DNA of 64,000 bases from a virus. Lineage: Duplodnaviria > Caudoviricetes. This document shows, piece after piece, positions 1 to 64,000 of this stretch. The DNA is taken from positions 1,786 through 65,785 of the IMG/VR virus record IMGVR_UViG_3300021964_000051. One strand, given 5' to 3'. The first letter of the stretch is position 1, and every line of letters starts with the position of its first letter. The notes under the pieces were generated by a model. The model was not told the DNA's origin, did no database searches, and worked only from the letters and a program-made list of their open reading frames with translations. Both the position numbers and the translations under genes were made by a program.

Positions 1-1
1 T

Positions 2-241
2 CAAGTCGCTCATGCAACAATTATGTTTATGCAACAAACTTCATTTCGTATGCCCGAAGAATTGAAGACAACACTAAATGACTTCAACTTCCTTGAAGTT
101 TATTTAAATTGGGCAAACTCAGTATTAGAAGGAAATGATGAAAATGACATGGAAATTGATGACAAACTTATTGGAAGCGACGGATGGACGAACACCGACG
201 ATTCAGACAAAAATGATTTTAAGGGAAATGGAGAATTTTGA
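2..241 (+). CDS. hypothetical protein, 5'-truncated by the window edge
   Basis: The frame is open from position 2 through the tracked 23..241 ORF; its C-terminus overlaps the ligase start. Confidence 0.5.
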   Translation, partial: QVAHATIMFMQQTSFRMPEELKTTLNDFNFLEVYLNWANSVLEGNDENDMEIDDKLIGSDGWTNTDDSDKNDFKGNGEF

Positions 242-1670
242 TTCTCCCTATTTCTTTAAAATTCTAGCATTAGAATTGGACGCAAATAATATTGCAGAAA
301 AGAAAGCAGAAAAGTGGATGGCTAATATTTTGGGTGTCCATGACGAAGAAATGGAAACTTCGGCCTACATTTCAGACGATTTGGGAGAAGCAGTATTTAA
401 TATGCACATGGGGAAAGAAACTCTTCAAGAACATTCTCTTGAAGAAGTTTCTAATCTATTGCAAATAAATTGTGCAAAAATGGATTCGCCTGAATTTAGA
501 GCGATACGACTAGCCATAGGAAATATGTCTGCGCTTGAAAGAAAGTGGTTTATCAGATATTGGCTTAGGACTCCAAGAAACGGCATTTCAAAAGGAAATG
601 TTATTAAGATGGTTTCTAAGACATACAAGAAAAACCTTGCCGTGGTTAAGAAGCACACCAATTTTAATTCTATACAATCAACAGTAAGCCACTACGATGC
701 AAATAGTGAACCTCCTTGCAATTTAACATTTGGTAAGTTTATTGCTCCAATGTTAGCAAAAGAAGTGCCTATTTCTAGTTGGCCTAAAAAGTATATTGTT
801 GATTATAAATACGATGGAAACCGCTACCAAATCCATAAGAAAGAAGAAGCAGTTATGATTTTTAATAGAAAGGGGAAAGAAGTCACCGAAAAGTTTCCAG
901 ATGTAGTAGAATTAATTTCCAGATATAATGTAACTACGGCTATTTTTGATGGTGAAATCTATCCCGTAAATCCAGATGGTTCTCCGGCAGAACACAAAAA
1001 AATGGGGACGAGGGTTCATTCTAAGAATGTCATAGAAGCCGTTGAGCGTGTTCCTGTTGCGTGGGTCATGTTTGACTGTCTTCTATGGGAGAATGTAACT
1101 CTCATGGATTTGAGGTTCTCACAACGCTTAGAATATTTCAAGCATATGCCTAACCAAGCACATCGCTTAGAAGGTGGCGACATCATGGCTTTTTATGATA
1201 AGGCCATTAAAGAGGGCTTTGAGGGTATTATTATCAAAAACACTACTCTTCCTTATCACGCCGGAAAAAGAAGTATAGGTTGGGTAAAGTATAAGCCGCC
1301 ACTAATTGAATTAGATGTGGTAATTTTATCCGCAACCTATGGGACAGGAAAGAGAGCCAATGTTTTTGGCCGATTTGAAATTGGAGTTAAATCGGATAAT
1401 GGCTATGTATCTGTAGGATATGTAGGTAATGGATTAGCCGACTATCAGTTTGATTTGTTAACCAAAACATTGAAAACAAAGGTAAAGCACTACAAGGATA
1501 GAATTTATACTTTTATTCCTGAGATTGTTTTAGAAGTCCGAGCAGACTTAATTAGCCAAGATGCACAGGGAAACATTGGTCTACGGTTTCCCAGAATTAA
1601 ACGAATTAGAGATGATAAATTCGTTGAAGATATAGACACAATAAAAACAGTAATGGAGAAATTAGCATGA
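135..1670 (+). CDS. lig: ATP-dependent DNA ligase
   Basis: Motif I KYDGNR, motif III FDGEI, IIIa MFDCL, IV EGIIIK, V WVKYK and VI LRFPRI..IRDDK, plus an N-terminal DNA-binding domain. The true start may be MTWKL, slightly downstream. Confidence 0.95.
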   Translation: MMKMTWKLMTNLLEATDGRTPTIQTKMILREMENFDSPYFFKILALELDANNIAEKKAEKWMANILGVHDEEMETSAYISDDLGEAVFNMHMGKETLQEHSLEEVSNLLQINCAKMDSPEFRAIRLAIGNMSALERKWFIRYWLRTPRNGISKGNVIKMVSKTYKKNLAVVKKHTNFNSIQSTVSHYDANSEPPCNLTFGKFIAPMLAKEVPISSWPKKYIVDYKYDGNRYQIHKKEEAVMIFNRKGKEVTEKFPDVVELISRYNVTTAIFDGEIYPVNPDGSPAEHKKMGTRVHSKNVIEAVERVPVAWVMFDCLLWENVTLMDLRFSQRLEYFKHMPNQAHRLEGGDIMAFYDKAIKEGFEGIIIKNTTLPYHAGKRSIGWVKYKPPLIELDVVILSATYGTGKRANVFGRFEIGVKSDNGYVSVGYVGNGLADYQFDLLTKTLKTKVKHYKDRIYTFIPEIVLEVRADLISQDAQGNIGLRFPRIKRIRDDKFVEDIDTIKTVMEKLA

Positions 1671-2044
1671 CATGGAAACCACATTATATTGCAGACTCAG
1701 CAGGGAAAGTTAGAAGAATATCTGAATTGAGTCTTAAACAAACAGGAACGGCTATCGGACATATTTACAAAGAATTTCATTGTCGGCATCGGCAACTTAT
1801 TTTTCTACATGACCGATTGTGGACTCTTAGGAAAGAGGAAGACCCCCATGTTCTTAAAACAAACACGGAATTGAAAATTGCTGAACAGTTTAAACTTAAA
1901 GAAAATCAAGAGATTATCAGAAATATGTCAGACGAAAACATTCGGCTCAAGACAATTATTTCTTTTTGTTTGCAAAATTTAGATAACATTCCTGTCGTGG
2001 AAGCCATGTTGAAAAATGCGTTTGGAGAGGTTAAAAATGATTAA
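1667..2044 (+). CDS. hypothetical protein
   Basis: 125-aa ORF coupled to the ligase by an ATGA overlap. Confidence 0.7.
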   Translation: MTWKPHYIADSAGKVRRISELSLKQTGTAIGHIYKEFHCRHRQLIFLHDRLWTLRKEEDPHVLKTNTELKIAEQFKLKENQEIIRNMSDENIRLKTIISFCLQNLDNIPVVEAMLKNAFGEVKND

Positions 2045-2504
2045 AAAAGGAGAATTAACAGTTATTGACTTTGTGACATATACTTGCTTAAAGGTTGAAG
2101 ATGGTAAAGCATATCTTAAAGATATTACTTCTACACAAGGAAGGCCAAAAATCATGGATGCGAGGTATGTTCCTTATTTTACCGTAGATGGTTTAGTTAC
2201 ACCAGAAAAGCCCGAACCTAAGCAAGTGAAAATTTCTACCAAACTTAACTTGAGAAAACTTATTAAGGGAGAGATTGACCTACCTGTTACGAATGACGCT
2301 ATTCGCTTCTTATCTGAATGGGCGGAAACAGCCATTTGTCAAATGATTTCATGGGCGGAAGAAAATGCTACAAGGCTAGGCCACGACAAAATTACTGCGG
2401 CTCATATTTATTGGTGGAGTTTGCATCCAAATCAAACAACTGAAGGTTTTTGGTCTGAACAAAAAAATTATTCAAGCAGGGTTCGTTATGAAAGAAATGA
2501 CTGA
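2037..2504 (+). CDS. histone-fold protein with an N-terminal beta-rich extension
   Basis: LRKLIK..VTNDAIRFLSEWAETAICQMISWAEENATRLGHDKITAAHI follows the archaeal HMf pattern RII K..VS.DA...L....A..A.R.TI...DI. ATG at 2037 follows GAGG. Confidence 0.7.
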   Translation: MIKKGELTVIDFVTYTCLKVEDGKAYLKDITSTQGRPKIMDARYVPYFTVDGLVTPEKPEPKQVKISTKLNLRKLIKGEIDLPVTNDAIRFLSEWAETAICQMISWAEENATRLGHDKITAAHIYWWSLHPNQTTEGFWSEQKNYSSRVRYERND

Positions 2505-2838
2505 CTTCTTAGAAAAACATGGTGATTCTACCATTCTTTCTTGTAAGACCTTTTCTAACATAGGGGATGCCGACCTACTGATTCTTAAAACTGGAATTTC
2601 CCTACAACTTACTGCGCTTACGAGTAAAAAAGAATTTCTATTTATTGTTGAAGAAGTGGACGAAGAAATGGCTGAATTAATGCAAGATTATAAGGGCTTT
2701 ATTATTAATGTGGTTATTCCTTGCATATTAGACGATGAAGATGCTTTGGCTATGCTAAGGGAGTTTTCTTACGGTTTAAACTTTTTAAAATTAAAACATG
2801 ATGTTATAGGGTATAAGGTTGTGGAAAATAATGTATAG
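2488..2838 (+). CDS. hypothetical protein
   Basis: 116-aa ORF overlapping both neighbours in the operon. Confidence 0.7.
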   Translation: MKEMTDFLEKHGDSTILSCKTFSNIGDADLLILKTGISLQLTALTSKKEFLFIVEEVDEEMAELMQDYKGFIINVVIPCILDDEDALAMLREFSYGLNFLKLKHDVIGYKVVENNV

Positions 2839-3229
2839 TGAAGACATGTTGGTAGGGATTTTAATTTCTCTTGGTAGGACAGATGTTTTAATTGAAAGGA
2901 AGGAAAGTGCTTCTCTTGGGTATAGAGTTAGATTGAGATTATCTATACGAGGAGAAATGGATTTTTTAGAAGCAATTCATAGAACTTTATTTCAGCATGA
3001 GATTAAGTCTTCAATTTCTGATAAGGAGTCGGGAGGTAGGCCTAAGCCTATTCTTCGCATTGGTGGTAATCTTAACTTATACAAAACTATGGCTTTGATT
3101 CCACCATTCCTTCCGGACTGTAAAAATAACTTGAGTCTCTTCAGACAAATTGTAGAATTAGTAGCAAATAAAGAACATCTTCAACTTGAAGGCTTCAATA
3201 AAATATTAGAATTAAAGGGGCTAATTTAA
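2831..3229 (+). CDS. single-motif LAGLIDADG endonuclease-fold protein, probably catalytically degenerate
   Basis: LVGILISLG occupies the LAGLIDADG position. The ORF also has the GYRVRLRLSI strand and the typical C-terminal HLQLEGFNKILELK of I-CreI-like proteins. Confidence 0.7.
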   Translation: MYSEDMLVGILISLGRTDVLIERKESASLGYRVRLRLSIRGEMDFLEAIHRTLFQHEIKSSISDKESGGRPKPILRIGGNLNLYKTMALIPPFLPDCKNNLSLFRQIVELVANKEHLQLEGFNKILELKGLI

Positions 3230-4080
3230 TGGGATTTACAAATCTAAATAAAACAAGACCAATATTGATAACAGGAAAATCGGGAACAGGAAAAAGCACA
3301 AAGGCACTTACATTTGTAAATGACCCTGTTATCACATATGCTAACGAAATGGACATTGATGATTGGCGTTCTGTTCCTATTGATAGTGGGATTATTATTG
3401 AGGATGTTCACTTCAAACCTAAAAAAGAAACTATTCTAACTATTCTTAGAAGGTATAGGGGTCAAGTGGTCTTGACTTCTATTAATGAAAAGAGCGTCCC
3501 CAAAGAAATTAAATCAATGTGTCAAATAAAGAGAGCAGGGTCTAAACAATGGACTCAGTTACAGATAAAAGAAATTGCTCCCCGTTCAGATAGCCCGCTA
3601 AATACTGAAATAGATACATATTCTTTAGTGATGCAGTTTCTCAAAGAAACTGATAGAGAACTAATGGTAGAATTATTGAAGGTAAATAAACCAGCAGATG
3701 TCCAAATTTTAACTTGGTTGAATGAAAACATGCACCCCAACAAATTAATTTTTGTTGATGGCGTGGTAAAGAGAAGATGGGGACAAGATTATTTTTATGA
3801 GATGCTAGCATATTCTCATTCCGGTAATTCTTATGGAAGATTGAATATGCCCAAACGGGGAACCTATTCTAAAATTCCTTCTCTATTGAGAAGGCTAGGT
3901 ATCAAGAATGCTGATTTGCGTATTTTTAAACAAATGAAAAAAGACGAAGCGTTTGTCAAATATGCTAAAACAAAATTAAATAACAGCGATTGCAGGATTC
4001 TTGGTTTAGGCGAAAAGAAACGCCGTAAGAAAACAGACCCAATCGTTGTGAAACAAAATTCGCTGGAGGAATACATTTGA
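3229..4080 (+). CDS. replication factor C large subunit-like clamp-loader ATPase
   Basis: Walker A GKSGTGKS, degenerate Walker B IIIEDV and a C-terminal PIP-box-like QNSLEEYI; lies near RFC small. Confidence 0.65.
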   Translation: MGFTNLNKTRPILITGKSGTGKSTKALTFVNDPVITYANEMDIDDWRSVPIDSGIIIEDVHFKPKKETILTILRRYRGQVVLTSINEKSVPKEIKSMCQIKRAGSKQWTQLQIKEIAPRSDSPLNTEIDTYSLVMQFLKETDRELMVELLKVNKPADVQILTWLNENMHPNKLIFVDGVVKRRWGQDYFYEMLAYSHSGNSYGRLNMPKRGTYSKIPSLLRRLGIKNADLRIFKQMKKDEAFVKYAKTKLNNSDCRILGLGEKKRRKKTDPIVVKQNSLEEYI

Positions 4081-4319
4081 GAAATGTTAGAATTATTGAA
4101 AAAATAGAAGAAATTTTAAACGGGGAAACTATGACGACGGCTCGTATTTATGATAAACTTCAAGATGCAAAAGCCAAGGTTAAGGGAACAAGAGAGAAAA
4201 GATGGAAACATACGCCGTCAAAAGGGCAGGTCAAAAATATATTGTCTTCCTATTCTCAGTTTAAAAGAGTAAATGATGGCTCTCCTGCTATTTGGACTTA
4301 TGAAAATGAAGAGGAATAA
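4077..4319 (+). CDS. small basic winged-helix-like protein
   Basis: 80 aa; shares LNG..(M/L)T and AIWT with the next ORF. Confidence 0.55.
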   Translation: MRNVRIIEKIEEILNGETMTTARIYDKLQDAKAKVKGTREKRWKHTPSKGQVKNILSSYSQFKRVNDGSPAIWTYENEEE

Positions 4320-4321
4320 CT

Positions 4322-4537
4322 ATGGGAATAAGATTAAAAAACAAACTAAAAACTGTTTTGAACGGTAAAGAATTAACTGTTCAAGATATAATGATAGAAT
4401 TGAAAAAGGAAGACAGAAGAAAATATTCCTTTACAAGTAATTCTATTGCTCAGACTCTTACCAAAAAGAAAGAGTTTGTAAAATGCGGCTTTGATTCTAA
4501 GAGACAAGTTGCAATATGGACTATAAGTGGTGAATAA
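4322..4537 (+). CDS. small basic winged-helix-like protein (paralog of 4077..4319)
   Basis: 71 aa; LNGKELTVQDI...AIWT. Confidence 0.55.
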   Translation: MGIRLKNKLKTVLNGKELTVQDIMIELKKEDRRKYSFTSNSIAQTLTKKKEFVKCGFDSKRQVAIWTISGE

Positions 4538-4539
4538 AA

Positions 4540-5454
4540 ATGCTATGGACAGAAAAATACAGACCTAAACAATTGAGCCAAATTGTCGGACAAGAACACT
4601 TTACAATGGATGCAGTTAATTGGGTAGAAGAAAATAATATGCCTAATATTTTATTGTATGGTAATGCTGGCTTAGGTAAAACTGCGGCGGCAATCGCTTT
4701 AGCAAAATCAATGTTAGGAGAATCTTTTGAAGATAACTTCTATGAATTGAATGCTTCTGATGATAGACGATTAGAAACGGTGAGGACTACAATTAAAGAA
4801 ATTGCTCAAGCAAAAACTTTGGGAGGAATGCCGTTTAGGATTCTTCTTCTTGATGAAATGGGCGGCATGACAAAGGATGCTCAAAATTCTTTGAAGCGCA
4901 TTATGGAAAGATATGCAGGTAATATTAGATTTATTATTACTTGCAACGATAGGAATAAAATTATTTTTCCTCTCCAAAGCCGGTGTGCTAATTATCGTTT
5001 CAAGCCTTTGGCTAATGAAGTCATTTTAGAAGTATTGCAATCAATCATTCAAAAAGAAGGTTTGAGAACATTTGACGATGATGAATTGTCGTCTTTTATA
5101 TATGACTTAAACGGTGACTTGCGTAGGGCGATTACTGAATTACAGGCGGCGAAAGCCTCTAACTTCACATTGTCTAAGCAAATAGAAGAATCAAATAAAG
5201 AATACATAGAAATACTAAACCACCTACAAGAACGCAATTCCAACAAAGCCTTAACTATCCTCCATCAAATGATTTATGATGGCCGTTCAGTTAAGGAGAT
5301 ATGTAACGGATTGCACAATTCTTTGCTTAATATGCAAGGATTAGAAGTGGGAATCAAATTTAAATATCTTAGAGTTATAGGAGAAACAGAATGGCGTTCC
5401 CCAACAATGACACCAAGAATTATTTTATCTTGGATGGTCGGTCAATTAATTTGA
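4540..5454 (+). CDS. rfcS: replication factor C small subunit
   Basis: LWTEKYRP, Walker A GNAGLGKT, ELNASD, Walker B LLDE, SRC motif (LQSRC) and GDLR. Confidence 0.95.
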   Translation: MLWTEKYRPKQLSQIVGQEHFTMDAVNWVEENNMPNILLYGNAGLGKTAAAIALAKSMLGESFEDNFYELNASDDRRLETVRTTIKEIAQAKTLGGMPFRILLLDEMGGMTKDAQNSLKRIMERYAGNIRFIITCNDRNKIIFPLQSRCANYRFKPLANEVILEVLQSIIQKEGLRTFDDDELSSFIYDLNGDLRRAITELQAAKASNFTLSKQIEESNKEYIEILNHLQERNSNKALTILHQMIYDGRSVKEICNGLHNSLLNMQGLEVGIKFKYLRVIGETEWRSPTMTPRIILSWMVGQLI

Positions 5455-5457
5455 CGG

Positions 5458-5486
5458 GAAAAACAAAAAACAAAAAACAAAAAAAA
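5458..5486 (+). repeat. A-rich (A5-8C)n tract upstream of the ssDNA-binding protein gene
   Basis: The intergenic gap reads gaaaaacaaaaaacaaaaaacaaaaaaaa. Confidence 0.8.
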
Positions 5487-5499
5487 GGAAGTGTAATAC

Positions 5500-6708
5500 A
5501 TGGACGAAAAAATTAAGAACGAAATTGAAAAGAGTTTGCAATACTTGGGAATTGCTTTTGATGATGCTTATCAAAAGTTTTTGAGTATTTGTGAAGAAAA
5601 CAATGTGGAAGAAACTGACCCATCAGCAATCGGTTGTTGGAGAAGTTATGTTTCACAAGGAATTAGAGCCAATAAGCGAGGTGGCGAAAGCAAGAGCAAT
5701 AATCTGACAAAACAATGTTTTGGTGCTTTTATTGCTCTTGAAGCCCCAAGAGATACGATGGCTTGGAACAGAACGAAAGCAAAAGAGGAATATATTCGTG
5801 ATGCGGATAAAGCCCTTGAAGAAGGAATTGTAGCCTTGGCGACTCAAAACGCTTTGGGTAAGTGGACAGTTTCTCGCTATTTCAAGGGAGATTATCAAGA
5901 AAAGGTTGTTTCCGAATTGCCCGAAGGTGCTGAAGAAGTGGAAGATGCGATGATTATTCCTCTTGACACGACTGAACGCTATATGAATGGTGGTGAAAAT
6001 CGTAACTTTGGAAAGCCTTTGCCCGCTCAACAAATGCGCCGTAGTGGTATTTTCTATGGTTCAGTTGAAGGCGAAGACTTTTATGTTTATCAGTTTTCTT
6101 ATAAAAATCAAGGAGGCGTAGATTTTCAACCAAATACTTTTGATTGGGTGCATTTTACTGCTATTCCTAGTGAAGACGGCAATAACATTTACGGTATGAC
6201 AGATGTTACCTTGAAGACATTAATTGCAAATGACGATTTAGACCCTGAAAATTCGGCCTATCGTAACATGGGCCATTTTAATTTTCAAGACCTCTTGGTT
6301 GAGTCATTCAACGAAAATGTTTGTGCCTTGGTTGATATTGACCGAAAGCATATCCAAATGCAAACTTTGCCTTCAAGCCAAAGATTTGTTGTAACTGATG
6401 GAACGGTCTGCAATATGAATATGACTCCGACTTCAAACGGAAACCGTATTCTTAATATTACTGACCTCAATGCGGAGTTTGATTATGAAAACGAAGCAGG
6501 TATGGTTACATGTTGGATTCCCGAACATTTGAATATTGACTTTGGAATTGGTTCAAACATTATTGTGATTGGTCGCACATCTCAAAGAATTGTTGATGGT
6601 GAAGCAGACCCCGTTACAATCAATGTTTCTTCAATTCTAGTTACAGAGAAGAAGGGTTCTCCTATTGAGTCGGCTCAACCTGTGGAGGAAAACTACGATT
6701 GGTTCTGA
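5500..6708 (+). CDS. probable single-stranded DNA-binding (RPA/OB-fold) protein
   Basis: OB-like C-terminal region (GTVCNM..ILNITD..VTCW..FGIGSNIIVIG), an acidic/aromatic tail EENYDWF, and position in the replisome cluster. Confidence 0.55.
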   Translation: MDEKIKNEIEKSLQYLGIAFDDAYQKFLSICEENNVEETDPSAIGCWRSYVSQGIRANKRGGESKSNNLTKQCFGAFIALEAPRDTMAWNRTKAKEEYIRDADKALEEGIVALATQNALGKWTVSRYFKGDYQEKVVSELPEGAEEVEDAMIIPLDTTERYMNGGENRNFGKPLPAQQMRRSGIFYGSVEGEDFYVYQFSYKNQGGVDFQPNTFDWVHFTAIPSEDGNNIYGMTDVTLKTLIANDDLDPENSAYRNMGHFNFQDLLVESFNENVCALVDIDRKHIQMQTLPSSQRFVVTDGTVCNMNMTPTSNGNRILNITDLNAEFDYENEAGMVTCWIPEHLNIDFGIGSNIIVIGRTSQRIVDGEADPVTINVSSILVTEKKGSPIESAQPVEENYDWF

Positions 6709-6715
6709 TTTGATT

Positions 6716-6777
6716 ACCTTTCGGGGTTAGTGTAGGCGTTGGCGAAATGACGCTCGGTAAAGGTGCGAAGCCTATAC
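6716..6777 (+). other. GC-rich intergenic element with RNA secondary-structure potential
   Basis: Hairpin ACCT-TTCG-GGGT, then an 8-bp stem GTGTAGGC/GCCTATAC (one G-U pair) enclosing two smaller potential stems. Confidence 0.4.
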
Positions 6778-6787
6778 AGGTGATATT

Positions 6788-7234
6788 ATGATAATTAAAG
6801 ATAAATTTATTGAAACAAGAAGAGCATTTGCTCCTTTGAACGGTATATCTCATATCTCTTGGTCGCATCATCAAGACGGAGAATATGATGTTAAATTACA
6901 TTTAGGAAATGACCGAATCATTCAAAGGATGAACAAAGAAGAATTAGACGAATTAATTCTAGAATTTAAGTCTGTGGATAGAAGTAACATTAATCCCGAT
7001 AGGCCAATTCTACAAGATTCTATCGGAAAACTATACATGGAGAATGGTTTTTTAGAACATTCTCGTAAATGGTCTGTGGACTTAACAGAAGTAGAATTTA
7101 TTTCGTATAAACAGAATGAAGAAAATTTTACATATTTTGTTAAACTTCACATTATGACTAAGGAAGTGCGTATTTATTTAGATACGATAGAAGAAGTTGA
7201 GCAATTAATTCAAATTTGGAAACAATATAGGTGA
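6788..7234 (+). CDS. hypothetical protein made of two tandem similar domains
   Basis: FIE..R...L..I.HIS...Y.VKLHL recurs as FLE.SR...L..VEFIS...Y.VKLHI. Confidence 0.7.
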   Translation: MIIKDKFIETRRAFAPLNGISHISWSHHQDGEYDVKLHLGNDRIIQRMNKEELDELILEFKSVDRSNINPDRPILQDSIGKLYMENGFLEHSRKWSVDLTEVEFISYKQNEENFTYFVKLHIMTKEVRIYLDTIEEVEQLIQIWKQYR

Positions 7235-7239
7235 TAAAA

Positions 7240-8049
7240 ATGGGACTAGCAGATAAAAAAGGAAATGCAAATACAATGGACTTTGGGGCAAAACAAGAAG
7301 AATTTAATAATCGCTTTCGGGCGTTGATGGAAGAGAAAAGAAAGAACCGTAAATCTCGTCTTGTTCTTGGTCTTTGGGGAGAACCGAAAACTGGAAAGAC
7401 GGGGATTGCTCTTGATTTTCCCGACAGAAAGATTTATGTTCTTGATTGGGATAGCGGCGTGGAATCTACATGGATTGAATGTCATGATGCAACAGAGCGA
7501 ATTGAAGTTTTTGACCCCATCGTTCAAGATAAAGATAACAAAATTGATATTACTGTTTCGGAAAACAATTCACATGATTTTATCCGGTATGTTCGTGGTA
7601 AAATTGAAGAGGGAGAAAATCCTATCTTTGTCATGGATGGAGTAGATACATGGTTTGATAAGTGCATTTATAAGGTTAATCCTAATCCAACGACAGTAAC
7701 GAAAATGATGCCCTTTCAGTATGGTGCTAGGAATAAAACCTTTTATCATTTGCTTGAGGCAATTTTTCAATTGAAGTGCGATGTTATCTATATTACTCAC
7801 GAAACTGAAAAATATGTAGATAATACTCCTGCTGGTATTCAGCCAGCATGGAAAGATTGGGGCGGTAAATTGGAACAAGAGATTTATTGTTCTAAAAAGA
7901 AAATCAAGGGCGAGATTCATTTTATTGCTGAATTGATTGGTTCAAGGACTCACGGAAATAAAGTCGGAACTCGCTGGACTGTTCGTGAAGGAACGCCACC
8001 TAATATCGTTTGGAACGGTATTCCCGATTTGCAGGAGGGTAAGATTTGA
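7240..8049 (+). CDS. Sak4/RecA-like (AAA_24-type) P-loop ATPase, probable recombinase
   Basis: Walker A GEPKTGKT, VLDWDSG, Walker B FVMDGV and YITHE. Confidence 0.75.
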   Translation: MGLADKKGNANTMDFGAKQEEFNNRFRALMEEKRKNRKSRLVLGLWGEPKTGKTGIALDFPDRKIYVLDWDSGVESTWIECHDATERIEVFDPIVQDKDNKIDITVSENNSHDFIRYVRGKIEEGENPIFVMDGVDTWFDKCIYKVNPNPTTVTKMMPFQYGARNKTFYHLLEAIFQLKCDVIYITHETEKYVDNTPAGIQPAWKDWGGKLEQEIYCSKKKIKGEIHFIAELIGSRTHGNKVGTRWTVREGTPPNIVWNGIPDLQEGKI

Positions 8050-8786
8050 CTGTTAAATATAAATTAGTGGAAATTAAACCTACCGATAAGGTTTCTTTTC
8101 TAAAAGGAAATAGAGAAGTAAATGAAAAAATGGTAGGAAAAATTATGAAGAGCATGGCCGAATACGGCATTCTAACTTGTATTACCGCAACAAAATATAA
8201 TGGGAGATATTTCATTATTGACGGCCAGCACCGCTTTAGTGCGGCTAAAAAATTAGGGGCGAGTATTCCTGCTATTATTATCCCAAGACAAGCAATCAAT
8301 GTTATTGTTGATTTAAATACAATCCAAAAGAATTGGGGATTGGATGATTATGCTGACTTTTTTGCTTCAAATGACGATAAAGACTTAGCCCTACCCTACG
8401 CCACGCTTAAGCAAATTAGAGAACAAACTGGATTAAACTATACTGCGTTAGTCAAAATATACAGCACAGTAAGCATGGCTAAGTTTAAGCGAGGAGAATT
8501 AGTTCTTGATAGTTTTGATTTTGCAGAAAGATTTATGGGTTATCTTATGGATATTTCGGATTATGTTCCGTTCTTTAATAATGCTAGATTCATTCTTGGA
8601 TATATTCATATTGCGAAGCATGAGCAATATAGCCACGAAAGAATGATGGCGAAGTTGAAGTTGAACGATAAGAAGAAAAAATATCTTTTGGACGGAGAAT
8701 CAAAACCGACTTCTTATGGTCGCCTAATGCAAGACATCTATAATATGCATCAAAAGAACGATTTGGTTATGTTTAGGAAGTGGTGA
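8046..8786 (+). CDS. ParB/Srx-like N-terminal domain protein
   Basis: GNRE..., IIDGQHR and LNTIQKNW motifs; TTG start overlapping the upstream stop. Confidence 0.75.
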   Translation: MTVKYKLVEIKPTDKVSFLKGNREVNEKMVGKIMKSMAEYGILTCITATKYNGRYFIIDGQHRFSAAKKLGASIPAIIIPRQAINVIVDLNTIQKNWGLDDYADFFASNDDKDLALPYATLKQIREQTGLNYTALVKIYSTVSMAKFKRGELVLDSFDFAERFMGYLMDISDYVPFFNNARFILGYIHIAKHEQYSHERMMAKLKLNDKKKKYLLDGESKPTSYGRLMQDIYNMHQKNDLVMFRKW

Positions 8787-8787
8787 A

Positions 8788-9555
8788 ATGAAATTTACAA
8801 CAGAACACCCAAATTTAATTTTTGACGCTATTAAAAAAATGGAAGTCAAAGGAAAATATTTGAAAGAAGGAGGACTCCTATCTGGAAAACTAAAGGACTA
8901 TTTCTATTGTAGTCTTAAAGGAAACTTGCTTTCTTTTTGGAATGGAAATACCACATTCGTAGTTAATTATGATGTGCAAGTTACAGGAGAAGAAGACGGT
9001 GAATTTTTTGGTAGTGTATCTAAAATACTAGATTATATGAAAAAGTTTGAAGGTGAAACACATTTTCATGTAGGAGACTTTATTTCTATCAAGGATTCTA
9101 GAAAAGTTGCGTCTTTACCAAAAGTTGTTAATCATCCGGATTGGGCTTCTATTGAAAGAACAAAAGGAATGCTTGCTCATATTTCATATGAAGCAGAATT
9201 ACAAAACAAGTTTTCTTTTGGGAGCAAAGAATTTGAAGGAGTATTTCAGACCTTTGGAAAAGACTTCAATGAAAGCATTTCATTTCTTGAATTATGTAGG
9301 AGCGGAGTCTATCGTTTAGATTTTGATGGAGAAGGTTGCACCTTTGGTTCTTCTTCTGGAATCCAAAATTCAACTTGTAATCTTGAAATAATTCAGGCAA
9401 TTGGCGAAGCCGCCACGCTAGAATACACTAGCCCTTTACATTCCTTCTTTGATAAGAACGAATTAATTAACTTTTATGTGCGGGATGATTTCCCAATCTT
9501 AATTGTTTCCCACAATAAAAAAGTATTGAAAGCCCCATATACGGCAGGTAATTAA
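8788..9555 (+). CDS. probable divergent PCNA-like sliding clamp
   Basis: 255 aa (PCNA size), beta-rich, ends D.FPILI...LKAP, lies directly before PolB; PolB and RFC-L carry PIP-box-like tails. Confidence 0.55.
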   Translation: MKFTTEHPNLIFDAIKKMEVKGKYLKEGGLLSGKLKDYFYCSLKGNLLSFWNGNTTFVVNYDVQVTGEEDGEFFGSVSKILDYMKKFEGETHFHVGDFISIKDSRKVASLPKVVNHPDWASIERTKGMLAHISYEAELQNKFSFGSKEFEGVFQTFGKDFNESISFLELCRSGVYRLDFDGEGCTFGSSSGIQNSTCNLEIIQAIGEAATLEYTSPLHSFFDKNELINFYVRDDFPILIVSHNKKVLKAPYTAGN

Positions 9556-9556
9556 A

Positions 9557-11191
9557 ATGATAATTAGTAGATGTTTAGACAACCAAACCATTTATACTTC
9601 TTGGAGAGAAAACGGAGAAAAGAAAATCGCAGTTGAATTATTTCAACCGTATTTTTATATTCCGGAAAATGCACCAGAACCTTCTTCCTATAAAATTGGA
9701 AGAGCGGCCACCCGCCCCTTTTCTTATGAAAGGGGAGACTGGGTAAATCTCAATAAAGAAAAACTTAAGCGAGTTTATGTTGAACAATCAACAGATATTT
9801 ATGCCGCTAAGAAAATGTGGCCTAAAACATACGAAGCAGATGTTCCTTATCATTTCCGATATGCAGTTGATAAAATCAATGAAATGCCCGAATACGATAT
9901 GAGAAAGTGGTATTGGGATATGGAATGGCAACAAGGTGGAGAACACCACGATAAAATTACTACTATTGTAATGTATGATAATTATGATAAAGAATACTAT
10001 CAATGGGCTTGGTTTCCTAATTATGAAGGAGAAGAATATTTGTTCTTTGATAATGAAAAAGAAATGATTGAATCCTTTATTCGGGTTATGGTGGAAAAAG
10101 ACCCCGATATGTTAATTGCTTGGTTTGGTAACTTTGCAGATATTCCCGTTTTGCTCAAGCGATGTTGTGCGTTGGGAATTAACCCTTTGCAATTGTCACC
10201 TATCGGGCGAGTAGAGGGCATTAAAAAGACCTCTACGGGCTTTGAATACACTAAGGGGAATGAAGGGTTCTCATCTATTCAACAACCCATAGGGGGGCGC
10301 ATAACCCTCAATTTAGACCATGCTTTTGAAAGACAATGGAATGATTCACAACGAGGAAGTTTGCCTTCTTTGGCTTTAGATTATGTTGCGTCTTTGTTGT
10401 TTGAAGAAGGAAAACACCATGAATCTAAATTCACCGACCCTAACGAATTTTATCGTAGGGCATGGTTGGAAGATACAAAGAATTATCTTGACTACGCATT
10501 AAAAGATGTGGAACTTTTGGTTAGAATTGATGAAAGTAACTTTTGTAGTGAAGCAATTATTTCACTTCAGCGATTACTAAAAGCCCCATTTGATGCCTGT
10601 TTCTTTGCTTCTCATATGGGTTCAATTTATTTTATGAGAAACGCTTGGTGGAAAGCACCAACAGGAAAGAAAGTTGAAAAAAGACAAGAATATGAAGGTG
10701 CTATGATTTACGACCCACTAAGCGAAGGAACCAATGGTTTGCACCTTAATGTAGCCGCTTTTGATTTTGCTGGTCTATATCCTTCAATGATGATTGCACG
10801 AAACATTTCTTGGGAGACAAAATCTGTTGAGCCAACTGAGTTTGGAGTTAATATTCTAACTCCTAGAGATTTCAGCGATGTTAAACATGAACAAGTGCTA
10901 TATTACAAAACAGACAAACTCGGCTTGTTGCCGAGAGCCGTTCTTGAGTTGAAGGAACTCCGCAACGAATATAAACGACTGATGCGAGAGGCGAGAGAAA
11001 CGGACAATGGCGAATATGCGAAGTGGTATAACAATCAAATGGCTGTTAAGAGATTAATGGCTTCTTTCTATGGTATTGTTGCCTTTCAAGGATTCGGTTG
11101 GGCTGATGTTGATTTAGCCGCAAGTATCACGGCCAGCGCAAGAGAAGCAATTAGATTAGCCGCATTTGCAGCAAAGGAGATGGAAATATGA
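9557..11191 (+). CDS. polB: family B DNA polymerase, N-terminal half (exonuclease, palm motif A, fingers motif B)
   Basis: Exo I WDMEW, exo II FGNFAD, exo III YALKD, motif A DFAGLYPS and motif B KRLMASFYG. Confidence 0.95.
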   Translation: MIISRCLDNQTIYTSWRENGEKKIAVELFQPYFYIPENAPEPSSYKIGRAATRPFSYERGDWVNLNKEKLKRVYVEQSTDIYAAKKMWPKTYEADVPYHFRYAVDKINEMPEYDMRKWYWDMEWQQGGEHHDKITTIVMYDNYDKEYYQWAWFPNYEGEEYLFFDNEKEMIESFIRVMVEKDPDMLIAWFGNFADIPVLLKRCCALGINPLQLSPIGRVEGIKKTSTGFEYTKGNEGFSSIQQPIGGRITLNLDHAFERQWNDSQRGSLPSLALDYVASLLFEEGKHHESKFTDPNEFYRRAWLEDTKNYLDYALKDVELLVRIDESNFCSEAIISLQRLLKAPFDACFFASHMGSIYFMRNAWWKAPTGKKVEKRQEYEGAMIYDPLSEGTNGLHLNVAAFDFAGLYPSMMIARNISWETKSVEPTEFGVNILTPRDFSDVKHEQVLYYKTDKLGLLPRAVLELKELRNEYKRLMREARETDNGEYAKWYNNQMAVKRLMASFYGIVAFQGFGWADVDLAASITASAREAIRLAAFAAKEMEI

Positions 11192-11289
11192 AAGAATGTA
11201 AAAGATGTAAAAGACGACGGGCCGTTCACCCAATACACGGATATTGCTGGAATTGTTATAGACAATGGAGATGGGAAAATGAAAACTAA
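11188..11289 (+). CDS. 33-aa CxxC..CxxC zinc-finger microprotein
   Basis: Translated by hand as MKECKRCKRRRAVHPIHGYCWNCYRQWRWENEN; ATGA-coupled to PolB-N. Confidence 0.6.
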   Translation: MKECKRCKRRRAVHPIHGYCWNCYRQWRWENEN

Positions 11290-11449
11290 ATATGTAACGA
11301 TTAAAGTATCATATGATACAGAAGAAACTTGGGATATTACTTTACAAGAAGTAAAGGAGTTATTTCAAATGATGAATAATTTAAAGCGTCATGCTATCAT
11401 TATAGAAGTTGAACAAGGTGTTAATCGTGATGATGGACAGGACGAATGA
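11279..11449 (+). CDS. 56-aa hypothetical protein
   Basis: Translated by hand as MKTKYVTIKVSYDTEETWDITLQEVKELF...; upstream GGAG; overlaps both neighbours. Confidence 0.6.
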   Translation: MKTKYVTIKVSYDTEETWDITLQEVKELFQMMNNLKRHAIIIEVEQGVNRDDGQDE

Positions 11450-11558
11450 ATTACTGGAAGAGTTGCTAGCCATGATAAATAGAAGCAACAAGATTTTGAT
11501 GATGGTTAATATAGTAAATATTGCGACTATCATTACGCTACTGGTGGTGGTATTATGA
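11430..11558 (+). CDS. 42-aa protein with a C-terminal transmembrane segment
   Basis: MMDRTNELLEELLAMINRSNKILMMVNIVNIATIITLLVVVL; upstream GGTG. Confidence 0.6.
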   Translation: MMDRTNELLEELLAMINRSNKILMMVNIVNIATIITLLVVVL

Positions 11559-11749
11559 GAGATGAAGAATTTTATTTTGAAGCATTAAAGGAAATTAAGA
11601 AAATGAAAGAACAGTTAGAAAACGAATTAGAGGACATGGAAATCAAACTTCGTTCTCTTCAATTGGTTAAGAGGCAGATTATGGAACTCCAATATGAAGT
11701 TGCTAAAATACAAAAAGAACCTGTTGGTATGCTTTTTTCTTTAGGGTGA
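11555..11749 (+). CDS. small coiled-coil protein
   Basis: 64 aa with a heptad pattern; ATGA-coupled. Confidence 0.65.
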   Translation: MRDEEFYFEALKEIKKMKEQLENELEDMEIKLRSLQLVKRQIMELQYEVAKIQKEPVGMLFSLG

Positions 11750-11753
11750 TTAT

Positions 11754-12647
11754 ATGAAAGTAGTATATGGACACACAGATTCAATTTATGTGCAAATTGA
11801 TTCTGTTGAAACTGCTGAATCTGCAATTAAGCAGATTGAGGCAAAAGTGCGAGAGCATTTTCCTAATGTAATGGGACTGGAAAATCATCCTGTTGTTCTT
11901 GAATTTGAGAAATACTATTCTGCTTTGGGTGTTGGAACAACAAAGAACCGCAACGCTGGATTAGTTTCTTGGGAAGATGGAGAATGGTTAGATAAGCCAA
12001 AGTTTAGTATGACTGGTTTTACTGCAAAGCGTGTTAGTGAAACTAAATTAGCAAAAGAAGTGCAAACTAATACTCTTAAAATGTGGGTTGAACAAAAATC
12101 TTATGCAGAAATTACTAAGTATTTGCATGAAACCTTTAGCGCAGTAAATAACGGTGAAATTCCTCTTGCTTCTATTATTAAGAGAAGTCGTCTAAGACAA
12201 AACAGATTTACTGTTAAATGCCCCGATTGTAACACTAAATATAATTTAAGAAACTGTTCTACTTTACCGCACAAAGTTTGCGAAAAGTGCGCTACACCAA
12301 CGAAGCAATTCACCACTCTTGAAGGAAAGAAACCTACTATTGGTTCAGGAATTGCTGGTGTTTTATACGCATGGGAAAAGAAAAACACTAATTTTGATGA
12401 CTCTTATCTCTTCTTAAAAGTAAAGAGGGTAAATGATTTCTATACCCATCCTTTAACTCAAGAAAAGCGAGAAGTTGAATACTTATCAGGCATAACCTAC
12501 GAGGATTTTGAGGGTTGTAGTCCCGATTGGGACTTCTATTCTCAACAGGTGGTTAAGAAGGCCGACCCTATTTTCAAGGCGATGGGGTGGGATATAGCGT
12601 CTATACGGACGGGAAAAATACAAGCAAGCCTTGACGAATGGTGGTGA
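11754..12647 (+). CDS. polB: family B DNA polymerase, C-terminal half (motif C, thumb)
   Basis: Begins MKVVYGHTDS (motif C variant), then LEFEK, KNRNAG, a CxxC..CxxC insert and a C-terminal PIP box QASLDEWW; has its own GGTGA RBS. Confidence 0.93.
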   Translation: MKVVYGHTDSIYVQIDSVETAESAIKQIEAKVREHFPNVMGLENHPVVLEFEKYYSALGVGTTKNRNAGLVSWEDGEWLDKPKFSMTGFTAKRVSETKLAKEVQTNTLKMWVEQKSYAEITKYLHETFSAVNNGEIPLASIIKRSRLRQNRFTVKCPDCNTKYNLRNCSTLPHKVCEKCATPTKQFTTLEGKKPTIGSGIAGVLYAWEKKNTNFDDSYLFLKVKRVNDFYTHPLTQEKREVEYLSGITYEDFEGCSPDWDFYSQQVVKKADPIFKAMGWDIASIRTGKIQASLDEWW

Positions 12648-12651
12648 AAAA

Positions 12652-13578
12652 ATGAATACAGAAGAAAAATATGAAGCACGAATTAAATCAATGAGAGAGT
12701 TCACTTACGATTGGTCGCCAGAAAATTATGACGACCCTTCAAAACCAATTTTGAAGATTAGCAAATCTTCTCTTGTTGGTGCTTTTTCTTGGTGTCCAAA
12801 GAAGTATGACTTCTCATATATTCAGCGTTTGCCTCAAGACCAAACCGAGGCCATGAGGAAAGGAACTATTCTTCACAATAGCAGGGAAGCGTTCTTTGAT
12901 GAGTTTGATATTAAGAAAGCAGAACAGATGAACAATTCTGAAGTGCTGGAATACTGCACTTCTCTTATGCCTGTTGATGATTATTTTGACATTTCTTTGA
13001 CGGTTGCTGCTTTTGAAGCACAGCGATTTATTGAAGCAAGAACGGAAGATAGAGTCCATGAGTTTTTACCTGTTATTAATGAGAAGAAGTTTGATTGTGA
13101 ATTTACTCTCCGAAAAAATACGAGTAAGAAATATCCATTACAACGAGATTATGTTATTCGCCTTCAAGGTATTATTGACCGTGTATTTATTGAGAACGGC
13201 AAACTTATTCCCTTTGAATATAAAACAGGAGGTTGGAAAGAATCTAAAGCATCTTCTATGCGTCAAGAAATGGCCTTTTATCAGTTGATGATTGAAAATG
13301 CACCCGAAGAAGTTTTAGAAAAACACGGTTTAACAAAAGACATGGAGGTTAGTCATTGGGGCTGGTATTATCCTGTTGCTAATCACATTACGGTTGAACC
13401 TGTTAAGAAGCAATCAATGACAGCACTATTGAATAATATGGCTAAGTTAGTCTATACTTATGAACAAAGAGCATTTGAGGAAGTAGATTTCCCTGCTATT
13501 TTTTGGAGACAGACCTGTTCCCAATATTGTTCTTATTATGGTATTTGTCCTGCGGCTCAAGAGGATGCTTGGTTATGA
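12652..13578 (+). CDS. Cas4/RecB-like PD-(D/E)XK exonuclease with four Fe-S-type cysteines
   Basis: WCPKKY, GIIDRV, EYKTG, QxxxY-like QEMAFY and C-terminal CSQYCSYYGIC. Confidence 0.85.
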   Translation: MNTEEKYEARIKSMREFTYDWSPENYDDPSKPILKISKSSLVGAFSWCPKKYDFSYIQRLPQDQTEAMRKGTILHNSREAFFDEFDIKKAEQMNNSEVLEYCTSLMPVDDYFDISLTVAAFEAQRFIEARTEDRVHEFLPVINEKKFDCEFTLRKNTSKKYPLQRDYVIRLQGIIDRVFIENGKLIPFEYKTGGWKESKASSMRQEMAFYQLMIENAPEEVLEKHGLTKDMEVSHWGWYYPVANHITVEPVKKQSMTALLNNMAKLVYTYEQRAFEEVDFPAIFWRQTCSQYCSYYGICPAAQEDAWL

Positions 13579-13595
13579 TAAAAGGAGGTGAAAAA

Positions 13596-13802
13596 ATGGT
13601 TGATTTAAAGAAAACAAGAGAAAATTTTAAGAGAGACACTAGGAGAGCATATAGACTGAGACAGGCTACTATGGAAAAAATAGGGGTCAATTCCTATGAA
13701 GATTTTTTGATTGAAGAACTCATCAAAAAACATTATGCTCAATTCTCGCACATTGATTACGAAAAATTATTGGAGGCTCTTTTAGATGAAAGAATTAATT
13801 GA
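13596..13802 (+). CDS. hypothetical protein
   Basis: Strong GGAGGTGA RBS before the ATG at 13596. Confidence 0.6.
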   Translation: MVDLKKTRENFKRDTRRAYRLRQATMEKIGVNSYEDFLIEELIKKHYAQFSHIDYEKLLEALLDERIN

Positions 13803-14157
13803 AAAGAAAGTCCTGTCAAGAAATTGGACATTTAATGAGATTTCAAATCTTAATGATACAGTAGTATCTTTATCACAAGATATTTATTCAGAAATGACGC
13901 TCATTGAAAAATTTAAACTTGTCCAAGATTTGAGAATCAAAGAGGACTATGTGGGAGCATATTTTGAAGATGTTCTCAAACTTACTGTAATGACAGTATT
14001 AAATGGCGAAATTGCTATGGTAATGAAGCAATTATTGAATGGTGCAACAATTAGTTTTGGAGGTAATAATAATGAAATTTCCGAGGGAAGTATGGGCGGG
14101 GAGCCACATCAAGAACGCCCCACAAATGAAAAGAAAAGTCGTCTTAGCGAGGAATGA
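13786..14157 (+). CDS. hypothetical protein
   Basis: 123-aa ORF in the operon. Confidence 0.65.
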   Translation: MKELIEKKVLSRNWTFNEISNLNDTVVSLSQDIYSEMTLIEKFKLVQDLRIKEDYVGAYFEDVLKLTVMTVLNGEIAMVMKQLLNGATISFGGNNNEISEGSMGGEPHQERPTNEKKSRLSEE

Positions 14158-15112
14158 TTATGCTGACTTTATTAATGCTCAAAATAACAGGACGAATGTA
14201 TATACTACTGTCTATGACTTTGAACATTTTTCGGAAAAAGCAAAAATAGAATCTTCTGTTATTATTGATAGAGTTTTTCTTGATTTTGATGCACATGAAA
14301 ATGACTTAGATTTGGCTTGGAGGGATGTTAAAGTGGTAATGCAATTAGTCCATGCAAAAGATTATTTGCATACTCTTTTCTTTTCAGGTCGTGGATTTCA
14401 TTTGTTTTTATTTGGTAAGAGAACAAAGAATATGAGAAATGTTCAAACCTTTTTCCGAGAAATTAAAGCATATCTTTCTTCAAAAGTGGGTAGCAAAAAT
14501 AGTCTTGATGATAGGGTAGGGCAAACTACGAGATTGCGCCGTATTCCAAACACCGTTAATATGTCATCTTCGGATGATAATGGTAATCCTTATTATTGCA
14601 TACCTTTAACACGGTTTGACCTTATGTGTGAAATTGAAGATATTCTTGAAATTGCGAAAGAGCCTCGCCTTATCCCCTTCCAAAAGGACGGAAAAAACGA
14701 GGTGTTGTTTCCCGATGCACCCCCTATGGCGACGATAGAGGGAGAGATTTCTGTCCCAAAAACAGTAGGAAAACTCCCAATGTTGCCTTGTTTGCATAAT
14801 GCAGTAATGACGGAGAATCCCTCCCATATGTCAAGGGCTTACCTTGTTTCATGGTATCGTGATTTGATTTCAGGCTACCGTGATTTGATTTCAGGACAAC
14901 AAAAAATGCAAACACTTGAGTTAGTCGTTGAAGAACTTGAAAGAGTATTTGCTAATTCTGATTCTGTTTGGTTAGATTGGGATAAAAACGAAACGAGAAA
15001 ACACGCAAGATTTACAGTATTCAATAACTACAATACTCCCCATTGTGATAAATTAATTAGTGAAGGATATTGTGTAGGTAAATGTTGGAGGTTCCCCGAT
15101 GCTGATAATTGA
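14072..15112 (+). CDS. archaeo-eukaryotic primase, PriS catalytic domain fused to a PriL-like C-terminal domain
   Basis: FLDFD, FSGRGFH and RLRRIPNT; C-terminal LPCL...YNTPHC..L..GYCVGKC cysteine pattern. Confidence 0.88.
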   Translation: MKFPREVWAGSHIKNAPQMKRKVVLARNDYADFINAQNNRTNVYTTVYDFEHFSEKAKIESSVIIDRVFLDFDAHENDLDLAWRDVKVVMQLVHAKDYLHTLFFSGRGFHLFLFGKRTKNMRNVQTFFREIKAYLSSKVGSKNSLDDRVGQTTRLRRIPNTVNMSSSDDNGNPYYCIPLTRFDLMCEIEDILEIAKEPRLIPFQKDGKNEVLFPDAPPMATIEGEISVPKTVGKLPMLPCLHNAVMTENPSHMSRAYLVSWYRDLISGYRDLISGQQKMQTLELVVEELERVFANSDSVWLDWDKNETRKHARFTVFNNYNTPHCDKLISEGYCVGKCWRFPDADN

Positions 15113-15788
15113 TTCAAGAGAAAAATCAAAACTAGCCAAACTAGTTATGCAGAAAGCAAAAGGATTACAGATTCCTTTTGAACAGCGTTGGATTGAGATT
15201 GGTGATTATGTTTATGATGATATTTGTTTTGAAGCAAAATCCACGACTGATTTCTTAGGTTCAGTAATGTCAAAAAGATTATGGACTCAAGTTGATAATA
15301 TGGATAGACATTACAAAACAAATGTAGTAATTATTCATGGTAGTCTTGATGAAGCAATTATGAATGTTATTGAGAACTCTCCTAGCAAAATGCCTATCGG
15401 AACAAGAAGTATTATGTTAAACAATAAGTTTCTTGGGGCAATAGGTAGACTTATTCTTGATACGGATATTAAACCAGTATGGGTAGAAACAGAAGAAGAG
15501 GCCGCACTTATTATCACGGCAGTTAGCAAAATGAAACCAATGACAAGAGATGTAATTGCACCTCAAGTATTTAAAAGATTAACAACCGATGATTTAAGAC
15601 TTGATTTATTGTCTAGCATTAAAGGCGTTTCAATAAAGAAAGCAAAAAAATTAATAAAAGAATTTGGTTCTATTATGGAAATAGGTGAATGTTCAGCGTT
15701 TGAATTACAAGCCATTGAAGGTATCGGAGAAACCTTAGCCAAAAGAATTATCTCCACATTAAACTCAGAAGAGAAGGTGAAAATATGA
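15099..15788 (+). CDS. ERCC4/XPF-family structure-specific nuclease with HhH motifs
   Basis: IIDSRE, GDY..FEAKS..DF, and HhH motifs IKGVSIKKA and IEGIGETLA. Confidence 0.9.
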   Translation: MLIIDSREKSKLAKLVMQKAKGLQIPFEQRWIEIGDYVYDDICFEAKSTTDFLGSVMSKRLWTQVDNMDRHYKTNVVIIHGSLDEAIMNVIENSPSKMPIGTRSIMLNNKFLGAIGRLILDTDIKPVWVETEEEAALIITAVSKMKPMTRDVIAPQVFKRLTTDDLRLDLLSSIKGVSIKKAKKLIKEFGSIMEIGECSAFELQAIEGIGETLAKRIISTLNSEEKVKI

Positions 15789-17248
15789 ATGAAGAATATG
15801 ATGAAGAAGAATATATGGAATTACTTGAAACCAATGCAGGTGTTTTTAGCGAAGCCTTACCAAGAATTGTTAGAGAGTTTCAATCATCAGCAGTTGAAGT
15901 ATCACACTATAATGATATTCCTGCTGGTATTTGTTTTTTCAATATTTTAGGTCAAATCGTGAAAGATTTTATCACGATTCCTAATGGAAGAAACCACGAA
16001 GATACTAGAATACATTTTTGTTGGGTGCAAACTAGTGGAACTGGGAAATCTACAATGTGGAACTTTGTTGGGCCTGTTGCTGAAAAAACATTTGCTATGA
16101 TTAATTCTAGCAACAAACACCCTCCGTTTGTTCGTAATAACTTACCTATGAACCGCATTTTCAATACTTTCGGCGTGACGGATTATACTGATTCTGTTCT
16201 TATTGGTGGCTATGACAAAGAAATGAATGATGAGGATGAAGTTGAATTTGTGCGAAGGCCTGGAGTTTTAGAAGGAAATGGGCTTGCTCATTGGGATGAG
16301 TTTGAATATTCTGGTATCTTTAAACAAAGCCAGCACAAAGAAAACTCAATTGTTTATCTAAATACTTTGATGAACTCATTAGCAGGTGAGTCTTGGATTA
16401 TTTCTAAGGCTTTGACTTCCTTTGGTGGTATGATTATGGAATGTTTTTGTGAGCGTTCTGTTTTGGCTATGACTTATCCGCCTAATAATCTAAACGATGT
16501 TATGGCTGAAAAGGGTGTTCTTCAAAGAATGCTTTTGTATGTTTGGGAAGTGCCTGAGTTTATTCAGCATAAAATGCGTCTTGAGCAAATTGAAAAGGCT
16601 GGAACTATTGAAGAAGTAAATCAACCAATTGATAAATATGCAAATGCTATCTTTAAGATTTATGAACTTACTCAACAACGATTTAATGAGGTAGGAGGCG
16701 ACCCTCTCAAAACAATGCGTTATACTGAAGATTTCAACCAAGTGTTAAAATTAGAATATGAAAGCATGAGAATGTATCTTCATAATACTCGCCCCGATGT
16801 TGCTAAAATTGCAGGTAATTTTACTACCCGTTTAATGAAGATTCTCTATAAAATGTCTGTTCTTTGTAGTGTGGCTTCTGCACCTTCAATTAAGAATAAA
16901 GACCAACAATTTGTTGTTACGGGGCATAATGTCCGTCAAGCGGCAACAATCGTCCGACAATGTTATATGACATTGGTAGATTGGCTAGAGCGAAGCCTCC
17001 GAGCGAAGCGCAAGAGCATAGCCGAGAACTCGCTTGAATCAGTCTTTATTGATGTTTATACTAAAATGAAGAAAGATGACGAAGGTTTCGTCAATAAGAC
17101 AACTCTCTTAACAGAAGTCCGAACAAAGGCTAAGAAATCAAGAGCGCAAGTGTATAGACATTTTGATGTAATTAGACACAAGTTTGAAGAACAAAAAGGG
17201 TCAAATAACAGGACTTATGTTAAGTTAATTAGGAGTGATGAAGAATGA
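15785..17248 (+). CDS. MCM-like AAA+ helicase lacking the usual N-terminal domain
   Basis: Walker A SGTGKS, MCM-like PGVLEGNGLAHWDEFE, LQRML arginine-finger region, TTRLM sensor and a C-terminal wHTH-like segment. Confidence 0.75.
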   Translation: MNEEYDEEEYMELLETNAGVFSEALPRIVREFQSSAVEVSHYNDIPAGICFFNILGQIVKDFITIPNGRNHEDTRIHFCWVQTSGTGKSTMWNFVGPVAEKTFAMINSSNKHPPFVRNNLPMNRIFNTFGVTDYTDSVLIGGYDKEMNDEDEVEFVRRPGVLEGNGLAHWDEFEYSGIFKQSQHKENSIVYLNTLMNSLAGESWIISKALTSFGGMIMECFCERSVLAMTYPPNNLNDVMAEKGVLQRMLLYVWEVPEFIQHKMRLEQIEKAGTIEEVNQPIDKYANAIFKIYELTQQRFNEVGGDPLKTMRYTEDFNQVLKLEYESMRMYLHNTRPDVAKIAGNFTTRLMKILYKMSVLCSVASAPSIKNKDQQFVVTGHNVRQAATIVRQCYMTLVDWLERSLRAKRKSIAENSLESVFIDVYTKMKKDDEGFVNKTTLLTEVRTKAKKSRAQVYRHFDVIRHKFEEQKGSNNRTYVKLIRSDEE

Positions 17249-17472
17249 AGTGGGAAAACACATACCTAGTGTTTCAAGTTGAGAAAGGGCCAAAAGTGAT
17301 TATTGATACTTTAAACACTTATGGTGAAGATGGTTGGGAATGTTGTTCTCAATTAATCGTAGCAAATAAGCAGATTGTCTGCTTTTTGAAGCGAAGAACT
17401 GACCTTGATGAAGAACCAAAGGTGAACAAGGAAGAAGAAAAGATTAGTAAATTGTGGTCTAATGGTGAATGA
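17245..17472 (+). CDS. DUF4177-like small protein
   Basis: MKWE...LNTYGEDGWE...FLKR pattern. Confidence 0.65.
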   Translation: MKWENTYLVFQVEKGPKVIIDTLNTYGEDGWECCSQLIVANKQIVCFLKRRTDLDEEPKVNKEEEKISKLWSNGE

Positions 17473-17473
17473 T

Positions 17474-18067
17474 ATGTCAGTATTGGCTATTGACCTTGAA
17501 ACTAAAAATATGTCTTATGACATAGGCGGCTTTGGTAATACCCATATGTTTCAAGTTTCAACCGTTGCTACTTGGGACGGTAATACAGGAACAGTTTATG
17601 TGGATGAATCCGTTGATTCATTTGCTAAGTCGGGTCATAATATCAAACCCCTATCTGAACTTAAATATGATTTAGATAATCATTTTCAAAAGGGAGGGCT
17701 ATTGTTAGGACATAACATTAAGGCTTTTGATTTACCTGTTCTTCGGGACTCAATGGACATTTATTGCATCAATAAATATATCAAAGAAGAACAGTTTATT
17801 GATACTTCAAAAATCCTTATGAAAGAACATGGTGAAAGATTTCAATTAAAAAATCTTGTTAAATGCACTATGAATGATTTTAAATTAATGGAAAGTGCCG
17901 ATGCACCTAGATTATGGAAAATGGGTCAATATGATGAAGTAGTTGAGTATTGTATGAAAGACACACAGTTAGTTTATGACCTTTGGAAATACGGACAGAA
18001 TAACGGTATCGTTAAGGCTTTTTCTTTAGAACATGGAGAACACAAAGATTTGGAGGTGAATTGGTAA
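17474..18067 (+). CDS. DEDD-family 3'-5' exonuclease (RNase H fold)
   Basis: IDLET, GHNIKAFD and YCMKD. Confidence 0.88.
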   Translation: MSVLAIDLETKNMSYDIGGFGNTHMFQVSTVATWDGNTGTVYVDESVDSFAKSGHNIKPLSELKYDLDNHFQKGGLLLGHNIKAFDLPVLRDSMDIYCINKYIKEEQFIDTSKILMKEHGERFQLKNLVKCTMNDFKLMESADAPRLWKMGQYDEVVEYCMKDTQLVYDLWKYGQNNGIVKAFSLEHGEHKDLEVNW

Positions 18068-18213
18068 TGACGACTTGGGAATGGATTGGTTTGATTTTCT
18101 TTTTAATCATCTTAATGCTTCTCTTCTTCGCAGCATTCGGTGGAACTAATATCACCGATGAAAGCGTTGAAGAATACATGAAGCGTTTGATGGGCGAAGA
18201 GAACCAAAAGTGA
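18067..18213 (+). CDS. 48-aa membrane protein
   Basis: MTTWEWIGLIFFLIILMLLFFAAFGG...; TAATG-coupled, with a GGAGGTGA RBS. Confidence 0.7.
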   Translation: MTTWEWIGLIFFLIILMLLFFAAFGGTNITDESVEEYMKRLMGEENQK

Positions 18214-18217
18214 TTAT

Positions 18218-18361
18218 ATGGCTTTAAAACAAGAATGCTTCTATTGTCAAGAAAAGACAGTAGCAAGAAGACTTCTTGGTTTTTATGTCGGTTCAACAGA
18301 ACAGACAAAATTATGGGAATGCCGAGCCTGTAAAGCCATTTGGTCGGAAAAAACAAATTGA
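18218..18361 (+). CDS. 47-aa zinc-ribbon protein with TFS/TFIIS-like cysteine spacing
   Basis: MALKQECFYCQEKTVARRLLGFYVGSTEQTKLWECRACKAIWSEKTN = C-x2-C-x24-C-x2-C-x3-W. Confidence 0.65.
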   Translation: MALKQECFYCQEKTVARRLLGFYVGSTEQTKLWECRACKAIWSEKTN

Positions 18362-18391
18362 GGGGAGCGTATGCTCCCTCTCCTTTTTTTT
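18362..18391 (+). terminator. hairpin plus T-tract terminator at the end of the replication arm
   Basis: GGGAGC-GTAT-GCTCCC followed by T8 and further T runs, directly after the last + strand stop codon. Confidence 0.7.
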
Positions 18392-18551
18392 GGATTTTTT
18401 TCTATGGCCTATTTTAAATTCGCTTATTACGAATTTTGTTGGGCTAAATGAGAGCATTTCCGCATTTTAGAAAGGCGACCCCCCTTGCATTCAATACCAC
18501 AATCTCGGCCAATAAATGCAACGCAAAAGTTGGTATTGTTTAGCCAAATAC

Positions 18552-19871
18552 TCACAATTTGTAAGCCATCCATTCAGTTCCGCTTAAGCATATAACTTCC
18601 CAAATATCGCCAGCCGCACCTGTTGGAGTAGTTTGTGATAAAATTTCATAGGGAGTAAATACTGGAGTTCTAGTAACATCATACAATTGGTCACCACTTT
18701 GAACATCAATTGTTAAACTTCCTGTTCCAGTAACGGGAAGAATTAATCTGTAAATTTGTCCCGTTCTTGCAGAAGAAGCAGAAGGCAAATTTAAAGTCAA
18801 ATTGTTTCCGATAGGGTCTAAAGAAGCAAGAATAATATAATCTTCATCTGTAATATCATAAGTATTAAATGGAGGTGGGGCGGCCACTTGTTCAACTAAA
18901 TTCACAACTAAGCCTTTTGTTTTAGAAACGCCACTTACATGAAGTTCTGCATCGGGAGCCGCTACATTGATTCCGACACCATCTTGACTTCCATCAACAA
19001 CCAACATATTGACATTATTATCAGACTCAACTCTAAAATCAACACTAGCCCCTGCATCATTAAAAACAACATTTCCTGCAACAGTTAAAGCACCTGTTAA
19101 ATCTAATGTTGATTCTCCTTCAACTGCTGAAATAGCCCTTGCCCCAGTATGATATAAATTAGTTGAACCTTCGCTTAAATCATCAGTATCTTTTGTAGCG
19201 AGCCTAGTATCAAAGTCTGTATTAAATGAAGTGTATGCGGATAAGTCTGCGATGCTTTGCGGAGTTACAGTTTTTAAAGTGTTATCTGTTGCGTCTTTAA
19301 CATATATTCTATCGTTTGTTCCGTCTAAAGTAACATCTGTTGGCCCAGTAACTAAGATACCGTTAGCATCAGCAGTAATAGTTCCTTTTTCAGTATAGCC
19401 TGAATTATTATAACCAATACTTAGCGAATTTTCAGTTTTATTAACTGTTAAATACTGAATGGGCATAGGATTTGCCCCATCATATGTAATCATAGCAATA
19501 ATAGTGTCTCCTGTTGTTATTGAAGGAACTTTTTGATTTGTTTCAGTAGCGGTAGGGGCTCTTAAAACAATATTATTTGAAGAATTTACAACTAACAAAT
19601 GATAACCGTTAGTGTATGTGGTAGTTAAGGTTAAACTGGAAGGAGTAGCAACAATTGAAATACTTTTACCATCTCTAAAAATTACTCCTGATGAAACATC
19701 AATAGATGTGGCGGAATTAATCGTGATATTAAATCCACTAATAGCATAATTTTGACCTAATCCATCTGATAAGGCCTTAATGATTCCCGTATGGGGAAAA
19801 TCTGTTCCATCAGTAATTTGGTTTGGTGTTCCTGTTGTGCTTTGTCCATAAAAATTTGGGTTATTCACCAT
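18552..19871 (-). CDS. tail fibre / receptor-binding protein
   Basis: Thr/Ser/Gly-rich. Contains TDDLSEGSTNLY and FN..GA.VDFRVESD segments typical of marine viral fibres and a C-terminal LTLNLPSA...W domain; last gene of the tail module. Confidence 0.7.
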   Translation of the reverse strand: MVNNPNFYGQSTTGTPNQITDGTDFPHTGIIKALSDGLGQNYAISGFNITINSATSIDVSSGVIFRDGKSISIVATPSSLTLTTTYTNGYHLLVVNSSNNIVLRAPTATETNQKVPSITTGDTIIAMITYDGANPMPIQYLTVNKTENSLSIGYNNSGYTEKGTITADANGILVTGPTDVTLDGTNDRIYVKDATDNTLKTVTPQSIADLSAYTSFNTDFDTRLATKDTDDLSEGSTNLYHTGARAISAVEGESTLDLTGALTVAGNVVFNDAGASVDFRVESDNNVNMLVVDGSQDGVGINVAAPDAELHVSGVSKTKGLVVNLVEQVAAPPPFNTYDITDEDYIILASLDPIGNNLTLNLPSASSARTGQIYRLILPVTGTGSLTIDVQSGDQLYDVTRTPVFTPYEILSQTTPTGAAGDIWEVICLSGTEWMAYKL

Positions 19872-19872
19872 T

Positions 19873-20211
19873 TTACTCAACCTCCAATAATACAAATAGT
19901 TCTAATACTTCAGTAGTAGAGAAAGGGCCGACTCCATCAAAGTTAATTCTATAAACCAAATCGCTTCCATTAAACAAACCTAATTCACGAATTACCTTTC
20001 CTTGAATAGAGTTACCATCAACACTTACTTTTACTTCTAATACATTCAAATCTGATTTTGTAATAGTAGGTGTTAAAGTAAGACCTAAAGGAACATCTAA
20101 AGAGGTAGCACTAGGGCTAGTTGAATTACCTCCTAATCCTATATCAGCAGAATCAAATAAATTATCTTTAATATAAGAAGCAACAAGAGTTTTAAGTTCA
20201 TCTGTTATCAT
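19873..20211 (-). CDS. small tail-tip/baseplate protein
   Basis: IGLGG...IRELGLF motif typical of fibre-collar/baseplate proteins. Confidence 0.55.
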   Translation of the reverse strand: MITDELKTLVASYIKDNLFDSADIGLGGNSTSPSATSLDVPLGLTLTPTITKSDLNVLEVKVSVDGNSIQGKVIRELGLFNGSDLVYRINFDGVGPFSTTEVLELFVLLEVE

Positions 20212-23200
20212 ATCAAATCTTCCTCCAGTAAATCAGTTATTGTAGTTATTCCTGCATTGAATCCAAATGGTGTTGTAGCAGTATTGAAGGCCGTTCCAAA
20301 ACCGAGAGTTGCTCCGCCCGATGATTCCGTCTTGCGAATCTCCAATTTAAGTTCTTTGGTGTCAAGCGTATTAATGAAATTATATGAAATTTCATTGGAA
20401 GTTAATTCATTACTTCTAAGGGCGGCTTTTGTTTCTTTACTAGAAACCAATAATTCTGAAAAAATATCTGACAAATCTTTACTATATCTTCCTAATTCTA
20501 ATTTAATGAATCCTTTAAGTTGGTGTTCCATTTCTAATACAATATATTTATTCATTTCAATATTTTCTCTAGGAATAGATACATTTACAATATCACCCAC
20601 TCGTAGTTGATTTATTCCTTTATTTTGCATAGTAAATGAAAGTTTCTGATTAAGACTAGAATGAAGGCGTAAAAGTTTAGTGGCTTTTTTATCTACTTCT
20701 TCTTGAGTAATTAAGGTATTATCTACGACTTCTAATGTTTTTCTTCCTCTTTTTTGTATTGAACGCAAGTCTTTACGAGTTGCTTTGTGAACATTTCCAT
20801 AAACAATAATTTCATTAAAAAAGTCAAAGAGAGTAGAAACTTTTTCAAAATCACTAATTAAAAAATTATCGCTATCATCAATTGTAATATTTGTTTTTAC
20901 TGAATTTTCATCATCTGGGAAAATTTTAAACACATTATTTTCTTCAATAAGTTTCATTTCTTTTCTATCAAGAATATATCGGATTGCAGAATATAAGTTT
21001 ATGCCTTGATAGTTAGGTGCTAAATACATCGGAACATCAGTTGAAGTAGTTGTAAATTCAATTCCTTCCTGTTCAAGCAGTTCATTTATTAAATCTTCGC
21101 CTTCAAGACCAATACTTACAGTTGAACCAATACAGGCTCTATTAGCATCAATTTTTACTTCTTGCTTAGATGTAACTAAAAAGGTTTCAGAAACAGAAAC
21201 AACTCCATTTAAATTATAAATATTTGAAAAATTTAAAAGTCCTTCGTTATTCATATTTATTTTTATTTTTTTACTAGTATTTCCGTCACTAATATGCAAA
21301 TCATGTTCCCCTTCGCTTAAAATATCATCTATAAAGTTATCTACATCTTTTATGACAATTCCATCATCTGATGATTGTTTATCTAAATCAATAGCAACAA
21401 ACATAGATAAAATCCCCTCATCTCCAAAGGTATATGTATCTCTGTAATCTGTGGTTTCTTTCAAAAGGTAATTATCTTTAATATTATAAATTTCATTTTT
21501 ATTTGCTATTTTAGTATATTTATTATTTAAAGTATTTAGTTCAATATCTTTAGGGAAAAAAGAATATGAAAAAGTTTCATTTGGTTGTAAGATACGATAA
21601 TTTGTTTCATAACTTAATTCAATATCTGTAATTAAGTGAAAGTGATTATCTGTTGTATTATCTGGTTCATGAGAAATAACATAAATTAGTTCCTCTGTTC
21701 TTAAACCATTAACGCTCCTTGAATCAGCACTATTGGCGATACTAGATTCAAACAATTGTCCTTTTTCTGCTACAAGATAACAACCTGTTAAATCAATAAA
21801 TTTTAAAAATGAATTTGCATGACTTTGGTTACTAGTGCATCTAATAATTGCTTTGTAAATATTACCGTTTGATGAAGAAATTGTTGTAGAAGATTGTAAA
21901 ATGGGATTAGTTTCAGTAGAAGCGTCAATTTTTAATATAGGTTTAAAAACCATATATGCCCCATCAATTCCTTGACTATCATAATTAGTAGTAGAAGTTG
22001 ATTTTTCTGTTATACTATCATAAGACTTAAAGTGTTCACTTGTTTTAAGAACAAGTCCTTCATAAGAACTGGGTGAACCCGCAGTATCTTGATGATAACC
22101 TCCACCAATAATAGAAGAAGTGGTAGCCCCTACATGAGCAGGATATTTTCCACCATCTTCAATACTAAATCTATCTAAAACAACTCCTTTCATATTATTA
22201 TATGTATTTTGATGGCTAAGAAAATCATGCAATACTTTTAACTCATAACCATCATATGAATTACTAAACCCTAAGTGAATATAAATAGGAAGAATTATTT
22301 CGGAATCTGTTGCTAAAGAAACAACACCAGTTGCTTGAGGAATAATTACTGTTTTTAAAGGATGAGGAGTAGAATCTAAATTGTCGAATTTATATGAATT
22401 AACTTTGTTTCTTCCTTTAATTTCTTTTTGAGTGGTAGTTATTTTAACACACGAAGTCGCAATAGAACCATTATCTGTTAAATAAATAAGAGTAGAAGTG
22501 TTATAAGTAGAACCTGAAACAAATGAGTCTATTTTACAAATATAATTTCCATTAGTGTCATAAATTTCATCTCCGCTACTTAAAGCGGGACTAGGGTTAG
22601 TAACAAAAGTAATAGTTGAAGAAGTTACCGAAGAAATATCAGGCAATACTACAACATCAAACGCTAAGGGAATATCTGCATATCCTCTTGTTTTTTCTTT
22701 TAAGTTTTTTTCTGGATTAACAGGATTAAAAAAACAATCATAACAAACTTCTGTTAATCTCATTAAACCAAATCTTTTGATAGAAGAAATATCTAAATCA
22801 CTATTAAAATTAAGGTCTTGGAAATTAGCATCAGATAATTGTTCATTAGTATTTACCAAAAATAAATTATAGTTGTTTAAGTTTTTGTTTCCCGACATAA
22901 GACTATCTGTTCTTTTTGAAGAGTATGGTAATAAATCATAATTAACATACAAAAATAGTCTTTGGGCAGAATCATCTAAAAAGGTATGACTTCTACTAAT
23001 TAATCCTAATTTATAATCATATTTTATGAAAGCATTTTTTGTTCGGGTTTTATCAATTCTAACATCAGTTAAGTTAGAACCATAAGTGCTAGTTTGTGCC
23101 CTATAATCAATAGAAAAGGTTCTAAAGGCTGAGTCTGTTTTATCCCAGTTAATTATATTATTAGTTTCAGAATAAGGAGATACTCGGTAAGCACTTGTTA

Positions 23201-26153
23201 AATAATTTCTTTTTGAAGGAGAGTCATATAATTTTCTATCTGCTTGGTTAGATGAGGTCATATTTCCTACATTAGAACCAAAATTTCCTTTAGAAAATTT
23301 AATAGGGTGATAAATAAAATTTCCATATTTATTGCTATAGTGTCCAGAACCATTTGTATTTTCAATATTAAATCCTATTGTGCCTAAAGAAGAATCATTT
23401 TTTGGATGAATTAATCCTATTGTTTTGCCGCCCCATAAATGTTCACCGTTAATTGTAGCAACATTATGTATTTTAACATTAGCAGTATAAATTTTTGAAC
23501 TTAAAGGTATATCGCCAACTGCTCTATCTAAGTAGACATTAAAAACACTTCCAGAAGAACTGGTTAGATTAACTATTTCTAATACTTTTCCTATGTAAAT
23601 TTTATTTTCTCCCATAAATAAAGGAGTATCTTTTATTAATGTATATGCTGTTGAAGAGGTTGTAGTAAAAACAAAATCATTTGTTCCTGCTTGACTTGCA
23701 GAAATAGTTGCTACTTCAGTAAAAGTGTATTCATTTTTATAGTCATGATATTCGGCTAATCTTCCTAAAGTGATTGGAATATATGGAGATAATTCTAATT
23801 GGGTAATATTTTCTTTTTTTGTGATAGAAACTACTTCAAAATCAATTAAGGTATTAATGGTATCAAAATTAGAATAAGCATCTGTTCCATGCTCATCCTT
23901 TAATCTAGTTTGAAAATTTAAATCATTAGATATAGAAGAAGGTGAATTAATAGCGTAGCCTATTGCCTGTGAACCAGAATTAGAACTTGTCCCTACTAAT
24001 GCATTTTCTTCAACTCCTGTTAAAATATTAATTTCATTTCCAGACTTAAAAACTAAACCCTTATTTGCAGAACCCGTAAGAGTGCTGGGTTTTATGCTAT
24101 CTAAGTGTGATGCTCCTAATGCCTTTGATAATATATAATTTTTTACATTTCTATTAACAAAAATTTCTCCAGAATAAGCAATATTATCTGTCGTTTTTAA
24201 ATAAATTTTGTATGTTATTCCAGTAATTAGTTCAACAGTTTGGACTTCCCCAATATAAATATCAGTAGTAAAAAGATAATCTCCTACTACTGGTAATTGA
24301 TTTAAGGAAGTAGTTCCCGTTGAAATCAACCTATCGCCCTTTGAAGCATCGTCAGTAGCCGCCACACTAAATGAAGTTGATGTTTTAATAGAAGTTAATT
24401 GGTTATAATAACTTTTAGTAGAATAAATAATATCTTCGCTAAACAAAGTATTTAAATTTACAACAGGAGAAAGTAATTTGCTAAATTTATCTCTGCCTTG
24501 AATTTCCATAATAGTTTGTCCATCTTCTTTTCTGCTTTCAATATTTTCAACTTCACCGTTAAATCTCTCAATAAAAATTTGATATTGTCCTTTAGTAAAA
24601 CTTAAAGCGTTAGAGGTATATGAATCATCATCAAAAGATAAAGTAATCATTCCTTTAACTGCATCACAAGCAGTAATTGTAGCAAACCTTTCATTATGAT
24701 TTAATGATGTAAAAGAAACATACATCTTGCTAAACCTTCCATTCAGTAGTGAAATATCAAGCATAAGTGTCCCATTTGTTGCGTTATATGCTCGCCGTTG
24801 AAGCACATCTCCGCTTGATGGGGTCGTTGCTGATGAAGCAAAAACTCCCTCGCTCTCGGTTCTCACATAGGGGTCTGTGCCGTCATTCTCAACTGTGATT
24901 GTTTGGGTATTTCCCGACAGGGAACCAAAGTCCTCAATGATGAAAATATTGTTTCCTAATTTAATTTCATCTCCATCATTTAATACATCTTCTAAATCAT
25001 ATTCTGTATCAAAGGTATATACATTACCTGAATTAGAACTATAAGTAGCCTTAAGAGAAAAGAAACTATTTAATTCACCACGATGAATATTATGCCTTAC
25101 CCTATAACTATAAAACTCTTTAATTTTACTAGGCATAATTCTTGCATTATCAATAATTAAAGTTTCCGCAAATCCTCCCTTTCCATCAATAGATTCAGTA
25201 TTAGTGTGCTCAAATACATTATACAAAATATTTGATTTTGTAGGAGAATAATCATAATGTAAATATCTAGTAGGGCCAATATAATTAGGAGAATTAATTT
25301 CATCATCTAATATTCTGTTAGCATTAATATAAGTTTGATTAAAAACAGTAGTGTCTGCAACCCCTGTTCTGCCTTCATTTGAAGTATAATTGCTGGCTTG
25401 AAGAGAATCCAATTCTTCTAACTTATCTGTTAATTTAACTCTATGAGAAAATTTACTGTAATCAACAATTATATTACCAAAATCCTGAAGAGTCACAAAT
25501 GTTTTTGATGGGTCTGTATTGTCCAAAGTATAAGAATTAGCCGTTCCGCATTCTCTAACAGCATAATATTTTGTATTATGATTTAGTTCATTGGGTTTAT
25601 CTAACCCGTCATAAAAATAAAAGTGTGGCCGAGCAACCACCATTCTTCTCGCTAATTCATCCACTAGGTCTGCTGAATTATCTTGAAGTAATCCCAAAGA
25701 AATAGCAACAACATTTGTATTTTTAACCATTTCAAAAATAATGAATTTAGTATCTTTAGGGATTTCATTTCCCAATTTTGGTGTAAATTCAAAAGCATCT
25801 CCTTCTTCATCTTCTGTTTTTACTTCAGTAATTTTAGCAAAATGATGTTGAAATGGACTATCTGAATATAATAAGACAAAATAATCATTTGTGTTTAGTT
25901 GTAATTCACTAGGATTAAATCTAATTCCCTCGCTAGTTAGTGAATTAAAGCATTTGATTCTAAATCCTTTCGTTGTGTTTAGATTAGAATATTCTGAAAC
26001 AGTTCCTCCCCATCCTTGAATAGAAATAGATGGGTTTCCAATAGATGTAATTGCAGTATAAATTCTATCTCCATCTGAAAAATCAGAAGTAGAAGAAGTC
26101 AATTGAGGATTTGTTGGTGCATTAAAATCATCACCTTGAATATTCAAACTCAT
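20208..26153 (-). CDS. large tail-tip (hub/central spike) protein
   Basis: 1981 aa, beta-rich. Hub-like segments (FNGEVENI..IQGRD; NEIIVYG; LRVGDIVNV) flank a long AT-rich insertion. Confidence 0.65.
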   Translation of the reverse strand: MSLNIQGDDFNAPTNPQLTSSTSDFSDGDRIYTAITSIGNPSISIQGWGGTVSEYSNLNTTKGFRIKCFNSLTSEGIRFNPSELQLNTNDYFVLLYSDSPFQHHFAKITEVKTEDEEGDAFEFTPKLGNEIPKDTKFIIFEMVKNTNVVAISLGLLQDNSADLVDELARRMVVARPHFYFYDGLDKPNELNHNTKYYAVRECGTANSYTLDNTDPSKTFVTLQDFGNIIVDYSKFSHRVKLTDKLEELDSLQASNYTSNEGRTGVADTTVFNQTYINANRILDDEINSPNYIGPTRYLHYDYSPTKSNILYNVFEHTNTESIDGKGGFAETLIIDNARIMPSKIKEFYSYRVRHNIHRGELNSFFSLKATYSSNSGNVYTFDTEYDLEDVLNDGDEIKLGNNIFIIEDFGSLSGNTQTITVENDGTDPYVRTESEGVFASSATTPSSGDVLQRRAYNATNGTLMLDISLLNGRFSKMYVSFTSLNHNERFATITACDAVKGMITLSFDDDSYTSNALSFTKGQYQIFIERFNGEVENIESRKEDGQTIMEIQGRDKFSKLLSPVVNLNTLFSEDIIYSTKSYYNQLTSIKTSTSFSVAATDDASKGDRLISTGTTSLNQLPVVGDYLFTTDIYIGEVQTVELITGITYKIYLKTTDNIAYSGEIFVNRNVKNYILSKALGASHLDSIKPSTLTGSANKGLVFKSGNEINILTGVEENALVGTSSNSGSQAIGYAINSPSSISNDLNFQTRLKDEHGTDAYSNFDTINTLIDFEVVSITKKENITQLELSPYIPITLGRLAEYHDYKNEYTFTEVATISASQAGTNDFVFTTTSSTAYTLIKDTPLFMGENKIYIGKVLEIVNLTSSSGSVFNVYLDRAVGDIPLSSKIYTANVKIHNVATINGEHLWGGKTIGLIHPKNDSSLGTIGFNIENTNGSGHYSNKYGNFIYHPIKFSKGNFGSNVGNMTSSNQADRKLYDSPSKRNYLTSAYRVSPYSETNNIINWDKTDSAFRTFSIDYRAQTSTYGSNLTDVRIDKTRTKNAFIKYDYKLGLISRSHTFLDDSAQRLFLYVNYDLLPYSSKRTDSLMSGNKNLNNYNLFLVNTNEQLSDANFQDLNFNSDLDISSIKRFGLMRLTEVCYDCFFNPVNPEKNLKEKTRGYADIPLAFDVVVLPDISSVTSSTITFVTNPSPALSSGDEIYDTNGNYICKIDSFVSGSTYNTSTLIYLTDNGSIATSCVKITTTQKEIKGRNKVNSYKFDNLDSTPHPLKTVIIPQATGVVSLATDSEIILPIYIHLGFSNSYDGYELKVLHDFLSHQNTYNNMKGVVLDRFSIEDGGKYPAHVGATTSSIIGGGYHQDTAGSPSSYEGLVLKTSEHFKSYDSITEKSTSTTNYDSQGIDGAYMVFKPILKIDASTETNPILQSSTTISSSNGNIYKAIIRCTSNQSHANSFLKFIDLTGCYLVAEKGQLFESSIANSADSRSVNGLRTEELIYVISHEPDNTTDNHFHLITDIELSYETNYRILQPNETFSYSFFPKDIELNTLNNKYTKIANKNEIYNIKDNYLLKETTDYRDTYTFGDEGILSMFVAIDLDKQSSDDGIVIKDVDNFIDDILSEGEHDLHISDGNTSKKIKINMNNEGLLNFSNIYNLNGVVSVSETFLVTSKQEVKIDANRACIGSTVSIGLEGEDLINELLEQEGIEFTTTSTDVPMYLAPNYQGINLYSAIRYILDRKEMKLIEENNVFKIFPDDENSVKTNITIDDSDNFLISDFEKVSTLFDFFNEIIVYGNVHKATRKDLRSIQKRGRKTLEVVDNTLITQEEVDKKATKLLRLHSSLNQKLSFTMQNKGINQLRVGDIVNVSIPRENIEMNKYIVLEMEHQLKGFIKLELGRYSKDLSDIFSELLVSSKETKAALRSNELTSNEISYNFINTLDTKELKLEIRKTESSGGATLGFGTAFNTATTPFGFNAGITTITDLLEEDLI

Positions 26154-27322
26154 TCGTCCACCTCCTCAAATCGCAAATATAAAACAGTATTGTTATAGTT
26201 CGGCATTAAGTTGTTAATAGCAGAAAATTCAGTTTTACGAATATTCATAATACTAAGTTCATGCAGTTCACCCATAAATTGATTATTAGTTGTGGCTGAA
26301 TTAGCACCCGTTGTTCCACTACCATTTGCACCAATATAAAAATCCTCTGCTTCCATTGAGAATGAATCTGTTTGAGTATGAGTTCCACTTTTAACTATTC
26401 TTCCGTTAAAAAAGATAAGTATTTCTTTATTTGTATTATCCCAAGAACAACCAATATGATAAGTGTTATTAATATAACTAGGTTCTTGAATGTTTTTTAT
26501 ATACAAAATATCACCACTATTAATACTAATAGGTGAGTCAGCAGACAAAGTAATAACACTTCCTGTAAAAGAATCAATTGTTCCAATAGAAACAAATTCA
26601 GCATCTTGCCGAACAAATAGTTCAGCATTATCAAAAAGAGTTGAATAACCTGCGCTATAATTTACTGTTGTTCCCGAAGAACCACTTCCAGCAATTGAGT
26701 TTCTTCTATATAGCATCTTACCATCAGTATCAAAGCCCTGTAAATCAGCAGTTGTTTGATATTTGTATTGACTACCTTCATTTGGTAAAATAACTGCATT
26801 ACTTGTAAAGTATTCCATCGGTGCAGTTCCTAATTTAATTCCTACTTTAATTTTATATCTTGCTGGATTATTTTCATTATGTAGAGTATCATTAACTAAA
26901 CTAATTTGAAAATTAGTGCTATGAAAAATTCTCATCTCATGGTTAATACGATTCGCTCTTGGTAAATATAGTTCACTTTCATGATTAGTATGAGTTGAAG
27001 CAGTATATATTGATTCTTCTAAAGCAGACATGATTTTTTTACTATTTGAAACAATTCCTATTCCATCAGTATGGGTTTCTTTAGTTAAATTACCTGTTTC
27101 GGGAATTGCTATATCTCCGCTTGCACTATGAGTCCCATAGCCATTAATTTCATAAGGAGTTAATACACATTCAAAAGTAAAATTATCATCTAAGTCCCAA
27201 ACACCGTAAGAAATACCTGTTCCTGAAGCAATATTATCTGAGTAGTCTAAAGTCAAAAAACCGTTACACATAACTGGAAAAACAAGCGAGCGTTGTTTTC
27301 CTGTGAAGATAGCATAAGACAT
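26150..27322 (-). CDS. LamG/concanavalin A-like tail protein
   Basis: FTFECVL, YHIGCSWD..IFFNG, FYIGA and FMGELHELSI. Confidence 0.75.
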   Translation of the reverse strand: MSYAIFTGKQRSLVFPVMCNGFLTLDYSDNIASGTGISYGVWDLDDNFTFECVLTPYEINGYGTHSASGDIAIPETGNLTKETHTDGIGIVSNSKKIMSALEESIYTASTHTNHESELYLPRANRINHEMRIFHSTNFQISLVNDTLHNENNPARYKIKVGIKLGTAPMEYFTSNAVILPNEGSQYKYQTTADLQGFDTDGKMLYRRNSIAGSGSSGTTVNYSAGYSTLFDNAELFVRQDAEFVSIGTIDSFTGSVITLSADSPISINSGDILYIKNIQEPSYINNTYHIGCSWDNTNKEILIFFNGRIVKSGTHTQTDSFSMEAEDFYIGANGSGTTGANSATTNNQFMGELHELSIMNIRKTEFSAINNLMPNYNNTVLYLRFEEVDE

Positions 27323-27331
27323 TTTTACACC

Positions 27332-27949
27332 TCAAGGAAGAACAGTTGCTACGACAAACTCCATTGTAAAGGAAACTTCAACAGTTTCTCCACTCATGTC
27401 ATAAGAAAAATTTTGAACAAATCCTGAAAGACCTGAAGAAGTTGAGGAAGTAGGAAATGGTTTAGCCAAAACAACATTTGTGTTATCTTTTTCTAAACCA
27501 ATACCTCTTGAAGCAAAGGTTAAAGGAATGTTTCTTTCAGCAACTTGTGAGTAGTTTTCATCCACCATTGAAGGAATCAAAACGACTAATTCGTTAATTG
27601 CTTGATAAGAAGCCAGACCTGTTGAATCAACACCAGACGCAATCATTTGAGCCAATTCTTGAGGAGTAAAATTAAGAGAGTCTGGAATGCTTCCTGTTTT
27701 TGTGTGTGTTCTTTGAATATTAGTTTCAGTAATAAATCCATTTAAAGTGATTCGTTTATTTGACATACCTAAATCTAAAGCGACTGTTGCAGATTCTCCT
27801 GTTGCTAACCCACTTAAAGGAACAGGAATAGCAGGAATCGTTTTATCAACAGAAACGCTAACAGTATTTACTCTCAAAGGAATAGTATCAATAGAAGCAC
27901 TACTTCCCGAATGGTTTTGCAGTTTTAAATAAACGAAATAGTCTGGCAT
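27332..27949 (-). CDS. putative distal tail protein
   Basis: Directly after the tape measure gene; RITLNG and FTMEF strands. Confidence 0.5.
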   Translation of the reverse strand: MPDYFVYLKLQNHSGSSASIDTIPLRVNTVSVSVDKTIPAIPVPLSGLATGESATVALDLGMSNKRITLNGFITETNIQRTHTKTGSIPDSLNFTPQELAQMIASGVDSTGLASYQAINELVVLIPSMVDENYSQVAERNIPLTFASRGIGLEKDNTNVVLAKPFPTSSTSSGLSGFVQNFSYDMSGETVEVSFTMEFVVATVLP

Positions 27950-27954
27950 TTATA

Positions 27955-29667
27955 TCACCTAAATGTGCTAGAAGAAGTGCTTCTATTAATCTTTGAGTTA
28001 ATCATCCGTCCAATTTCATCGGCCATTCTTCTCATTTCTGCTTTTGAAGAATCTTTAGCATTAATAGTAATGTTAAAATTATTTACTGTTCCGCTTGAGT
28101 TCATTCTTCTTGAATTACTGTTAGAATGCACTCTTGAACCTCTCGGTAATGAAACTAATTCTGGGCCTTTTTCACCAACAATAGCCATACCGTTATTAGC
28201 CATACCACCTGAAGCAAATAGTCCTATTCCTTTAATTTTTTTCCAAATCCATTTAACACCAGCCATTATAATAAAAACTCCTAAAACCGTTAAAGCAGCA
28301 GGAAGGCCAAAGAAGAAAGCAACAGCCGCAACAATAACTAAGGCCAATTTACCAAAGTTTTCTTTAAATCCTTTTACTGATTGTATTGCACCATTAAATA
28401 AATTTTCTATTGTTTTCCACGCTAAAGTAAATAATGCACTTGCAGTTACCCATAATATTCCTAAAGCAACCTGAACTAAGCCCCAAGCAATAGTAAAAAT
28501 ACCATCAAGCATTTGCATTAAATCTCCATTAATAAGACCCATAAATACATCTTTGACCCCTTCCCAAACATTTGCTAGTCCAGCAAGAAGTAGCCCTAAA
28601 TTATTTTTAAATACATCAAATGCTTCTTTTAATGCTGGCCAAATTGTTTTTCTTAGGAGAACTACAACAAGAGCAATACCAGTTAAATACATCATACCAG
28701 TAATTAAGAATTGCATGACTGGTGTTTTAATTAGTTTAATAAATTGGTCTGCTATTGTTTTTCCTCTTTCTTTCATGCTCATATTATTAAATAAAATAGC
28801 ACTTCGTAGAAATTTACTTCTTAACGCTCTTGTCTTAACTTGTGCTTTTAAATGCATAAGTTCTAAAAACCCAATCGCTTTTTGCATTCTTAAAGAAATT
28901 CCTGCCCCTGCACTCCCAACCGCCTCCTTTGTCTTTGTAAAAGCGGATTTTTGGGATTGAGAAACTTTAGTATCAACTCTTTTTTGTTGCTCGGCATCAA
29001 ATCCGAAAAGGCTTCCGAAAACACCCCCTTCTTCTTGTTCTGCTTTAAATCTCTGTGCTTCTGCATCCTGTGTCTTAGAAAGCCCTATTCTTTCAAAAGC
29101 ACCCCTAATATTTATTTTTCTACCTGCTTTACCAATTGTAGTAAAAATATTATTTGCATCTTCACCTTCTCCTGCTATTTGCCTAAGTGCTGCTGAAGTG
29201 GCTCTTAGGCTGGTTGATATTTTATTTACTGCTCTAAACATTCCAGGCGGTAAAAACCCATACATGATTTTTCTAGCAGTAGCGGCTTCAAATCCAAACA
29301 CTTTAATTGTTTGACTTGAACTGCTCAAAAGTAAATCAAGATATTCCATTCCAGCAATAACTGTTCCAGTCTTGCCTTTAATTCCTACAATATCTCTAAA
29401 AGTATCAAAATTTTTCTTAGTCTGTGTGAGACTTGATGAAATTAAATTAAGTTCTTTACCTTCTTTCTTTAATCTATCAACTAATTTTGAAGAAGCCTGT
29501 CCTCTCGTTAAGGCAATCTCATTAGCCTTTTCGGAGACTTTATTTGCTTCTTTTGTAATTCTAGTTGTTCTTTGGAATTGTTTTTCTAAATTTCCTAGAA
29601 CTCTATTCATTTCAACTAAGGCCGCATTGTTCGCAATAAGCGTATCAGTATATGTCGGCCTAGCCAT
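27955..29667 (-). CDS. tail tape measure protein
   Basis: Helical, with hydrophobic segments and the C-terminal FASGG...VGEKGPELV motif; follows the chaperone genes. Confidence 0.8.
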   Translation of the reverse strand: MARPTYTDTLIANNAALVEMNRVLGNLEKQFQRTTRITKEANKVSEKANEIALTRGQASSKLVDRLKKEGKELNLISSSLTQTKKNFDTFRDIVGIKGKTGTVIAGMEYLDLLLSSSSQTIKVFGFEAATARKIMYGFLPPGMFRAVNKISTSLRATSAALRQIAGEGEDANNIFTTIGKAGRKINIRGAFERIGLSKTQDAEAQRFKAEQEEGGVFGSLFGFDAEQQKRVDTKVSQSQKSAFTKTKEAVGSAGAGISLRMQKAIGFLELMHLKAQVKTRALRSKFLRSAILFNNMSMKERGKTIADQFIKLIKTPVMQFLITGMMYLTGIALVVVLLRKTIWPALKEAFDVFKNNLGLLLAGLANVWEGVKDVFMGLINGDLMQMLDGIFTIAWGLVQVALGILWVTASALFTLAWKTIENLFNGAIQSVKGFKENFGKLALVIVAAVAFFFGLPAALTVLGVFIIMAGVKWIWKKIKGIGLFASGGMANNGMAIVGEKGPELVSLPRGSRVHSNSNSRRMNSSGTVNNFNITINAKDSSKAEMRRMADEIGRMINSKINRSTSSSTFR

Positions 29668-29671
29668 TTAA

Positions 29672-29902
29672 TCACCTAAGATTATTCATAGAACTTTTCG
29701 TTGCTTTGTCCATTTCTTCTGCTTTAATCTTTTCCGCTTCTGCATGAACTACTAATAAATCTTTGACTAAACTAACAGGCATTTGATATATTTCTAATGG
29801 GCTTATTCCAAGTGCTTGAGATAAAGAATAAACAACAGTAAGAGACACAATTTCAGGGTCAGAAGCCTTCCCCGTTAATGCGGCCCTTACTCGTCTTTTT
29901 TT
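29672..29902 (-). CDS. tail assembly chaperone extension (gpGT-like), reached by a -1 frameshift
   Basis: The -1 frame after the A7 run reads RRVRAALTGKASDPEIVSLTVVYSLSQALGISPLEIYQMPVSLVKDLL...NNLR* with no start codon at its beginning. Confidence 0.75.
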   Translation of the reverse strand, partial: KKRRVRAALTGKASDPEIVSLTVVYSLSQALGISPLEIYQMPVSLVKDLLVVHAEAEKIKAEEMDKATKSSMNNLR

Positions 29903-30255
29903 CCTTCATCATCCTCCAACGCCATAAATGGATTTGGTAGGACTTCTTTTAATTGATTCCCAATATAGGGAGTGAGTCGTAAAATGTCAATTGCGGAAAG
30001 ACTTGGTTCAGTCTTTACCACAAAGTTTTCAACCATGAATTTAAACATAGCATTCAAATCAATGTTCATGTCTTGACGCTTTGCATCAATCTTCATCATA
30101 CTGTTCATGGCTTTGTCCACCTCAAGCCATGTGGGTTCTTTGACCCACACTTTGAGGTATTCATCGCTTTCGGGTGCTACACGAATATAGTGTAGTTTTG
30201 GCTCGGTTAGTGCAAATAGCACACTTTTATCTGATACAATTTTTCTGTTCAACAT
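29887..30255 (-). CDS. tail assembly chaperone (gpG-like)
   Basis: Between tube and tape measure; ends GGA AAA AAA GAC GAG TAA (slippery site). Confidence 0.75.
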   Translation of the reverse strand: MLNRKIVSDKSVLFALTEPKLHYIRVAPESDEYLKVWVKEPTWLEVDKAMNSMMKIDAKRQDMNIDLNAMFKFMVENFVVKTEPSLSAIDILRLTPYIGNQLKEVLPNPFMALEDDEGKKDE

Positions 30256-30300
30256 ATTATCCACCTTTTATACCAACAAACAAACGGTGTTGGTGGAATA

Positions 30301-30405
30301 TTATTTAGTTAATTTAGATTTCTTTTTAACTTTCTTTTCTTTCTTCATAAGGTTGCGAGCAACCTTTTCTTTATTTTTATCGTATGCAGAAGGCAGATAA
30401 ATCAC
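30301..30405 (-). CDS. possible Lys-rich microprotein
   Basis: (VIYL)PSAYDKNKEKVARNLMKKEKKVKKKSKLTK*. The start is either GTG overlapping the tube stop or CTG at 30396 behind GGTGA. Confidence 0.35.
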   Translation of the reverse strand: MIYLPSAYDKNKEKVARNLMKKEKKVKKKSKLTK

Positions 30406-32417
30406 CCTTGTAGCATCCAATGAGTAGTAACTTCACAAAGAGAACAAGTTCTCGGCATAACTGTTGCTTCAACAACAATTGGGCCTTTATCATCAGCAAT
30501 TGGGAAATTGTTTGCGCTGAGATAATAGTTTTGGAAGTTTAGGTTAATCTTCTCTCCTGTTGATTTTGTAAAAGTTAATTCAATAGTATTGCTGGTATCT
30601 TCCACTTGATTTAACAATTCATTGTATAATCTATCATCAGTCACATGACCAGTAAATGAAATCTCATAGGTTCTTTGTGCGGGAATAGCCTCCTGAATAG
30701 ATTTGCTACCAACACCAAAAAATCTTCGGTCTTGAAGAGAATTGTTCATGGTTAGAGTCAAAGTGTTAATTTTTAAGAAAGAATGACCGAAGCATTTGAA
30801 AACACCATCTGAGAAAAAGAAAGGTTCACGCAGTTCATCAACGGAAGTAAAGTTAAAGAAAGAAGTTTCGTCAGTCACGCCTCTTCTAGCATCATAAGAT
30901 TCAGTCTTTTCTAAAGAATGAACAGCCCTTGTGTTTGCGCTAAGAGTCATTTTAACTTCTTCATTTTCATTAGCAGTTAAAGTGAGAGTATTAACTCGGC
31001 ATCCTCTAGCGATTTTAACAAAGTTAAGTTCTTCGTTATCGTTAGCAGTTTGAGTTCGGTATGTGTCCGAAGAAGGCAATTTGCTCATCACTTGTTCTAA
31101 AGCAAACGAAGGAAGAAGGTCTTGTTCTTGTTCGGCAAAAGTATATTTAATAGCATTCTGCAATTTACCGCTAGTTAATGAGAAAGCCCCTACTTTATCA
31201 AGATTTGCCCTATCATCAATTGAAATATTAACAGGAGGTGTCATTACATTTACACTATTTTCACGAACAGACCTTTGAAAAATTGGGCCTGTTTCTGAAA
31301 TTGAATTGTAGTCAATATATACTGCATTTGCGCTTTCAGCAGTAAAATCATTCGTTGGAGGAATCCCGCTTGGCGCACTTTCACTAAAAACATCACTTGT
31401 GCTAATATTTCCTATATCAACATTAGTGCATCGCCCTAAGAAATAATACAACCAAGCACCGTGATTCGCAACAAGACTCAAATCAGCCGCACCTGCGGTT
31501 TCAATACCCTTATATTGGTAAGTCCAATTTCTTGAACCTCCAAGAGATAAATTGGTTTGTTTCATTTCAACCTCAGTAGTAGGGAAAGTAATAGATTCTG
31601 TAATGCCTAACCAAGTATCAGCAAGAAGTCTTTTTCCAGTAGTAGTGGTTGCCGTTGTTCCTACTACTGAAGTAATAGTCAAATTAGAATTAATAGACTT
31701 AGCGGTTCCATCTAATTGACTCATTGTAGTTGCTACTGCGTTAGAACCACCATGAACACTAGTAATTGTGACTGTTGCGCCATTTCTTGTAGCAGTAGCA
31801 TTAGTTAAGCCATCTGCGGCAGTAGCCAAAATCGCAGCAAATTCTTCTCTTGTGTTGTTTGATACTCCATCAATAGCCACTTCCGCAGATGTTGAAATAC
31901 CTCCACTATATGTTTGACCACCAGATGAATCAATAAATAGGGCTGCTTGAGCCAAAGTCCCTCCACCTGATGTTTCAGCAGAAAGGAGATTCAAAACAAT
32001 TACATCATCATCATAATCAGTTTTATCATCACTAAGGAAAGTAATAGTCGTAATTAAATCGGTGTGGGTTGTTCCAGAAGAAACTTTTGGTGCAGGACAT
32101 GGCGCACCATAGGATTCAATAACGAAATAATCATCTGAAGCCAAAGTATCAACAGAAGGGCTGATAGTGATAGTAGTTTCTGTATTAGAAGTAATTCTGT
32201 GAATAGTTTGTAAATTATCACCAGTATTATATCTGCGAATAACACAACCAACATAAATATCATTCACAAGAGAAAAATTATCCGTGAAGTTAGCGTGTAA
32301 AGTAAAGGTTGATACATTACTTCCTGCACTTGCAGTTGTAATTTTACAGTATAAGTCCAATTCAGGGACTTTTGTGATACTTGCTCCGCTACCTAAAAAT
32401 ATATCGCTATTTACCAT
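30402..32417 (-). CDS. major tail tube protein with inserted domains
   Basis: SFALEQ, GCRVNTLTL, LTLTMNNSL and RTYEISFT tube-like strands; position before the chaperones. Confidence 0.75.
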   Translation of the reverse strand: MVNSDIFLGSGASITKVPELDLYCKITTASAGSNVSTFTLHANFTDNFSLVNDIYVGCVIRRYNTGDNLQTIHRITSNTETTITISPSVDTLASDDYFVIESYGAPCPAPKVSSGTTHTDLITTITFLSDDKTDYDDDVIVLNLLSAETSGGGTLAQAALFIDSSGGQTYSGGISTSAEVAIDGVSNNTREEFAAILATAADGLTNATATRNGATVTITSVHGGSNAVATTMSQLDGTAKSINSNLTITSVVGTTATTTTGKRLLADTWLGITESITFPTTEVEMKQTNLSLGGSRNWTYQYKGIETAGAADLSLVANHGAWLYYFLGRCTNVDIGNISTSDVFSESAPSGIPPTNDFTAESANAVYIDYNSISETGPIFQRSVRENSVNVMTPPVNISIDDRANLDKVGAFSLTSGKLQNAIKYTFAEQEQDLLPSFALEQVMSKLPSSDTYRTQTANDNEELNFVKIARGCRVNTLTLTANENEEVKMTLSANTRAVHSLEKTESYDARRGVTDETSFFNFTSVDELREPFFFSDGVFKCFGHSFLKINTLTLTMNNSLQDRRFFGVGSKSIQEAIPAQRTYEISFTGHVTDDRLYNELLNQVEDTSNTIELTFTKSTGEKINLNFQNYYLSANNFPIADDKGPIVVEATVMPRTCSLCEVTTHWMLQG

Positions 32418-32444
32418 GCTAACTCCCCCTTCCTAACAAACTTA

Positions 32445-32957
32445 CTAGGGAATACTTAATGCAAATCTTTTTGCTTCTAATGATACTTTATATCCAAATA
32501 AACGCTTTGCTCTATCATTTGATTCGCTTCTTGAGCCAACAAATAACTGATTGAATCTTGAGCCATCACTTGCAGTATAGCCCTTGCGCTTACCCTCAAG
32601 AACCCTACGCAGAATCAAGTATATAGCCCTTAGCCTGTCTTTTCCGTAGTCGGCATCAGCCCCACCTCGCTCATCATGCAGGACACGAATATGAAGAGTA
32701 AATGAATAAGTTTCATTTCTTACATCATAATGAATTGTTGGGTATGTAATTGATTGAGAATCCTCAAAAACAACGATTGTTGCAGGTGTCCTGCTCAAAT
32801 CAACACGAACACCTTTATTTGCAGATAATGTTCTAATGTCAATAAAATCAGGAGTAACTGCATGAGAAGCATCAATTGTTCCATCGCTAACAAGGGCAGT
32901 AGCGTTAGATGCCCAATTGTTTGATAATAAATCTAAGAGAAGAGAGACTTCATCCAA
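32445..32957 (-). CDS. putative tail terminator/neck protein
   Basis: 170 aa, alpha/beta, directly upstream of the tube gene. Confidence 0.5.
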   Translation of the reverse strand: MDEVSLLLDLLSNNWASNATALVSDGTIDASHAVTPDFIDIRTLSANKGVRVDLSRTPATIVVFEDSQSITYPTIHYDVRNETYSFTLHIRVLHDERGGADADYGKDRLRAIYLILRRVLEGKRKGYTASDGSRFNQLFVGSRSESNDRAKRLFGYKVSLEAKRFALSIP

Positions 32958-33148
32958 TTTTCCACCTCCGTATTAATTTGTTTTTCAATTAATTTCTGAT
33001 ATTCTTCTAAAGCAAACTTCATTACTTCATCATCACTAAAACCAATATCAATCCCTAATGATTCTGAAACGGCTTGCATGGTTAATTGTCTTTCTTTTTG
33101 AATCTCAAGTAATTGGTTAAACTTGGAAAGGTCAATTTCAATTGCCAT
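32933..33148 (-). CDS. hypothetical protein
   Basis: Short ORF in the neck region. Confidence 0.55.
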   Translation of the reverse strand: MAIEIDLSKFNQLLEIQKERQLTMQAVSESLGIDIGFSDDEVMKFALEEYQKLIEKQINTEVENWMKSLFS

Positions 33149-33153
33149 AAAAA

Positions 33154-34461
33154 TCAATCCAAGAAATAAACAAGGTCAGCCTTACCTTTAAGAATATCCA
33201 TAGCCTCTTTACGAAGAATATCATATTTTTCCTTTGTAGAAATATTTCCACCAGATTCAGTAATCAACACGCTTTGGTCATCATGTCGGATAATTTCTGA
33301 TGCGGCTAACTTCGTGGTGGCTTCGTGAATTGCAGAAGGAACTCTATTATTTCCAGCAATATAAGTCACAATAACAGAATTATTTCTATGATAAGGATAA
33401 TCCTTTAGAAAGAAAATACGGCCTTCTTCATTAATTGTCCAGTAATCTCCAAGACGGCGCATATCTTCTTTGTCAGTAAATGCAGTTAGTGTGCAAACTG
33501 TTGGTATTTGGTCTGTTGTAATAAATGTCGCTGTTCCCGACCCTGTATTTGTAGTGGCGGCAGACATAGTAACATTTGTTGAATCCACAATAGCAGTAAT
33601 TGTTGTTCCACTAGGAATGTGATTGTTATTATCTTCAACTTCCATACCTACAACTAATTTAGACGAATCAGCCACAATGAGGTTAGTATCTCCGTTTGTA
33701 TGTGTGATTGACTGTTTTATGGTGGCCTTTAGCACACAATCTGCCCCATCGTCTCCCGAAAGTAGGGATGAGAAGAGAATCTCCTTGCCGTTTGACTTGT
33801 TCTTTCCAGCATAGAAAAAGTCAGAAATTGATAATTGCGAAGAAGTGAGGCTCTTTGGTGCAGTTGCTCCTGTAAATTGAGACATAGTAGGAAAGGTTTC
33901 ATTTACTAAAGAAAGGATTTCTTCATTGGTTGTCTTGATACCAAAGGTATTACAAAATTCATCGTTTCCTAAATTATTCAATGTGTTTTCTGCAGCCATT
34001 TCAAAAGATACTCCACTATTCGGTAATTGAAGAATAATAGAATTTAAGTCTCTAAAATTATCTAGAAGAGTTAATTTTGCTTGAGCCGATGCAATTTCAA
34101 TATATTGACTTCCCTGCCAGAGTTGTAGAGAAACAATCTTTCTTACTTTCATTTTTGATAATTGCACAAAACCAACATGACCGCCATAATATGCCTTGTG
34201 TGGGAGATGAGAAAATTCAAAGTTATGATACTCGTCCTTCGTAATAATTGGACGGTATGAACGCTTTACCTTGTCGTCCACGATACCCTCCACCCGTTTG
34301 ATAATTGACCCGATTTGAGCCAATGTGGGGTAGGTAGATACCGAAAAAGCGGGAACCTGTAATAGATTAGCAACCTCGGTAGCATTAGTATAATAGCCTC
34401 TCCCTTCGCTATAATCTGGATTAATTTCCGTAAAGTCGCTAGGCGAGATTGTTTGACTCAT
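33154..34461 (-). CDS. head-tail adaptor protein with inserted beta domains
   Basis: N-terminal YYTNATEV and C-terminal VTYIAG..VPSAIHEAT adaptor motifs. Confidence 0.65.
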   Translation of the reverse strand: MSQTISPSDFTEINPDYSEGRGYYTNATEVANLLQVPAFSVSTYPTLAQIGSIIKRVEGIVDDKVKRSYRPIITKDEYHNFEFSHLPHKAYYGGHVGFVQLSKMKVRKIVSLQLWQGSQYIEIASAQAKLTLLDNFRDLNSIILQLPNSGVSFEMAAENTLNNLGNDEFCNTFGIKTTNEEILSLVNETFPTMSQFTGATAPKSLTSSQLSISDFFYAGKNKSNGKEILFSSLLSGDDGADCVLKATIKQSITHTNGDTNLIVADSSKLVVGMEVEDNNNHIPSGTTITAIVDSTNVTMSAATTNTGSGTATFITTDQIPTVCTLTAFTDKEDMRRLGDYWTINEEGRIFFLKDYPYHRNNSVIVTYIAGNNRVPSAIHEATTKLAASEIIRHDDQSVLITESGGNISTKEKYDILRKEAMDILKGKADLVYFLD

Positions 34462-34463
34462 TT

Positions 34464-36206
34464 TCAAACACCAACGATTTTCTTTAATCTTCTAATGTTT
34501 TTCTTAAGTTTGTTAGTATGGGTCGCCATTTTTCTATTTTGTTTCATTCTAGCACCACTTAAGTTAAATTCACCATGTTTAATTAATTCAATGGTTAATT
34601 CAACAATAGCACCAGCAAATGCGTCTTGAATATCATCAACATAAATATTGTCTGATTTATATTTAATACCACCAAAATCAGTTGATTCTCTTGTTGAAAG
34701 ACTTGGTTTAATTTTAGGATTTTCACGGTCGCCTTCTTTAATGTCATAAATTCTAATTTCTGATTTATAGTCTTTTTTATCTTTAGAAGAAAGTGCATTA
34801 TAGGCATTTTCAGAAATAAATACTTTATTAGAATAATTTTTCTTTTCATCATTTCCTAACTCAAAATATTCCGAAGCACTAATTTTATTTCCTGTTTTAA
34901 GATTAGTATATTCTTGTTCTTTTTCTGTTTTGTGACTATAAGCCCTCTTAGATTGATTCTTAATATCTTTAACTGATAATTCCTTACCCGATTCTGCATC
35001 AACTAATTTATCATCTTCTTCGCTTTGAACACCTAAAGCATATGTTTGATAAGACTGAAGTTTAGTAGCCTTAGTGTTAATTTTACCATATAACTTAACA
35101 CTATAAACATTTTCAGGATTTTCTAAATGAGGTTTAACAATTCTCATAATTAATGCTTTATTATCTTCAATAAATTGTTCGGGACTACCTGCACCTTTAG
35201 GGAAAGTAACTCTTGCTTGTTTTAAATCATCAACATCTGTAAATTTAACATAATAGTATTTATCATTCAACCTAATAATGCTTTCTTCTCTCATAGTATC
35301 TGTCCTATCTAAAGCAGATAAGGCATTTGCTACATTAAATGAGTTAATCTCATCTTCAGGATTAGAAGTAAAAGAAATTCTTTTACCTACCTCAGTAAAA
35401 ACCTCTTCTCCATCTTCTCCTTCACTAAGTTCTTGTTCAATAACATAATCATCTTTACCTTTACCTTTTAATTGAGAAATGACAGAATCAGGTATTTTAA
35501 AACTAAAATCAATATTTTCTGTTGCGATTTTATATTTGCCCGAAGAAGGACTAAATCTAGTTTCTTGACCAGTCTGTTCTAAAATATAATCAGCCTTAGC
35601 ATTTGCTAAACTGTCGGGGTCATAAACAGGAAATCTTGCTTCAATATGAGTGTCAAGACCGCTTTTATATTGCTTATGTCCATAAGTATAAACATCTGGT
35701 AATTTAGAGTGTTCTGTTAATATTAAATCGTATTCAACTTCAATTTCTTTTTCTTCATCTGCAAATGAGTCATCCCAATCGTCAAAATCAAATGGCGGTA
35801 AAGTGATTTTTCCTCCACGAATAAAAGAAACATCAGTTCCTTTTAATCTGCTTAGAACTTCAGAGTCTAAAAGGTCAGAAAGTTTTTTTCCTTCAATAAA
35901 TTTCAAATTTATTTCATTATCTGTTTTTCTGTCTCTTAGTTTAGAAAACATCTTCCAAGCATCTGAGTCTTTTTGTAATTCAGGAACAAGAGGTTCATTA
36001 AGAACTTTTTCAAGAACAGAGTTCATTTCTTCTTTAAACTTATTTAGATTCACTTCACTATCTTCCACGCTTTCTTTTGCGATTCTTACCTTTGTTCGGA
36101 AATTTTTATCTCCGCTACTAATATAATCACGCATCTGTGTTATAAGAAAATTTTCTGACTTAGGAAGAGAAAGAGTTTGATTTCCCCATCTAAAACTAAC
36201 AGACAT
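34464..36206 (-). CDS. hypothetical protein (charged, 580 aa)
   Basis: Long ORF coupled to both neighbours; no recognisable motif. Confidence 0.7.
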   Translation of the reverse strand: MSVSFRWGNQTLSLPKSENFLITQMRDYISSGDKNFRTKVRIAKESVEDSEVNLNKFKEEMNSVLEKVLNEPLVPELQKDSDAWKMFSKLRDRKTDNEINLKFIEGKKLSDLLDSEVLSRLKGTDVSFIRGGKITLPPFDFDDWDDSFADEEKEIEVEYDLILTEHSKLPDVYTYGHKQYKSGLDTHIEARFPVYDPDSLANAKADYILEQTGQETRFSPSSGKYKIATENIDFSFKIPDSVISQLKGKGKDDYVIEQELSEGEDGEEVFTEVGKRISFTSNPEDEINSFNVANALSALDRTDTMREESIIRLNDKYYYVKFTDVDDLKQARVTFPKGAGSPEQFIEDNKALIMRIVKPHLENPENVYSVKLYGKINTKATKLQSYQTYALGVQSEEDDKLVDAESGKELSVKDIKNQSKRAYSHKTEKEQEYTNLKTGNKISASEYFELGNDEKKNYSNKVFISENAYNALSSKDKKDYKSEIRIYDIKEGDRENPKIKPSLSTRESTDFGGIKYKSDNIYVDDIQDAFAGAIVELTIELIKHGEFNLSGARMKQNRKMATHTNKLKKNIRRLKKIVGV

Positions 36207-36216
36207 TAATTACACC

Positions 36217-36867
36217 TCACATGAGCCACTTAGCCCAAGCCGCCCCTTTTTGAATAGCCGAACCCAAATGTAATCCGCTTGAAGGTGGCTCATAACTCAT
36301 TTGACCTTGAGCATCAATCCAATATGGGCGACCATATCCGTCTGTTCCCGAAGGAGGAATAGGATAACCTGAACCATTATTCATAGCACCTTGCATTTGA
36401 TTGTATTGCTGAGTATTTCCAGTAGCATTGGCTAAAGCCATACCTGCTGATGGTTGTTGCATACCTCCACCATTAAAGCCTTGCGATTCAAGATATTGTT
36501 GTTTAGCCATTTTTCTTTGCATAACAACTTCACTATTGATAGCAGACTGTAATAATTTTTGAATATCTAAGTCAATATTTTCTTGAGTAATTCTCTCGTA
36601 TTCACGAAGAGCATCCCTGTTGATAGTCATGCTTGTTCCGTTAGTCTCAAAACTTAACTTAGCCAACATTTGAGAAACTACTCTTTCTACTACATCTTCC
36701 ATCATTTTTTCAAAAGCAGTTAAAAACATTTCACCATGATATTGGAAAAATTCTTCAACATGATTTTCTTGTAATGAAAGAAGATTATTAACTGTTTTAA
36801 AGTTATTATCATTTTGTGCCTGAACTGCACCTAAAACTGTGTTATTGCTGGTTCCTAGTAGTCCCAT
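36217..36867 (-). CDS. helical protein with a Gly/Gln/Pro-rich linker and an amphipathic C-terminus
   Basis: 216 aa; starts MGLLG and ends GSAIQKGAAWAKWLM; part of the GTPase cluster. Confidence 0.7.
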   Translation of the reverse strand: MGLLGTSNNTVLGAVQAQNDNNFKTVNNLLSLQENHVEEFFQYHGEMFLTAFEKMMEDVVERVVSQMLAKLSFETNGTSMTINRDALREYERITQENIDLDIQKLLQSAINSEVVMQRKMAKQQYLESQGFNGGGMQQPSAGMALANATGNTQQYNQMQGAMNNGSGYPIPPSGTDGYGRPYWIDAQGQMSYEPPSSGLHLGSAIQKGAAWAKWLM

Positions 36868-36869
36868 AT

Positions 36870-37529
36870 TTATTCCTCCTTACTTTTTTCTTCTTCGTTT
36901 TGGGCCTGAACATTGTTCTTAAGCATCAAATGATTTAATCTTTCGGTCATAAGGCTGATTTCAGTAATCAAACGAATTACTTCTTCGGTGGCCGTCTTTG
37001 TATCTGCTAGTGCGGGTGGGGTTATAAACCATCCTGCCGCAGTAAGGGTCATAACATCTTCTTTAGTTAAAGTCTTAATTGGGCCACTTTTAAGCACTTT
37101 AGGCATTCGTGGCTTAAAAGCACTAAACTCAAGACCGTGTTTATCAGCCAGTATTTGTTGTTGAAGCATTTCCATTTGCATATAGATTGAAGCGTGTTTA
37201 GGACAATAAGTTCCCATTAATGGCCTTCCTTTAGTAACTCCATCTAAAGGCATAGGAGGACGCATATAATCTCCTTGTTCCCAAATGTGATGAAAACCAC
37301 AGACAACGCAACGGTCTTTAAGATTAAACTTTTTTCCATATTTGATGCCTAAAAACTTCTTAGGTTCTGCCTTTAAAACCAATTTAAGTTCCTTTAATTG
37401 TGCCTTTGGTTTAAATGAAATAAACTTGTATTCTTGCACAACACCGCTTGCTCTCGCCTGTTGTAGCGGAGATAGCGCAGGGTTAAATTGTGCTGGTGCG
37501 TTTTGTCCTATAATTTGTTGTTGATACAT
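36870..37529 (-). CDS. putative zinc-binding and coiled-coil protein
   Basis: CVVCGFHH...YCPKH; C-terminal heptads; adjacent to the GTPase. Confidence 0.7.
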   Translation of the reverse strand: MYQQQIIGQNAPAQFNPALSPLQQARASGVVQEYKFISFKPKAQLKELKLVLKAEPKKFLGIKYGKKFNLKDRCVVCGFHHIWEQGDYMRPPMPLDGVTKGRPLMGTYCPKHASIYMQMEMLQQQILADKHGLEFSAFKPRMPKVLKSGPIKTLTKEDVMTLTAAGWFITPPALADTKTATEEVIRLITEISLMTERLNHLMLKNNVQAQNEEEKSKEE

Positions 37530-37555
37530 CTTTTATTCCTCTCTTCCACACAATA

Positions 37556-38224
37556 TCAATAATCCTTTATCATTGTAGTAATTCCTCTATAAACCATTTC
37601 AGGGTCAGACTTTGCGGAAACAATATACTTGAAACAAGGTATTCCTTTATCATTTAACTTTCTCATTCCGTATTTAAATGGTTCAAAAATTTGGTGTTTA
37701 TCAATAGATTGTCCTTCTTCTAATGGATATTTTTTTGCCCATATATCATATTTATTTGCCCAAATACCTACCGCCATTGGATAATCCGAGTCTCTTTTCT
37801 TTTTTCCGTTTGACCATGTGCTTGAAATAATTGAATCTACTAAAAATTTCCATGCTAATTGGTGGTCTAAGTTTGCTTCACTATCTAAATGCCTGTGGTC
37901 AATCATAAAAATAACATATTTAACTCGTCTATTTTGCATATCTTTTTCCCATTCTTTCCAGTAAATTGCTTCTCCACCAATATCTGCGCTTCTTACTGTA
38001 TGTGAGTCTCCATCAATTTTGACATTCTTTCTCGTTGCTCTATGTCTCCCAACGGTTCTTTGTTGTATTTGTGGAACTTCTCCTCTCGTTCTTAATTGAT
38101 GACTAAGTGTTGTTTTACCGACCATTGTTGCCCCATAAACTCCAAAGTTAATAGCGTGAACCTTTTTGTAAAAACCTAATAGTGCTTCTCCCACTAAAAT
38201 AGCAAAGCCTGTCATTAGGGACAT
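37556..38224 (-). CDS. Arf-like small GTPase
   Basis: G1 GATMVGKT, G2 RTVG, G3 DIGG, VIFMID, G4 ANKYD, G5 SAK, and an N-terminal hydrophobic/amphipathic helix. Confidence 0.88.
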   Translation of the reverse strand: MSLMTGFAILVGEALLGFYKKVHAINFGVYGATMVGKTTLSHQLRTRGEVPQIQQRTVGRHRATRKNVKIDGDSHTVRSADIGGEAIYWKEWEKDMQNRRVKYVIFMIDHRHLDSEANLDHQLAWKFLVDSIISSTWSNGKKKRDSDYPMAVGIWANKYDIWAKKYPLEEGQSIDKHQIFEPFKYGMRKLNDKGIPCFKYIVSAKSDPEMVYRGITTMIKDY

Positions 38225-38225
38225 T

Positions 38226-38519
38226 TTATTCACCTATAAATACATCTAATCCAATAAATTCTCCTTCTATTTTCTTTTCGTAGTTCCAAAAAAGTTCTCC
38301 GTTAAATTCATCTTCATCGGCATATCTCATTTTCCAACCTAAATTGTTCAGTTTTCTATTTAATTCATCCCAATTCACATCTAATGGAAACAGTAAATCA
38401 ATATCTTTTGGATTATCCTTTTTTCCGACAGAACCAACAATTTTTGGTTTAAATTCCTTTAAATCATCAAGCAAAGAATTAGCAATAGAAACATAGTTTT
38501 TGAGTATGCTAAACCACAT
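38226..38519 (-). CDS. minimal (Pol beta-like) nucleotidyltransferase with a WxxILK leader
   Basis: IVGSV...KDIDLL...LDVF; starts MWFSILK. Confidence 0.75.
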   Translation of the reverse strand: MWFSILKNYVSIANSLLDDLKEFKPKIVGSVGKKDNPKDIDLLFPLDVNWDELNRKLNNLGWKMRYADEDEFNGELFWNYEKKIEGEFIGLDVFIGE

Positions 38520-39184
38520 ATCAATGCCCCCACCTAAAAATATTTATTTAACATCATTTCTAAATGTTTTATAGCATCTTCCATCTCATATTCTGTAATT
38601 CCTGCACTTCTTCTAAGATTTTCTTCATCTTTACTCGTTAAAGAATTATTTTTCATTCTTTGTAATAATTGTTTTCCTAATTCTGCTACTTTTGAATCTG
38701 GTAAATATTTATATTTGGGGGTATCAGGCATTCTTCTATCTATTTTGGAAGGGAATTCTTTCCCTCTTGGGGTAATGTTTCTTCTAGTGTCAATAAACAT
38801 CCAATAAATCTTATCTTCCGTATCTTTATAATTAGCGTAGCCTTCATCCATTCGCATTGAAAAATCTTGGTCTGTTTTAAGAGCCTGTTTAATTGTGGGT
38901 TTTGCTTCATTTTTATATGAGGATTTTTGTTCAGGAACGACCTGTGAACCGAAGAAAGCATAACATAAGGCTTCATCTAATCTAGGAGTCCAATGTAAAG
39001 TGCTATCTTCATACCTTCTATTTTCTGGTAAATTTGAAGTTTTTCCTTGTGCGCCTTGAAATAATTTATTAAATTTAAATCTCATGTCATACGGTTCGCT
39101 GTCAGTTTCTCCGGGATTTACAATTTCTCCATGTATAACATATGGCTTTTTTAAAATATCCCACCACATATTAATGCCCCCACC
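38513..39184. repeat. 22-nt direct repeat pair at 38513-38534 and 39163-39184 (1 mismatch)
   Basis: accacatat(c/t)aatgcccccacc at both ends of the 38534..39169 gene. Confidence 0.85.
38534..39169 (-). CDS. WxxILK-leader protein, possible ADP-ribosyltransferase-like fold (paralog of 63123..63608)
   Basis: MWWDILK; LFQG...HWTP..DEA..YA..GS...KPTIKQA. Confidence 0.6.
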   Translation of the reverse strand: MWWDILKKPYVIHGEIVNPGETDSEPYDMRFKFNKLFQGAQGKTSNLPENRRYEDSTLHWTPRLDEALCYAFFGSQVVPEQKSSYKNEAKPTIKQALKTDQDFSMRMDEGYANYKDTEDKIYWMFIDTRRNITPRGKEFPSKIDRRMPDTPKYKYLPDSKVAELGKQLLQRMKNNSLTSKDEENLRRSAGITEYEMEDAIKHLEMMLNKYF

Positions 39185-39389
39185 CGTTTAACAAAGTGTC
39201 AAACAAGAAACCCATGATGTTGATGTCAAAAACACCAAGGATGTTTCCAATAAGGAAACCCGAAAGACAAGCGCAACTGCCCCAAAACCATGCTCGCATT
39301 TTCAAAAAGAAAATATCAGCAGAATGCGCTCTTTGTTGATTATAAGCATAATCCGAATCGGAAAAGCCCATCAAATCTCCAAAGACCAC
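39171..39389 (-). CDS. small membrane protein
   Basis: 72 aa with the hydrophobic C-terminal half AWFWGSCACLSGFLIGNILGVF. Confidence 0.75.
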   Translation of the reverse strand: MVFGDLMGFSDSDYAYNQQRAHSADIFFLKMRAWFWGSCACLSGFLIGNILGVFDINIMGFLFDTLLNGWGH

Positions 39390-39401
39390 TCAACCACCGC
39401 C

Positions 39402-39785
39402 TTATTGAAGGGCGGCTAAGAACTCATTTCCAACGCTATTTTCTTCTTCCTGTTGAATAGGTTGATAAAAAGTAGTATTGTATTGCTTTGCGCTTTCACG
39501 CATCTTTTGTCTTTGTTGTTCGTCCCTAGCCTTTCTTTCCCAGTATGCCGCAATTTTACGGTCTAAGAGCCAAAGTTCAATTTTGTCGTTAAGGGATAGG
39601 TCAAAAATAGCCTTCATAACCATAATCGCACCAATCGTCCCTAAGCCAAATAGAACTGAATGCGCTAATGGGCCATATGGGAAACTCATGCCGAAAGCGG
39701 CATATGCCCAAACATTTGTTCCGCTTAATGCACCAACAAATAAAATGGTCATAATTAGACGAGTATCTTGACTTAATGCAACCAT
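39402..39785 (-). CDS. two-transmembrane-helix protein with a charged cytoplasmic tail
   Basis: LIMTILFVGALSGTNVWAYAAF and SVLFGLGTIGAIMVMKAIF, followed by a coiled/charged tail. Confidence 0.8.
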   Translation of the reverse strand: MVALSQDTRLIMTILFVGALSGTNVWAYAAFGMSFPYGPLAHSVLFGLGTIGAIMVMKAIFDLSLNDKIELWLLDRKIAAYWERKARDEQQRQKMRESAKQYNTTFYQPIQQEEENSVGNEFLAALQ

Positions 39786-39809
39786 TTCACTTAGCCTCCT
39801 TATCTCACC

Positions 39810-40091
39810 TTAAGCAAAGTGAATGAACACATTTGCATTACCAGAGGTTTCCTCATAATAAAGTCCTTCAGAACAAAGAACGCTGTGCATATCAAATTCA
39901 ATATTTTGAACAGCCGCACCATCCAGACTTAAACGGGCTAATTCTTTACCCGTATTATCGGTTCCATCAAATATCTTAACTTGACAAGCAGACCCGCTAT
40001 CATTATTAACATGAATAGAAACTAATTTGCATTTACCAGTAAAAATTTGTCCACTAGCCGTCAAAAGGCCACTACTTCTACAACTCGTCAT
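39810..40091 (-). CDS. small beta-rich virion protein
   Basis: Short all-beta ORF downstream of the capsid genes. Confidence 0.6.
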   Translation of the reverse strand: MTSCRSSGLLTASGQIFTGKCKLVSIHVNNDSGSACQVKIFDGTDNTGKELARLSLDGAAVQNIEFDMHSVLCSEGLYYEETSGNANVFIHFA

Positions 40092-40151
40092 TTTAAACAA
40101 CTCCGTTCAACCTGTCTATGAGGTATCACCCTCTTAACCCTATCGCTAGGA

Positions 40152-40472
40152 TTATTCGGTCAAAGACGATTTTTTGCTCTTAGAAGAGGTTTTTTTCGTC
40201 TTTGGTTTAGCGGGGAGAAGATATTCACACAATTTATCATGTGTGTCAAAATCTCTTCCTAATGCTCTTCCTAAGCGAGTTAAGTGGGAAGGCTCTAATT
40301 GCTTTAATTCATTTCTTTCACTTTCTGCAAAAGAAATATCAAGACAATTATCACCTAAATATCGCAAAGCGTCTTGAGTAGGAATATCTAAAGTAATGTT
40401 CCTACTTAAGACCTCTCCATTAACCAATAGGGTTTTTGACCGAGAGCCTTGAGAAAGTTTAATTGTAGCCAA
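40152..40472 (-). CDS. hypothetical protein
   Basis: TTG start after GAGGTGG; basic C-terminus. Confidence 0.65.
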   Translation of the reverse strand: MATIKLSQGSRSKTLLVNGEVLSRNITLDIPTQDALRYLGDNCLDISFAESERNELKQLEPSHLTRLGRALGRDFDTHDKLCEYLLPAKPKTKKTSSKSKKSSLTE

Positions 40473-40482
40473 TTAAACCACC

Positions 40483-40818
40483 TCAAAGGAGGCCAAAGGC
40501 TCTAACTCTTACTGTTCCAGCATTTCCTGCTACTTCTGCGCCAGTAGCCAAAATATACGCTGTTACGGTAAAGGAGGAATTAGAGGTATAAGCCCCATTT
40601 GCTGCACAAAGAAGTTTAAATCCATTCAATGCACCTTCACTTCCAGTAATAACAACTGAAGAAATAGATGACAAACCCAAAGAAGAAGCAGTAATCACTT
40701 CTCCAGTAGGAGTAAGGGAAGTAATATCCAATGCTGCATCAACCATATATTCGTCGCCATTGGCTCTTGGCTTGGTAAAACCTTTATGGTCAGCCAGTAA
40801 AGTTACGGTATGCGTCAT
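40483..40818 (-). CDS. putative capsid decoration protein
   Basis: Small beta-rich ORF right after the capsid gene, with GE.I.AS.LGL and VRVRAFG. Confidence 0.55.
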   Translation of the reverse strand: MTHTVTLLADHKGFTKPRANGDEYMVDAALDITSLTPTGEVITASSLGLSSISSVVITGSEGALNGFKLLCAANGAYTSNSSFTVTAYILATGAEVAGNAGTVRVRAFGLL

Positions 40819-40827
40819 TTAATCACC

Positions 40828-42180
40828 TCAAAGGAGATTGGTAATCTTTCCTTGGCCCTTGAAGTAAGAACAACCAGTTTCAGCCATTGTGCGGTAAAGA
40901 GCCTTGTTTCCAAGAGAACCGACACCGAATGGGTTTCCGTTGCTGATACCATCTTCAAAGTATTGTGTAGGCTTCATCACAGATAGCCACAAATGGTCAG
41001 TATCAAGGAAAAGCATATCACTAATCAAAGAACTGTTTGTTCCAGTAGAAGGCATAGCCGCAACAGGAATCAAAGGAATGTCGTAGTAAGTAGAAACACG
41101 GAAACCGACTTCTGCACCCTTAACACCACGAACACCGTTCACAGTAGGAACGATTTCCTTTCTATCCATGAAACGCTCTTGAGCCTGAAGCAAGTCAGAA
41201 AGCGTTTGAAGAGTATCATATCCCGTAAGAATGACCTTTGGCGAACCACCAGCAACACGGAGTCTGCGAACCATGTCGTTAATCACAGTAAGCGTCAATT
41301 GTCGTGCTTCTGCGGAAAGGTAGCCATCACCGAAAGAAATCTCGGAGTCTAAATACTCATTACCAGCCGCACTTCGGAGTTTTCCGTAAAGAGTGTCAAT
41401 TTGTTGGTCAGTAGCCGTTCCAACAAGGTTTCCTCCAGCATTGTCAGCCAATTCATCAATTTCAGCAGAACTGCTCACAATCTTGTAAAGAGAAGTGTAT
41501 GCTCTATCAATGGCGTTTGCCGTAGCATATGCCGTAGTCGGAGAATAGTTCTCCAAAGGCATAACAAGCATTTGATTCTGCACTTCAGCGTGATGCTTAC
41601 CCATATCCTCTCTCAATTGCGCTCTAATATCACCGATACCATCGTCAATTTGAGCCATTTCCATAGCCAATTCGCTGAAAGCAAATTGATGAGCGATGAT
41701 TTTTGGACTGGTAAAGAGCGTATCATACTCAGGAGCAATTGAAATCAAACCATCCGTATTTGAATCAAGGCTGGCGTTTTCGGGAACACCACCAATTCGG
41801 TCAGCACGAAGGGCATCAGCACCATAAAGTGAATCAGCGAGAGCCGTGTTAGAAGCGGCAGAAATGTCCAAAAAGTTTCCAGCACCACCAGCAGGTCGCT
41901 TTCTGAGGATTCTCCAACCACTTGACGAATAAGGACGCTTTGCGATAACAGACAATGCGTTGCATTCTCGGTTTAGCATAGACCAGACCTTTTGGCCGTA
42001 AATCTTGTTGTAAAGGTTTGCATTAATACCCGTTGGGTCGCTTAACGAACCATCGTGAGCGACATGAATACCGCTAACGGTTCCTGCCGCTTTAAGCAAT
42101 TGGTTGCTAATATGACCAGTTGCGCCCGTTCCGTAAGTTTGTGCTTCTAAATCTGCAATAGTGTTAATATATCCTACCAT
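40828..42180 (-). CDS. major capsid protein (HK97 fold)
   Basis: 450 aa directly downstream of the protease/scaffold gene; composition and GC-richer codon usage fit a highly expressed gene. Confidence 0.85.
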   Translation of the reverse strand: MVGYINTIADLEAQTYGTGATGHISNQLLKAAGTVSGIHVAHDGSLSDPTGINANLYNKIYGQKVWSMLNRECNALSVIAKRPYSSSGWRILRKRPAGGAGNFLDISAASNTALADSLYGADALRADRIGGVPENASLDSNTDGLISIAPEYDTLFTSPKIIAHQFAFSELAMEMAQIDDGIGDIRAQLREDMGKHHAEVQNQMLVMPLENYSPTTAYATANAIDRAYTSLYKIVSSSAEIDELADNAGGNLVGTATDQQIDTLYGKLRSAAGNEYLDSEISFGDGYLSAEARQLTLTVINDMVRRLRVAGGSPKVILTGYDTLQTLSDLLQAQERFMDRKEIVPTVNGVRGVKGAEVGFRVSTYYDIPLIPVAAMPSTGTNSSLISDMLFLDTDHLWLSVMKPTQYFEDGISNGNPFGVGSLGNKALYRTMAETGCSYFKGQGKITNLL

Positions 42181-42191
42181 CTTAAATCACC

Positions 42192-43361
42192 TCAAAGGTT
42201 TCCTCCAACCATTTTATGAATGTCAGCCCAATCCATTTCGGCTAATTCTTCCATAGTAGGGAGTTTGATTTGGGCTTCTTCTTGAGCCTTAATGATGCTA
42301 TCTCTTTCAGTCGTCAAAGACTTTCGGAGAGCAGTAAATTCCTGCTTAAGAGAAGCAATTTCGCTTTGTGCATCATATTGCGACTTAGCGAGAATGTGTT
42401 CTCTTGAAGAGGTTTCAGCATTGAAACGAGCCTCAAATTGCTTTTGGAGGTTATCGTAAGCCAATTTCTCCAATTGTTCTTGACGGAAAGCCTCGTAAGC
42501 CTTCTCAATGTTTCCAACGGACAAATCAAGAGTTTCTAATTCTTGGTTGTCAAATGCCTTAACAACGGGCAAATCCGATGCTCTTGGCTTTCCGTTGTCA
42601 ATAACGACTCTATCGGCAGGTTCACCGATTTCAACGCCAGCACCGTCAAGGGTAGAAACATAAGCCTTTGCTTCGGAATCACCGTAGCCCATGCTTTCTT
42701 CATCTTCTTCCATCGGCATACCCTTTTCATCTGCGGGCATATCCATACTTTCCTCTTCTTCTTCTTTACGGAGCATATTCACTTCTTCCATCAAAGCGTC
42801 TAGTTCCGCTAATGCTTTTTCAATTTTGGTCATATTTTTCACCTTTTTATCTTGCTTTAAAATGTCAAATTTTGCTTCTGGATTAATTCCTTTTTCACAA
42901 ATAGTGACTTCGTGTAATTCTAACTTTGAAATTTCATTGTATTGTCCAAATTCATCATTGGTTTTCTTTACTTTTTCTAAAGCCTGTCCTCCAATACTGA
43001 AACTTCTTAATGAACCTTTTCTAATGCCTCGGTTAATTTCTTTGGCTTTTTCAATATCATCTCTTAACTTAATAACAACAAAGAATCCAACATCATCAAC
43101 TTCAGTTTTCCATATTCGTCCTGTTTTATCTCGGTATGATTCAACAACTTCCCCAACTTGAACATTTGAATGATTAGTCATTACATTTCTAAACTTGGGG
43201 TTCTCCATATATTTTTTAACAGCATCATTGAGTGCTTTAAGTGTAATTAAGTCATTTTGCTTATCAACGATTTCAATGCTTGCATATCCACCAATCATTA
43301 ATTCGTCGCTTTTTAGAATCCTGAAATCTTGAGTTGTGTTTCTCATCACAGCAGAAGTCAT
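42192..43361 (-). CDS. prohead protease fused to a scaffolding domain
   Basis: IGGYAS..VDKQND, H in MTNHS, SFSIGG and EVTIC..GINPEA; acidic coiled-coil C-terminal half. Confidence 0.9.
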   Translation of the reverse strand: MTSAVMRNTTQDFRILKSDELMIGGYASIEIVDKQNDLITLKALNDAVKKYMENPKFRNVMTNHSNVQVGEVVESYRDKTGRIWKTEVDDVGFFVVIKLRDDIEKAKEINRGIRKGSLRSFSIGGQALEKVKKTNDEFGQYNEISKLELHEVTICEKGINPEAKFDILKQDKKVKNMTKIEKALAELDALMEEVNMLRKEEEEESMDMPADEKGMPMEEDEESMGYGDSEAKAYVSTLDGAGVEIGEPADRVVIDNGKPRASDLPVVKAFDNQELETLDLSVGNIEKAYEAFRQEQLEKLAYDNLQKQFEARFNAETSSREHILAKSQYDAQSEIASLKQEFTALRKSLTTERDSIIKAQEEAQIKLPTMEELAEMDWADIHKMVGGNL

Positions 43362-43390
43362 TCTTCCTCACCCCTACTAACCAATATCCA

Positions 43391-43400
43391 GTATATAAAG
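43391..43400 (-). promoter_or_regulatory. archaeal TATA box upstream of the protease-capsid operon
   Basis: CTTTATATAC on the - strand about 30 nt upstream of the protease ATG, in one of the few intergenic gaps. Confidence 0.6.
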
Positions 43401-43405
43401 AACAC

Positions 43406-46387
43406 CTAATCCTCAACAGGAAGGGGCAATTTGTTATACCTATCCTCATAAATATTCCACTTTCCTTCATCCCCGTCTTTATCAGCAGGTTTTTGTTTGA
43501 ATCCTGTCCATGCTAACCACATAGACTGTCCATCAACTTCAATGACTCTATAATGCATTTTAGTTTCAAATTTATTGCCTTCTAAGAAATATTCATGGTA
43601 GCCGTCCCTTTGAATACCTAGACGAATTTTACCAGAATCTATAAGTTTTCCCTTAGAAACAGTCTTTGCTACTTCTGCTGGATATTTACCAGCCGCACCG
43701 AATAAGTCAAACATCTCTTCTTCATTTTCAATGTTAATTGTCCAGAACATATTTTCTGTTTTAAGTTTAATTGCTAGAGTTAAATTATCATCTTCTCTAG
43801 CATAAATTTTAAATTCTCCTTCTCTTAATTCAGGAGGTGTTTTATATTCTCCTTCTACTGCTTTAATATCCTCTTTTAGCATAGCATATTTATCACTAAA
43901 ACCAGAGTCTCCGTGAACGCATTTTTGATATTCTTCTAAGGCTCGTTTTAGTTCACCTATATCTACCCCATCTACGGTAGTATCAAAAAATTCTTCAACT
44001 ACTTCCACTAATATTTCACATTTTAAAGTATCTACTGCATTATTCATGGCTTGCACTTCTGCCTCATAATTGTTTTCCCAATTATCCTCTTCAAATTCTT
44101 CTGGTCTTGACAAAACATCTTCATATAGTTTTTCATAACTGCCATAATATCTAATATGAGCGTCTAGGGTTTGTTTTCTGTTTTGTTTAATGGCTTCCTT
44201 TAAATTGCGACAACATTCATCATCTTCGTTTGTATCAATTTGAACTGCATCATCTTCTTCTGCTTCTTCAATGATTTCTTTAGTGCGAACCAATTCAGCC
44301 ATTTTAGTTAAACTTTTTTTAATTTCCTCTTCCTGCATAATTTTATCATCATCAGCAGCAATTTTATTATCTTTTTCACTAATACCGTCTCTAAGGACAG
44401 CCCATTGTTTTAATTTCTTTTCACTAGAATCAAGAACTTCTTCATATAAGTCCTTATGTTTTTCTTTCAAAAAATTATGTAATTGTCTCGGAGTCTGTTC
44501 TCCATTTAATTTTAGGTGCTGAAACATAGCAACAGTTAATTCACTTTGTTTAGTTTTCATAATGTCCAATGCCTGTTGCTTCCACATATCTAAATCCATA
44601 GTAGCGTTCTTAGACATTAAATTATTTTCTTCATATCCATAAATAGTAAATCCATCTAAATCATATTTTATGATTACATTTGCTTCTCCGTGAATATGGT
44701 CTGTAATTTTAATACCTTTCTTAAATGCTTCAACATTATAGTTTAAAGATTTTTTGGTGTCTTGAGACAATAATTCCAAAGTGACTAATTTATCGGGATG
44801 TTCAACTTCAGGAACTTCAATTACTTTAGCAGAAAATAAACTATACCCTTCTCCTTTCTTTTTAACTTCATCCACTTTAACTCGGATAATATCTCCAATA
44901 TCAACAGAAATTTTAGTATTTAAAGCCCTACCTACATTTAAGTATTGTCTTTTATTAACATCAACTGTTCCTTCCATTTCTTCTGTGATTGGCCCAACAC
45001 CAACACTATAAGAATAAAGATTACTCTTGGTCTTTTTCTTGTCAAGAACAATAACATCTAAATCAACAAACTTTTTCCATTTAATCCACTTAGGATTTTT
45101 CTTTGTTCCGATATAATAAGTTGAAGTAGAGTCTTTAATAACTACTCCCTCAGAAGCAGGGTTTTCCATAATTTCTTTTGAATACTTTTCAATATCCTTT
45201 AAGTTATCTGCTTGTCTTGTATCTTTCTTTGATGGGAAAGCAATCACTTCATTTGTTTTTGAAGAATAATTGTTGAATAATATAGTCATTCTATTTTCTA
45301 ATTCCTCATCAGCGAGAGTTTGAGATTCATGTCGTATAATATCAAAGACATGACAACGCAGTTTTGCATCTTTGTATTTTCCTTTGAAAACATGAGCGAT
45401 AGTATCTGCTCTATGCAAGGGTTCACCTTCATCATCAAATAGAACTAATTCACCATCTAAAATACAATCACCATATTCTTTCTTTTTAAGTTCCTCAACT
45501 TGTTCTTTACATTTCTTAGTAATGTCTTTTTCATTATAAGAATATATTGTAACTTTGTCATCAATTTTATGTAATTGAACTCTCATACCATCATATTTTT
45601 CTTGAACATACCAATTTCCACTAAAGCCTTTTAATTCATTAATGTCATCTATTTCAAATATTCTATACATGGGTTTATTGGGAACAATAAATTGTGAAAT
45701 TGATTTTTTCTCATCACTTGGAACAGACTTAGAAAGACCTTCAATATCAATTAATTCTTCCCATTCTTTTTGTTCTTTCTTAGAAAAGAAAATTAGTTCT
45801 AACATATCCATAGCAGCCTTTACTTTAGATTCAACTTTCTTTGAGTCTTTTCCATCCCCGTAATGCTCAATAATATAGAGGGCTACATCGTCTGATTCTA
45901 GGTCAAGTCCGATAAGACCCTCCGTAATTGTGTCGGGGGTCATGCCTTTAACCTCATAAATGTCATCAGATAGTGCTTTATTGTTGTCTCTTATTGCATA
46001 ATGCACAAACTTAACCATAGATTCGGGATTATCTAACAATTCTTCAAGAACACCATCCTTGAACATGGAGGCGAAGGGGTCGTCCACAATGGACGAAGAA
46101 TAACGAAGAAGTTTAATATTTTCAAACAGTTCTTTAGCCTGTCTTGAAGTAGGGTCTTTAGTGTCCTTATCTTCTAAATTTTTTTCATCAATAAAGTTCC
46201 GCATTTCTTTTCCTGCGGCATCTGTTTCATTATATGATTCAATGATAGTATCAACTGCTTTACGCCAACGACCACTATACTCATTAGGGTCTTGCTTTGC
46301 AGATAAATAGGCTACTCTTGTCTTTTCAAATAGACGAAGAATTTCTTGAGAAGGTTGTTTATCCTTCTCAATAGAAGCCAACTTCAT
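43406..46387 (-). CDS. large multidomain protein with an ATP-dependent DNA ligase domain
   Basis: EKYDGMR, LDGELV, VFDII, EGVVIK, WIKWKK and an OB-like region, with long extra N- and C-terminal regions. Confidence 0.85.
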   Translation of the reverse strand: MKLASIEKDKQPSQEILRLFEKTRVAYLSAKQDPNEYSGRWRKAVDTIIESYNETDAAGKEMRNFIDEKNLEDKDTKDPTSRQAKELFENIKLLRYSSSIVDDPFASMFKDGVLEELLDNPESMVKFVHYAIRDNNKALSDDIYEVKGMTPDTITEGLIGLDLESDDVALYIIEHYGDGKDSKKVESKVKAAMDMLELIFFSKKEQKEWEELIDIEGLSKSVPSDEKKSISQFIVPNKPMYRIFEIDDINELKGFSGNWYVQEKYDGMRVQLHKIDDKVTIYSYNEKDITKKCKEQVEELKKKEYGDCILDGELVLFDDEGEPLHRADTIAHVFKGKYKDAKLRCHVFDIIRHESQTLADEELENRMTILFNNYSSKTNEVIAFPSKKDTRQADNLKDIEKYSKEIMENPASEGVVIKDSTSTYYIGTKKNPKWIKWKKFVDLDVIVLDKKKTKSNLYSYSVGVGPITEEMEGTVDVNKRQYLNVGRALNTKISVDIGDIIRVKVDEVKKKGEGYSLFSAKVIEVPEVEHPDKLVTLELLSQDTKKSLNYNVEAFKKGIKITDHIHGEANVIIKYDLDGFTIYGYEENNLMSKNATMDLDMWKQQALDIMKTKQSELTVAMFQHLKLNGEQTPRQLHNFLKEKHKDLYEEVLDSSEKKLKQWAVLRDGISEKDNKIAADDDKIMQEEEIKKSLTKMAELVRTKEIIEEAEEDDAVQIDTNEDDECCRNLKEAIKQNRKQTLDAHIRYYGSYEKLYEDVLSRPEEFEEDNWENNYEAEVQAMNNAVDTLKCEILVEVVEEFFDTTVDGVDIGELKRALEEYQKCVHGDSGFSDKYAMLKEDIKAVEGEYKTPPELREGEFKIYAREDDNLTLAIKLKTENMFWTINIENEEEMFDLFGAAGKYPAEVAKTVSKGKLIDSGKIRLGIQRDGYHEYFLEGNKFETKMHYRVIEVDGQSMWLAWTGFKQKPADKDGDEGKWNIYEDRYNKLPLPVED

Positions 46388-46392
46388 ACTAA

Positions 46393-46929
46393 TCATCTAT
46401 TTTTTTGGTATTCGGAGTCTAAAGTTTCTCCTGAATATTCCGAATCATAAGCAATCGTTTGTTCAGGAATTTGAGATAATTCGCTTTCAAGTTCCATTAA
46501 TTTCTTATTAACTTCAACAATTCTATTCATCATCTCATTCTGTTCATCGGGTTTAGCATCCTTGATTTGTTTAGATAACCCAGTAAGCATAGCAGATAAA
46601 CCATCAATTTGTCCAATCAATCTCATTCTTTGTTCATGGTCTAACATAGGATTAGTTTCATAATCTTCAGGTAAAATGTTCTTTAGAATCTTAACCATTT
46701 TAGTTACTTCACCAGCATAAGCATGAAGAGTAGTCGGGCCATCATTTGATTCTGCCTTGTAGTTGTAATTTTCAGCCTTTGGTCGCTTCAATTTAACTGC
46801 TTCTGAATCATCATCTTCTGGACTACGGTTGTTGTCCATTAAGGATTGATAAAGCATTTCTTTTGCTTCTCTTGCTTTTTGAATCATAATACTGATTTTT
46901 CTTTCTTCTCTAGTAACTCTTTGAGGCAT
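46393..46929 (-). CDS. hypothetical head-region protein
   Basis: ORF with a GAGTGA RBS; coiled-coil C-terminus. Confidence 0.65.
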   Translation of the reverse strand: MPQRVTREERKISIMIQKAREAKEMLYQSLMDNNRSPEDDDSEAVKLKRPKAENYNYKAESNDGPTTLHAYAGEVTKMVKILKNILPEDYETNPMLDHEQRMRLIGQIDGLSAMLTGLSKQIKDAKPDEQNEMMNRIVEVNKKLMELESELSQIPEQTIAYDSEYSGETLDSEYQKNR

Positions 46930-46934
46930 TTTAA

Positions 46935-47180
46935 TCACTCCATCTTTGAAACCATTTTATGAATATCAGACCAATCCATGCTAGAAACATCGGTAGTGGG
47001 TAATGAATCAAAACCACCAACAGTATTATCCATAGCAGGTGTTGGACTTTGTGAAACAACAAGACCCGCCTTCATCAAAAGACTGTCTTTTGCGTAGATT
47101 GTCTTTTCTAATGCTTCAACCTTTGCGGTCAAAGCCTTGATAATTTCTAAAACATCTTTGTTAATACTTTCTTCTGTCAT
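46935..47180 (-). CDS. small scaffold-like protein
   Basis: Coiled coil plus C-terminal MDWSDIHKMV, nearly identical to the scaffold C-terminus. Confidence 0.7.
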   Translation of the reverse strand: MTEESINKDVLEIIKALTAKVEALEKTIYAKDSLLMKAGLVVSQSPTPAMDNTVGGFDSLPTTDVSSMDWSDIHKMVSKME

Positions 47181-47184
47181 AATA

Positions 47185-47439
47185 TCACATTCCAAATTTA
47201 GCCTTGCACCTGTCTCTTTCTTCCATATATTCTTTTTCAGACATTCCGCCCATTCCAAATTTCTTATTCAAACGGTCTATACAGGCAAGATAACTTTGAG
47301 AATCTAAAGTGCTTCCCCTCATGGGCTTTCTTCTACTTCCGCCTCTAAATCCTGCTGAACTCAGTCCTCTTCCTTTTGATACTTCATTACAGTCATCACA
47401 ACCGCAACCATGTGCCTTTAATATATTTTTCCAACTCAT
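47185..47439 (-). CDS. WxxILK-leader Cys/Gly/Arg-rich small protein
   Basis: MSWKNILKAHGCGCDDC... Confidence 0.7.
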   Translation of the reverse strand: MSWKNILKAHGCGCDDCNEVSKGRGLSSAGFRGGSRRKPMRGSTLDSQSYLACIDRLNKKFGMGGMSEKEYMEERDRCKAKFGM

Positions 47440-47801
47440 TTCTTTTCCTCTCCTTTTCCACTAGGATAAACTAAATCTCTTAATTGCCGATAGAGTAACT
47501 CATACTCCTTACGCAACTTCGTAGCAGTAGCCACAATATCAATGTTGCGCTCATCCATAGACTTCATTTTTTTGTTTAATTTCTTATCTGACTTAGTTAA
47601 ATCTAATTCTCTAAGAACCTCAATAAGTTCACCTAATTTAGTAAAGTCTTGACCGAAAAACTCAGTTGGTTCTGCGGCTTGAAGAGTTTTCTTTAACTTT
47701 TTTCTTCCTTTAGCATCTAAAGAATCAAGAAGTTTTTTAGGTTCTTGTTTTTTCTCTTTGAGAATAAAATTATCACCATCACCATAATAGTCCCAAGTCA
47801 T
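47436..47801 (-). CDS. hypothetical head-region protein
   Basis: 121 aa, translationally coupled. Confidence 0.7.
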   Translation of the reverse strand: MTWDYYGDGDNFILKEKKQEPKKLLDSLDAKGRKKLKKTLQAAEPTEFFGQDFTKLGELIEVLRELDLTKSDKKLNKKMKSMDERNIDIVATATKLRKEYELLYRQLRDLVYPSGKGEEKK

Positions 47802-49456
47802 TACTCTTCCTCCTGTGGTGAATCTTTGCCTTCAACTAAACTATCTAATTGCTTAACAATATCAAATAGTTGATTTTCTTTTTCTTTAAATTTATCAGAA
47901 ACTTCTTCAAATTCCATTAATTCATTAACTGGAATTGTAGGGAATCCTTCAAAGAAGCCATCAACAATAGTTGTTGCAGTTGGATTTTCTTCCATAAACT
48001 CTTTAAAACCCATGTTTATTTGTCCTTCAGATTTTCTTGAAATTTTAGACATAGCAGTAGTGTGTTTCCTCATATAAGGTAACAAAGTAATTCCTTTTGT
48101 TAAAAGTCTTTTAACTTCAGCAATAGGTTCCATTTGTCTAAAACGATTTAAATAACTATTGAATTTAGAAATAGTTTCATTACTATCAAAAATATCAACA
48201 TCTGCAATAACTCTATGGAGTTTTCTTTTTTCTGCTTTAATTTCTTTTTCTAATTCTTCAGTTGCTTCTTGAACATATTTTTCTTTGTTATTTTTAATAT
48301 CATTCATCATATCCATTAATTGTTTAATATTTTTGTCTCTTTTCTTTTTATTATCTCTTTTGTTTTTTGATTTACCAGAAGAGGCAATAACCGTTCTTAA
48401 TGAAGTATTTAGTTTTTGAATTTTCCTAGCAATAAGTTTATCTTTATCTGCAAGTATTTTTTCTAATTCTGCAATTTTTTCTTCATAAAATATTTTAGAT
48501 TGTTGAATTTCTCTTTTATCTTTTTTAATTCTATCAATTCTTCTTAATGCCCTTTCATATTCTGCATTTGTAGAGCCTTCTGTTCTTCTTCTCGCTCTTT
48601 GTAGCATTCTTAATCGTTCTGCTTTAACCTTGCCTCTAGGAACAAGATTCCTTGGTTGCCTTTTATATTTTTGAACATGAAGTAATCTAAACATTTCTAA
48701 GAAATCAATACTATCAACAACTGTTCCAGATTCTTCAACAGCCATTTCAAAATCAAGAATAGTATTAATATTAGATATTAGTCTATTAACATCAATATCT
48801 TCTCCTCTTTTAGTTTCTTCTCTTTCTTTTCTTGAAATAGTATAGGACTTACCTGTTAATATACCATCAACTAAGTATTCTCCATATTGTTCTTCTAAGT
48901 AGTCGGGATTATTCTTAATTGTTTGAAGTAAAGTAAGTAATTTAGAAGATTCACCTGAAGTTGCACCTAATCTTAAGTAATCTTGCATGGCTCCTCTAAC
49001 AGTTAGTTTATTTTCTTCTTTAACTACTTTAATTTTATCAGAATTTCTAACCATATCAATTAAAATATCAACTTGAAATTCAAGTTGTGAAAGAAACTTA
49101 TATGCAGAATCTTCTTTATTTTTTCTATCAACTGCTTCTCCTAATCTTCTTTCAGAAAGAACTCTTTTCCTAGCATCTTCTTCTTCAACTACACTATCAT
49201 AAACTTCATCAGCATCTTCTTCTTCACTTAATCTTTCATCAGCCCTTCTTGCGGCTTCATCATCTTCTTCTTCTTTAGCAATACGAATGTATTTACGATA
49301 GGAAATCATATTTTCCGAAGTGATATTATCCATCAATGATTTTTTAAGAATAGAAATACTTGCCCCTTCTTTAACTAAAGCAGCAGTAGTGTCATCTAAA
49401 TCAGCCTTTCTCAAGACATTTATCAAAGATTTGTCTTTGGCTAATTCGTAGAACAT
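47801..49456 (-). CDS. long charged coiled-coil protein
   Basis: 551 aa, rich in K/E/R. Confidence 0.75.
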   Translation of the reverse strand: MFYELAKDKSLINVLRKADLDDTTAALVKEGASISILKKSLMDNITSENMISYRKYIRIAKEEEDDEAARRADERLSEEEDADEVYDSVVEEEDARKRVLSERRLGEAVDRKNKEDSAYKFLSQLEFQVDILIDMVRNSDKIKVVKEENKLTVRGAMQDYLRLGATSGESSKLLTLLQTIKNNPDYLEEQYGEYLVDGILTGKSYTISRKEREETKRGEDIDVNRLISNINTILDFEMAVEESGTVVDSIDFLEMFRLLHVQKYKRQPRNLVPRGKVKAERLRMLQRARRRTEGSTNAEYERALRRIDRIKKDKREIQQSKIFYEEKIAELEKILADKDKLIARKIQKLNTSLRTVIASSGKSKNKRDNKKKRDKNIKQLMDMMNDIKNNKEKYVQEATEELEKEIKAEKRKLHRVIADVDIFDSNETISKFNSYLNRFRQMEPIAEVKRLLTKGITLLPYMRKHTTAMSKISRKSEGQINMGFKEFMEENPTATTIVDGFFEGFPTIPVNELMEFEEVSDKFKEKENQLFDIVKQLDSLVEGKDSPQEEE

Positions 49457-49465
49457 TTAACCACC

Positions 49466-49690
49466 TCAAAAGGGAATGTTTTCTTTCTTTCCTCTTTTCC
49501 TAGAAGGAAGGAGAATAACATCAGGATTATCAGCAGAAGAAGGTAAAGATTTATGAGAGGAATCTGGAGGAAGTCCAACAGACATATCTTTATTCTTTTG
49601 AACCTTATTATTTTCTTGAGCCGTCATAGCCTTAACTTTGGCTAACTCTTGAGTCAATCTTCTTTGCTTTTGGTGTAAATCTTCGCTCAT
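49466..49690 (-). CDS. hypothetical protein
   Basis: 74 aa with a GGAGG RBS. Confidence 0.65.
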   Translation of the reverse strand: MSEDLHQKQRRLTQELAKVKAMTAQENNKVQKNKDMSVGLPPDSSHKSLPSSADNPDVILLPSRKRGKKENIPF

Positions 49691-50016
49691 AGTTTTTCCT
49701 CCAATGTTCCCTGTGTTCTTTCTAAAATAGCAATGATTTGTTCTTTGGAAAGGCTTTTAATATAATTAGTAGCCCTATCAATTAAATCTTCTCTTGTCAT
49801 TTCAGCAAGATTAGACATATCTTCTTCAAAAACCATATCTAAACTATCCACTCTTCCTCTTGGATTTAGGTCAGCAATAGGATTTCCTCCCTTCATTCTT
49901 GTTTGAGTGGGTCTTTTGACCTTATTACTCAAAACCTTTTCAGGGATTTCTTTACCCCCTCCAAGTTTGCCTTTTCTATCTCTTACTGCTTTTAAAATAT
50001 TTTCCCAATTATTCAT
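49687..50016 (-). CDS. WxxILK-leader protein
   Basis: Starts MNNWENILKA immediately after the portal stop. Confidence 0.7.
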   Translation of the reverse strand: MNNWENILKAVRDRKGKLGGGKEIPEKVLSNKVKRPTQTRMKGGNPIADLNPRGRVDSLDMVFEEDMSNLAEMTREDLIDRATNYIKSLSKEQIIAILERTQGTLEEKL

Positions 50017-50017
50017 C

Positions 50018-51658
50018 TTAATCAACTCTCCTTTCGGTTCTGTTGTCATTGTTTTGATTACCTGCATCTAATGGTAATCCCGAAAGTCTCTTATCGGGTG
50101 CTACGCTCATCCTGCTTTTATTCCTTGTGGCGGGTGGGTTCTCTTGAGGTTTCCCTCCGCCTTCCATAGCCTGTTCTTGCATCTGCCCTAGTTGTGAAGC
50201 ATCAATATTTGTTCCTGCATAGGGGTCAGGAGCCGCTTGTTCTCCTTCACCTTCTGCTGGCGGTTTTTCTTCGGGTTCAGGTTTCTTAAAAGTAAAGTTA
50301 CCATCTTCATCCATATCAACATCAAATCCTAAATTTTTAGTTGATGCTGCGATATTAACTTCTATTTCACGCTTACGAAGAACAGCAATTTCATCTTCTT
50401 CTTCGCTCGGTGGTAATTTCAAATCCCAATCTGTAATTCCAAATTGTTTAACAAGGAACGGAAATACATAATTATTATACACAGTTTGTGCTTTTTGAAC
50501 TGCACGATTTGTTACGAGGATTTGCATACCTTCATTGTTTAATCCACCGCTTGTAGTGTTATCAGCCATGAATACTTTACTTACACCATAGAACGCTGAA
50601 ATTCTATCTCGCAAATCATCTTTAACAGAAACATAATCCATTTCCTTAAGACTATCCATGAACTTAATCCATTCAACTGCTCCCTTACCACTTTCTGCTT
50701 CAATTCCCATAACTGGGATAAAATGAGGGTCAGCCTCCATTTTTTCTTTTACTGAACGCCAAAAAGAACGCATTGAGTCCATATTTCTAGTTTGAACTGC
50801 AAGTAATCCTCTCGGCATTCTGCTCTTAGTATAAGATTGATTAACATAGTTTTCCATAGCAATAAGAGTCATAATATTATTAAATAAAGTAATAACAGGA
50901 GACATACCATAAAGACGAGAAGGACTATATTTACTAAAATGTAATACTTCTCCCTTTAAAAAGTGCTGGTCTTCCCCATTTACTCTATTAACATAATGAA
51001 TAGGAAATAAATTACTATCACAGACTTCACATCTTTCGTGAGGGTCAGGATGAATGACTCCACGATGATTTACACAAGTGAAACCTTTAGTTCCTCTTTG
51101 TCCATTTTCATCACTATAAATAAACATAGTAACTGGGTCGCCACGATAAATTTCTTTAATTCTATGCATTCTAATTTTACCATTACCATCAATAAAATAT
51201 TCTTTAACCAAAACAATGTAAGCATCGTCCATGATATTTAAATCATCTTCAAGTTCTTGAAGAACATCAATAAATAGTTGTTCAGATTTATTAACATATC
51301 CTTCAATGAATCTTTCAGCATATTCTAATTGTTTAACATCAGGAATTTTTAAATCAGGACTTTTACAACGAGAACATTCTTGAACAGGTCTTTTATGTTC
51401 TTTTCCACAAGAATTACATAGTGCTTCATAAGACTTTTCCCAAACATATCCTCTTCTAAAAACTTCTTGTTTTAGTTGAGTAATACAAGTTCTAGCAATA
51501 ACAGATTGATTAACAATATTATAGATAATTGGGCCAGTCATCATGTGATTGGTTTCCCTTTCTTGGATGCCCATATTGAAAACTTTTCTATCAGCAGGTT
51601 TAGGAGTTTGCCTCCTAAAGAGGTTACTAAAACTAAATCTTCTGCTATCTTCAGCCAT
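50018..51658 (-). CDS. portal protein with two zinc-ribbon insertions
   Basis: EVLHF..YGMSP, MPRGLL and ISAFYGVS portal motifs; CNSC..CSRC and CVNH..CEVC inserts. Confidence 0.9.
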   Translation of the reverse strand: MAEDSRRFSFSNLFRRQTPKPADRKVFNMGIQERETNHMMTGPIIYNIVNQSVIARTCITQLKQEVFRRGYVWEKSYEALCNSCGKEHKRPVQECSRCKSPDLKIPDVKQLEYAERFIEGYVNKSEQLFIDVLQELEDDLNIMDDAYIVLVKEYFIDGNGKIRMHRIKEIYRGDPVTMFIYSDENGQRGTKGFTCVNHRGVIHPDPHERCEVCDSNLFPIHYVNRVNGEDQHFLKGEVLHFSKYSPSRLYGMSPVITLFNNIMTLIAMENYVNQSYTKSRMPRGLLAVQTRNMDSMRSFWRSVKEKMEADPHFIPVMGIEAESGKGAVEWIKFMDSLKEMDYVSVKDDLRDRISAFYGVSKVFMADNTTSGGLNNEGMQILVTNRAVQKAQTVYNNYVFPFLVKQFGITDWDLKLPPSEEEDEIAVLRKREIEVNIAASTKNLGFDVDMDEDGNFTFKKPEPEEKPPAEGEGEQAAPDPYAGTNIDASQLGQMQEQAMEGGGKPQENPPATRNKSRMSVAPDKRLSGLPLDAGNQNNDNRTERRVD

Positions 51659-51711
51659 TGATTACACCCCCTGTTTAAAGCCTACGCTATTCCTGCCTAT
51701 CAACGCTTCGG

Positions 51712-51951
51712 TTAGGGTCGTCCACTATCCTCAACATCATACCTTTCATTACTTGAACGAAGCATTTCTTCAAGAATACCCTTTAAACACATAACTTGCT
51801 TTTCAGGGCGTTTATATCCAAGTTTAAGATAGTAGATGACCATTCTTTTATTAATATCAGATAAATTACTAAAGCGAACATATTTAGTTCTATCTTTTGG
51901 TAATTTATCAGAAACAATTCCTTCTTTTAATTCTTTCCAAGTCATTGACAT
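51712..51951 (-). CDS. hypothetical protein with a W..LK leader variant
   Basis: MSMTWKELKE; GGTGA RBS. Confidence 0.6.
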   Translation of the reverse strand: MSMTWKELKEGIVSDKLPKDRTKYVRFSNLSDINKRMVIYYLKLGYKRPEKQVMCLKGILEEMLRSSNERYDVEDSGRP

Positions 51952-51956
51952 TAATA

Positions 51957-52244
51957 TCACCACAATTTTTTACAGGCTAAACATTTAGGAGTAGTAATTC
52001 TTCCTTTACATTGGTCACAGTTATGTCGTGCTTTGAAATTAGCACGACGCTTTTTGTTAGTATGTGTTCCGCCACCACGATTCTTTCCTTTTCCTTTGTA
52101 ATTACCATAACCCTTCGCACCAGCATGAATTTTCTTTCCTTCGTGAGTAAGCATCATAATTTTCTTACCTTCCCTATCAGAAGCATAAACACGACCAACT
52201 CTCATATCTTTTTTGTCTTTCTTTAAAATTTCTTCCCATACCAT
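51957..52244 (-). CDS. basic small protein with a WxxILK leader
   Basis: MVWEEILKK; GKK...IHAGAKGY...RRANFKARHNC pattern, recalled from widespread marine-virus basic proteins. Confidence 0.7.
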   Translation of the reverse strand: MVWEEILKKDKKDMRVGRVYASDREGKKIMMLTHEGKKIHAGAKGYGNYKGKGKNRGGGTHTNKKRRANFKARHNCDQCKGRITTPKCLACKKLW

Positions 52245-52255
52245 AATATCATCTC

Positions 52256-52420
52256 CTAATAAGGCTTTGTCCATAATTTTGCTTCATCAATTTTACAAGT
52301 CCAACAGCGTTTGGAAATAGTTTCTTTTTTACATTTTCTACAAACGGTTGCGTATCTAATTTTTTTAGGCAGTTTTGTTCTTACTCTATGCTTAAAAACA
52401 TCATAATGTCTGCGAGGCAT
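52256..52420 (-). CDS. 54-aa basic zinc-finger microprotein
   Basis: Translated by hand as MPRRHYDVFKHRVRTKLPKKIRYATVCRKCKKETISKRCWTCKIDEAKLWTKPY; fills the gap between its neighbours. Confidence 0.65.
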   Translation of the reverse strand: MPRRHYDVFKHRVRTKLPKKIRYATVCRKCKKETISKRCWTCKIDEAKLWTKPY

Positions 52421-52795
52421 TCAACCTTTCCTCCTTTTATAAGTTTTACAAGCGGCACAGGTTGGTCGGCATCTTTGCTTTGTTCCTTTAGAAGCATCCT
52501 TTCTTCCGCAAGGTTTTGTTCCTTCCTTATCATCTTCGCAAGATTGACAAGAAACCCAACCTTTCTGTCCATCTCCACCTCTTCTTGAAAACCAACCGTG
52601 AAGTCCTTCCTCTTTTTCTCTTTTGAAATTATCTCCGCCTTTTTTTACAGAATTACCCCAATTCTTTGCACCGACCTTTCGGCATTGAACCAAAGCACCT
52701 GAAGCATAAGCAGAAGGCCATTTCTTATAACGACTCCGCACCTTATGATAACAGGCATCTTTTTCCTTTATGAGTTCTTCAAACCATAAGGACAT
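52421..52795 (-). CDS. basic Cys-rich protein with a W..LIK leader
   Basis: MSLWFEELIK; DACYHKV..RY..WPSAYASGALVQCRK and L..WF...GWV..KPCGR modules recalled from marine phages. Confidence 0.72.
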   Translation of the reverse strand: MSLWFEELIKEKDACYHKVRSRYKKWPSAYASGALVQCRKVGAKNWGNSVKKGGDNFKREKEEGLHGWFSRRGGDGQKGWVSCQSCEDDKEGTKPCGRKDASKGTKQRCRPTCAACKTYKRRKG

Positions 52796-54419
52796 TTAAA
52801 TCACCCTTCCAAACGCTTCCTTTTTCTTCCACATATAACTTAATATATGTATGCATTCTTCCTATCGCATAATTGTAATTATTTCCTGATTCATACATAT
52901 AATCTGCTATTTTTAATTCATGTAAAATTTTATTAAGTCTTTCATTGTCGTGTGATTTTCCTCTATTTAAAGATAAAATGTTTTTTGCTGTTTTAATAAT
53001 ATGTTCTACTGCGCTATCATCTAATCCTTTCTTTTGTCTTAAATAAGGCGTGGAACTTTTAATAACTGTTCCGATTTGTTCAAGCGAATCCATCACAGAA
53101 ATTTTACAATTATCTTTATATTTTTGAATATCGTCAAGATTAATATTTTCTTTTGTCCAATCAAATCCTACATGGTCTTTATGATTTTCCCACTTCATTA
53201 ATTTAAAAATTTCATCACATCTATTTTTATACCAGTCTGCTTTCTTGTATGATTTCTTCATACGAATCAATTCAAGAAGCAATTCAGCATTACCTTTCTT
53301 TAATCTAAAATGAGGTAAGCATTTTGTTAAAAGATTAGAAACATCTGCCTGTGAATAAAAATTTAAACGATTAATAAGACGAGTATCTTGTGGTGATTTT
53401 TGGTCTAAGTGCATACGGCCAAAACCAATTGATTTGTGCATTTCTTGCATAAAAGCCTTACCTCTTTCACCAGTAGCAACTAAACCTACTCTTGGGTTCA
53501 TATTACGGTCAAGAGTAATATAACCATCAGAGTCAATAAACGCAGCAGTATAAGCCCAAATATTTTTCTTTATCATTGAAGGAACTTTATAGTAAGAACC
53601 CTTCACAGAAACAATATCTAGTTTTTTAATTGCCTTTGAGATAGAATTAGGGCTTGCCGCTTTATGTAAAGTAGAAGGCATTCTTTCGTGAATACTTGAC
53701 GCATTAATTCCTGGATTTTCACAAACCATTTTGAGAATAAAATCATTTTGTCTTTCATTTTTTGATTTAGTAAGTGATTGGTCAGTAATTTTGTTAATTG
53801 CTCCTCTAAAATCTTTTTTAGCAGAACTCATAGTTTTATGTAAATCAGAATATTTTTTTCCATAAGCCATTCCTGTTTGCTCAATTTCTGCCTCCCAAAA
53901 CTTACAAAGAGCATCAATAGTCTCTCTTCTTAATTCAGCACTTTTCATCTTATGGAGTTTTGACAAATCTTTTTCGTTATAGCGCATCTTTCTAAGTGGA
54001 ATCTGATAATCATTTAACCAAGTTATAGAATCAATACACTTATTTAAATGGTCAGTATAAGCATCAATCATTGTATCAATTGCTTTTGACATTCGTGTTC
54101 GGTGTTCTCCTTTTAATGCACGACGAGCCTTTCTCATCTTTCTAACTAAATCGGGAATAGTATGTTCTTGAACAATGTATTCATTAGGAAATTCAGTTAA
54201 TCTTTTTCTTGCATCACTAGCATTAATGTTAAAAGAATTAGATAATTTAACGATTTCTTCATGCTCAGACATTACATAAGAATTACTAAAAACACTCTTT
54301 AATTCAGTATCTAATTGTTCCTCTATGGTATCTTTGACACTCTCTTCTTCTTCGTCTAAATCGGCCAAACGGTTCATTTGTTCAGCCGCTTGTCGGTATT
54401 TATCTGCCTGTTCTGTCAT
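52779..54419 (-). CDS. multidomain protein: helical N-terminus, HTH-like segment and LAGLIDADG endonuclease domain
   Basis: YTAAFIDSDGYI (LAGLIDADG helix), LPHFRLKK, and NPGINASSI...SISKAIKKL (HTH-like). Confidence 0.8.
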   Translation of the reverse strand: MTEQADKYRQAAEQMNRLADLDEEEESVKDTIEEQLDTELKSVFSNSYVMSEHEEIVKLSNSFNINASDARKRLTEFPNEYIVQEHTIPDLVRKMRKARRALKGEHRTRMSKAIDTMIDAYTDHLNKCIDSITWLNDYQIPLRKMRYNEKDLSKLHKMKSAELRRETIDALCKFWEAEIEQTGMAYGKKYSDLHKTMSSAKKDFRGAINKITDQSLTKSKNERQNDFILKMVCENPGINASSIHERMPSTLHKAASPNSISKAIKKLDIVSVKGSYYKVPSMIKKNIWAYTAAFIDSDGYITLDRNMNPRVGLVATGERGKAFMQEMHKSIGFGRMHLDQKSPQDTRLINRLNFYSQADVSNLLTKCLPHFRLKKGNAELLLELIRMKKSYKKADWYKNRCDEIFKLMKWENHKDHVGFDWTKENINLDDIQKYKDNCKISVMDSLEQIGTVIKSSTPYLRQKKGLDDSAVEHIIKTAKNILSLNRGKSHDNERLNKILHELKIADYMYESGNNYNYAIGRMHTYIKLYVEEKGSVWKGDLNVLMV

Positions 54420-54428
54420 ATAAATACC

Positions 54429-55859
54429 TCAAAAGTTCAAGCCTATGGTGGACGAAAAGCCCTGTTGTGGTCGTTGTGGCTCATCACCAAACAGTCCTAA
54501 ATCATCAAGGAGTATGAAGTTATCCGAGGCTTGGTATGTGGCCGCATTTGCTAAAGCAAGGCTCATCACCATGTCGTCATGCGCCCCAATTCCCTCAAAC
54601 TTTCCTCGTTCAGTAATCGCAAACATTGACATTTCTTCAATCAATAATGAAGAAACTTTTCTACTCTCTTCGTTGCCGTATGGAAAGTTAATCTTTCCAT
54701 TTTCAAGAGTCATCTGTAAATTAAGAATAATCTCCTGTTTCTTTCTTCGGGTTGTATCAAAATCATGAACATTTACATCAGCAACTTGCCGAAGTTCTTG
54801 AGTAAAGGATTTAGCAAATGTGTTTGTTTCAAACAGAATAACTTCTGGTCTAAAGACCTGATTTAGTAATTTTACCTTTTGAATGTTTTCACGAAACTGA
54901 ACATTTTTTGCTCTATCAACATAGACAATAGATTTATTTTCATTAGCGTCCATTTCAATGACAGTAATAACATTATAGTCGCCATCTGTTGAAATAGCAG
55001 GGTCTACGCCAATAAAATACTTATATCCTTCACGCTTCAAAGGCTTCAATACTAAGTCTTTATTCTTAGCATTCTCTAAATGTTCTGGACTAAACAAAGA
55101 AGTTCCTGTTGAAATCGGAACACACATATATTCTCTTGTGAACATCAATGAACCAACTTCCGCCTTACGAGCCATTAATGCTTCATAGTTCCAACGCTCA
55201 GGCCATAGCGGTTCGTTTAGTGCGTTTAAACAGGGGTAAGTTCTAACAGTATAAGCAGTATTTTCTGCTAATTGTTGGTAAATATCTGTATAACTGAAAG
55301 GAGTTCCAATGACACGCAAAGAAGCGGTGTGGTGAAGAGTAGGAATCATATCACCATAAAACCAATCAGTCACTTTTTGAATACCTGTCATACTAAACTC
55401 TTTCAAAGGGTCGTCAATAATAATTTCTTGAGGGTGAAGCCCACGAATCTGCGAACCAACCGACCTCTCAAGGATTTGGTTTCCATTGGTTAATGTAATG
55501 TTTCCAATAGCCCAACCTCTTGCGGGTTTAAACTTCTTAAGCATTGGATGGGTGAACATTTTATCAATGTCTCTCATGTGAACGAGAGTCTGCTTTTGGT
55601 TAGAAGAAATATAAAGCATTTGATATGGTGGCTCTTCAAAAATTAACTTCCATACAACCCAACTGTGCATAAATACAGATTTACCGTGGTCACGGGAACA
55701 AATAATAACTGTTCTTTGGGTAGTGTTCATTAATTCGTGCCATTCTTGAATATAGGAAGGAAAGTCAAAACCTAATACATTTTGAAAGAAATACGGAAAT
55801 GAATTGCGGGACAATTGCATATCCATTTCGTGTTCAAAATTGAAGGCTTCTAATTCCAT
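54429..55859 (-). CDS. terL: terminase large subunit
   Basis: Walker A SRDHGKS, RG motif, Walker B IIIDD, IGTP, nuclease GVDPA and HDDMVMS. Confidence 0.95.
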   Translation of the reverse strand: MELEAFNFEHEMDMQLSRNSFPYFFQNVLGFDFPSYIQEWHELMNTTQRTVIICSRDHGKSVFMHSWVVWKLIFEEPPYQMLYISSNQKQTLVHMRDIDKMFTHPMLKKFKPARGWAIGNITLTNGNQILERSVGSQIRGLHPQEIIIDDPLKEFSMTGIQKVTDWFYGDMIPTLHHTASLRVIGTPFSYTDIYQQLAENTAYTVRTYPCLNALNEPLWPERWNYEALMARKAEVGSLMFTREYMCVPISTGTSLFSPEHLENAKNKDLVLKPLKREGYKYFIGVDPAISTDGDYNVITVIEMDANENKSIVYVDRAKNVQFRENIQKVKLLNQVFRPEVILFETNTFAKSFTQELRQVADVNVHDFDTTRRKKQEIILNLQMTLENGKINFPYGNEESRKVSSLLIEEMSMFAITERGKFEGIGAHDDMVMSLALANAATYQASDNFILLDDLGLFGDEPQRPQQGFSSTIGLNF

Positions 55860-57937
55860 TAATACGCCTCCTCAAGTAATTTATCTACTTCTTCTTTTTG
55901 TTTTTTACCGATAAAAATGTTTTTCTTTCTATTATCTAAAATAGTCTTGTCAATCATCGGTCTTACATGGCCTATGGGTAATCGCCAGTTAAGTTTTGTT
56001 TGTAATATTTTATCTATTCTGTCTCTTGCATTTTGCTTTCTCTCAGCAGGAGATAGTGTTGAAGAAACGGCTGGTTTAGTTTCAGGCTTTTCTTCTTTTG
56101 GTTGTGTTTCAGGCTTAACTTTACCTTGCTTAAATGCTTCTAGGCTTGTTAAAAGTTTATTTTTCTCTTCTTCTGTCATTTTTTTATTACGGACTTCTTC
56201 TAATAATGCTGCCCCTAACTGCTGAATTGCTAATTGTGGGCCTAAACTACTCATAGTGACTCCATATTTATCTAATACTTCTTTTACTTCTGCAAAGGTT
56301 TTTTGAGGAATAACTTCTTCTTCCCACATAGGGTATTCATCTTTTACATCTCCCCTTTTATATCCAGCATCTTCATCAGAATATTGATGTTTAGGTTTTC
56401 CATAATCACCGTCATAAATTGTAGTGAAAACTACTGCTAAATCATAAGGATTTGTTGCTTTACCTGCACGAGAACTAGTTTTTGCCTGTTGTGGTAGGGT
56501 ATCTCCTTTACCAAGCATTTCAAAAACAATTATTTCATTTCTGTTAGGTTTAATATAAAACCAACCATGTTTAGAAGAAGGAGGATTACTTAAAATCTTT
56601 TTTGCGAACATATCTAAATCTTCTTCTGTATATATGTCAGTATTTTTAAGATATTGTTCACCCCTATAAATGTAATGCCCACTAACATAAACTCTTTCGT
56701 TTGTTGGAACATCTTCGTCCTTTTTAGCATCTCTCATAGAAACAGGTGCTTTACTTTTATATCCGCCAGCATCATGTGGCTTATAAAAGTCAAAATCAAC
56801 ATAACTACTATCTGGCCTCCACTTAAGAATATCTTTCCAAGACTTCTCAAAAGTTGGGAAAATATTCTTTGGTTCTTTTGGTAGTCTCCTATTATTTGGT
56901 TTTCTTCCCAATCCTCTCACCCCATATTTTCCATGAATGTTAAGAAATTTTCTTCCTTTTGGAATACCTTGTCCTCTTTTGACTTTACCGACCATTTCTT
57001 TGCTAACGCCTGTAAAAACAATAGCAGTTTCAAATCCTTCCAAATTAAGTTTCTTATCTGCGGTTGCTGTGTAAGGCTCTCCTTGTTTGATAACATCAAT
57101 CATAACATAAGTATTGTCTTGCTTTACATTTGTTCCAAAGAACCAGTATTTTCCTTTCTTTAGATTCATCTCAGTTAATTTTTCTAACCAACCTTTCATT
57201 AAAGTAGTCCCTGCATTTGGTATTCTGTCGCTAACCTGTCTTAAATATTGCTGAGAGACAAATGCCTTATATTCTGCTTTACCCTTTGACTTAATATTTT
57301 TGTCTTTAAATCTGTCTCTTGTTCCTAAGTCGGGTGCAGGTTCTCCCAACTCAAAATCATCCCAAGTGTTATCGGGTAAGTATTTGAGAAGATTAAACCA
57401 AGCAGGAGCAGGGTCGTCAAGATAGATACACTTAGCAAACTCACCCTTACCACGAATAGAACGAATAGCCCAATTACCATTAGGATATGCACTATTCCAT
57501 TCATTAACTACTGATTCGGGAAGCATTTGTTTTGCTTGTTCCCAATTCTCGCTATCTGGAAAAATCCATCCATTCTGTTTTGCAGTAGAAATCCAACGAG
57601 CATTATTACCATCCCTATGTCCAAAAGCAGCAACTAAAGGTTTAGATTGATTTAACTGTGGCTCTCTCGCATCCTGTAATGCACGATTATTTCCACCTAT
57701 TTCTCTTCCTTTAGCACTAGCATACATTCCACCAACAACAGTATGTGATGGGTGTTCTTTGAAGCCGACTGTTGATATTGCTTTATTATCATCATCAACA
57801 CGAATAAGCCAGTTATCTAAAGCATAAAGACCAGTTTCTAAATCCTTTCTGCGAGTATAAGGGTCGTCAGGGTTATCCTGAGCAAACCTTCTTTTCATAT
57901 CTTCATATGAAAATATCGCAGGAAGAACCTTAACCAT
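55859..57937 (-). CDS. modular protein (GNAT-like N-terminal domain plus two related domains) with internal WxxLLK/WxxILK motifs
   Basis: VGGMYASAKGREIGG resembles GNAT motif A; WFNLLK and WKDILK precede domains 2 and 3. Confidence 0.7.
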   Translation of the reverse strand: MVKVLPAIFSYEDMKRRFAQDNPDDPYTRRKDLETGLYALDNWLIRVDDDNKAISTVGFKEHPSHTVVGGMYASAKGREIGGNNRALQDAREPQLNQSKPLVAAFGHRDGNNARWISTAKQNGWIFPDSENWEQAKQMLPESVVNEWNSAYPNGNWAIRSIRGKGEFAKCIYLDDPAPAWFNLLKYLPDNTWDDFELGEPAPDLGTRDRFKDKNIKSKGKAEYKAFVSQQYLRQVSDRIPNAGTTLMKGWLEKLTEMNLKKGKYWFFGTNVKQDNTYVMIDVIKQGEPYTATADKKLNLEGFETAIVFTGVSKEMVGKVKRGQGIPKGRKFLNIHGKYGVRGLGRKPNNRRLPKEPKNIFPTFEKSWKDILKWRPDSSYVDFDFYKPHDAGGYKSKAPVSMRDAKKDEDVPTNERVYVSGHYIYRGEQYLKNTDIYTEEDLDMFAKKILSNPPSSKHGWFYIKPNRNEIIVFEMLGKGDTLPQQAKTSSRAGKATNPYDLAVVFTTIYDGDYGKPKHQYSDEDAGYKRGDVKDEYPMWEEEVIPQKTFAEVKEVLDKYGVTMSSLGPQLAIQQLGAALLEEVRNKKMTEEEKNKLLTSLEAFKQGKVKPETQPKEEKPETKPAVSSTLSPAERKQNARDRIDKILQTKLNWRLPIGHVRPMIDKTILDNRKKNIFIGKKQKEEVDKLLEEAY

Positions 57938-57943
57938 CAAACA

Positions 57944-60391
57944 TCACCTAAACGATGCTTTGATTAGATAAACCTGTTCACTACTAATACCATATTCTCT
58001 TGAAATATTTTCGTGAGAATCAACAGCCTTAATAATCTGTTCCACCTCAAATGAAGTCAAGTCAATATTATCATCAACTTGAAGTTTAGTAATCATCTTA
58101 TTAATACCGTAATCATTAAGAGGAATTTGTCCGTAAATAACTTGCTTTCCTAATTGTTCTCTAATTGCATCGTGAGCCTTTAATAATTTGTGAAGAAGAA
58201 CAGGTAAGTCCACTTGAGCCGACTCAAAGATAGCCTTCAAATTGTTATATGCTTTCTTAGAAGCAGGAGATTTTTTCGTAAGAATACCTTGATTCATGTC
58301 TAACCAATGAGGCAAAGCAAAAACAGGGAAAGGTTTTCGTGCTTTGAAGTCTTTGTAAAATTGCTCGGCTCTTTTCTTAATAGACTTACCATCAAAGTCT
58401 TTCTTTTCTTTTTCCATGCTTCCAGTTTCTCGCATATAATGATGCAATAGTGCGGCAGCATAATTATTGTTTTTCTCTTGAGTGCCTTGACCAAAAATTT
58501 CAGTTAATGCGTCAGCAAACTCTTCACCATCAGTAATCAAACCAGAATCAATTTTAACTTCGGGCATAAAGATAACATTGAGAAAATCAGCAATAGCATT
58601 CATATCCCCAACATCAATTTCTTCTCTTGAACCCTCAAAAAGAGTATCATACGCACCAGACATAACAGTATCTAAGCCCAAATCAAGACTTAAGGTTTGC
58701 ATAACCTTTGAACCAATACTAGAAGCAAAATTAGGCATTTCAATAGGTAGCATACCACTATAAATCGGGTCAAAGAAATAAGCAATAGCAGAATCCATCA
58801 TCTTCTGCAAGTCACTTTTAAAACCTTCTAATTCTCCTCTTAGTTGGCCTTTTTGATTTAAAGACAAGGGAACCTTTGCTCCACCAATTAAACCAACGGT
58901 TGAACCTTGTGCTTCTCTTGCTTCAAAATCACTACCTCTTCCTCTTCCTTTGGAACTTCGGGCTTCAACCTCCATTCGGAAATCGTCATCACTTAAAATT
59001 TCATATAAGTCATTAAAGAAATTTTTAATGTTATCAATATTTTGAACACTAATTTTTTCTCCATCAACAAAAGAAGGGAATGAATCTTCTTCATAAATTT
59101 GATTAAACTTAGCATTATTAAGAACAGAAATAGGCAAGGCCATAACATCAACTTCGCCTTCATCAAGAATCTGAGTATCTTCAACTTGTTCTAACCATTC
59201 TTCAACATCTCTAGTAGTTTCTAAAGTAACTCCTTCTCCCTCATCTAAACTATCTAAAATATCATCAAGAACTTCAAGAATTTCTCTTTCCATATCTTGA
59301 GTAATAGCAATTAACTTTTCTCCTCTATTATATTCATAAACCAATAAAGGGTCAGTTGATTCTAAAATATGTCCTAATTCATCTTTCCAAGTGTATTCTT
59401 CTCCTAATTCAGATAAATCAACAGTATCGCCTTCATTACTACCTCTAGAAAGAGAACTACTCATATCCTGTAATAGTTCTTGGTTCACATCTGCGGCATC
59501 AAATTCATCTTTGTAATTTCCTGCATTAGTTTCTTTAGTAAGCATTCTATCCATAGCCAGTTTATAAGAAACAGCGTTAAAGAAACGATGATAACCAGAC
59601 TCAAATTTTCTATCAACATTATCAAACTTAGCAATATATTCTAAGTTTAAATCATTAAACCGACGAGACAAATCATCAAACTTAGATTGAGTAGTCTCAT
59701 CCCATTCAATTTCTCTAACTTCAATAAAGAAGTTAGCCATATCTTCTTCAAACTGTTCATATAGGCCACCAATTTTTGCCCAGTAATTATATACTTCAAT
59801 ACGATTGCTTTTCTTAGAAACATCAATCGCTCCTAGAACACTATTAATATCAATAGTAAAAGAACTATATTGAGTAGTTTCTAATCTATCTTCAAGAACT
59901 TCTTTTACCTTTTCAAGATTATATCTTAATTCTTCATTAATTAAAGATGTAGGGCCAAGCATCATATTTAGTTCTTTCATCACTTCTGCTTTGGGACTCC
60001 TAACATCAATGCTTCCTTTAATTTTTTGATTTAGTAATTGATTAGAAGAAACTCTTGCTCCTTGATTATATAGATTTAAAGACATAATGTTTGAAACCAT
60101 TCCAGAAGACTGTTGTTGCGAAGCCCGTTCCTGTTTCATAGGCTTGGTTTTCAATTGTTCTGTAATATATTTTCTTGCTGCTTTTCCTTTCTCAGCAATA
60201 CCCGATAGTGCTTTTTCTCTTTCGGAAGCATCTTCAATTAGCCGAGCCTTATCTCTAAGAGAATCGGTAAAGCGATTTAAAATAGAACGCATCTCGGTTC
60301 TTTTCTCGGCGGTTTCTGCTCTCGCTAATCCTTCAAGCCTTTCACGGCTAAGGTCTAGCATTTCTTTTTCTTCCTTTGTTAATTCAACCAT
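57944..60391 (-). CDS. large acidic helical protein, possible internal virion protein
   Basis: About 815 aa, D/E-rich, upstream of terL in the late arm. Confidence 0.7.
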   Translation of the reverse strand: MVELTKEEKEMLDLSRERLEGLARAETAEKRTEMRSILNRFTDSLRDKARLIEDASEREKALSGIAEKGKAARKYITEQLKTKPMKQERASQQQSSGMVSNIMSLNLYNQGARVSSNQLLNQKIKGSIDVRSPKAEVMKELNMMLGPTSLINEELRYNLEKVKEVLEDRLETTQYSSFTIDINSVLGAIDVSKKSNRIEVYNYWAKIGGLYEQFEEDMANFFIEVREIEWDETTQSKFDDLSRRFNDLNLEYIAKFDNVDRKFESGYHRFFNAVSYKLAMDRMLTKETNAGNYKDEFDAADVNQELLQDMSSSLSRGSNEGDTVDLSELGEEYTWKDELGHILESTDPLLVYEYNRGEKLIAITQDMEREILEVLDDILDSLDEGEGVTLETTRDVEEWLEQVEDTQILDEGEVDVMALPISVLNNAKFNQIYEEDSFPSFVDGEKISVQNIDNIKNFFNDLYEILSDDDFRMEVEARSSKGRGRGSDFEAREAQGSTVGLIGGAKVPLSLNQKGQLRGELEGFKSDLQKMMDSAIAYFFDPIYSGMLPIEMPNFASSIGSKVMQTLSLDLGLDTVMSGAYDTLFEGSREEIDVGDMNAIADFLNVIFMPEVKIDSGLITDGEEFADALTEIFGQGTQEKNNNYAAALLHHYMRETGSMEKEKKDFDGKSIKKRAEQFYKDFKARKPFPVFALPHWLDMNQGILTKKSPASKKAYNNLKAIFESAQVDLPVLLHKLLKAHDAIREQLGKQVIYGQIPLNDYGINKMITKLQVDDNIDLTSFEVEQIIKAVDSHENISREYGISSEQVYLIKASFR

Positions 60392-60392
60392 C

Positions 60393-62672
60393 CTAATCAC
60401 TCACTTGTTGTCTAATGATGTTTGCCTCAAGGAACCTTTTATTAGCAAGAATAACTTGGTTGTCTGGGAATGAGGCTGGATTTTTAACAAATTTCTCAAG
60501 ATGTAATTTAAACCCTTCAATAATCTGTTTTTTGATATTTTCTATAATGTTAGGCATATTGTCATTTAATTTCTTAGCCGCCTCTTGCGCTTCTGCTGAA
60601 TCGGGGTTAGCGTCTATGGTCTTAAAGGATTCCCTTACTTCCTCGTCGCCAACCAACTCATCAACTTGAGCAAAGAAACTTAAACTTCTTTCGGGAGTAA
60701 TTGTCTCTAAAGCAGATGCTTTATTTTCTAAAGTGTCAGCGAGTTTTATTAAGCCCCCACTATCCTTTAATTTTTTACCCATCATAATAATATATGCTTC
60801 AAAATCTTCCATGTTTAAAACTTCTTGACGAAGGGTTTCAGTTTGAGCAGAAATATCTATTTCTTTTTTACCTTCTAATCTTTTCTCAGTTTGAGCAATA
60901 TCTCTTTTGAGATTCTTAATTTTTTCTTCTTGTCTTGAAATAGATTCAAGTTTATCCTTCGGTAATTTTGCTTTTCTTCGCATGGCTGTTTCTAATTTTT
61001 GTTTAAGATTAGAAAGTGTTTCCTCAGTCTTTGTTTTTGCACTTTCGGATAACTCAGCAGTTTTACCTCTAACTCCTTCCTTATATGCAGTTTTGGGAGA
61101 AACTTGTTTTAATTCTCCTGTTTCATCATCAATAACTTTAATTACTGCATAATTTGCTTTTTCTTTACCTGAATACCATCTCATTATTTTTTGTCCAGAT
61201 TCATCATATTGTTCGTTTCCATTTTCATCAAGGTCAGGCCCAAGAAACTTTGTGTCATATCCGTCTCTAAAATATTCAACAGTAAAATCTTCACCTTCTT
61301 CATAAAATAGTTCATCTTCTAAAGAGTTAATATAAGCAGTAGCCTCTTTAATAGTAAAATTACCTTCAAGGAATGTCAATTGTTCTTTTTGTCTATTTAG
61401 TGCTTCTGTGGAAATTATGTTCTGGATTCTCTCACTATCAGAAATAATTTTTCTAATTTCAGAAGTAATTTGTTTTCTAGACTTTGAGCCAAGTCCATCA
61501 ATACTAGTAAAAGCACGAATATTAAACTTTCTATCAGTAGATGTTTTACCAGCAATTAATGCTTGATAAATCTCTTCAATAATTGTTTCAGTTGCCTGTT
61601 CTTCTGTAAGTAACTGCTGGACTCTTATAGAATTAAAGAAAGGTTTAGCCCAATCATTAGGAAAGTCGTTTGTAAGAATAATTTTAACAAAAGGATTAAC
61701 ATTTAAAGATTTAGGACTAGATTTATCCAAGAAAATAACAGAAGCAAAGTCAGAACCGTTTGGAAATTTTTTAGGCCTAAATGCTCTTACACTTCCAGCA
61801 ATATTATCAACCGCACTAATGTATTTCATAACAGAAGCACCAGTAAAAGGCTCAACGATTTCCATTTTTTCGCCTGTTGCTACAAAAATCTTCTTTTGAC
61901 GAACTAAATCATCAACTTCAACAGATTCGCTGCCTGAAACAAATAACATTTTCGTATTTGTCTTGCTTCCATCGGGATTTCTCATAATTTTGTTGTAAGT
62001 TTGCTTAACCCTGTCTTTTTGCGTAATAGTCGCATCATCGTCAATGATTTCCTTTGTCTTTTTGCTTCTTTTTGGAACCATTAGAGCAACTAATTCACCA
62101 TTATCTTTTAAATCTGTCAAAATTGAGCCTTCTTTTAGTTCTCCGCCGATTGCTTCGGCAAAATCAGCCAAAAGTTGCTCATTTGATGGTGGATTTTCAA
62201 ACATAATTACAGATTTTCCTGATTTTTCACGCAAAATGTCCAAAGCATCTCTAATATCTCGGTTGGATTGGAGGGTTCTCTTACCTAAATTAGCATTTTG
62301 CTCAATTTCTTCCAAAATTTCATCAACTTTTTGTTGATTTGATTGACTTTTGGCCTCCATAGCCTCATTGAGTAGCCTTCTTACATCATCAATTGTCATA
62401 AAACTAGCGGCTTCCTTCAATTTTTGAATATTTTCTTGCATTTGCTCAATGGTTTGGTCGCCAAACGGAGGTTGACCGTATAAATCTTTCAGTTTTTGCA
62501 GGTCAATTGTCCCTGCATCCACTTGACGAAGCACATCTTTCAATTTTTGGGGCTCAGTTTTAAGATTTTTAATGTCTTCAACTGCTTTTGCTGTTTGAGC
62601 AGCATTAACAATTACAAAGGCCAAAGTATTTTTGTTCGATGGAATCATTTTTAACTGCTCAAACCAACTCAT
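60393..62672 (-). CDS. large helical protein with a W...LK leader, possible internal virion protein
   Basis: Starts MSWFEQLK after a GGAG RBS; 759 aa. Confidence 0.72.
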   Translation of the reverse strand: MSWFEQLKMIPSNKNTLAFVIVNAAQTAKAVEDIKNLKTEPQKLKDVLRQVDAGTIDLQKLKDLYGQPPFGDQTIEQMQENIQKLKEAASFMTIDDVRRLLNEAMEAKSQSNQQKVDEILEEIEQNANLGKRTLQSNRDIRDALDILREKSGKSVIMFENPPSNEQLLADFAEAIGGELKEGSILTDLKDNGELVALMVPKRSKKTKEIIDDDATITQKDRVKQTYNKIMRNPDGSKTNTKMLFVSGSESVEVDDLVRQKKIFVATGEKMEIVEPFTGASVMKYISAVDNIAGSVRAFRPKKFPNGSDFASVIFLDKSSPKSLNVNPFVKIILTNDFPNDWAKPFFNSIRVQQLLTEEQATETIIEEIYQALIAGKTSTDRKFNIRAFTSIDGLGSKSRKQITSEIRKIISDSERIQNIISTEALNRQKEQLTFLEGNFTIKEATAYINSLEDELFYEEGEDFTVEYFRDGYDTKFLGPDLDENGNEQYDESGQKIMRWYSGKEKANYAVIKVIDDETGELKQVSPKTAYKEGVRGKTAELSESAKTKTEETLSNLKQKLETAMRRKAKLPKDKLESISRQEEKIKNLKRDIAQTEKRLEGKKEIDISAQTETLRQEVLNMEDFEAYIIMMGKKLKDSGGLIKLADTLENKASALETITPERSLSFFAQVDELVGDEEVRESFKTIDANPDSAEAQEAAKKLNDNMPNIIENIKKQIIEGFKLHLEKFVKNPASFPDNQVILANKRFLEANIIRQQVSD

Positions 62673-62688
62673 TGTAATTTCTCCTGAA

Positions 62689-63126
62689 TTATCTTTTCCA
62701 TGAAGGAATGTTCTTTTCATCAGTAGTCCAGCCTTCTCCGCCTGTTCTTTCCCATGATTGGGGATTAGAAAAATATTCTTGAATTAATTCCCATAATGCT
62801 TTTCTTTGGGGCAAGTTATCTTCTTGTTGCATAATTTCCATAAGAACGCCCGAAATAGTATTAGAAACACCATATCTACCTCTATTGAATTTATTTTTAC
62901 CTGAAACTTTTTTAAAGGCCGTTATAAATTTATCAACACCAACATAAGTTTTATCCTTTAATTCATATTGAATACCGCTTCCCATTTGGTCTTTAGTCAT
63001 AAAATCTTTCATTTCTTTTGGGTTTTCCATATCTTCCCAAGCATTAGATTCTTCTAAATAACTAGGGCCAGCAACGCCCTTTCTATCATGTTCAAATCTT
63101 GATTTGATTATATCTTTCCAACTCAT
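62689..63126 (-). CDS. WxxIIK-leader hypothetical protein
   Basis: Starts MSWKDIIKS. Confidence 0.75.
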   Translation of the reverse strand: MSWKDIIKSRFEHDRKGVAGPSYLEESNAWEDMENPKEMKDFMTKDQMGSGIQYELKDKTYVGVDKFITAFKKVSGKNKFNRGRYGVSNTISGVLMEIMQQEDNLPQRKALWELIQEYFSNPQSWERTGGEGWTTDEKNIPSWKR

Positions 63127-63608
63127 TGTAATCTCTCCTGCATTTTTTTAGCGTGTTGTATTCTTTCTTCATTTGAGTAAAACTGAGCAGTAGTTTCCAT
63201 CAATTGATTGAATTGTTCGGGTGAAGCATAATTGACCCCATTACTCTCAAAGTCATCATAACCGACAAACTCTAGTTCTCCAATCAATTCATCTATTGCT
63301 TCCTTAACTTCTTTATCAGAAACCAAAGTATAGTCTAACTTACCCATACCCGCCATTGTGTATTCGGGGTCATCTTCCAAATCAATGTTTTCTTTAGTTT
63401 CTTTTGCTTGTTTTATTGTAGGTTTTCCTATATTTTTCATAGGTCTTTTTGTATTGGCTTCGGAACCATAGACAGAATAAACTACGGCTTGATTAAAATA
63501 AGGAGTCCAATAGTTCGTATCTTCTTCTGATTGACTTCCTTGATATAAAAAGGGAGTTTCTGTCCCCCCAATAGAATATGGAGATTTCAAAACAGTTTTC
63601 CAACCCAT
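63123..63608 (-). CDS. WxxVLK-leader protein, paralog of 38534..39169
   Basis: MGWKTVLKSPY; LYQG..YWTP...A..YS..GS..KPTIKQA. Confidence 0.72.
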   Translation of the reverse strand: MGWKTVLKSPYSIGGTETPFLYQGSQSEEDTNYWTPYFNQAVVYSVYGSEANTKRPMKNIGKPTIKQAKETKENIDLEDDPEYTMAGMGKLDYTLVSDKEVKEAIDELIGELEFVGYDDFESNGVNYASPEQFNQLMETTAQFYSNEERIQHAKKMQERLQ

Positions 63609-63609
63609 T

Positions 63610-63864
63610 TTAATCCCTCATCGCTTCTTCCTGCTTTTTCTCATAACATGACCTGCATCCTGAAATCCAATTGTCATTGGGTTTTCTTGGGTCTATTGGG
63701 CCACTTACTTCTTGAACTCCTTCGCAACCTCTCAATGCAATTCTGCATGGTTTCAATGGGGTTCTAAACTCTCCTTCGTCGGAAAAGTCCACATCGTTCA
63801 AAGTGGGAAGAAGGTAAATCTCTCTATGGTCTATCCTTTTAAGAATTTTTTCTTTCCAACTCAT
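63610..63864 (-). CDS. W...ILK-leader small Cys-containing protein
   Basis: Starts MSWKEKILKR; contains C-x6-C and CRSC. Confidence 0.68.
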   Translation of the reverse strand: MSWKEKILKRIDHREIYLLPTLNDVDFSDEGEFRTPLKPCRIALRGCEGVQEVSGPIDPRKPNDNWISGCRSCYEKKQEEAMRD

Positions 63865-63880
63865 TGTAATCTTTCCTGCA

Positions 63881-64000
63881 TTAAAATCTTCCTTTAGCAT
63901 GAAGTAAATCCTTTTTCTTTAATTCAAACCTTAGTGCTTCAAATGTATCTTTATCATATTTATCTTCTAAGGACTTGATATAAAATCTAATTAATTTTTT
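63881..64000 (-). CDS. 3' end of a gene truncated by the window edge
   Basis: Open frame KKLIRFYIKSLEDKYDKDTFEALRFELKKKDLLHAKGRF*. Confidence 0.55.
   Translation of the reverse strand, partial: KKLIRFYIKSLEDKYDKDTFEALRFELKKKDLLHAKGRF

Follow-up and report, generated by a model that had tools for sequence, protein, structure and literature searches.

What does a six-residue peptide do that recurs between the domains of one long late protein and also opens the reading frames of many smaller genes nearby? The question arises in a stretch of 64,000 nucleotides, here called the window, from a magrovirus-like archaeal tailed virus. The gene at issue (55859..57937, minus strand) has 692 codons counted from an ATG at 57937, its stop codon occupies 55859-55861, and the large terminase gene lies immediately downstream. 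The frame itself is open over 55859-57940 on the same strand, giving 693 codons from a TTG that the ATG follows as the next codon; the recorded 692-residue form, P0050, is 100% identical to the focal protein. The protein as a whole has no match in Pfam or PHROGs.

An AlphaFold model calculated from a 63-sequence alignment has a mean pLDDT of 81.6, and the sole stretches with pLDDT <50 are residues 179-186 (the first internal copy of the peptide, tag 1), 345-372 (a linker with the second copy, tag 2), and 613-625. The predicted model shows the modules as separate folding units joined by flexible linkers, with at least two unrelated kinds of domain in a single polypeptide: a GNAT fold, a pair of paralogous modules, and a helical tail, with the low-confidence linkers between them. 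The same architecture is mosaic among relatives. We describe the product as a “polyvalent” late protein, the first two of whose junctions each carry the tag.

Module 1 (57425..57937, minus strand; about residues 2-172 in the 693-residue numbering; pLDDT 86-97) had been called GNAT-like in an earlier note made from the letters alone, and three structural comparisons of the predicted model bear this out as far as the fold goes. A Foldseek search of the PDB returned GCN5, PCAF, and PA2271 (best E value 3e-4, probability 1.0, TM by target 0.46-0.61). All 50 of the 50 chains listed by the wide VIA-align search have the GNAT (acyl-CoA N-acyltransferase) fold, with Z of 7.5-9.4 and rmsd of 2.9-4.4 Å over 112-154 aligned residues, covering model residues 1 to about 166, and the matches in BFVD, a library of viral structures, are likewise GNAT proteins. 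Sequence profiles in Pfam and PHROGs gave no match of module 1 to a curated GNAT family when the focal protein was searched; among 20 homologues, P0048 alone matched Acetyltransf_1, and that below the cut-off (E 0.043, 14.5 versus 20.7 bits). Motif A of GNAT enzymes is the loop that binds the pyrophosphate of acetyl-CoA, at strand 4/helix 3, with the pattern Q/R-x-x-G-x-G/A. By eye, a glycine-rich loop, GREIGGN, precedes model helix 84-95; the canonical final G/A is absent, and a glycine at this loop position is retained in distant homologues, again by eye. The assignment of module 1 as an acetyltransferase-like domain holds for the predicted fold.

Modules 2 and 3 follow. Module 2, or type A (56909..57382, minus strand; residues 187-344), has pLDDT values mostly of 74-93, and a basic, proline-rich linker (56840..56908, minus strand; residues 345-367; pLDDT 34-47) separates it from tag 2 and module 3, or type B (56306..56821, minus strand; residues 374-545). 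The earlier note had remarked that the two domains resemble each other. By BLASTP the likeness is weak (22% identity with an E value of 0.022, in a colinear match that starts at the motif), whereas hhalign on profiles built from 17 and 54 sequences gave a probability of 99.3% and an E value of 1.9e-20 over 145 columns beginning at the W; judged by these profiles, the two modules are paralogues. Module 2 has no sequence match in the PDB, and module 3 has neither a PDB sequence match nor a usable Atlas match, so that for the pair no described family was found in Pfam, PHROGs, PDB, or Atlas.

The two internal tags lie exactly where their W codons had first been placed: WFNLLK at 57383..57400 (minus strand; residues 181-186), with a conserved DDP-x-P-x ahead of it, and WKDILK at 56822..56839 (minus strand; residues 368-373). 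One explanation would be that this is an ordinary multidomain protein whose motifs arise by chance or form parts of its folds; beyond the silence of Pfam and PHROGs, nothing of weight favors it. Shuffling the 692 residues 100,000 times gave two or more matches to W..[ILVM][ILVM][KR] in 324 cases and a single match in 8,538. Both tags stand in low-pLDDT linkers between well-folded domains, in keeping with the earlier view that they mark domain boundaries, and a helix is predicted in the model over each (residues 180-187 and 369-371). Tag 1 stands after the GNAT domain in most of the homologues listed, and W..[IV][LIF]K occupies the tag 2 site in 20 of 20 colinear homologues. The earlier note would have been mistaken had the motifs been buried in one domain and had stand-alone homologues been lacking; neither is the case, as described below, and with the tags conserved in homologues and heading the stand-alone forms we regard this explanation as having next to no probability.

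The peptide is not confined to this gene. W-x-x-[IV]-[LI]-K opens at least seven other open reading frames (ORFs) of the same strand, 1 to 3 codons past the start. They begin MGWKTVLK (tag at 63585..63602, in ORF 63123-63608), MSWKDIIK (63103..63120, in ORF 62689-63126), MVWEEILK (52221..52238, in a basic, zinc-ribbon-like ORF ending at 51957), MNNWENILK (49990..50007, in an ORF ending at 49687), MSWKNILK (47416..47433, in a small Cys-rich ORF), MWWDILK (39149..39166, in ORF 38534-39169), and MWFSILK (38499..38516, in ORF 38226-38519), all on the minus strand. Near-variant leaders, WFEELIK, WFEQLK, WKEKILK, and WAECLK, were seen by eye on four further ORFs of the window. Across the window and ten related loci, open frames of at least 50 residues hold 98 motif matches, 60 of them directly past an ATG, and wider collection gave 446 tagged ORFs in 91 sequences, most of which were picked for holding the tag. 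These comparisons show W-x-x-[IV]-[LI]-K to be a portable tag of this virus group, with a small residue ahead of its W, that opens many unrelated late genes; no mention of it was found in the magrovirus literature examined. The halovirus HVTV-1, which is cultured and whose capsid protein is related, is without such a tag, so the studies of its virion lend nothing on this point. That small genes and domain junctions have the tag in common suggests a single signal for addressing or cutting, one that probably serves to load proteins into the virus head.

The tag could instead act chiefly as DNA, an 18-base, near-identical joint for in-frame recombination with little function as a peptide, retained because cassettes can be exchanged through it. 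Recombination breakpoints do coincide with it, and genes that end a few codons past a tag resemble joins to noncoding or out-of-frame DNA. The codons, however, vary at I (ATT, ATA, or ATC), at L (TTA, CTT, CTC, CTA, or TTG), at K (AAA or AAG), and at both x positions, whereas the amino acids are kept, which makes the tag a poor substrate for recombination and argues for selection on the peptide. Moreover, W is confined to residues 2 to 4 across the 54 distinct N-terminal tags of the window and ten loci, being residue 3 in 42 of them. Past the K of the tag the residues show no conservation. Compared leader by leader, the peptide is conserved and its codons are free to vary, and a role mainly as DNA appears very improbable to us.

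Relatives of the focal protein show what happens at the internal tags. DNA identity to locus L001 falls from 80-98% to 35-55% immediately past the K codon of tag 2, which is thus a mosaic breakpoint. Identity to the focal protein changes abruptly at the tags: for P0054 it is 90% over the GNAT domain, 94-98% over module A, 100% over tag 2, and 17% over module B, and for P0058 and P0059 it rises from 54-57% over the GNAT domain to 93-98% over module A. Four of 20 aligned homologues have an additional cassette inside tag 1. Type-B modules also exist as eight stand-alone proteins (P0036, P0038, and P0103-P0108) that start M-(0-9 residues)-W-x-x-I-[LI]-K, and one of these, P0104, is syntenic, being encoded between the GNAT and terminase genes of locus L010. 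Relatives also have further fusions, in which proteins that elsewhere are stand-alone M-x-W genes follow unrelated N-terminal pieces. From these alignments it is evident that the tags are the exact points at which modules are exchanged, inserted, split, and fused among relatives, which supports the in-frame cargo cassettes, each with its own tag, that the earlier note envisaged. Its expectation that every segment would have tag-headed stand-alone homologues was borne out for module 3 but not for module 2, for which none was found; an in-frame fusion of elsewhere-separate genes with a conserved junction site is accordingly seen for the former and not for the latter.

A candidate reader of the tag is encoded in the same late block. 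An S78 prohead protease with a scaffold-like C-terminal half (42192..43361, minus strand) is recognized by Pfam and PHROG matches, and three short motifs in it recall the tag. WADIHK (42213-42230) lies six residues ahead of the C-terminus, where W-[ASN]-x-I-H-K-M is present in 60 of 60 relatives; in 100,000 shuffles, W..[ILVM].[KR] fell within the final 16 residues 193 times. FRILK (43311-43325) belongs to an N-terminal [FL]-x-ILKS found in 79 of 79 relatives. FDILK (42855-42869) is kept in 61 of 62, the remaining one having an X, but it lies within the Pfam S78 match (residues 22-177) and so may be no more than the strand that ends the protease fold. The major capsid protein (40828..42180, minus strand) has N-x-L-L-K at residues 26-30 (42091-42105), past a variable N-terminal stretch, in 64 of 64 relatives. 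The protease and capsid motifs were spotted post hoc, and their invariance weighs little because the relatives compared share 76-95% identity over these proteins as a whole. We take W-x-x-I-H-K in the protease-scaffold protein and x-[IL]-L-K at the protease and capsid N-termini as hints, read from the motifs, that the tag may be cut.

Docking may be all that the tag does. The whole protein would then stay uncleaved and bind a common partner multivalently through its two or three tags, the partner being the inside of the capsid, the scaffold, the portal, or another hub of the virus, and fused and split forms would be interchangeable because each module brings its own tag rather than because of a protease. 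Several observations suit such a peptide: the tag is tolerated at the N-terminus, internally, or 1-4 residues from the stop (WFDILR[VAM], WKQFLKR, and WQMVLKRR in some relatives), where a cut would be pointless, so that a docking tag fits better than a pure cleavage site; GNAT homologues have it past the domain or, in P0042 and P0043, ahead of it; many relatives hold tandem tags five residues apart, WFDMLK-SNQGA-WKTILK; and both the predicted helix over the tags and their likeness to the C-terminal peptide of the protease-scaffold protein would be expected. One tag should suffice for docking, but every one of the 20 colinear homologues retains the internal tags despite divergence downstream, and x-[IL]-L-K sits at capsid and protease N-termini, where head proteins are commonly trimmed. 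Docking with no cleavage thus strikes us as rather unlikely.

The reader might also be host machinery, a protease or a chaperone. The staphylococcal phage 80alpha is the model for this: an N-terminal leader that its capsid and scaffold proteins have in common with ribosomal protein L27 is trimmed by the host protease Prp, and the leader is required for assembly even where cleavage is dispensable (PMC5744158). The tag resembles that leader in standing at the N-termini of non-homologous viral proteins, and the number and variety of tagged proteins would suit a general cytoplasmic reader better than the limited volume of a capsid. The 80alpha leader, however, copies a host ribosomal protein, whereas no host counterpart was found for the spelling M-[ST]-W-K-D-I-L-K. 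This exact leader, one tag spelling only, occurs in at least 119 IMG/VR stretches, many on contigs of 90-99 kb, against 41 scattered single matches across 185,579 prokaryote species (one genome each), none of the 41 in a record titled Poseidoniales. Every tagged gene of the window, moreover, lies on the minus strand at 38-64 kb, within the late block that also holds TerL, the portal, the S78 protease, and the capsid gene. A host reader therefore seems distinctly improbable.

Our preferred reading, which gives the tags of this polyvalent protein a role in head assembly, seems to us as a whole a little short of an even bet. The tag would be a short amphipathic docking helix that directs proteins to the assembling procapsid by mimicking W-x-x-I-H-K at the C-terminus of the protease-scaffold protein, a proposal drawn from motif likeness that we consider about as apt to be right as wrong. 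Inside the head, the S78 prohead protease would cut at or beside the [IL]-L-K of the tags, and fused and unfused gene arrangements would then yield identical mature products; this step is more tentative, and on balance we would bet against it. The freed modules, including an acetyltransferase, would be carried in the head and, we infer by analogy with Alt and the internal proteins of T4, enter the next host with the DNA. Taken together, W-x-x-I-L-K would be a magrovirus “zip code” that loads dozens of unrelated proteins into an HK97-type capsid, imitates the C-terminal end of the protease-scaffold protein, and doubles as a cut site and as an in-frame joint for fusing and splitting cargo genes and for swapping them between viruses, the 692-residue protein being one polyprotein form. 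We put the probability of this combined reading at roughly one in four. The cargo would include proteins of acetyltransferase, tRNA-repair, and DNA-mimic types, and dozens of cargo proteins in one head would be unusual for a genome of ~95 kb.

Among 120 tagged ORFs scanned from related loci, six score above the Pfam cut-offs, namely a second GNAT, a CCA-adding or poly(A)-polymerase-type nucleotidyltransferase, a tRNA-ligase CPD domain, pentapeptide repeats, PAP2, and DUF6321. Several belong to kinds of domain familiar from phage counter-defense, and late-encoded enzymes of that type would make most sense if packaged for the next infection.

By analogy, the tag is a variant of known themes, above all the capsid-targeting leaders of T4 and polyvalent phage proteins. 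In T4 a capsid targeting sequence is present on the internal proteins and on Alt and is trimmed by the prohead protease gp21. T4 propeptides direct proteins into the prohead core (PMC10052503, which cites Mullaney and Black 1996), and Alt is packaged in the head and injected (PMC5512222). The likeness lies in a short N-terminal leader on unrelated late-encoded proteins, which in T4 include an injected host-modifying enzyme; here, too, one leader is found on several unrelated proteins, and the tagged genes lie in a late/head module with a prohead protease. The magrovirus case differs in its motif, in its HK97-type S78 protease, in its archaeal host, and in being known from sequence alone, and its tag also occurs between domains and at C-termini and marks recombination joints.

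Polyvalent proteins, as surveyed by Iyer et al. in 2017 (PMC5512222), occur in phages and conjugative elements, including terminase-portal phages, are predicted to be delivered together with DNA, have GNAT among their recurrent protein-modifying domains, and sometimes contain peptidases that release parts; the survey speaks of a “particular paucity” in archaea. The focal protein is like them in joining several unrelated domains in one chain, in its strong mosaicism, and in its GNAT domain, but those proteins have embedded peptidase domains where the focal protein has a six-residue tag at its junctions. In giant phages, the prohead proteases of SPN3US (gp245) and phiKZ recognize one short motif that numerous head proteins have at N-terminal propeptides and also at several internal sites, and the protease trims its own C-terminal part (PMC10052503). 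There, in contrast, mass spectrometry has proven the cleavage, Glu is the final residue of the motif, most propeptides have 111-254 residues, and no tie of the motif to gene fusion or fission or to recombination joints is described.

Two further systems bear comparison. Polymorphic toxins have a short conserved motif at the cassette joint. These toxins, including phage MuF proteins, combine a conserved N-terminal part, encoded next to head genes, with a swapped C-terminal cassette (PMC3482391 and PMC5576092). Variable cassettes recombine with stand-alone cassettes in both cases; the focal locus, however, is without an evident toxin/immunity pair, its conserved part is GNAT and not MuF, and the magrovirus tag also leads many small genes. 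The cargo-loading peptide of encapsulins is short and terminal, docks cargo inside an HK97-fold shell, and can be transferred to foreign proteins. As compartments of cells, encapsulins contain neither a protease nor DNA; the resemblance is that of a short portable tag and an HK97-type shell, the docking of the magrovirus tag to a capsid being putative.

Most magrovirus genes are without an assigned function, and a tag on a large share of the late genes offers a single testable handle on many of them at once. The hosts are Marine Group II archaea (Poseidoniales), described as ranking with the most abundant microbes in surface ocean waters, and viruses and hosts are both uncultured (PMC5434244). 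Were the tag to govern head loading and protease cutting, the set of injected proteins could be read directly from sequence, the interchangeability of fused and split genes in this virus group would be explained, and archaeal viruses would have a natural, programmable cargo-loading system, whose tag would provide a tiny, transferable peptide for loading HK97-type shells. They would also join the “polyvalent protein” strategies, of which the 2017 survey reports few in archaea (PMC5512222).

The C-terminal part of the focal protein (55862..56305, minus strand) comprises a helical region (residues 546-612), a low-complexity linker (613-625), and a tail module (626-693). The tail module is exchanged without any tag in P0002, a protein 89% identical to the focal protein, and it matches P0049, a protein of 60 residues.

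The source record is a linear IMG/VR sequence of 65,785 bases, estimated to be 71% complete, and the window covers 64,000 of these. A replication set lies at 1-18 kb on the + strand (ATP-dependent DNA ligase, RFC-like clamp loader, two ORFs of a family B DNA polymerase, PD-(D/E)XK nuclease, and ERCC4-HhH nuclease). The - strand, at 18-64 kb, encodes tail and head proteins, among them the capsid protein (40828-42180), an S78 prohead protease whose C-terminal half is scaffold-like (42192-43361), the portal (50018-51658), and the large terminase (54429-55859). Passages of Philosof et al. (PMC5434244) give the same gene combination for the magroviruses of Marine Group II archaea. The top matches of the capsid protein in a set of 50,697 phage records were haloarchaeal tailed viruses, at 24-25% identity.

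The protein considered here is encoded directly upstream of the terminase gene (55859-57937, - strand). Its relatives lie on IMG/VR contigs that reach 94-97 kb, the size class given for magroviruses in PMC5434244. The ORF starts at TTG 57940 or ATG 57937 and has its stop codon at 55859-55861. The ATG-initiated form of 692 aa is already on record as database protein P0050, and the equivalent Met is the start of the homologues; residue numbers below are counted from the TTG (693 residues). Two copies of the tag W-x-x-[IV]-[LI]-K lie inside the protein: tag 1, WFNLLK, at residues 181-186 (57383-57400, - strand), and tag 2, WKDILK, at residues 368-373 (56822-56839, - strand). With this amino acid composition, a protein would seldom contain the motif twice: 324 of 100,000 shuffles did. 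Internal translation starts at the tags can be dismissed: the codon before W specifies S or A and is no start codon, and ATG, GTG, and TTG are all absent just upstream. A sequencing artefact that fused separate genes is likewise rejected, because 20 homologues from other samples have the same fused architecture.

A structure model was predicted with AlphaFold from an alignment of 63 family members (mean pLDDT 81.6, pTM 0.37); a single-sequence model with a mean pLDDT of only 33 was set aside. The low pTM is as expected for domains arranged as beads on a string. Values of pLDDT below 50 occur at residues 179-186, 345-372, and 613-625 and nowhere else, and both tags therefore lie in flexible joints, outside any domain. 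Domain 1 (residues about 1-172) has the GNAT fold according to Foldseek against the PDB, a VIA-align all-against-all comparison (50 of 50 listed chains were GNAT-fold, acyl-CoA N-acyltransferase, matching model residues 1 to about 166), and a search of a viral structure library. The earlier note had seen here a GNAT-like domain and possibly an acetyltransferase; the fold holds up, but sequence profiles do not see it, and we therefore call the domain GNAT-fold, with acetyltransferase activity not proven.

Domains 2 and 3, which we call types A and B, are paralogues, as their resemblance by eye had suggested: profile-profile comparison gave a probability of 99.3% and an E value of 1.9e-20, in an alignment that starts at the W of the tag. 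Searches assigned neither of them to a fold or family. PDB sequence searches gave E values of 0.29 and 0.72 at best, and the ESM Atlas returned no usable feature match and structures with TM scores of at most 0.55 that carry no family; fold searches used the whole model, and their hits were taken up by the GNAT domain. By eye, type B modules of relatives run in the order W-x-x-I-L-K, x-x-P-D-x-x-aromatic, G-H-Y, W-F-Y, V-F-T-T, and D-I-W-x-x-G, and the type A module here has diverged counterparts of most of these motifs.

Searched exhaustively with phmmer, 1.84 billion representatives yielded 48 proteins at E ≤0.001, and a word-indexed search recovered 64 relatives of similar length, none of either set with a name or a Pfam domain. 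Zero relatives were found by tblastn against the 50,697 phage records or in a scan of prokaryote genomes. The constant part among the homologues is the GNAT domain, with a tag after it in most of those listed. What follows the tag varies: type A and then B, as here; B alone; an extra "NERY" cassette before A and B; other modules; or no more than 1-4 residues and then a stop codon. All 20 colinear homologues retain tag 2. Tag 1 is the direct joint between the GNAT domain and module A in 16 of these, and the remaining four carry an extra cassette within it, with a degenerate tag on one side and a further tag on the other.

Identity shifts sharply at the tags. One relative, P0054, matches the protein at 90% over the GNAT domain, 94-98% over module A, and 100% over tag 2, and at 17% over module B; in P0058 and P0059, the GNAT domain is at 54-57% and module A at 93-98%. 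At the DNA level, a related viral locus (L001) is 80-98% identical up to tag 2 in all 60-base windows except one, which is at 68% and lies in the linker at a small L001 deletion, and identity falls to 35-55% straight after the K codon of tag 2. Single-linkage clustering of tag-delimited segments put everything in one cluster.

The earlier note had asked for stand-alone homologues that begin with the tag, and such forms exist for module 3. Exhaustive phmmer and profile searches yielded eight homologues of module 3 that start M-(0 to 9 residues)-W-x-x-I-[LI]-K (P0036, P0038, and P0103-P0108), and no stand-alone type A module was found by exhaustive phmmer and word-indexed searches. The 14 profile matches comprise seven stand-alone forms, six fusions, and one protein that starts inside module A (P0037); when short relatives of residues 181-693 were sought by word index, only P0009 and P0021 came up. 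P0104 (23 member sequences from 10 contigs) is the ORF at 6821-7372 of locus L010; it has a shorter GNAT gene on one side and the terminase gene on the other, which is the place that module 3 occupies here. Other genes of related loci behave in the same way, with short unrelated N-terminal pieces joined at the tag to proteins that elsewhere have separate M-x-W genes, and P0011 retains the Met of the absorbed gene. The protein is thus a chain of exchangeable, tag-bounded cassettes: the in-frame fusion of cassettes, each with its tag, that had been proposed from the sequence is borne out by the tags in the joints, the jumps in identity at the tags, and the stand-alone type B forms.

The tag is a signal at the level of the peptide: its W, [IV], [LI], and K are fixed, with variation at both x positions and in every synonymous codon. 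Its hydrophobic residues are spaced i, i+3, and i+4, and both tags carry short helices in the model, so the tag is plausibly an amphipathic docking helix. It is independent of position, following the GNAT domain in homologues and preceding it in P0042 and P0043. In the window, the motif stands 1-3 codons past the start in seven other - strand ORFs, and near-variants open four more. In the whole record, the strict DNA pattern for W-x-x-I-L-K occurs six times on the - strand and twice on the + strand, compared with one and zero for a reversed control pattern. One leader spelling was found in at least 119 stretches of IMG/VR; in 185,579 prokaryote species, each represented by one genome, this same single spelling gave 41 scattered single matches, none titled Poseidoniales and no support for mimicry of a host leader. 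The tag is absent from halovirus HVTV-1. By these sequence counts, it is abundant and virus-specific.

Across 91 sequences, 446 ORFs start with the tag, in a biased sample most of which was picked for holding it. Among 181 cluster representatives (≥110 aa), 120 were scanned and six passed Pfam cut-offs: another GNAT, a CCA-adding-type nucleotidyltransferase, a tRNA-ligase CPD domain, pentapeptide repeats, PAP2, and DUF6321. Tagged ORFs of related loci (L121:6432-7679, L121:7687-8100, L007:5246-6001, L099:10848-11420, and L122:7066-8679) include a CCA-adding/poly(A)-polymerase-type nucleotidyltransferase beside a tRNA-ligase CPD domain, a pentapeptide-repeat protein immediately upstream of the GNAT gene, a PAP2 phosphatase, and a second GNAT, above the Pfam cut-off, with an N-terminal tag. 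Two tag-bearing proteins, P0032 (residues about 216-266; weak SprT-like Pfam match, E 0.17) and L103:1930-3096, show by eye an H-E-x-x-H motif that recalls the zincin-like peptidase, the commonest domain of polyvalent proteins. We note also that N-A-G-E-I-T and N-G-E-D-E recur when the sequence ahead of many tagged starts is translated in frame (e.g., 63121-63141 and 62671-62691), which suggests conserved DNA just before the ATG; judged from the translation rather than the DNA, a GGAG-containing Shine-Dalgarno-like ribosome-binding region would fit these residues. Such conserved stretches support the tagged starts as true translation starts.

Every tagged ORF of the window lies among the head genes, and we infer a link to the head from several motifs. 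In 60/60 complete relatives, the C-terminus of the protease-scaffold protein carries W-[ASN]-x-I-H-K-M, six residues from the end. Here it reads WADIHK (42213-42230, - strand, six residues before the stop), with W, I, H, and K invariant and two variable positions, as in the tag; 193 of 100,000 shuffles gave such a C-terminal pattern. The grip on the capsid protein is provided, in other tailed phages, by the C-terminal end of the scaffold or protease. This sequence may be the natural model copied by the cargo tag, and a tag that copied it would ride into the procapsid. In addition, x-[IL]-L-K is found at the protease N-terminus in 79/79 relatives, at the protease-scaffold junction in 61/62, and at the N-terminus of the capsid protein, past a stretch that varies, in 64/64, places where maturation cuts are common; these head-protein motifs were picked out post hoc among relatives that are 76-95% identical overall. 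One of them, FDILK, lies inside the Pfam protease match and may have a structural role. A complex prediction with the protease-scaffold protein, the capsid protein, and residues 345-400 of the tagged protein scored 0.00 against a mark of 0.32 and was counted neither way. The portal (50018-51658, - strand) begins with R-F-S-F-S-N-L-F-R-R, conserved in relatives, and the spacing of this stretch, aromatic-x-x-aliphatic-aromatic-basic, is a loose echo of the tag.

We infer strongly that the tag functions as a portable peptide. Our leading reading, to which we give a probability of about one half, is that it sends proteins to the procapsid. The further step proposed in the earlier note, in which the prohead protease then separates the modules, is possible but somewhat less likely than not. 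Docking accounts better than cutting for tags that stand only 1-4 residues from a stop and for those paired in tandem at a distance of five residues. Were the tag both docked and cut, fused and split arrangements would give the same mature products, which would explain why these genes are freely fused and split in this virus group.

In mode of working, the closest known system would be the capsid-targeting leader of T4 (internal proteins, Alt). Multi-site protease motifs of giant phages are similar in the parts of PMC10052503 that concern them, and the polyvalent proteins in portions of Iyer et al. (PMC5512222), which include GNAT domains and are described there as scarce in archaea, have the same architecture. 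The 80alpha/Prp system (PMC5744158) is a caution, for there it is an enzyme of the host that can read a leader common to several proteins. None of the four combines, in a six-residue tag, the roles of gene leader, domain joint, and recombination breakpoint. No description of the tag was found in the main text of the magrovirus papers searched.

Several other genes of the window deserve mention. Two small, very basic, Cys-rich tagged proteins (51957-52274 and 52421-52795, - strand) have sub-threshold matches to DUF5754 and DUF5872 and a strong match to PHROG 727, with the motif K-W-P-S-A-Y-A-S-G, and are candidate DNA-associated internal proteins. Between the portal and protease genes, 43406-46396 (- strand) encodes a 996-aa protein with an ATP-dependent DNA ligase domain (residues 255-441, Pfam E 9e-32), the much larger remainder being of no known kind; a second, ordinary ligase is at 135-1670 (+ strand). 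The 996-aa ligase protein, encoded in the head module, may be one more multi-domain protein that is packaged. The terminase gene is followed immediately downstream by a conserved gene (52779-54419, - strand) with homologues in related loci L001-L010, all starting MTEQADKYRQAA. These range from 453 to 750 aa. The protein encoded here has a weak homing-endonuclease-like stretch at residues 289-406 (PHROG "HNH endonuclease", E 9e-5), which suggests an inserted endonuclease or intein. The two family B polymerase ORFs, 9557-11191 and 11754-12647 (+ strand), are separated by about 560 bases and cover Pfam profile positions 37-194 and 222-368, respectively; the interruption may mark a split gene, the remnant of an intron or intein, or an inserted element. 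Finally, a 1,981-aa ORF with no Pfam match (20208-26153, - strand) is presumably a tail or fibre protein and possibly a recent acquisition; it lies where the GC content of the window is lowest, 0.29 versus about 0.35 elsewhere.
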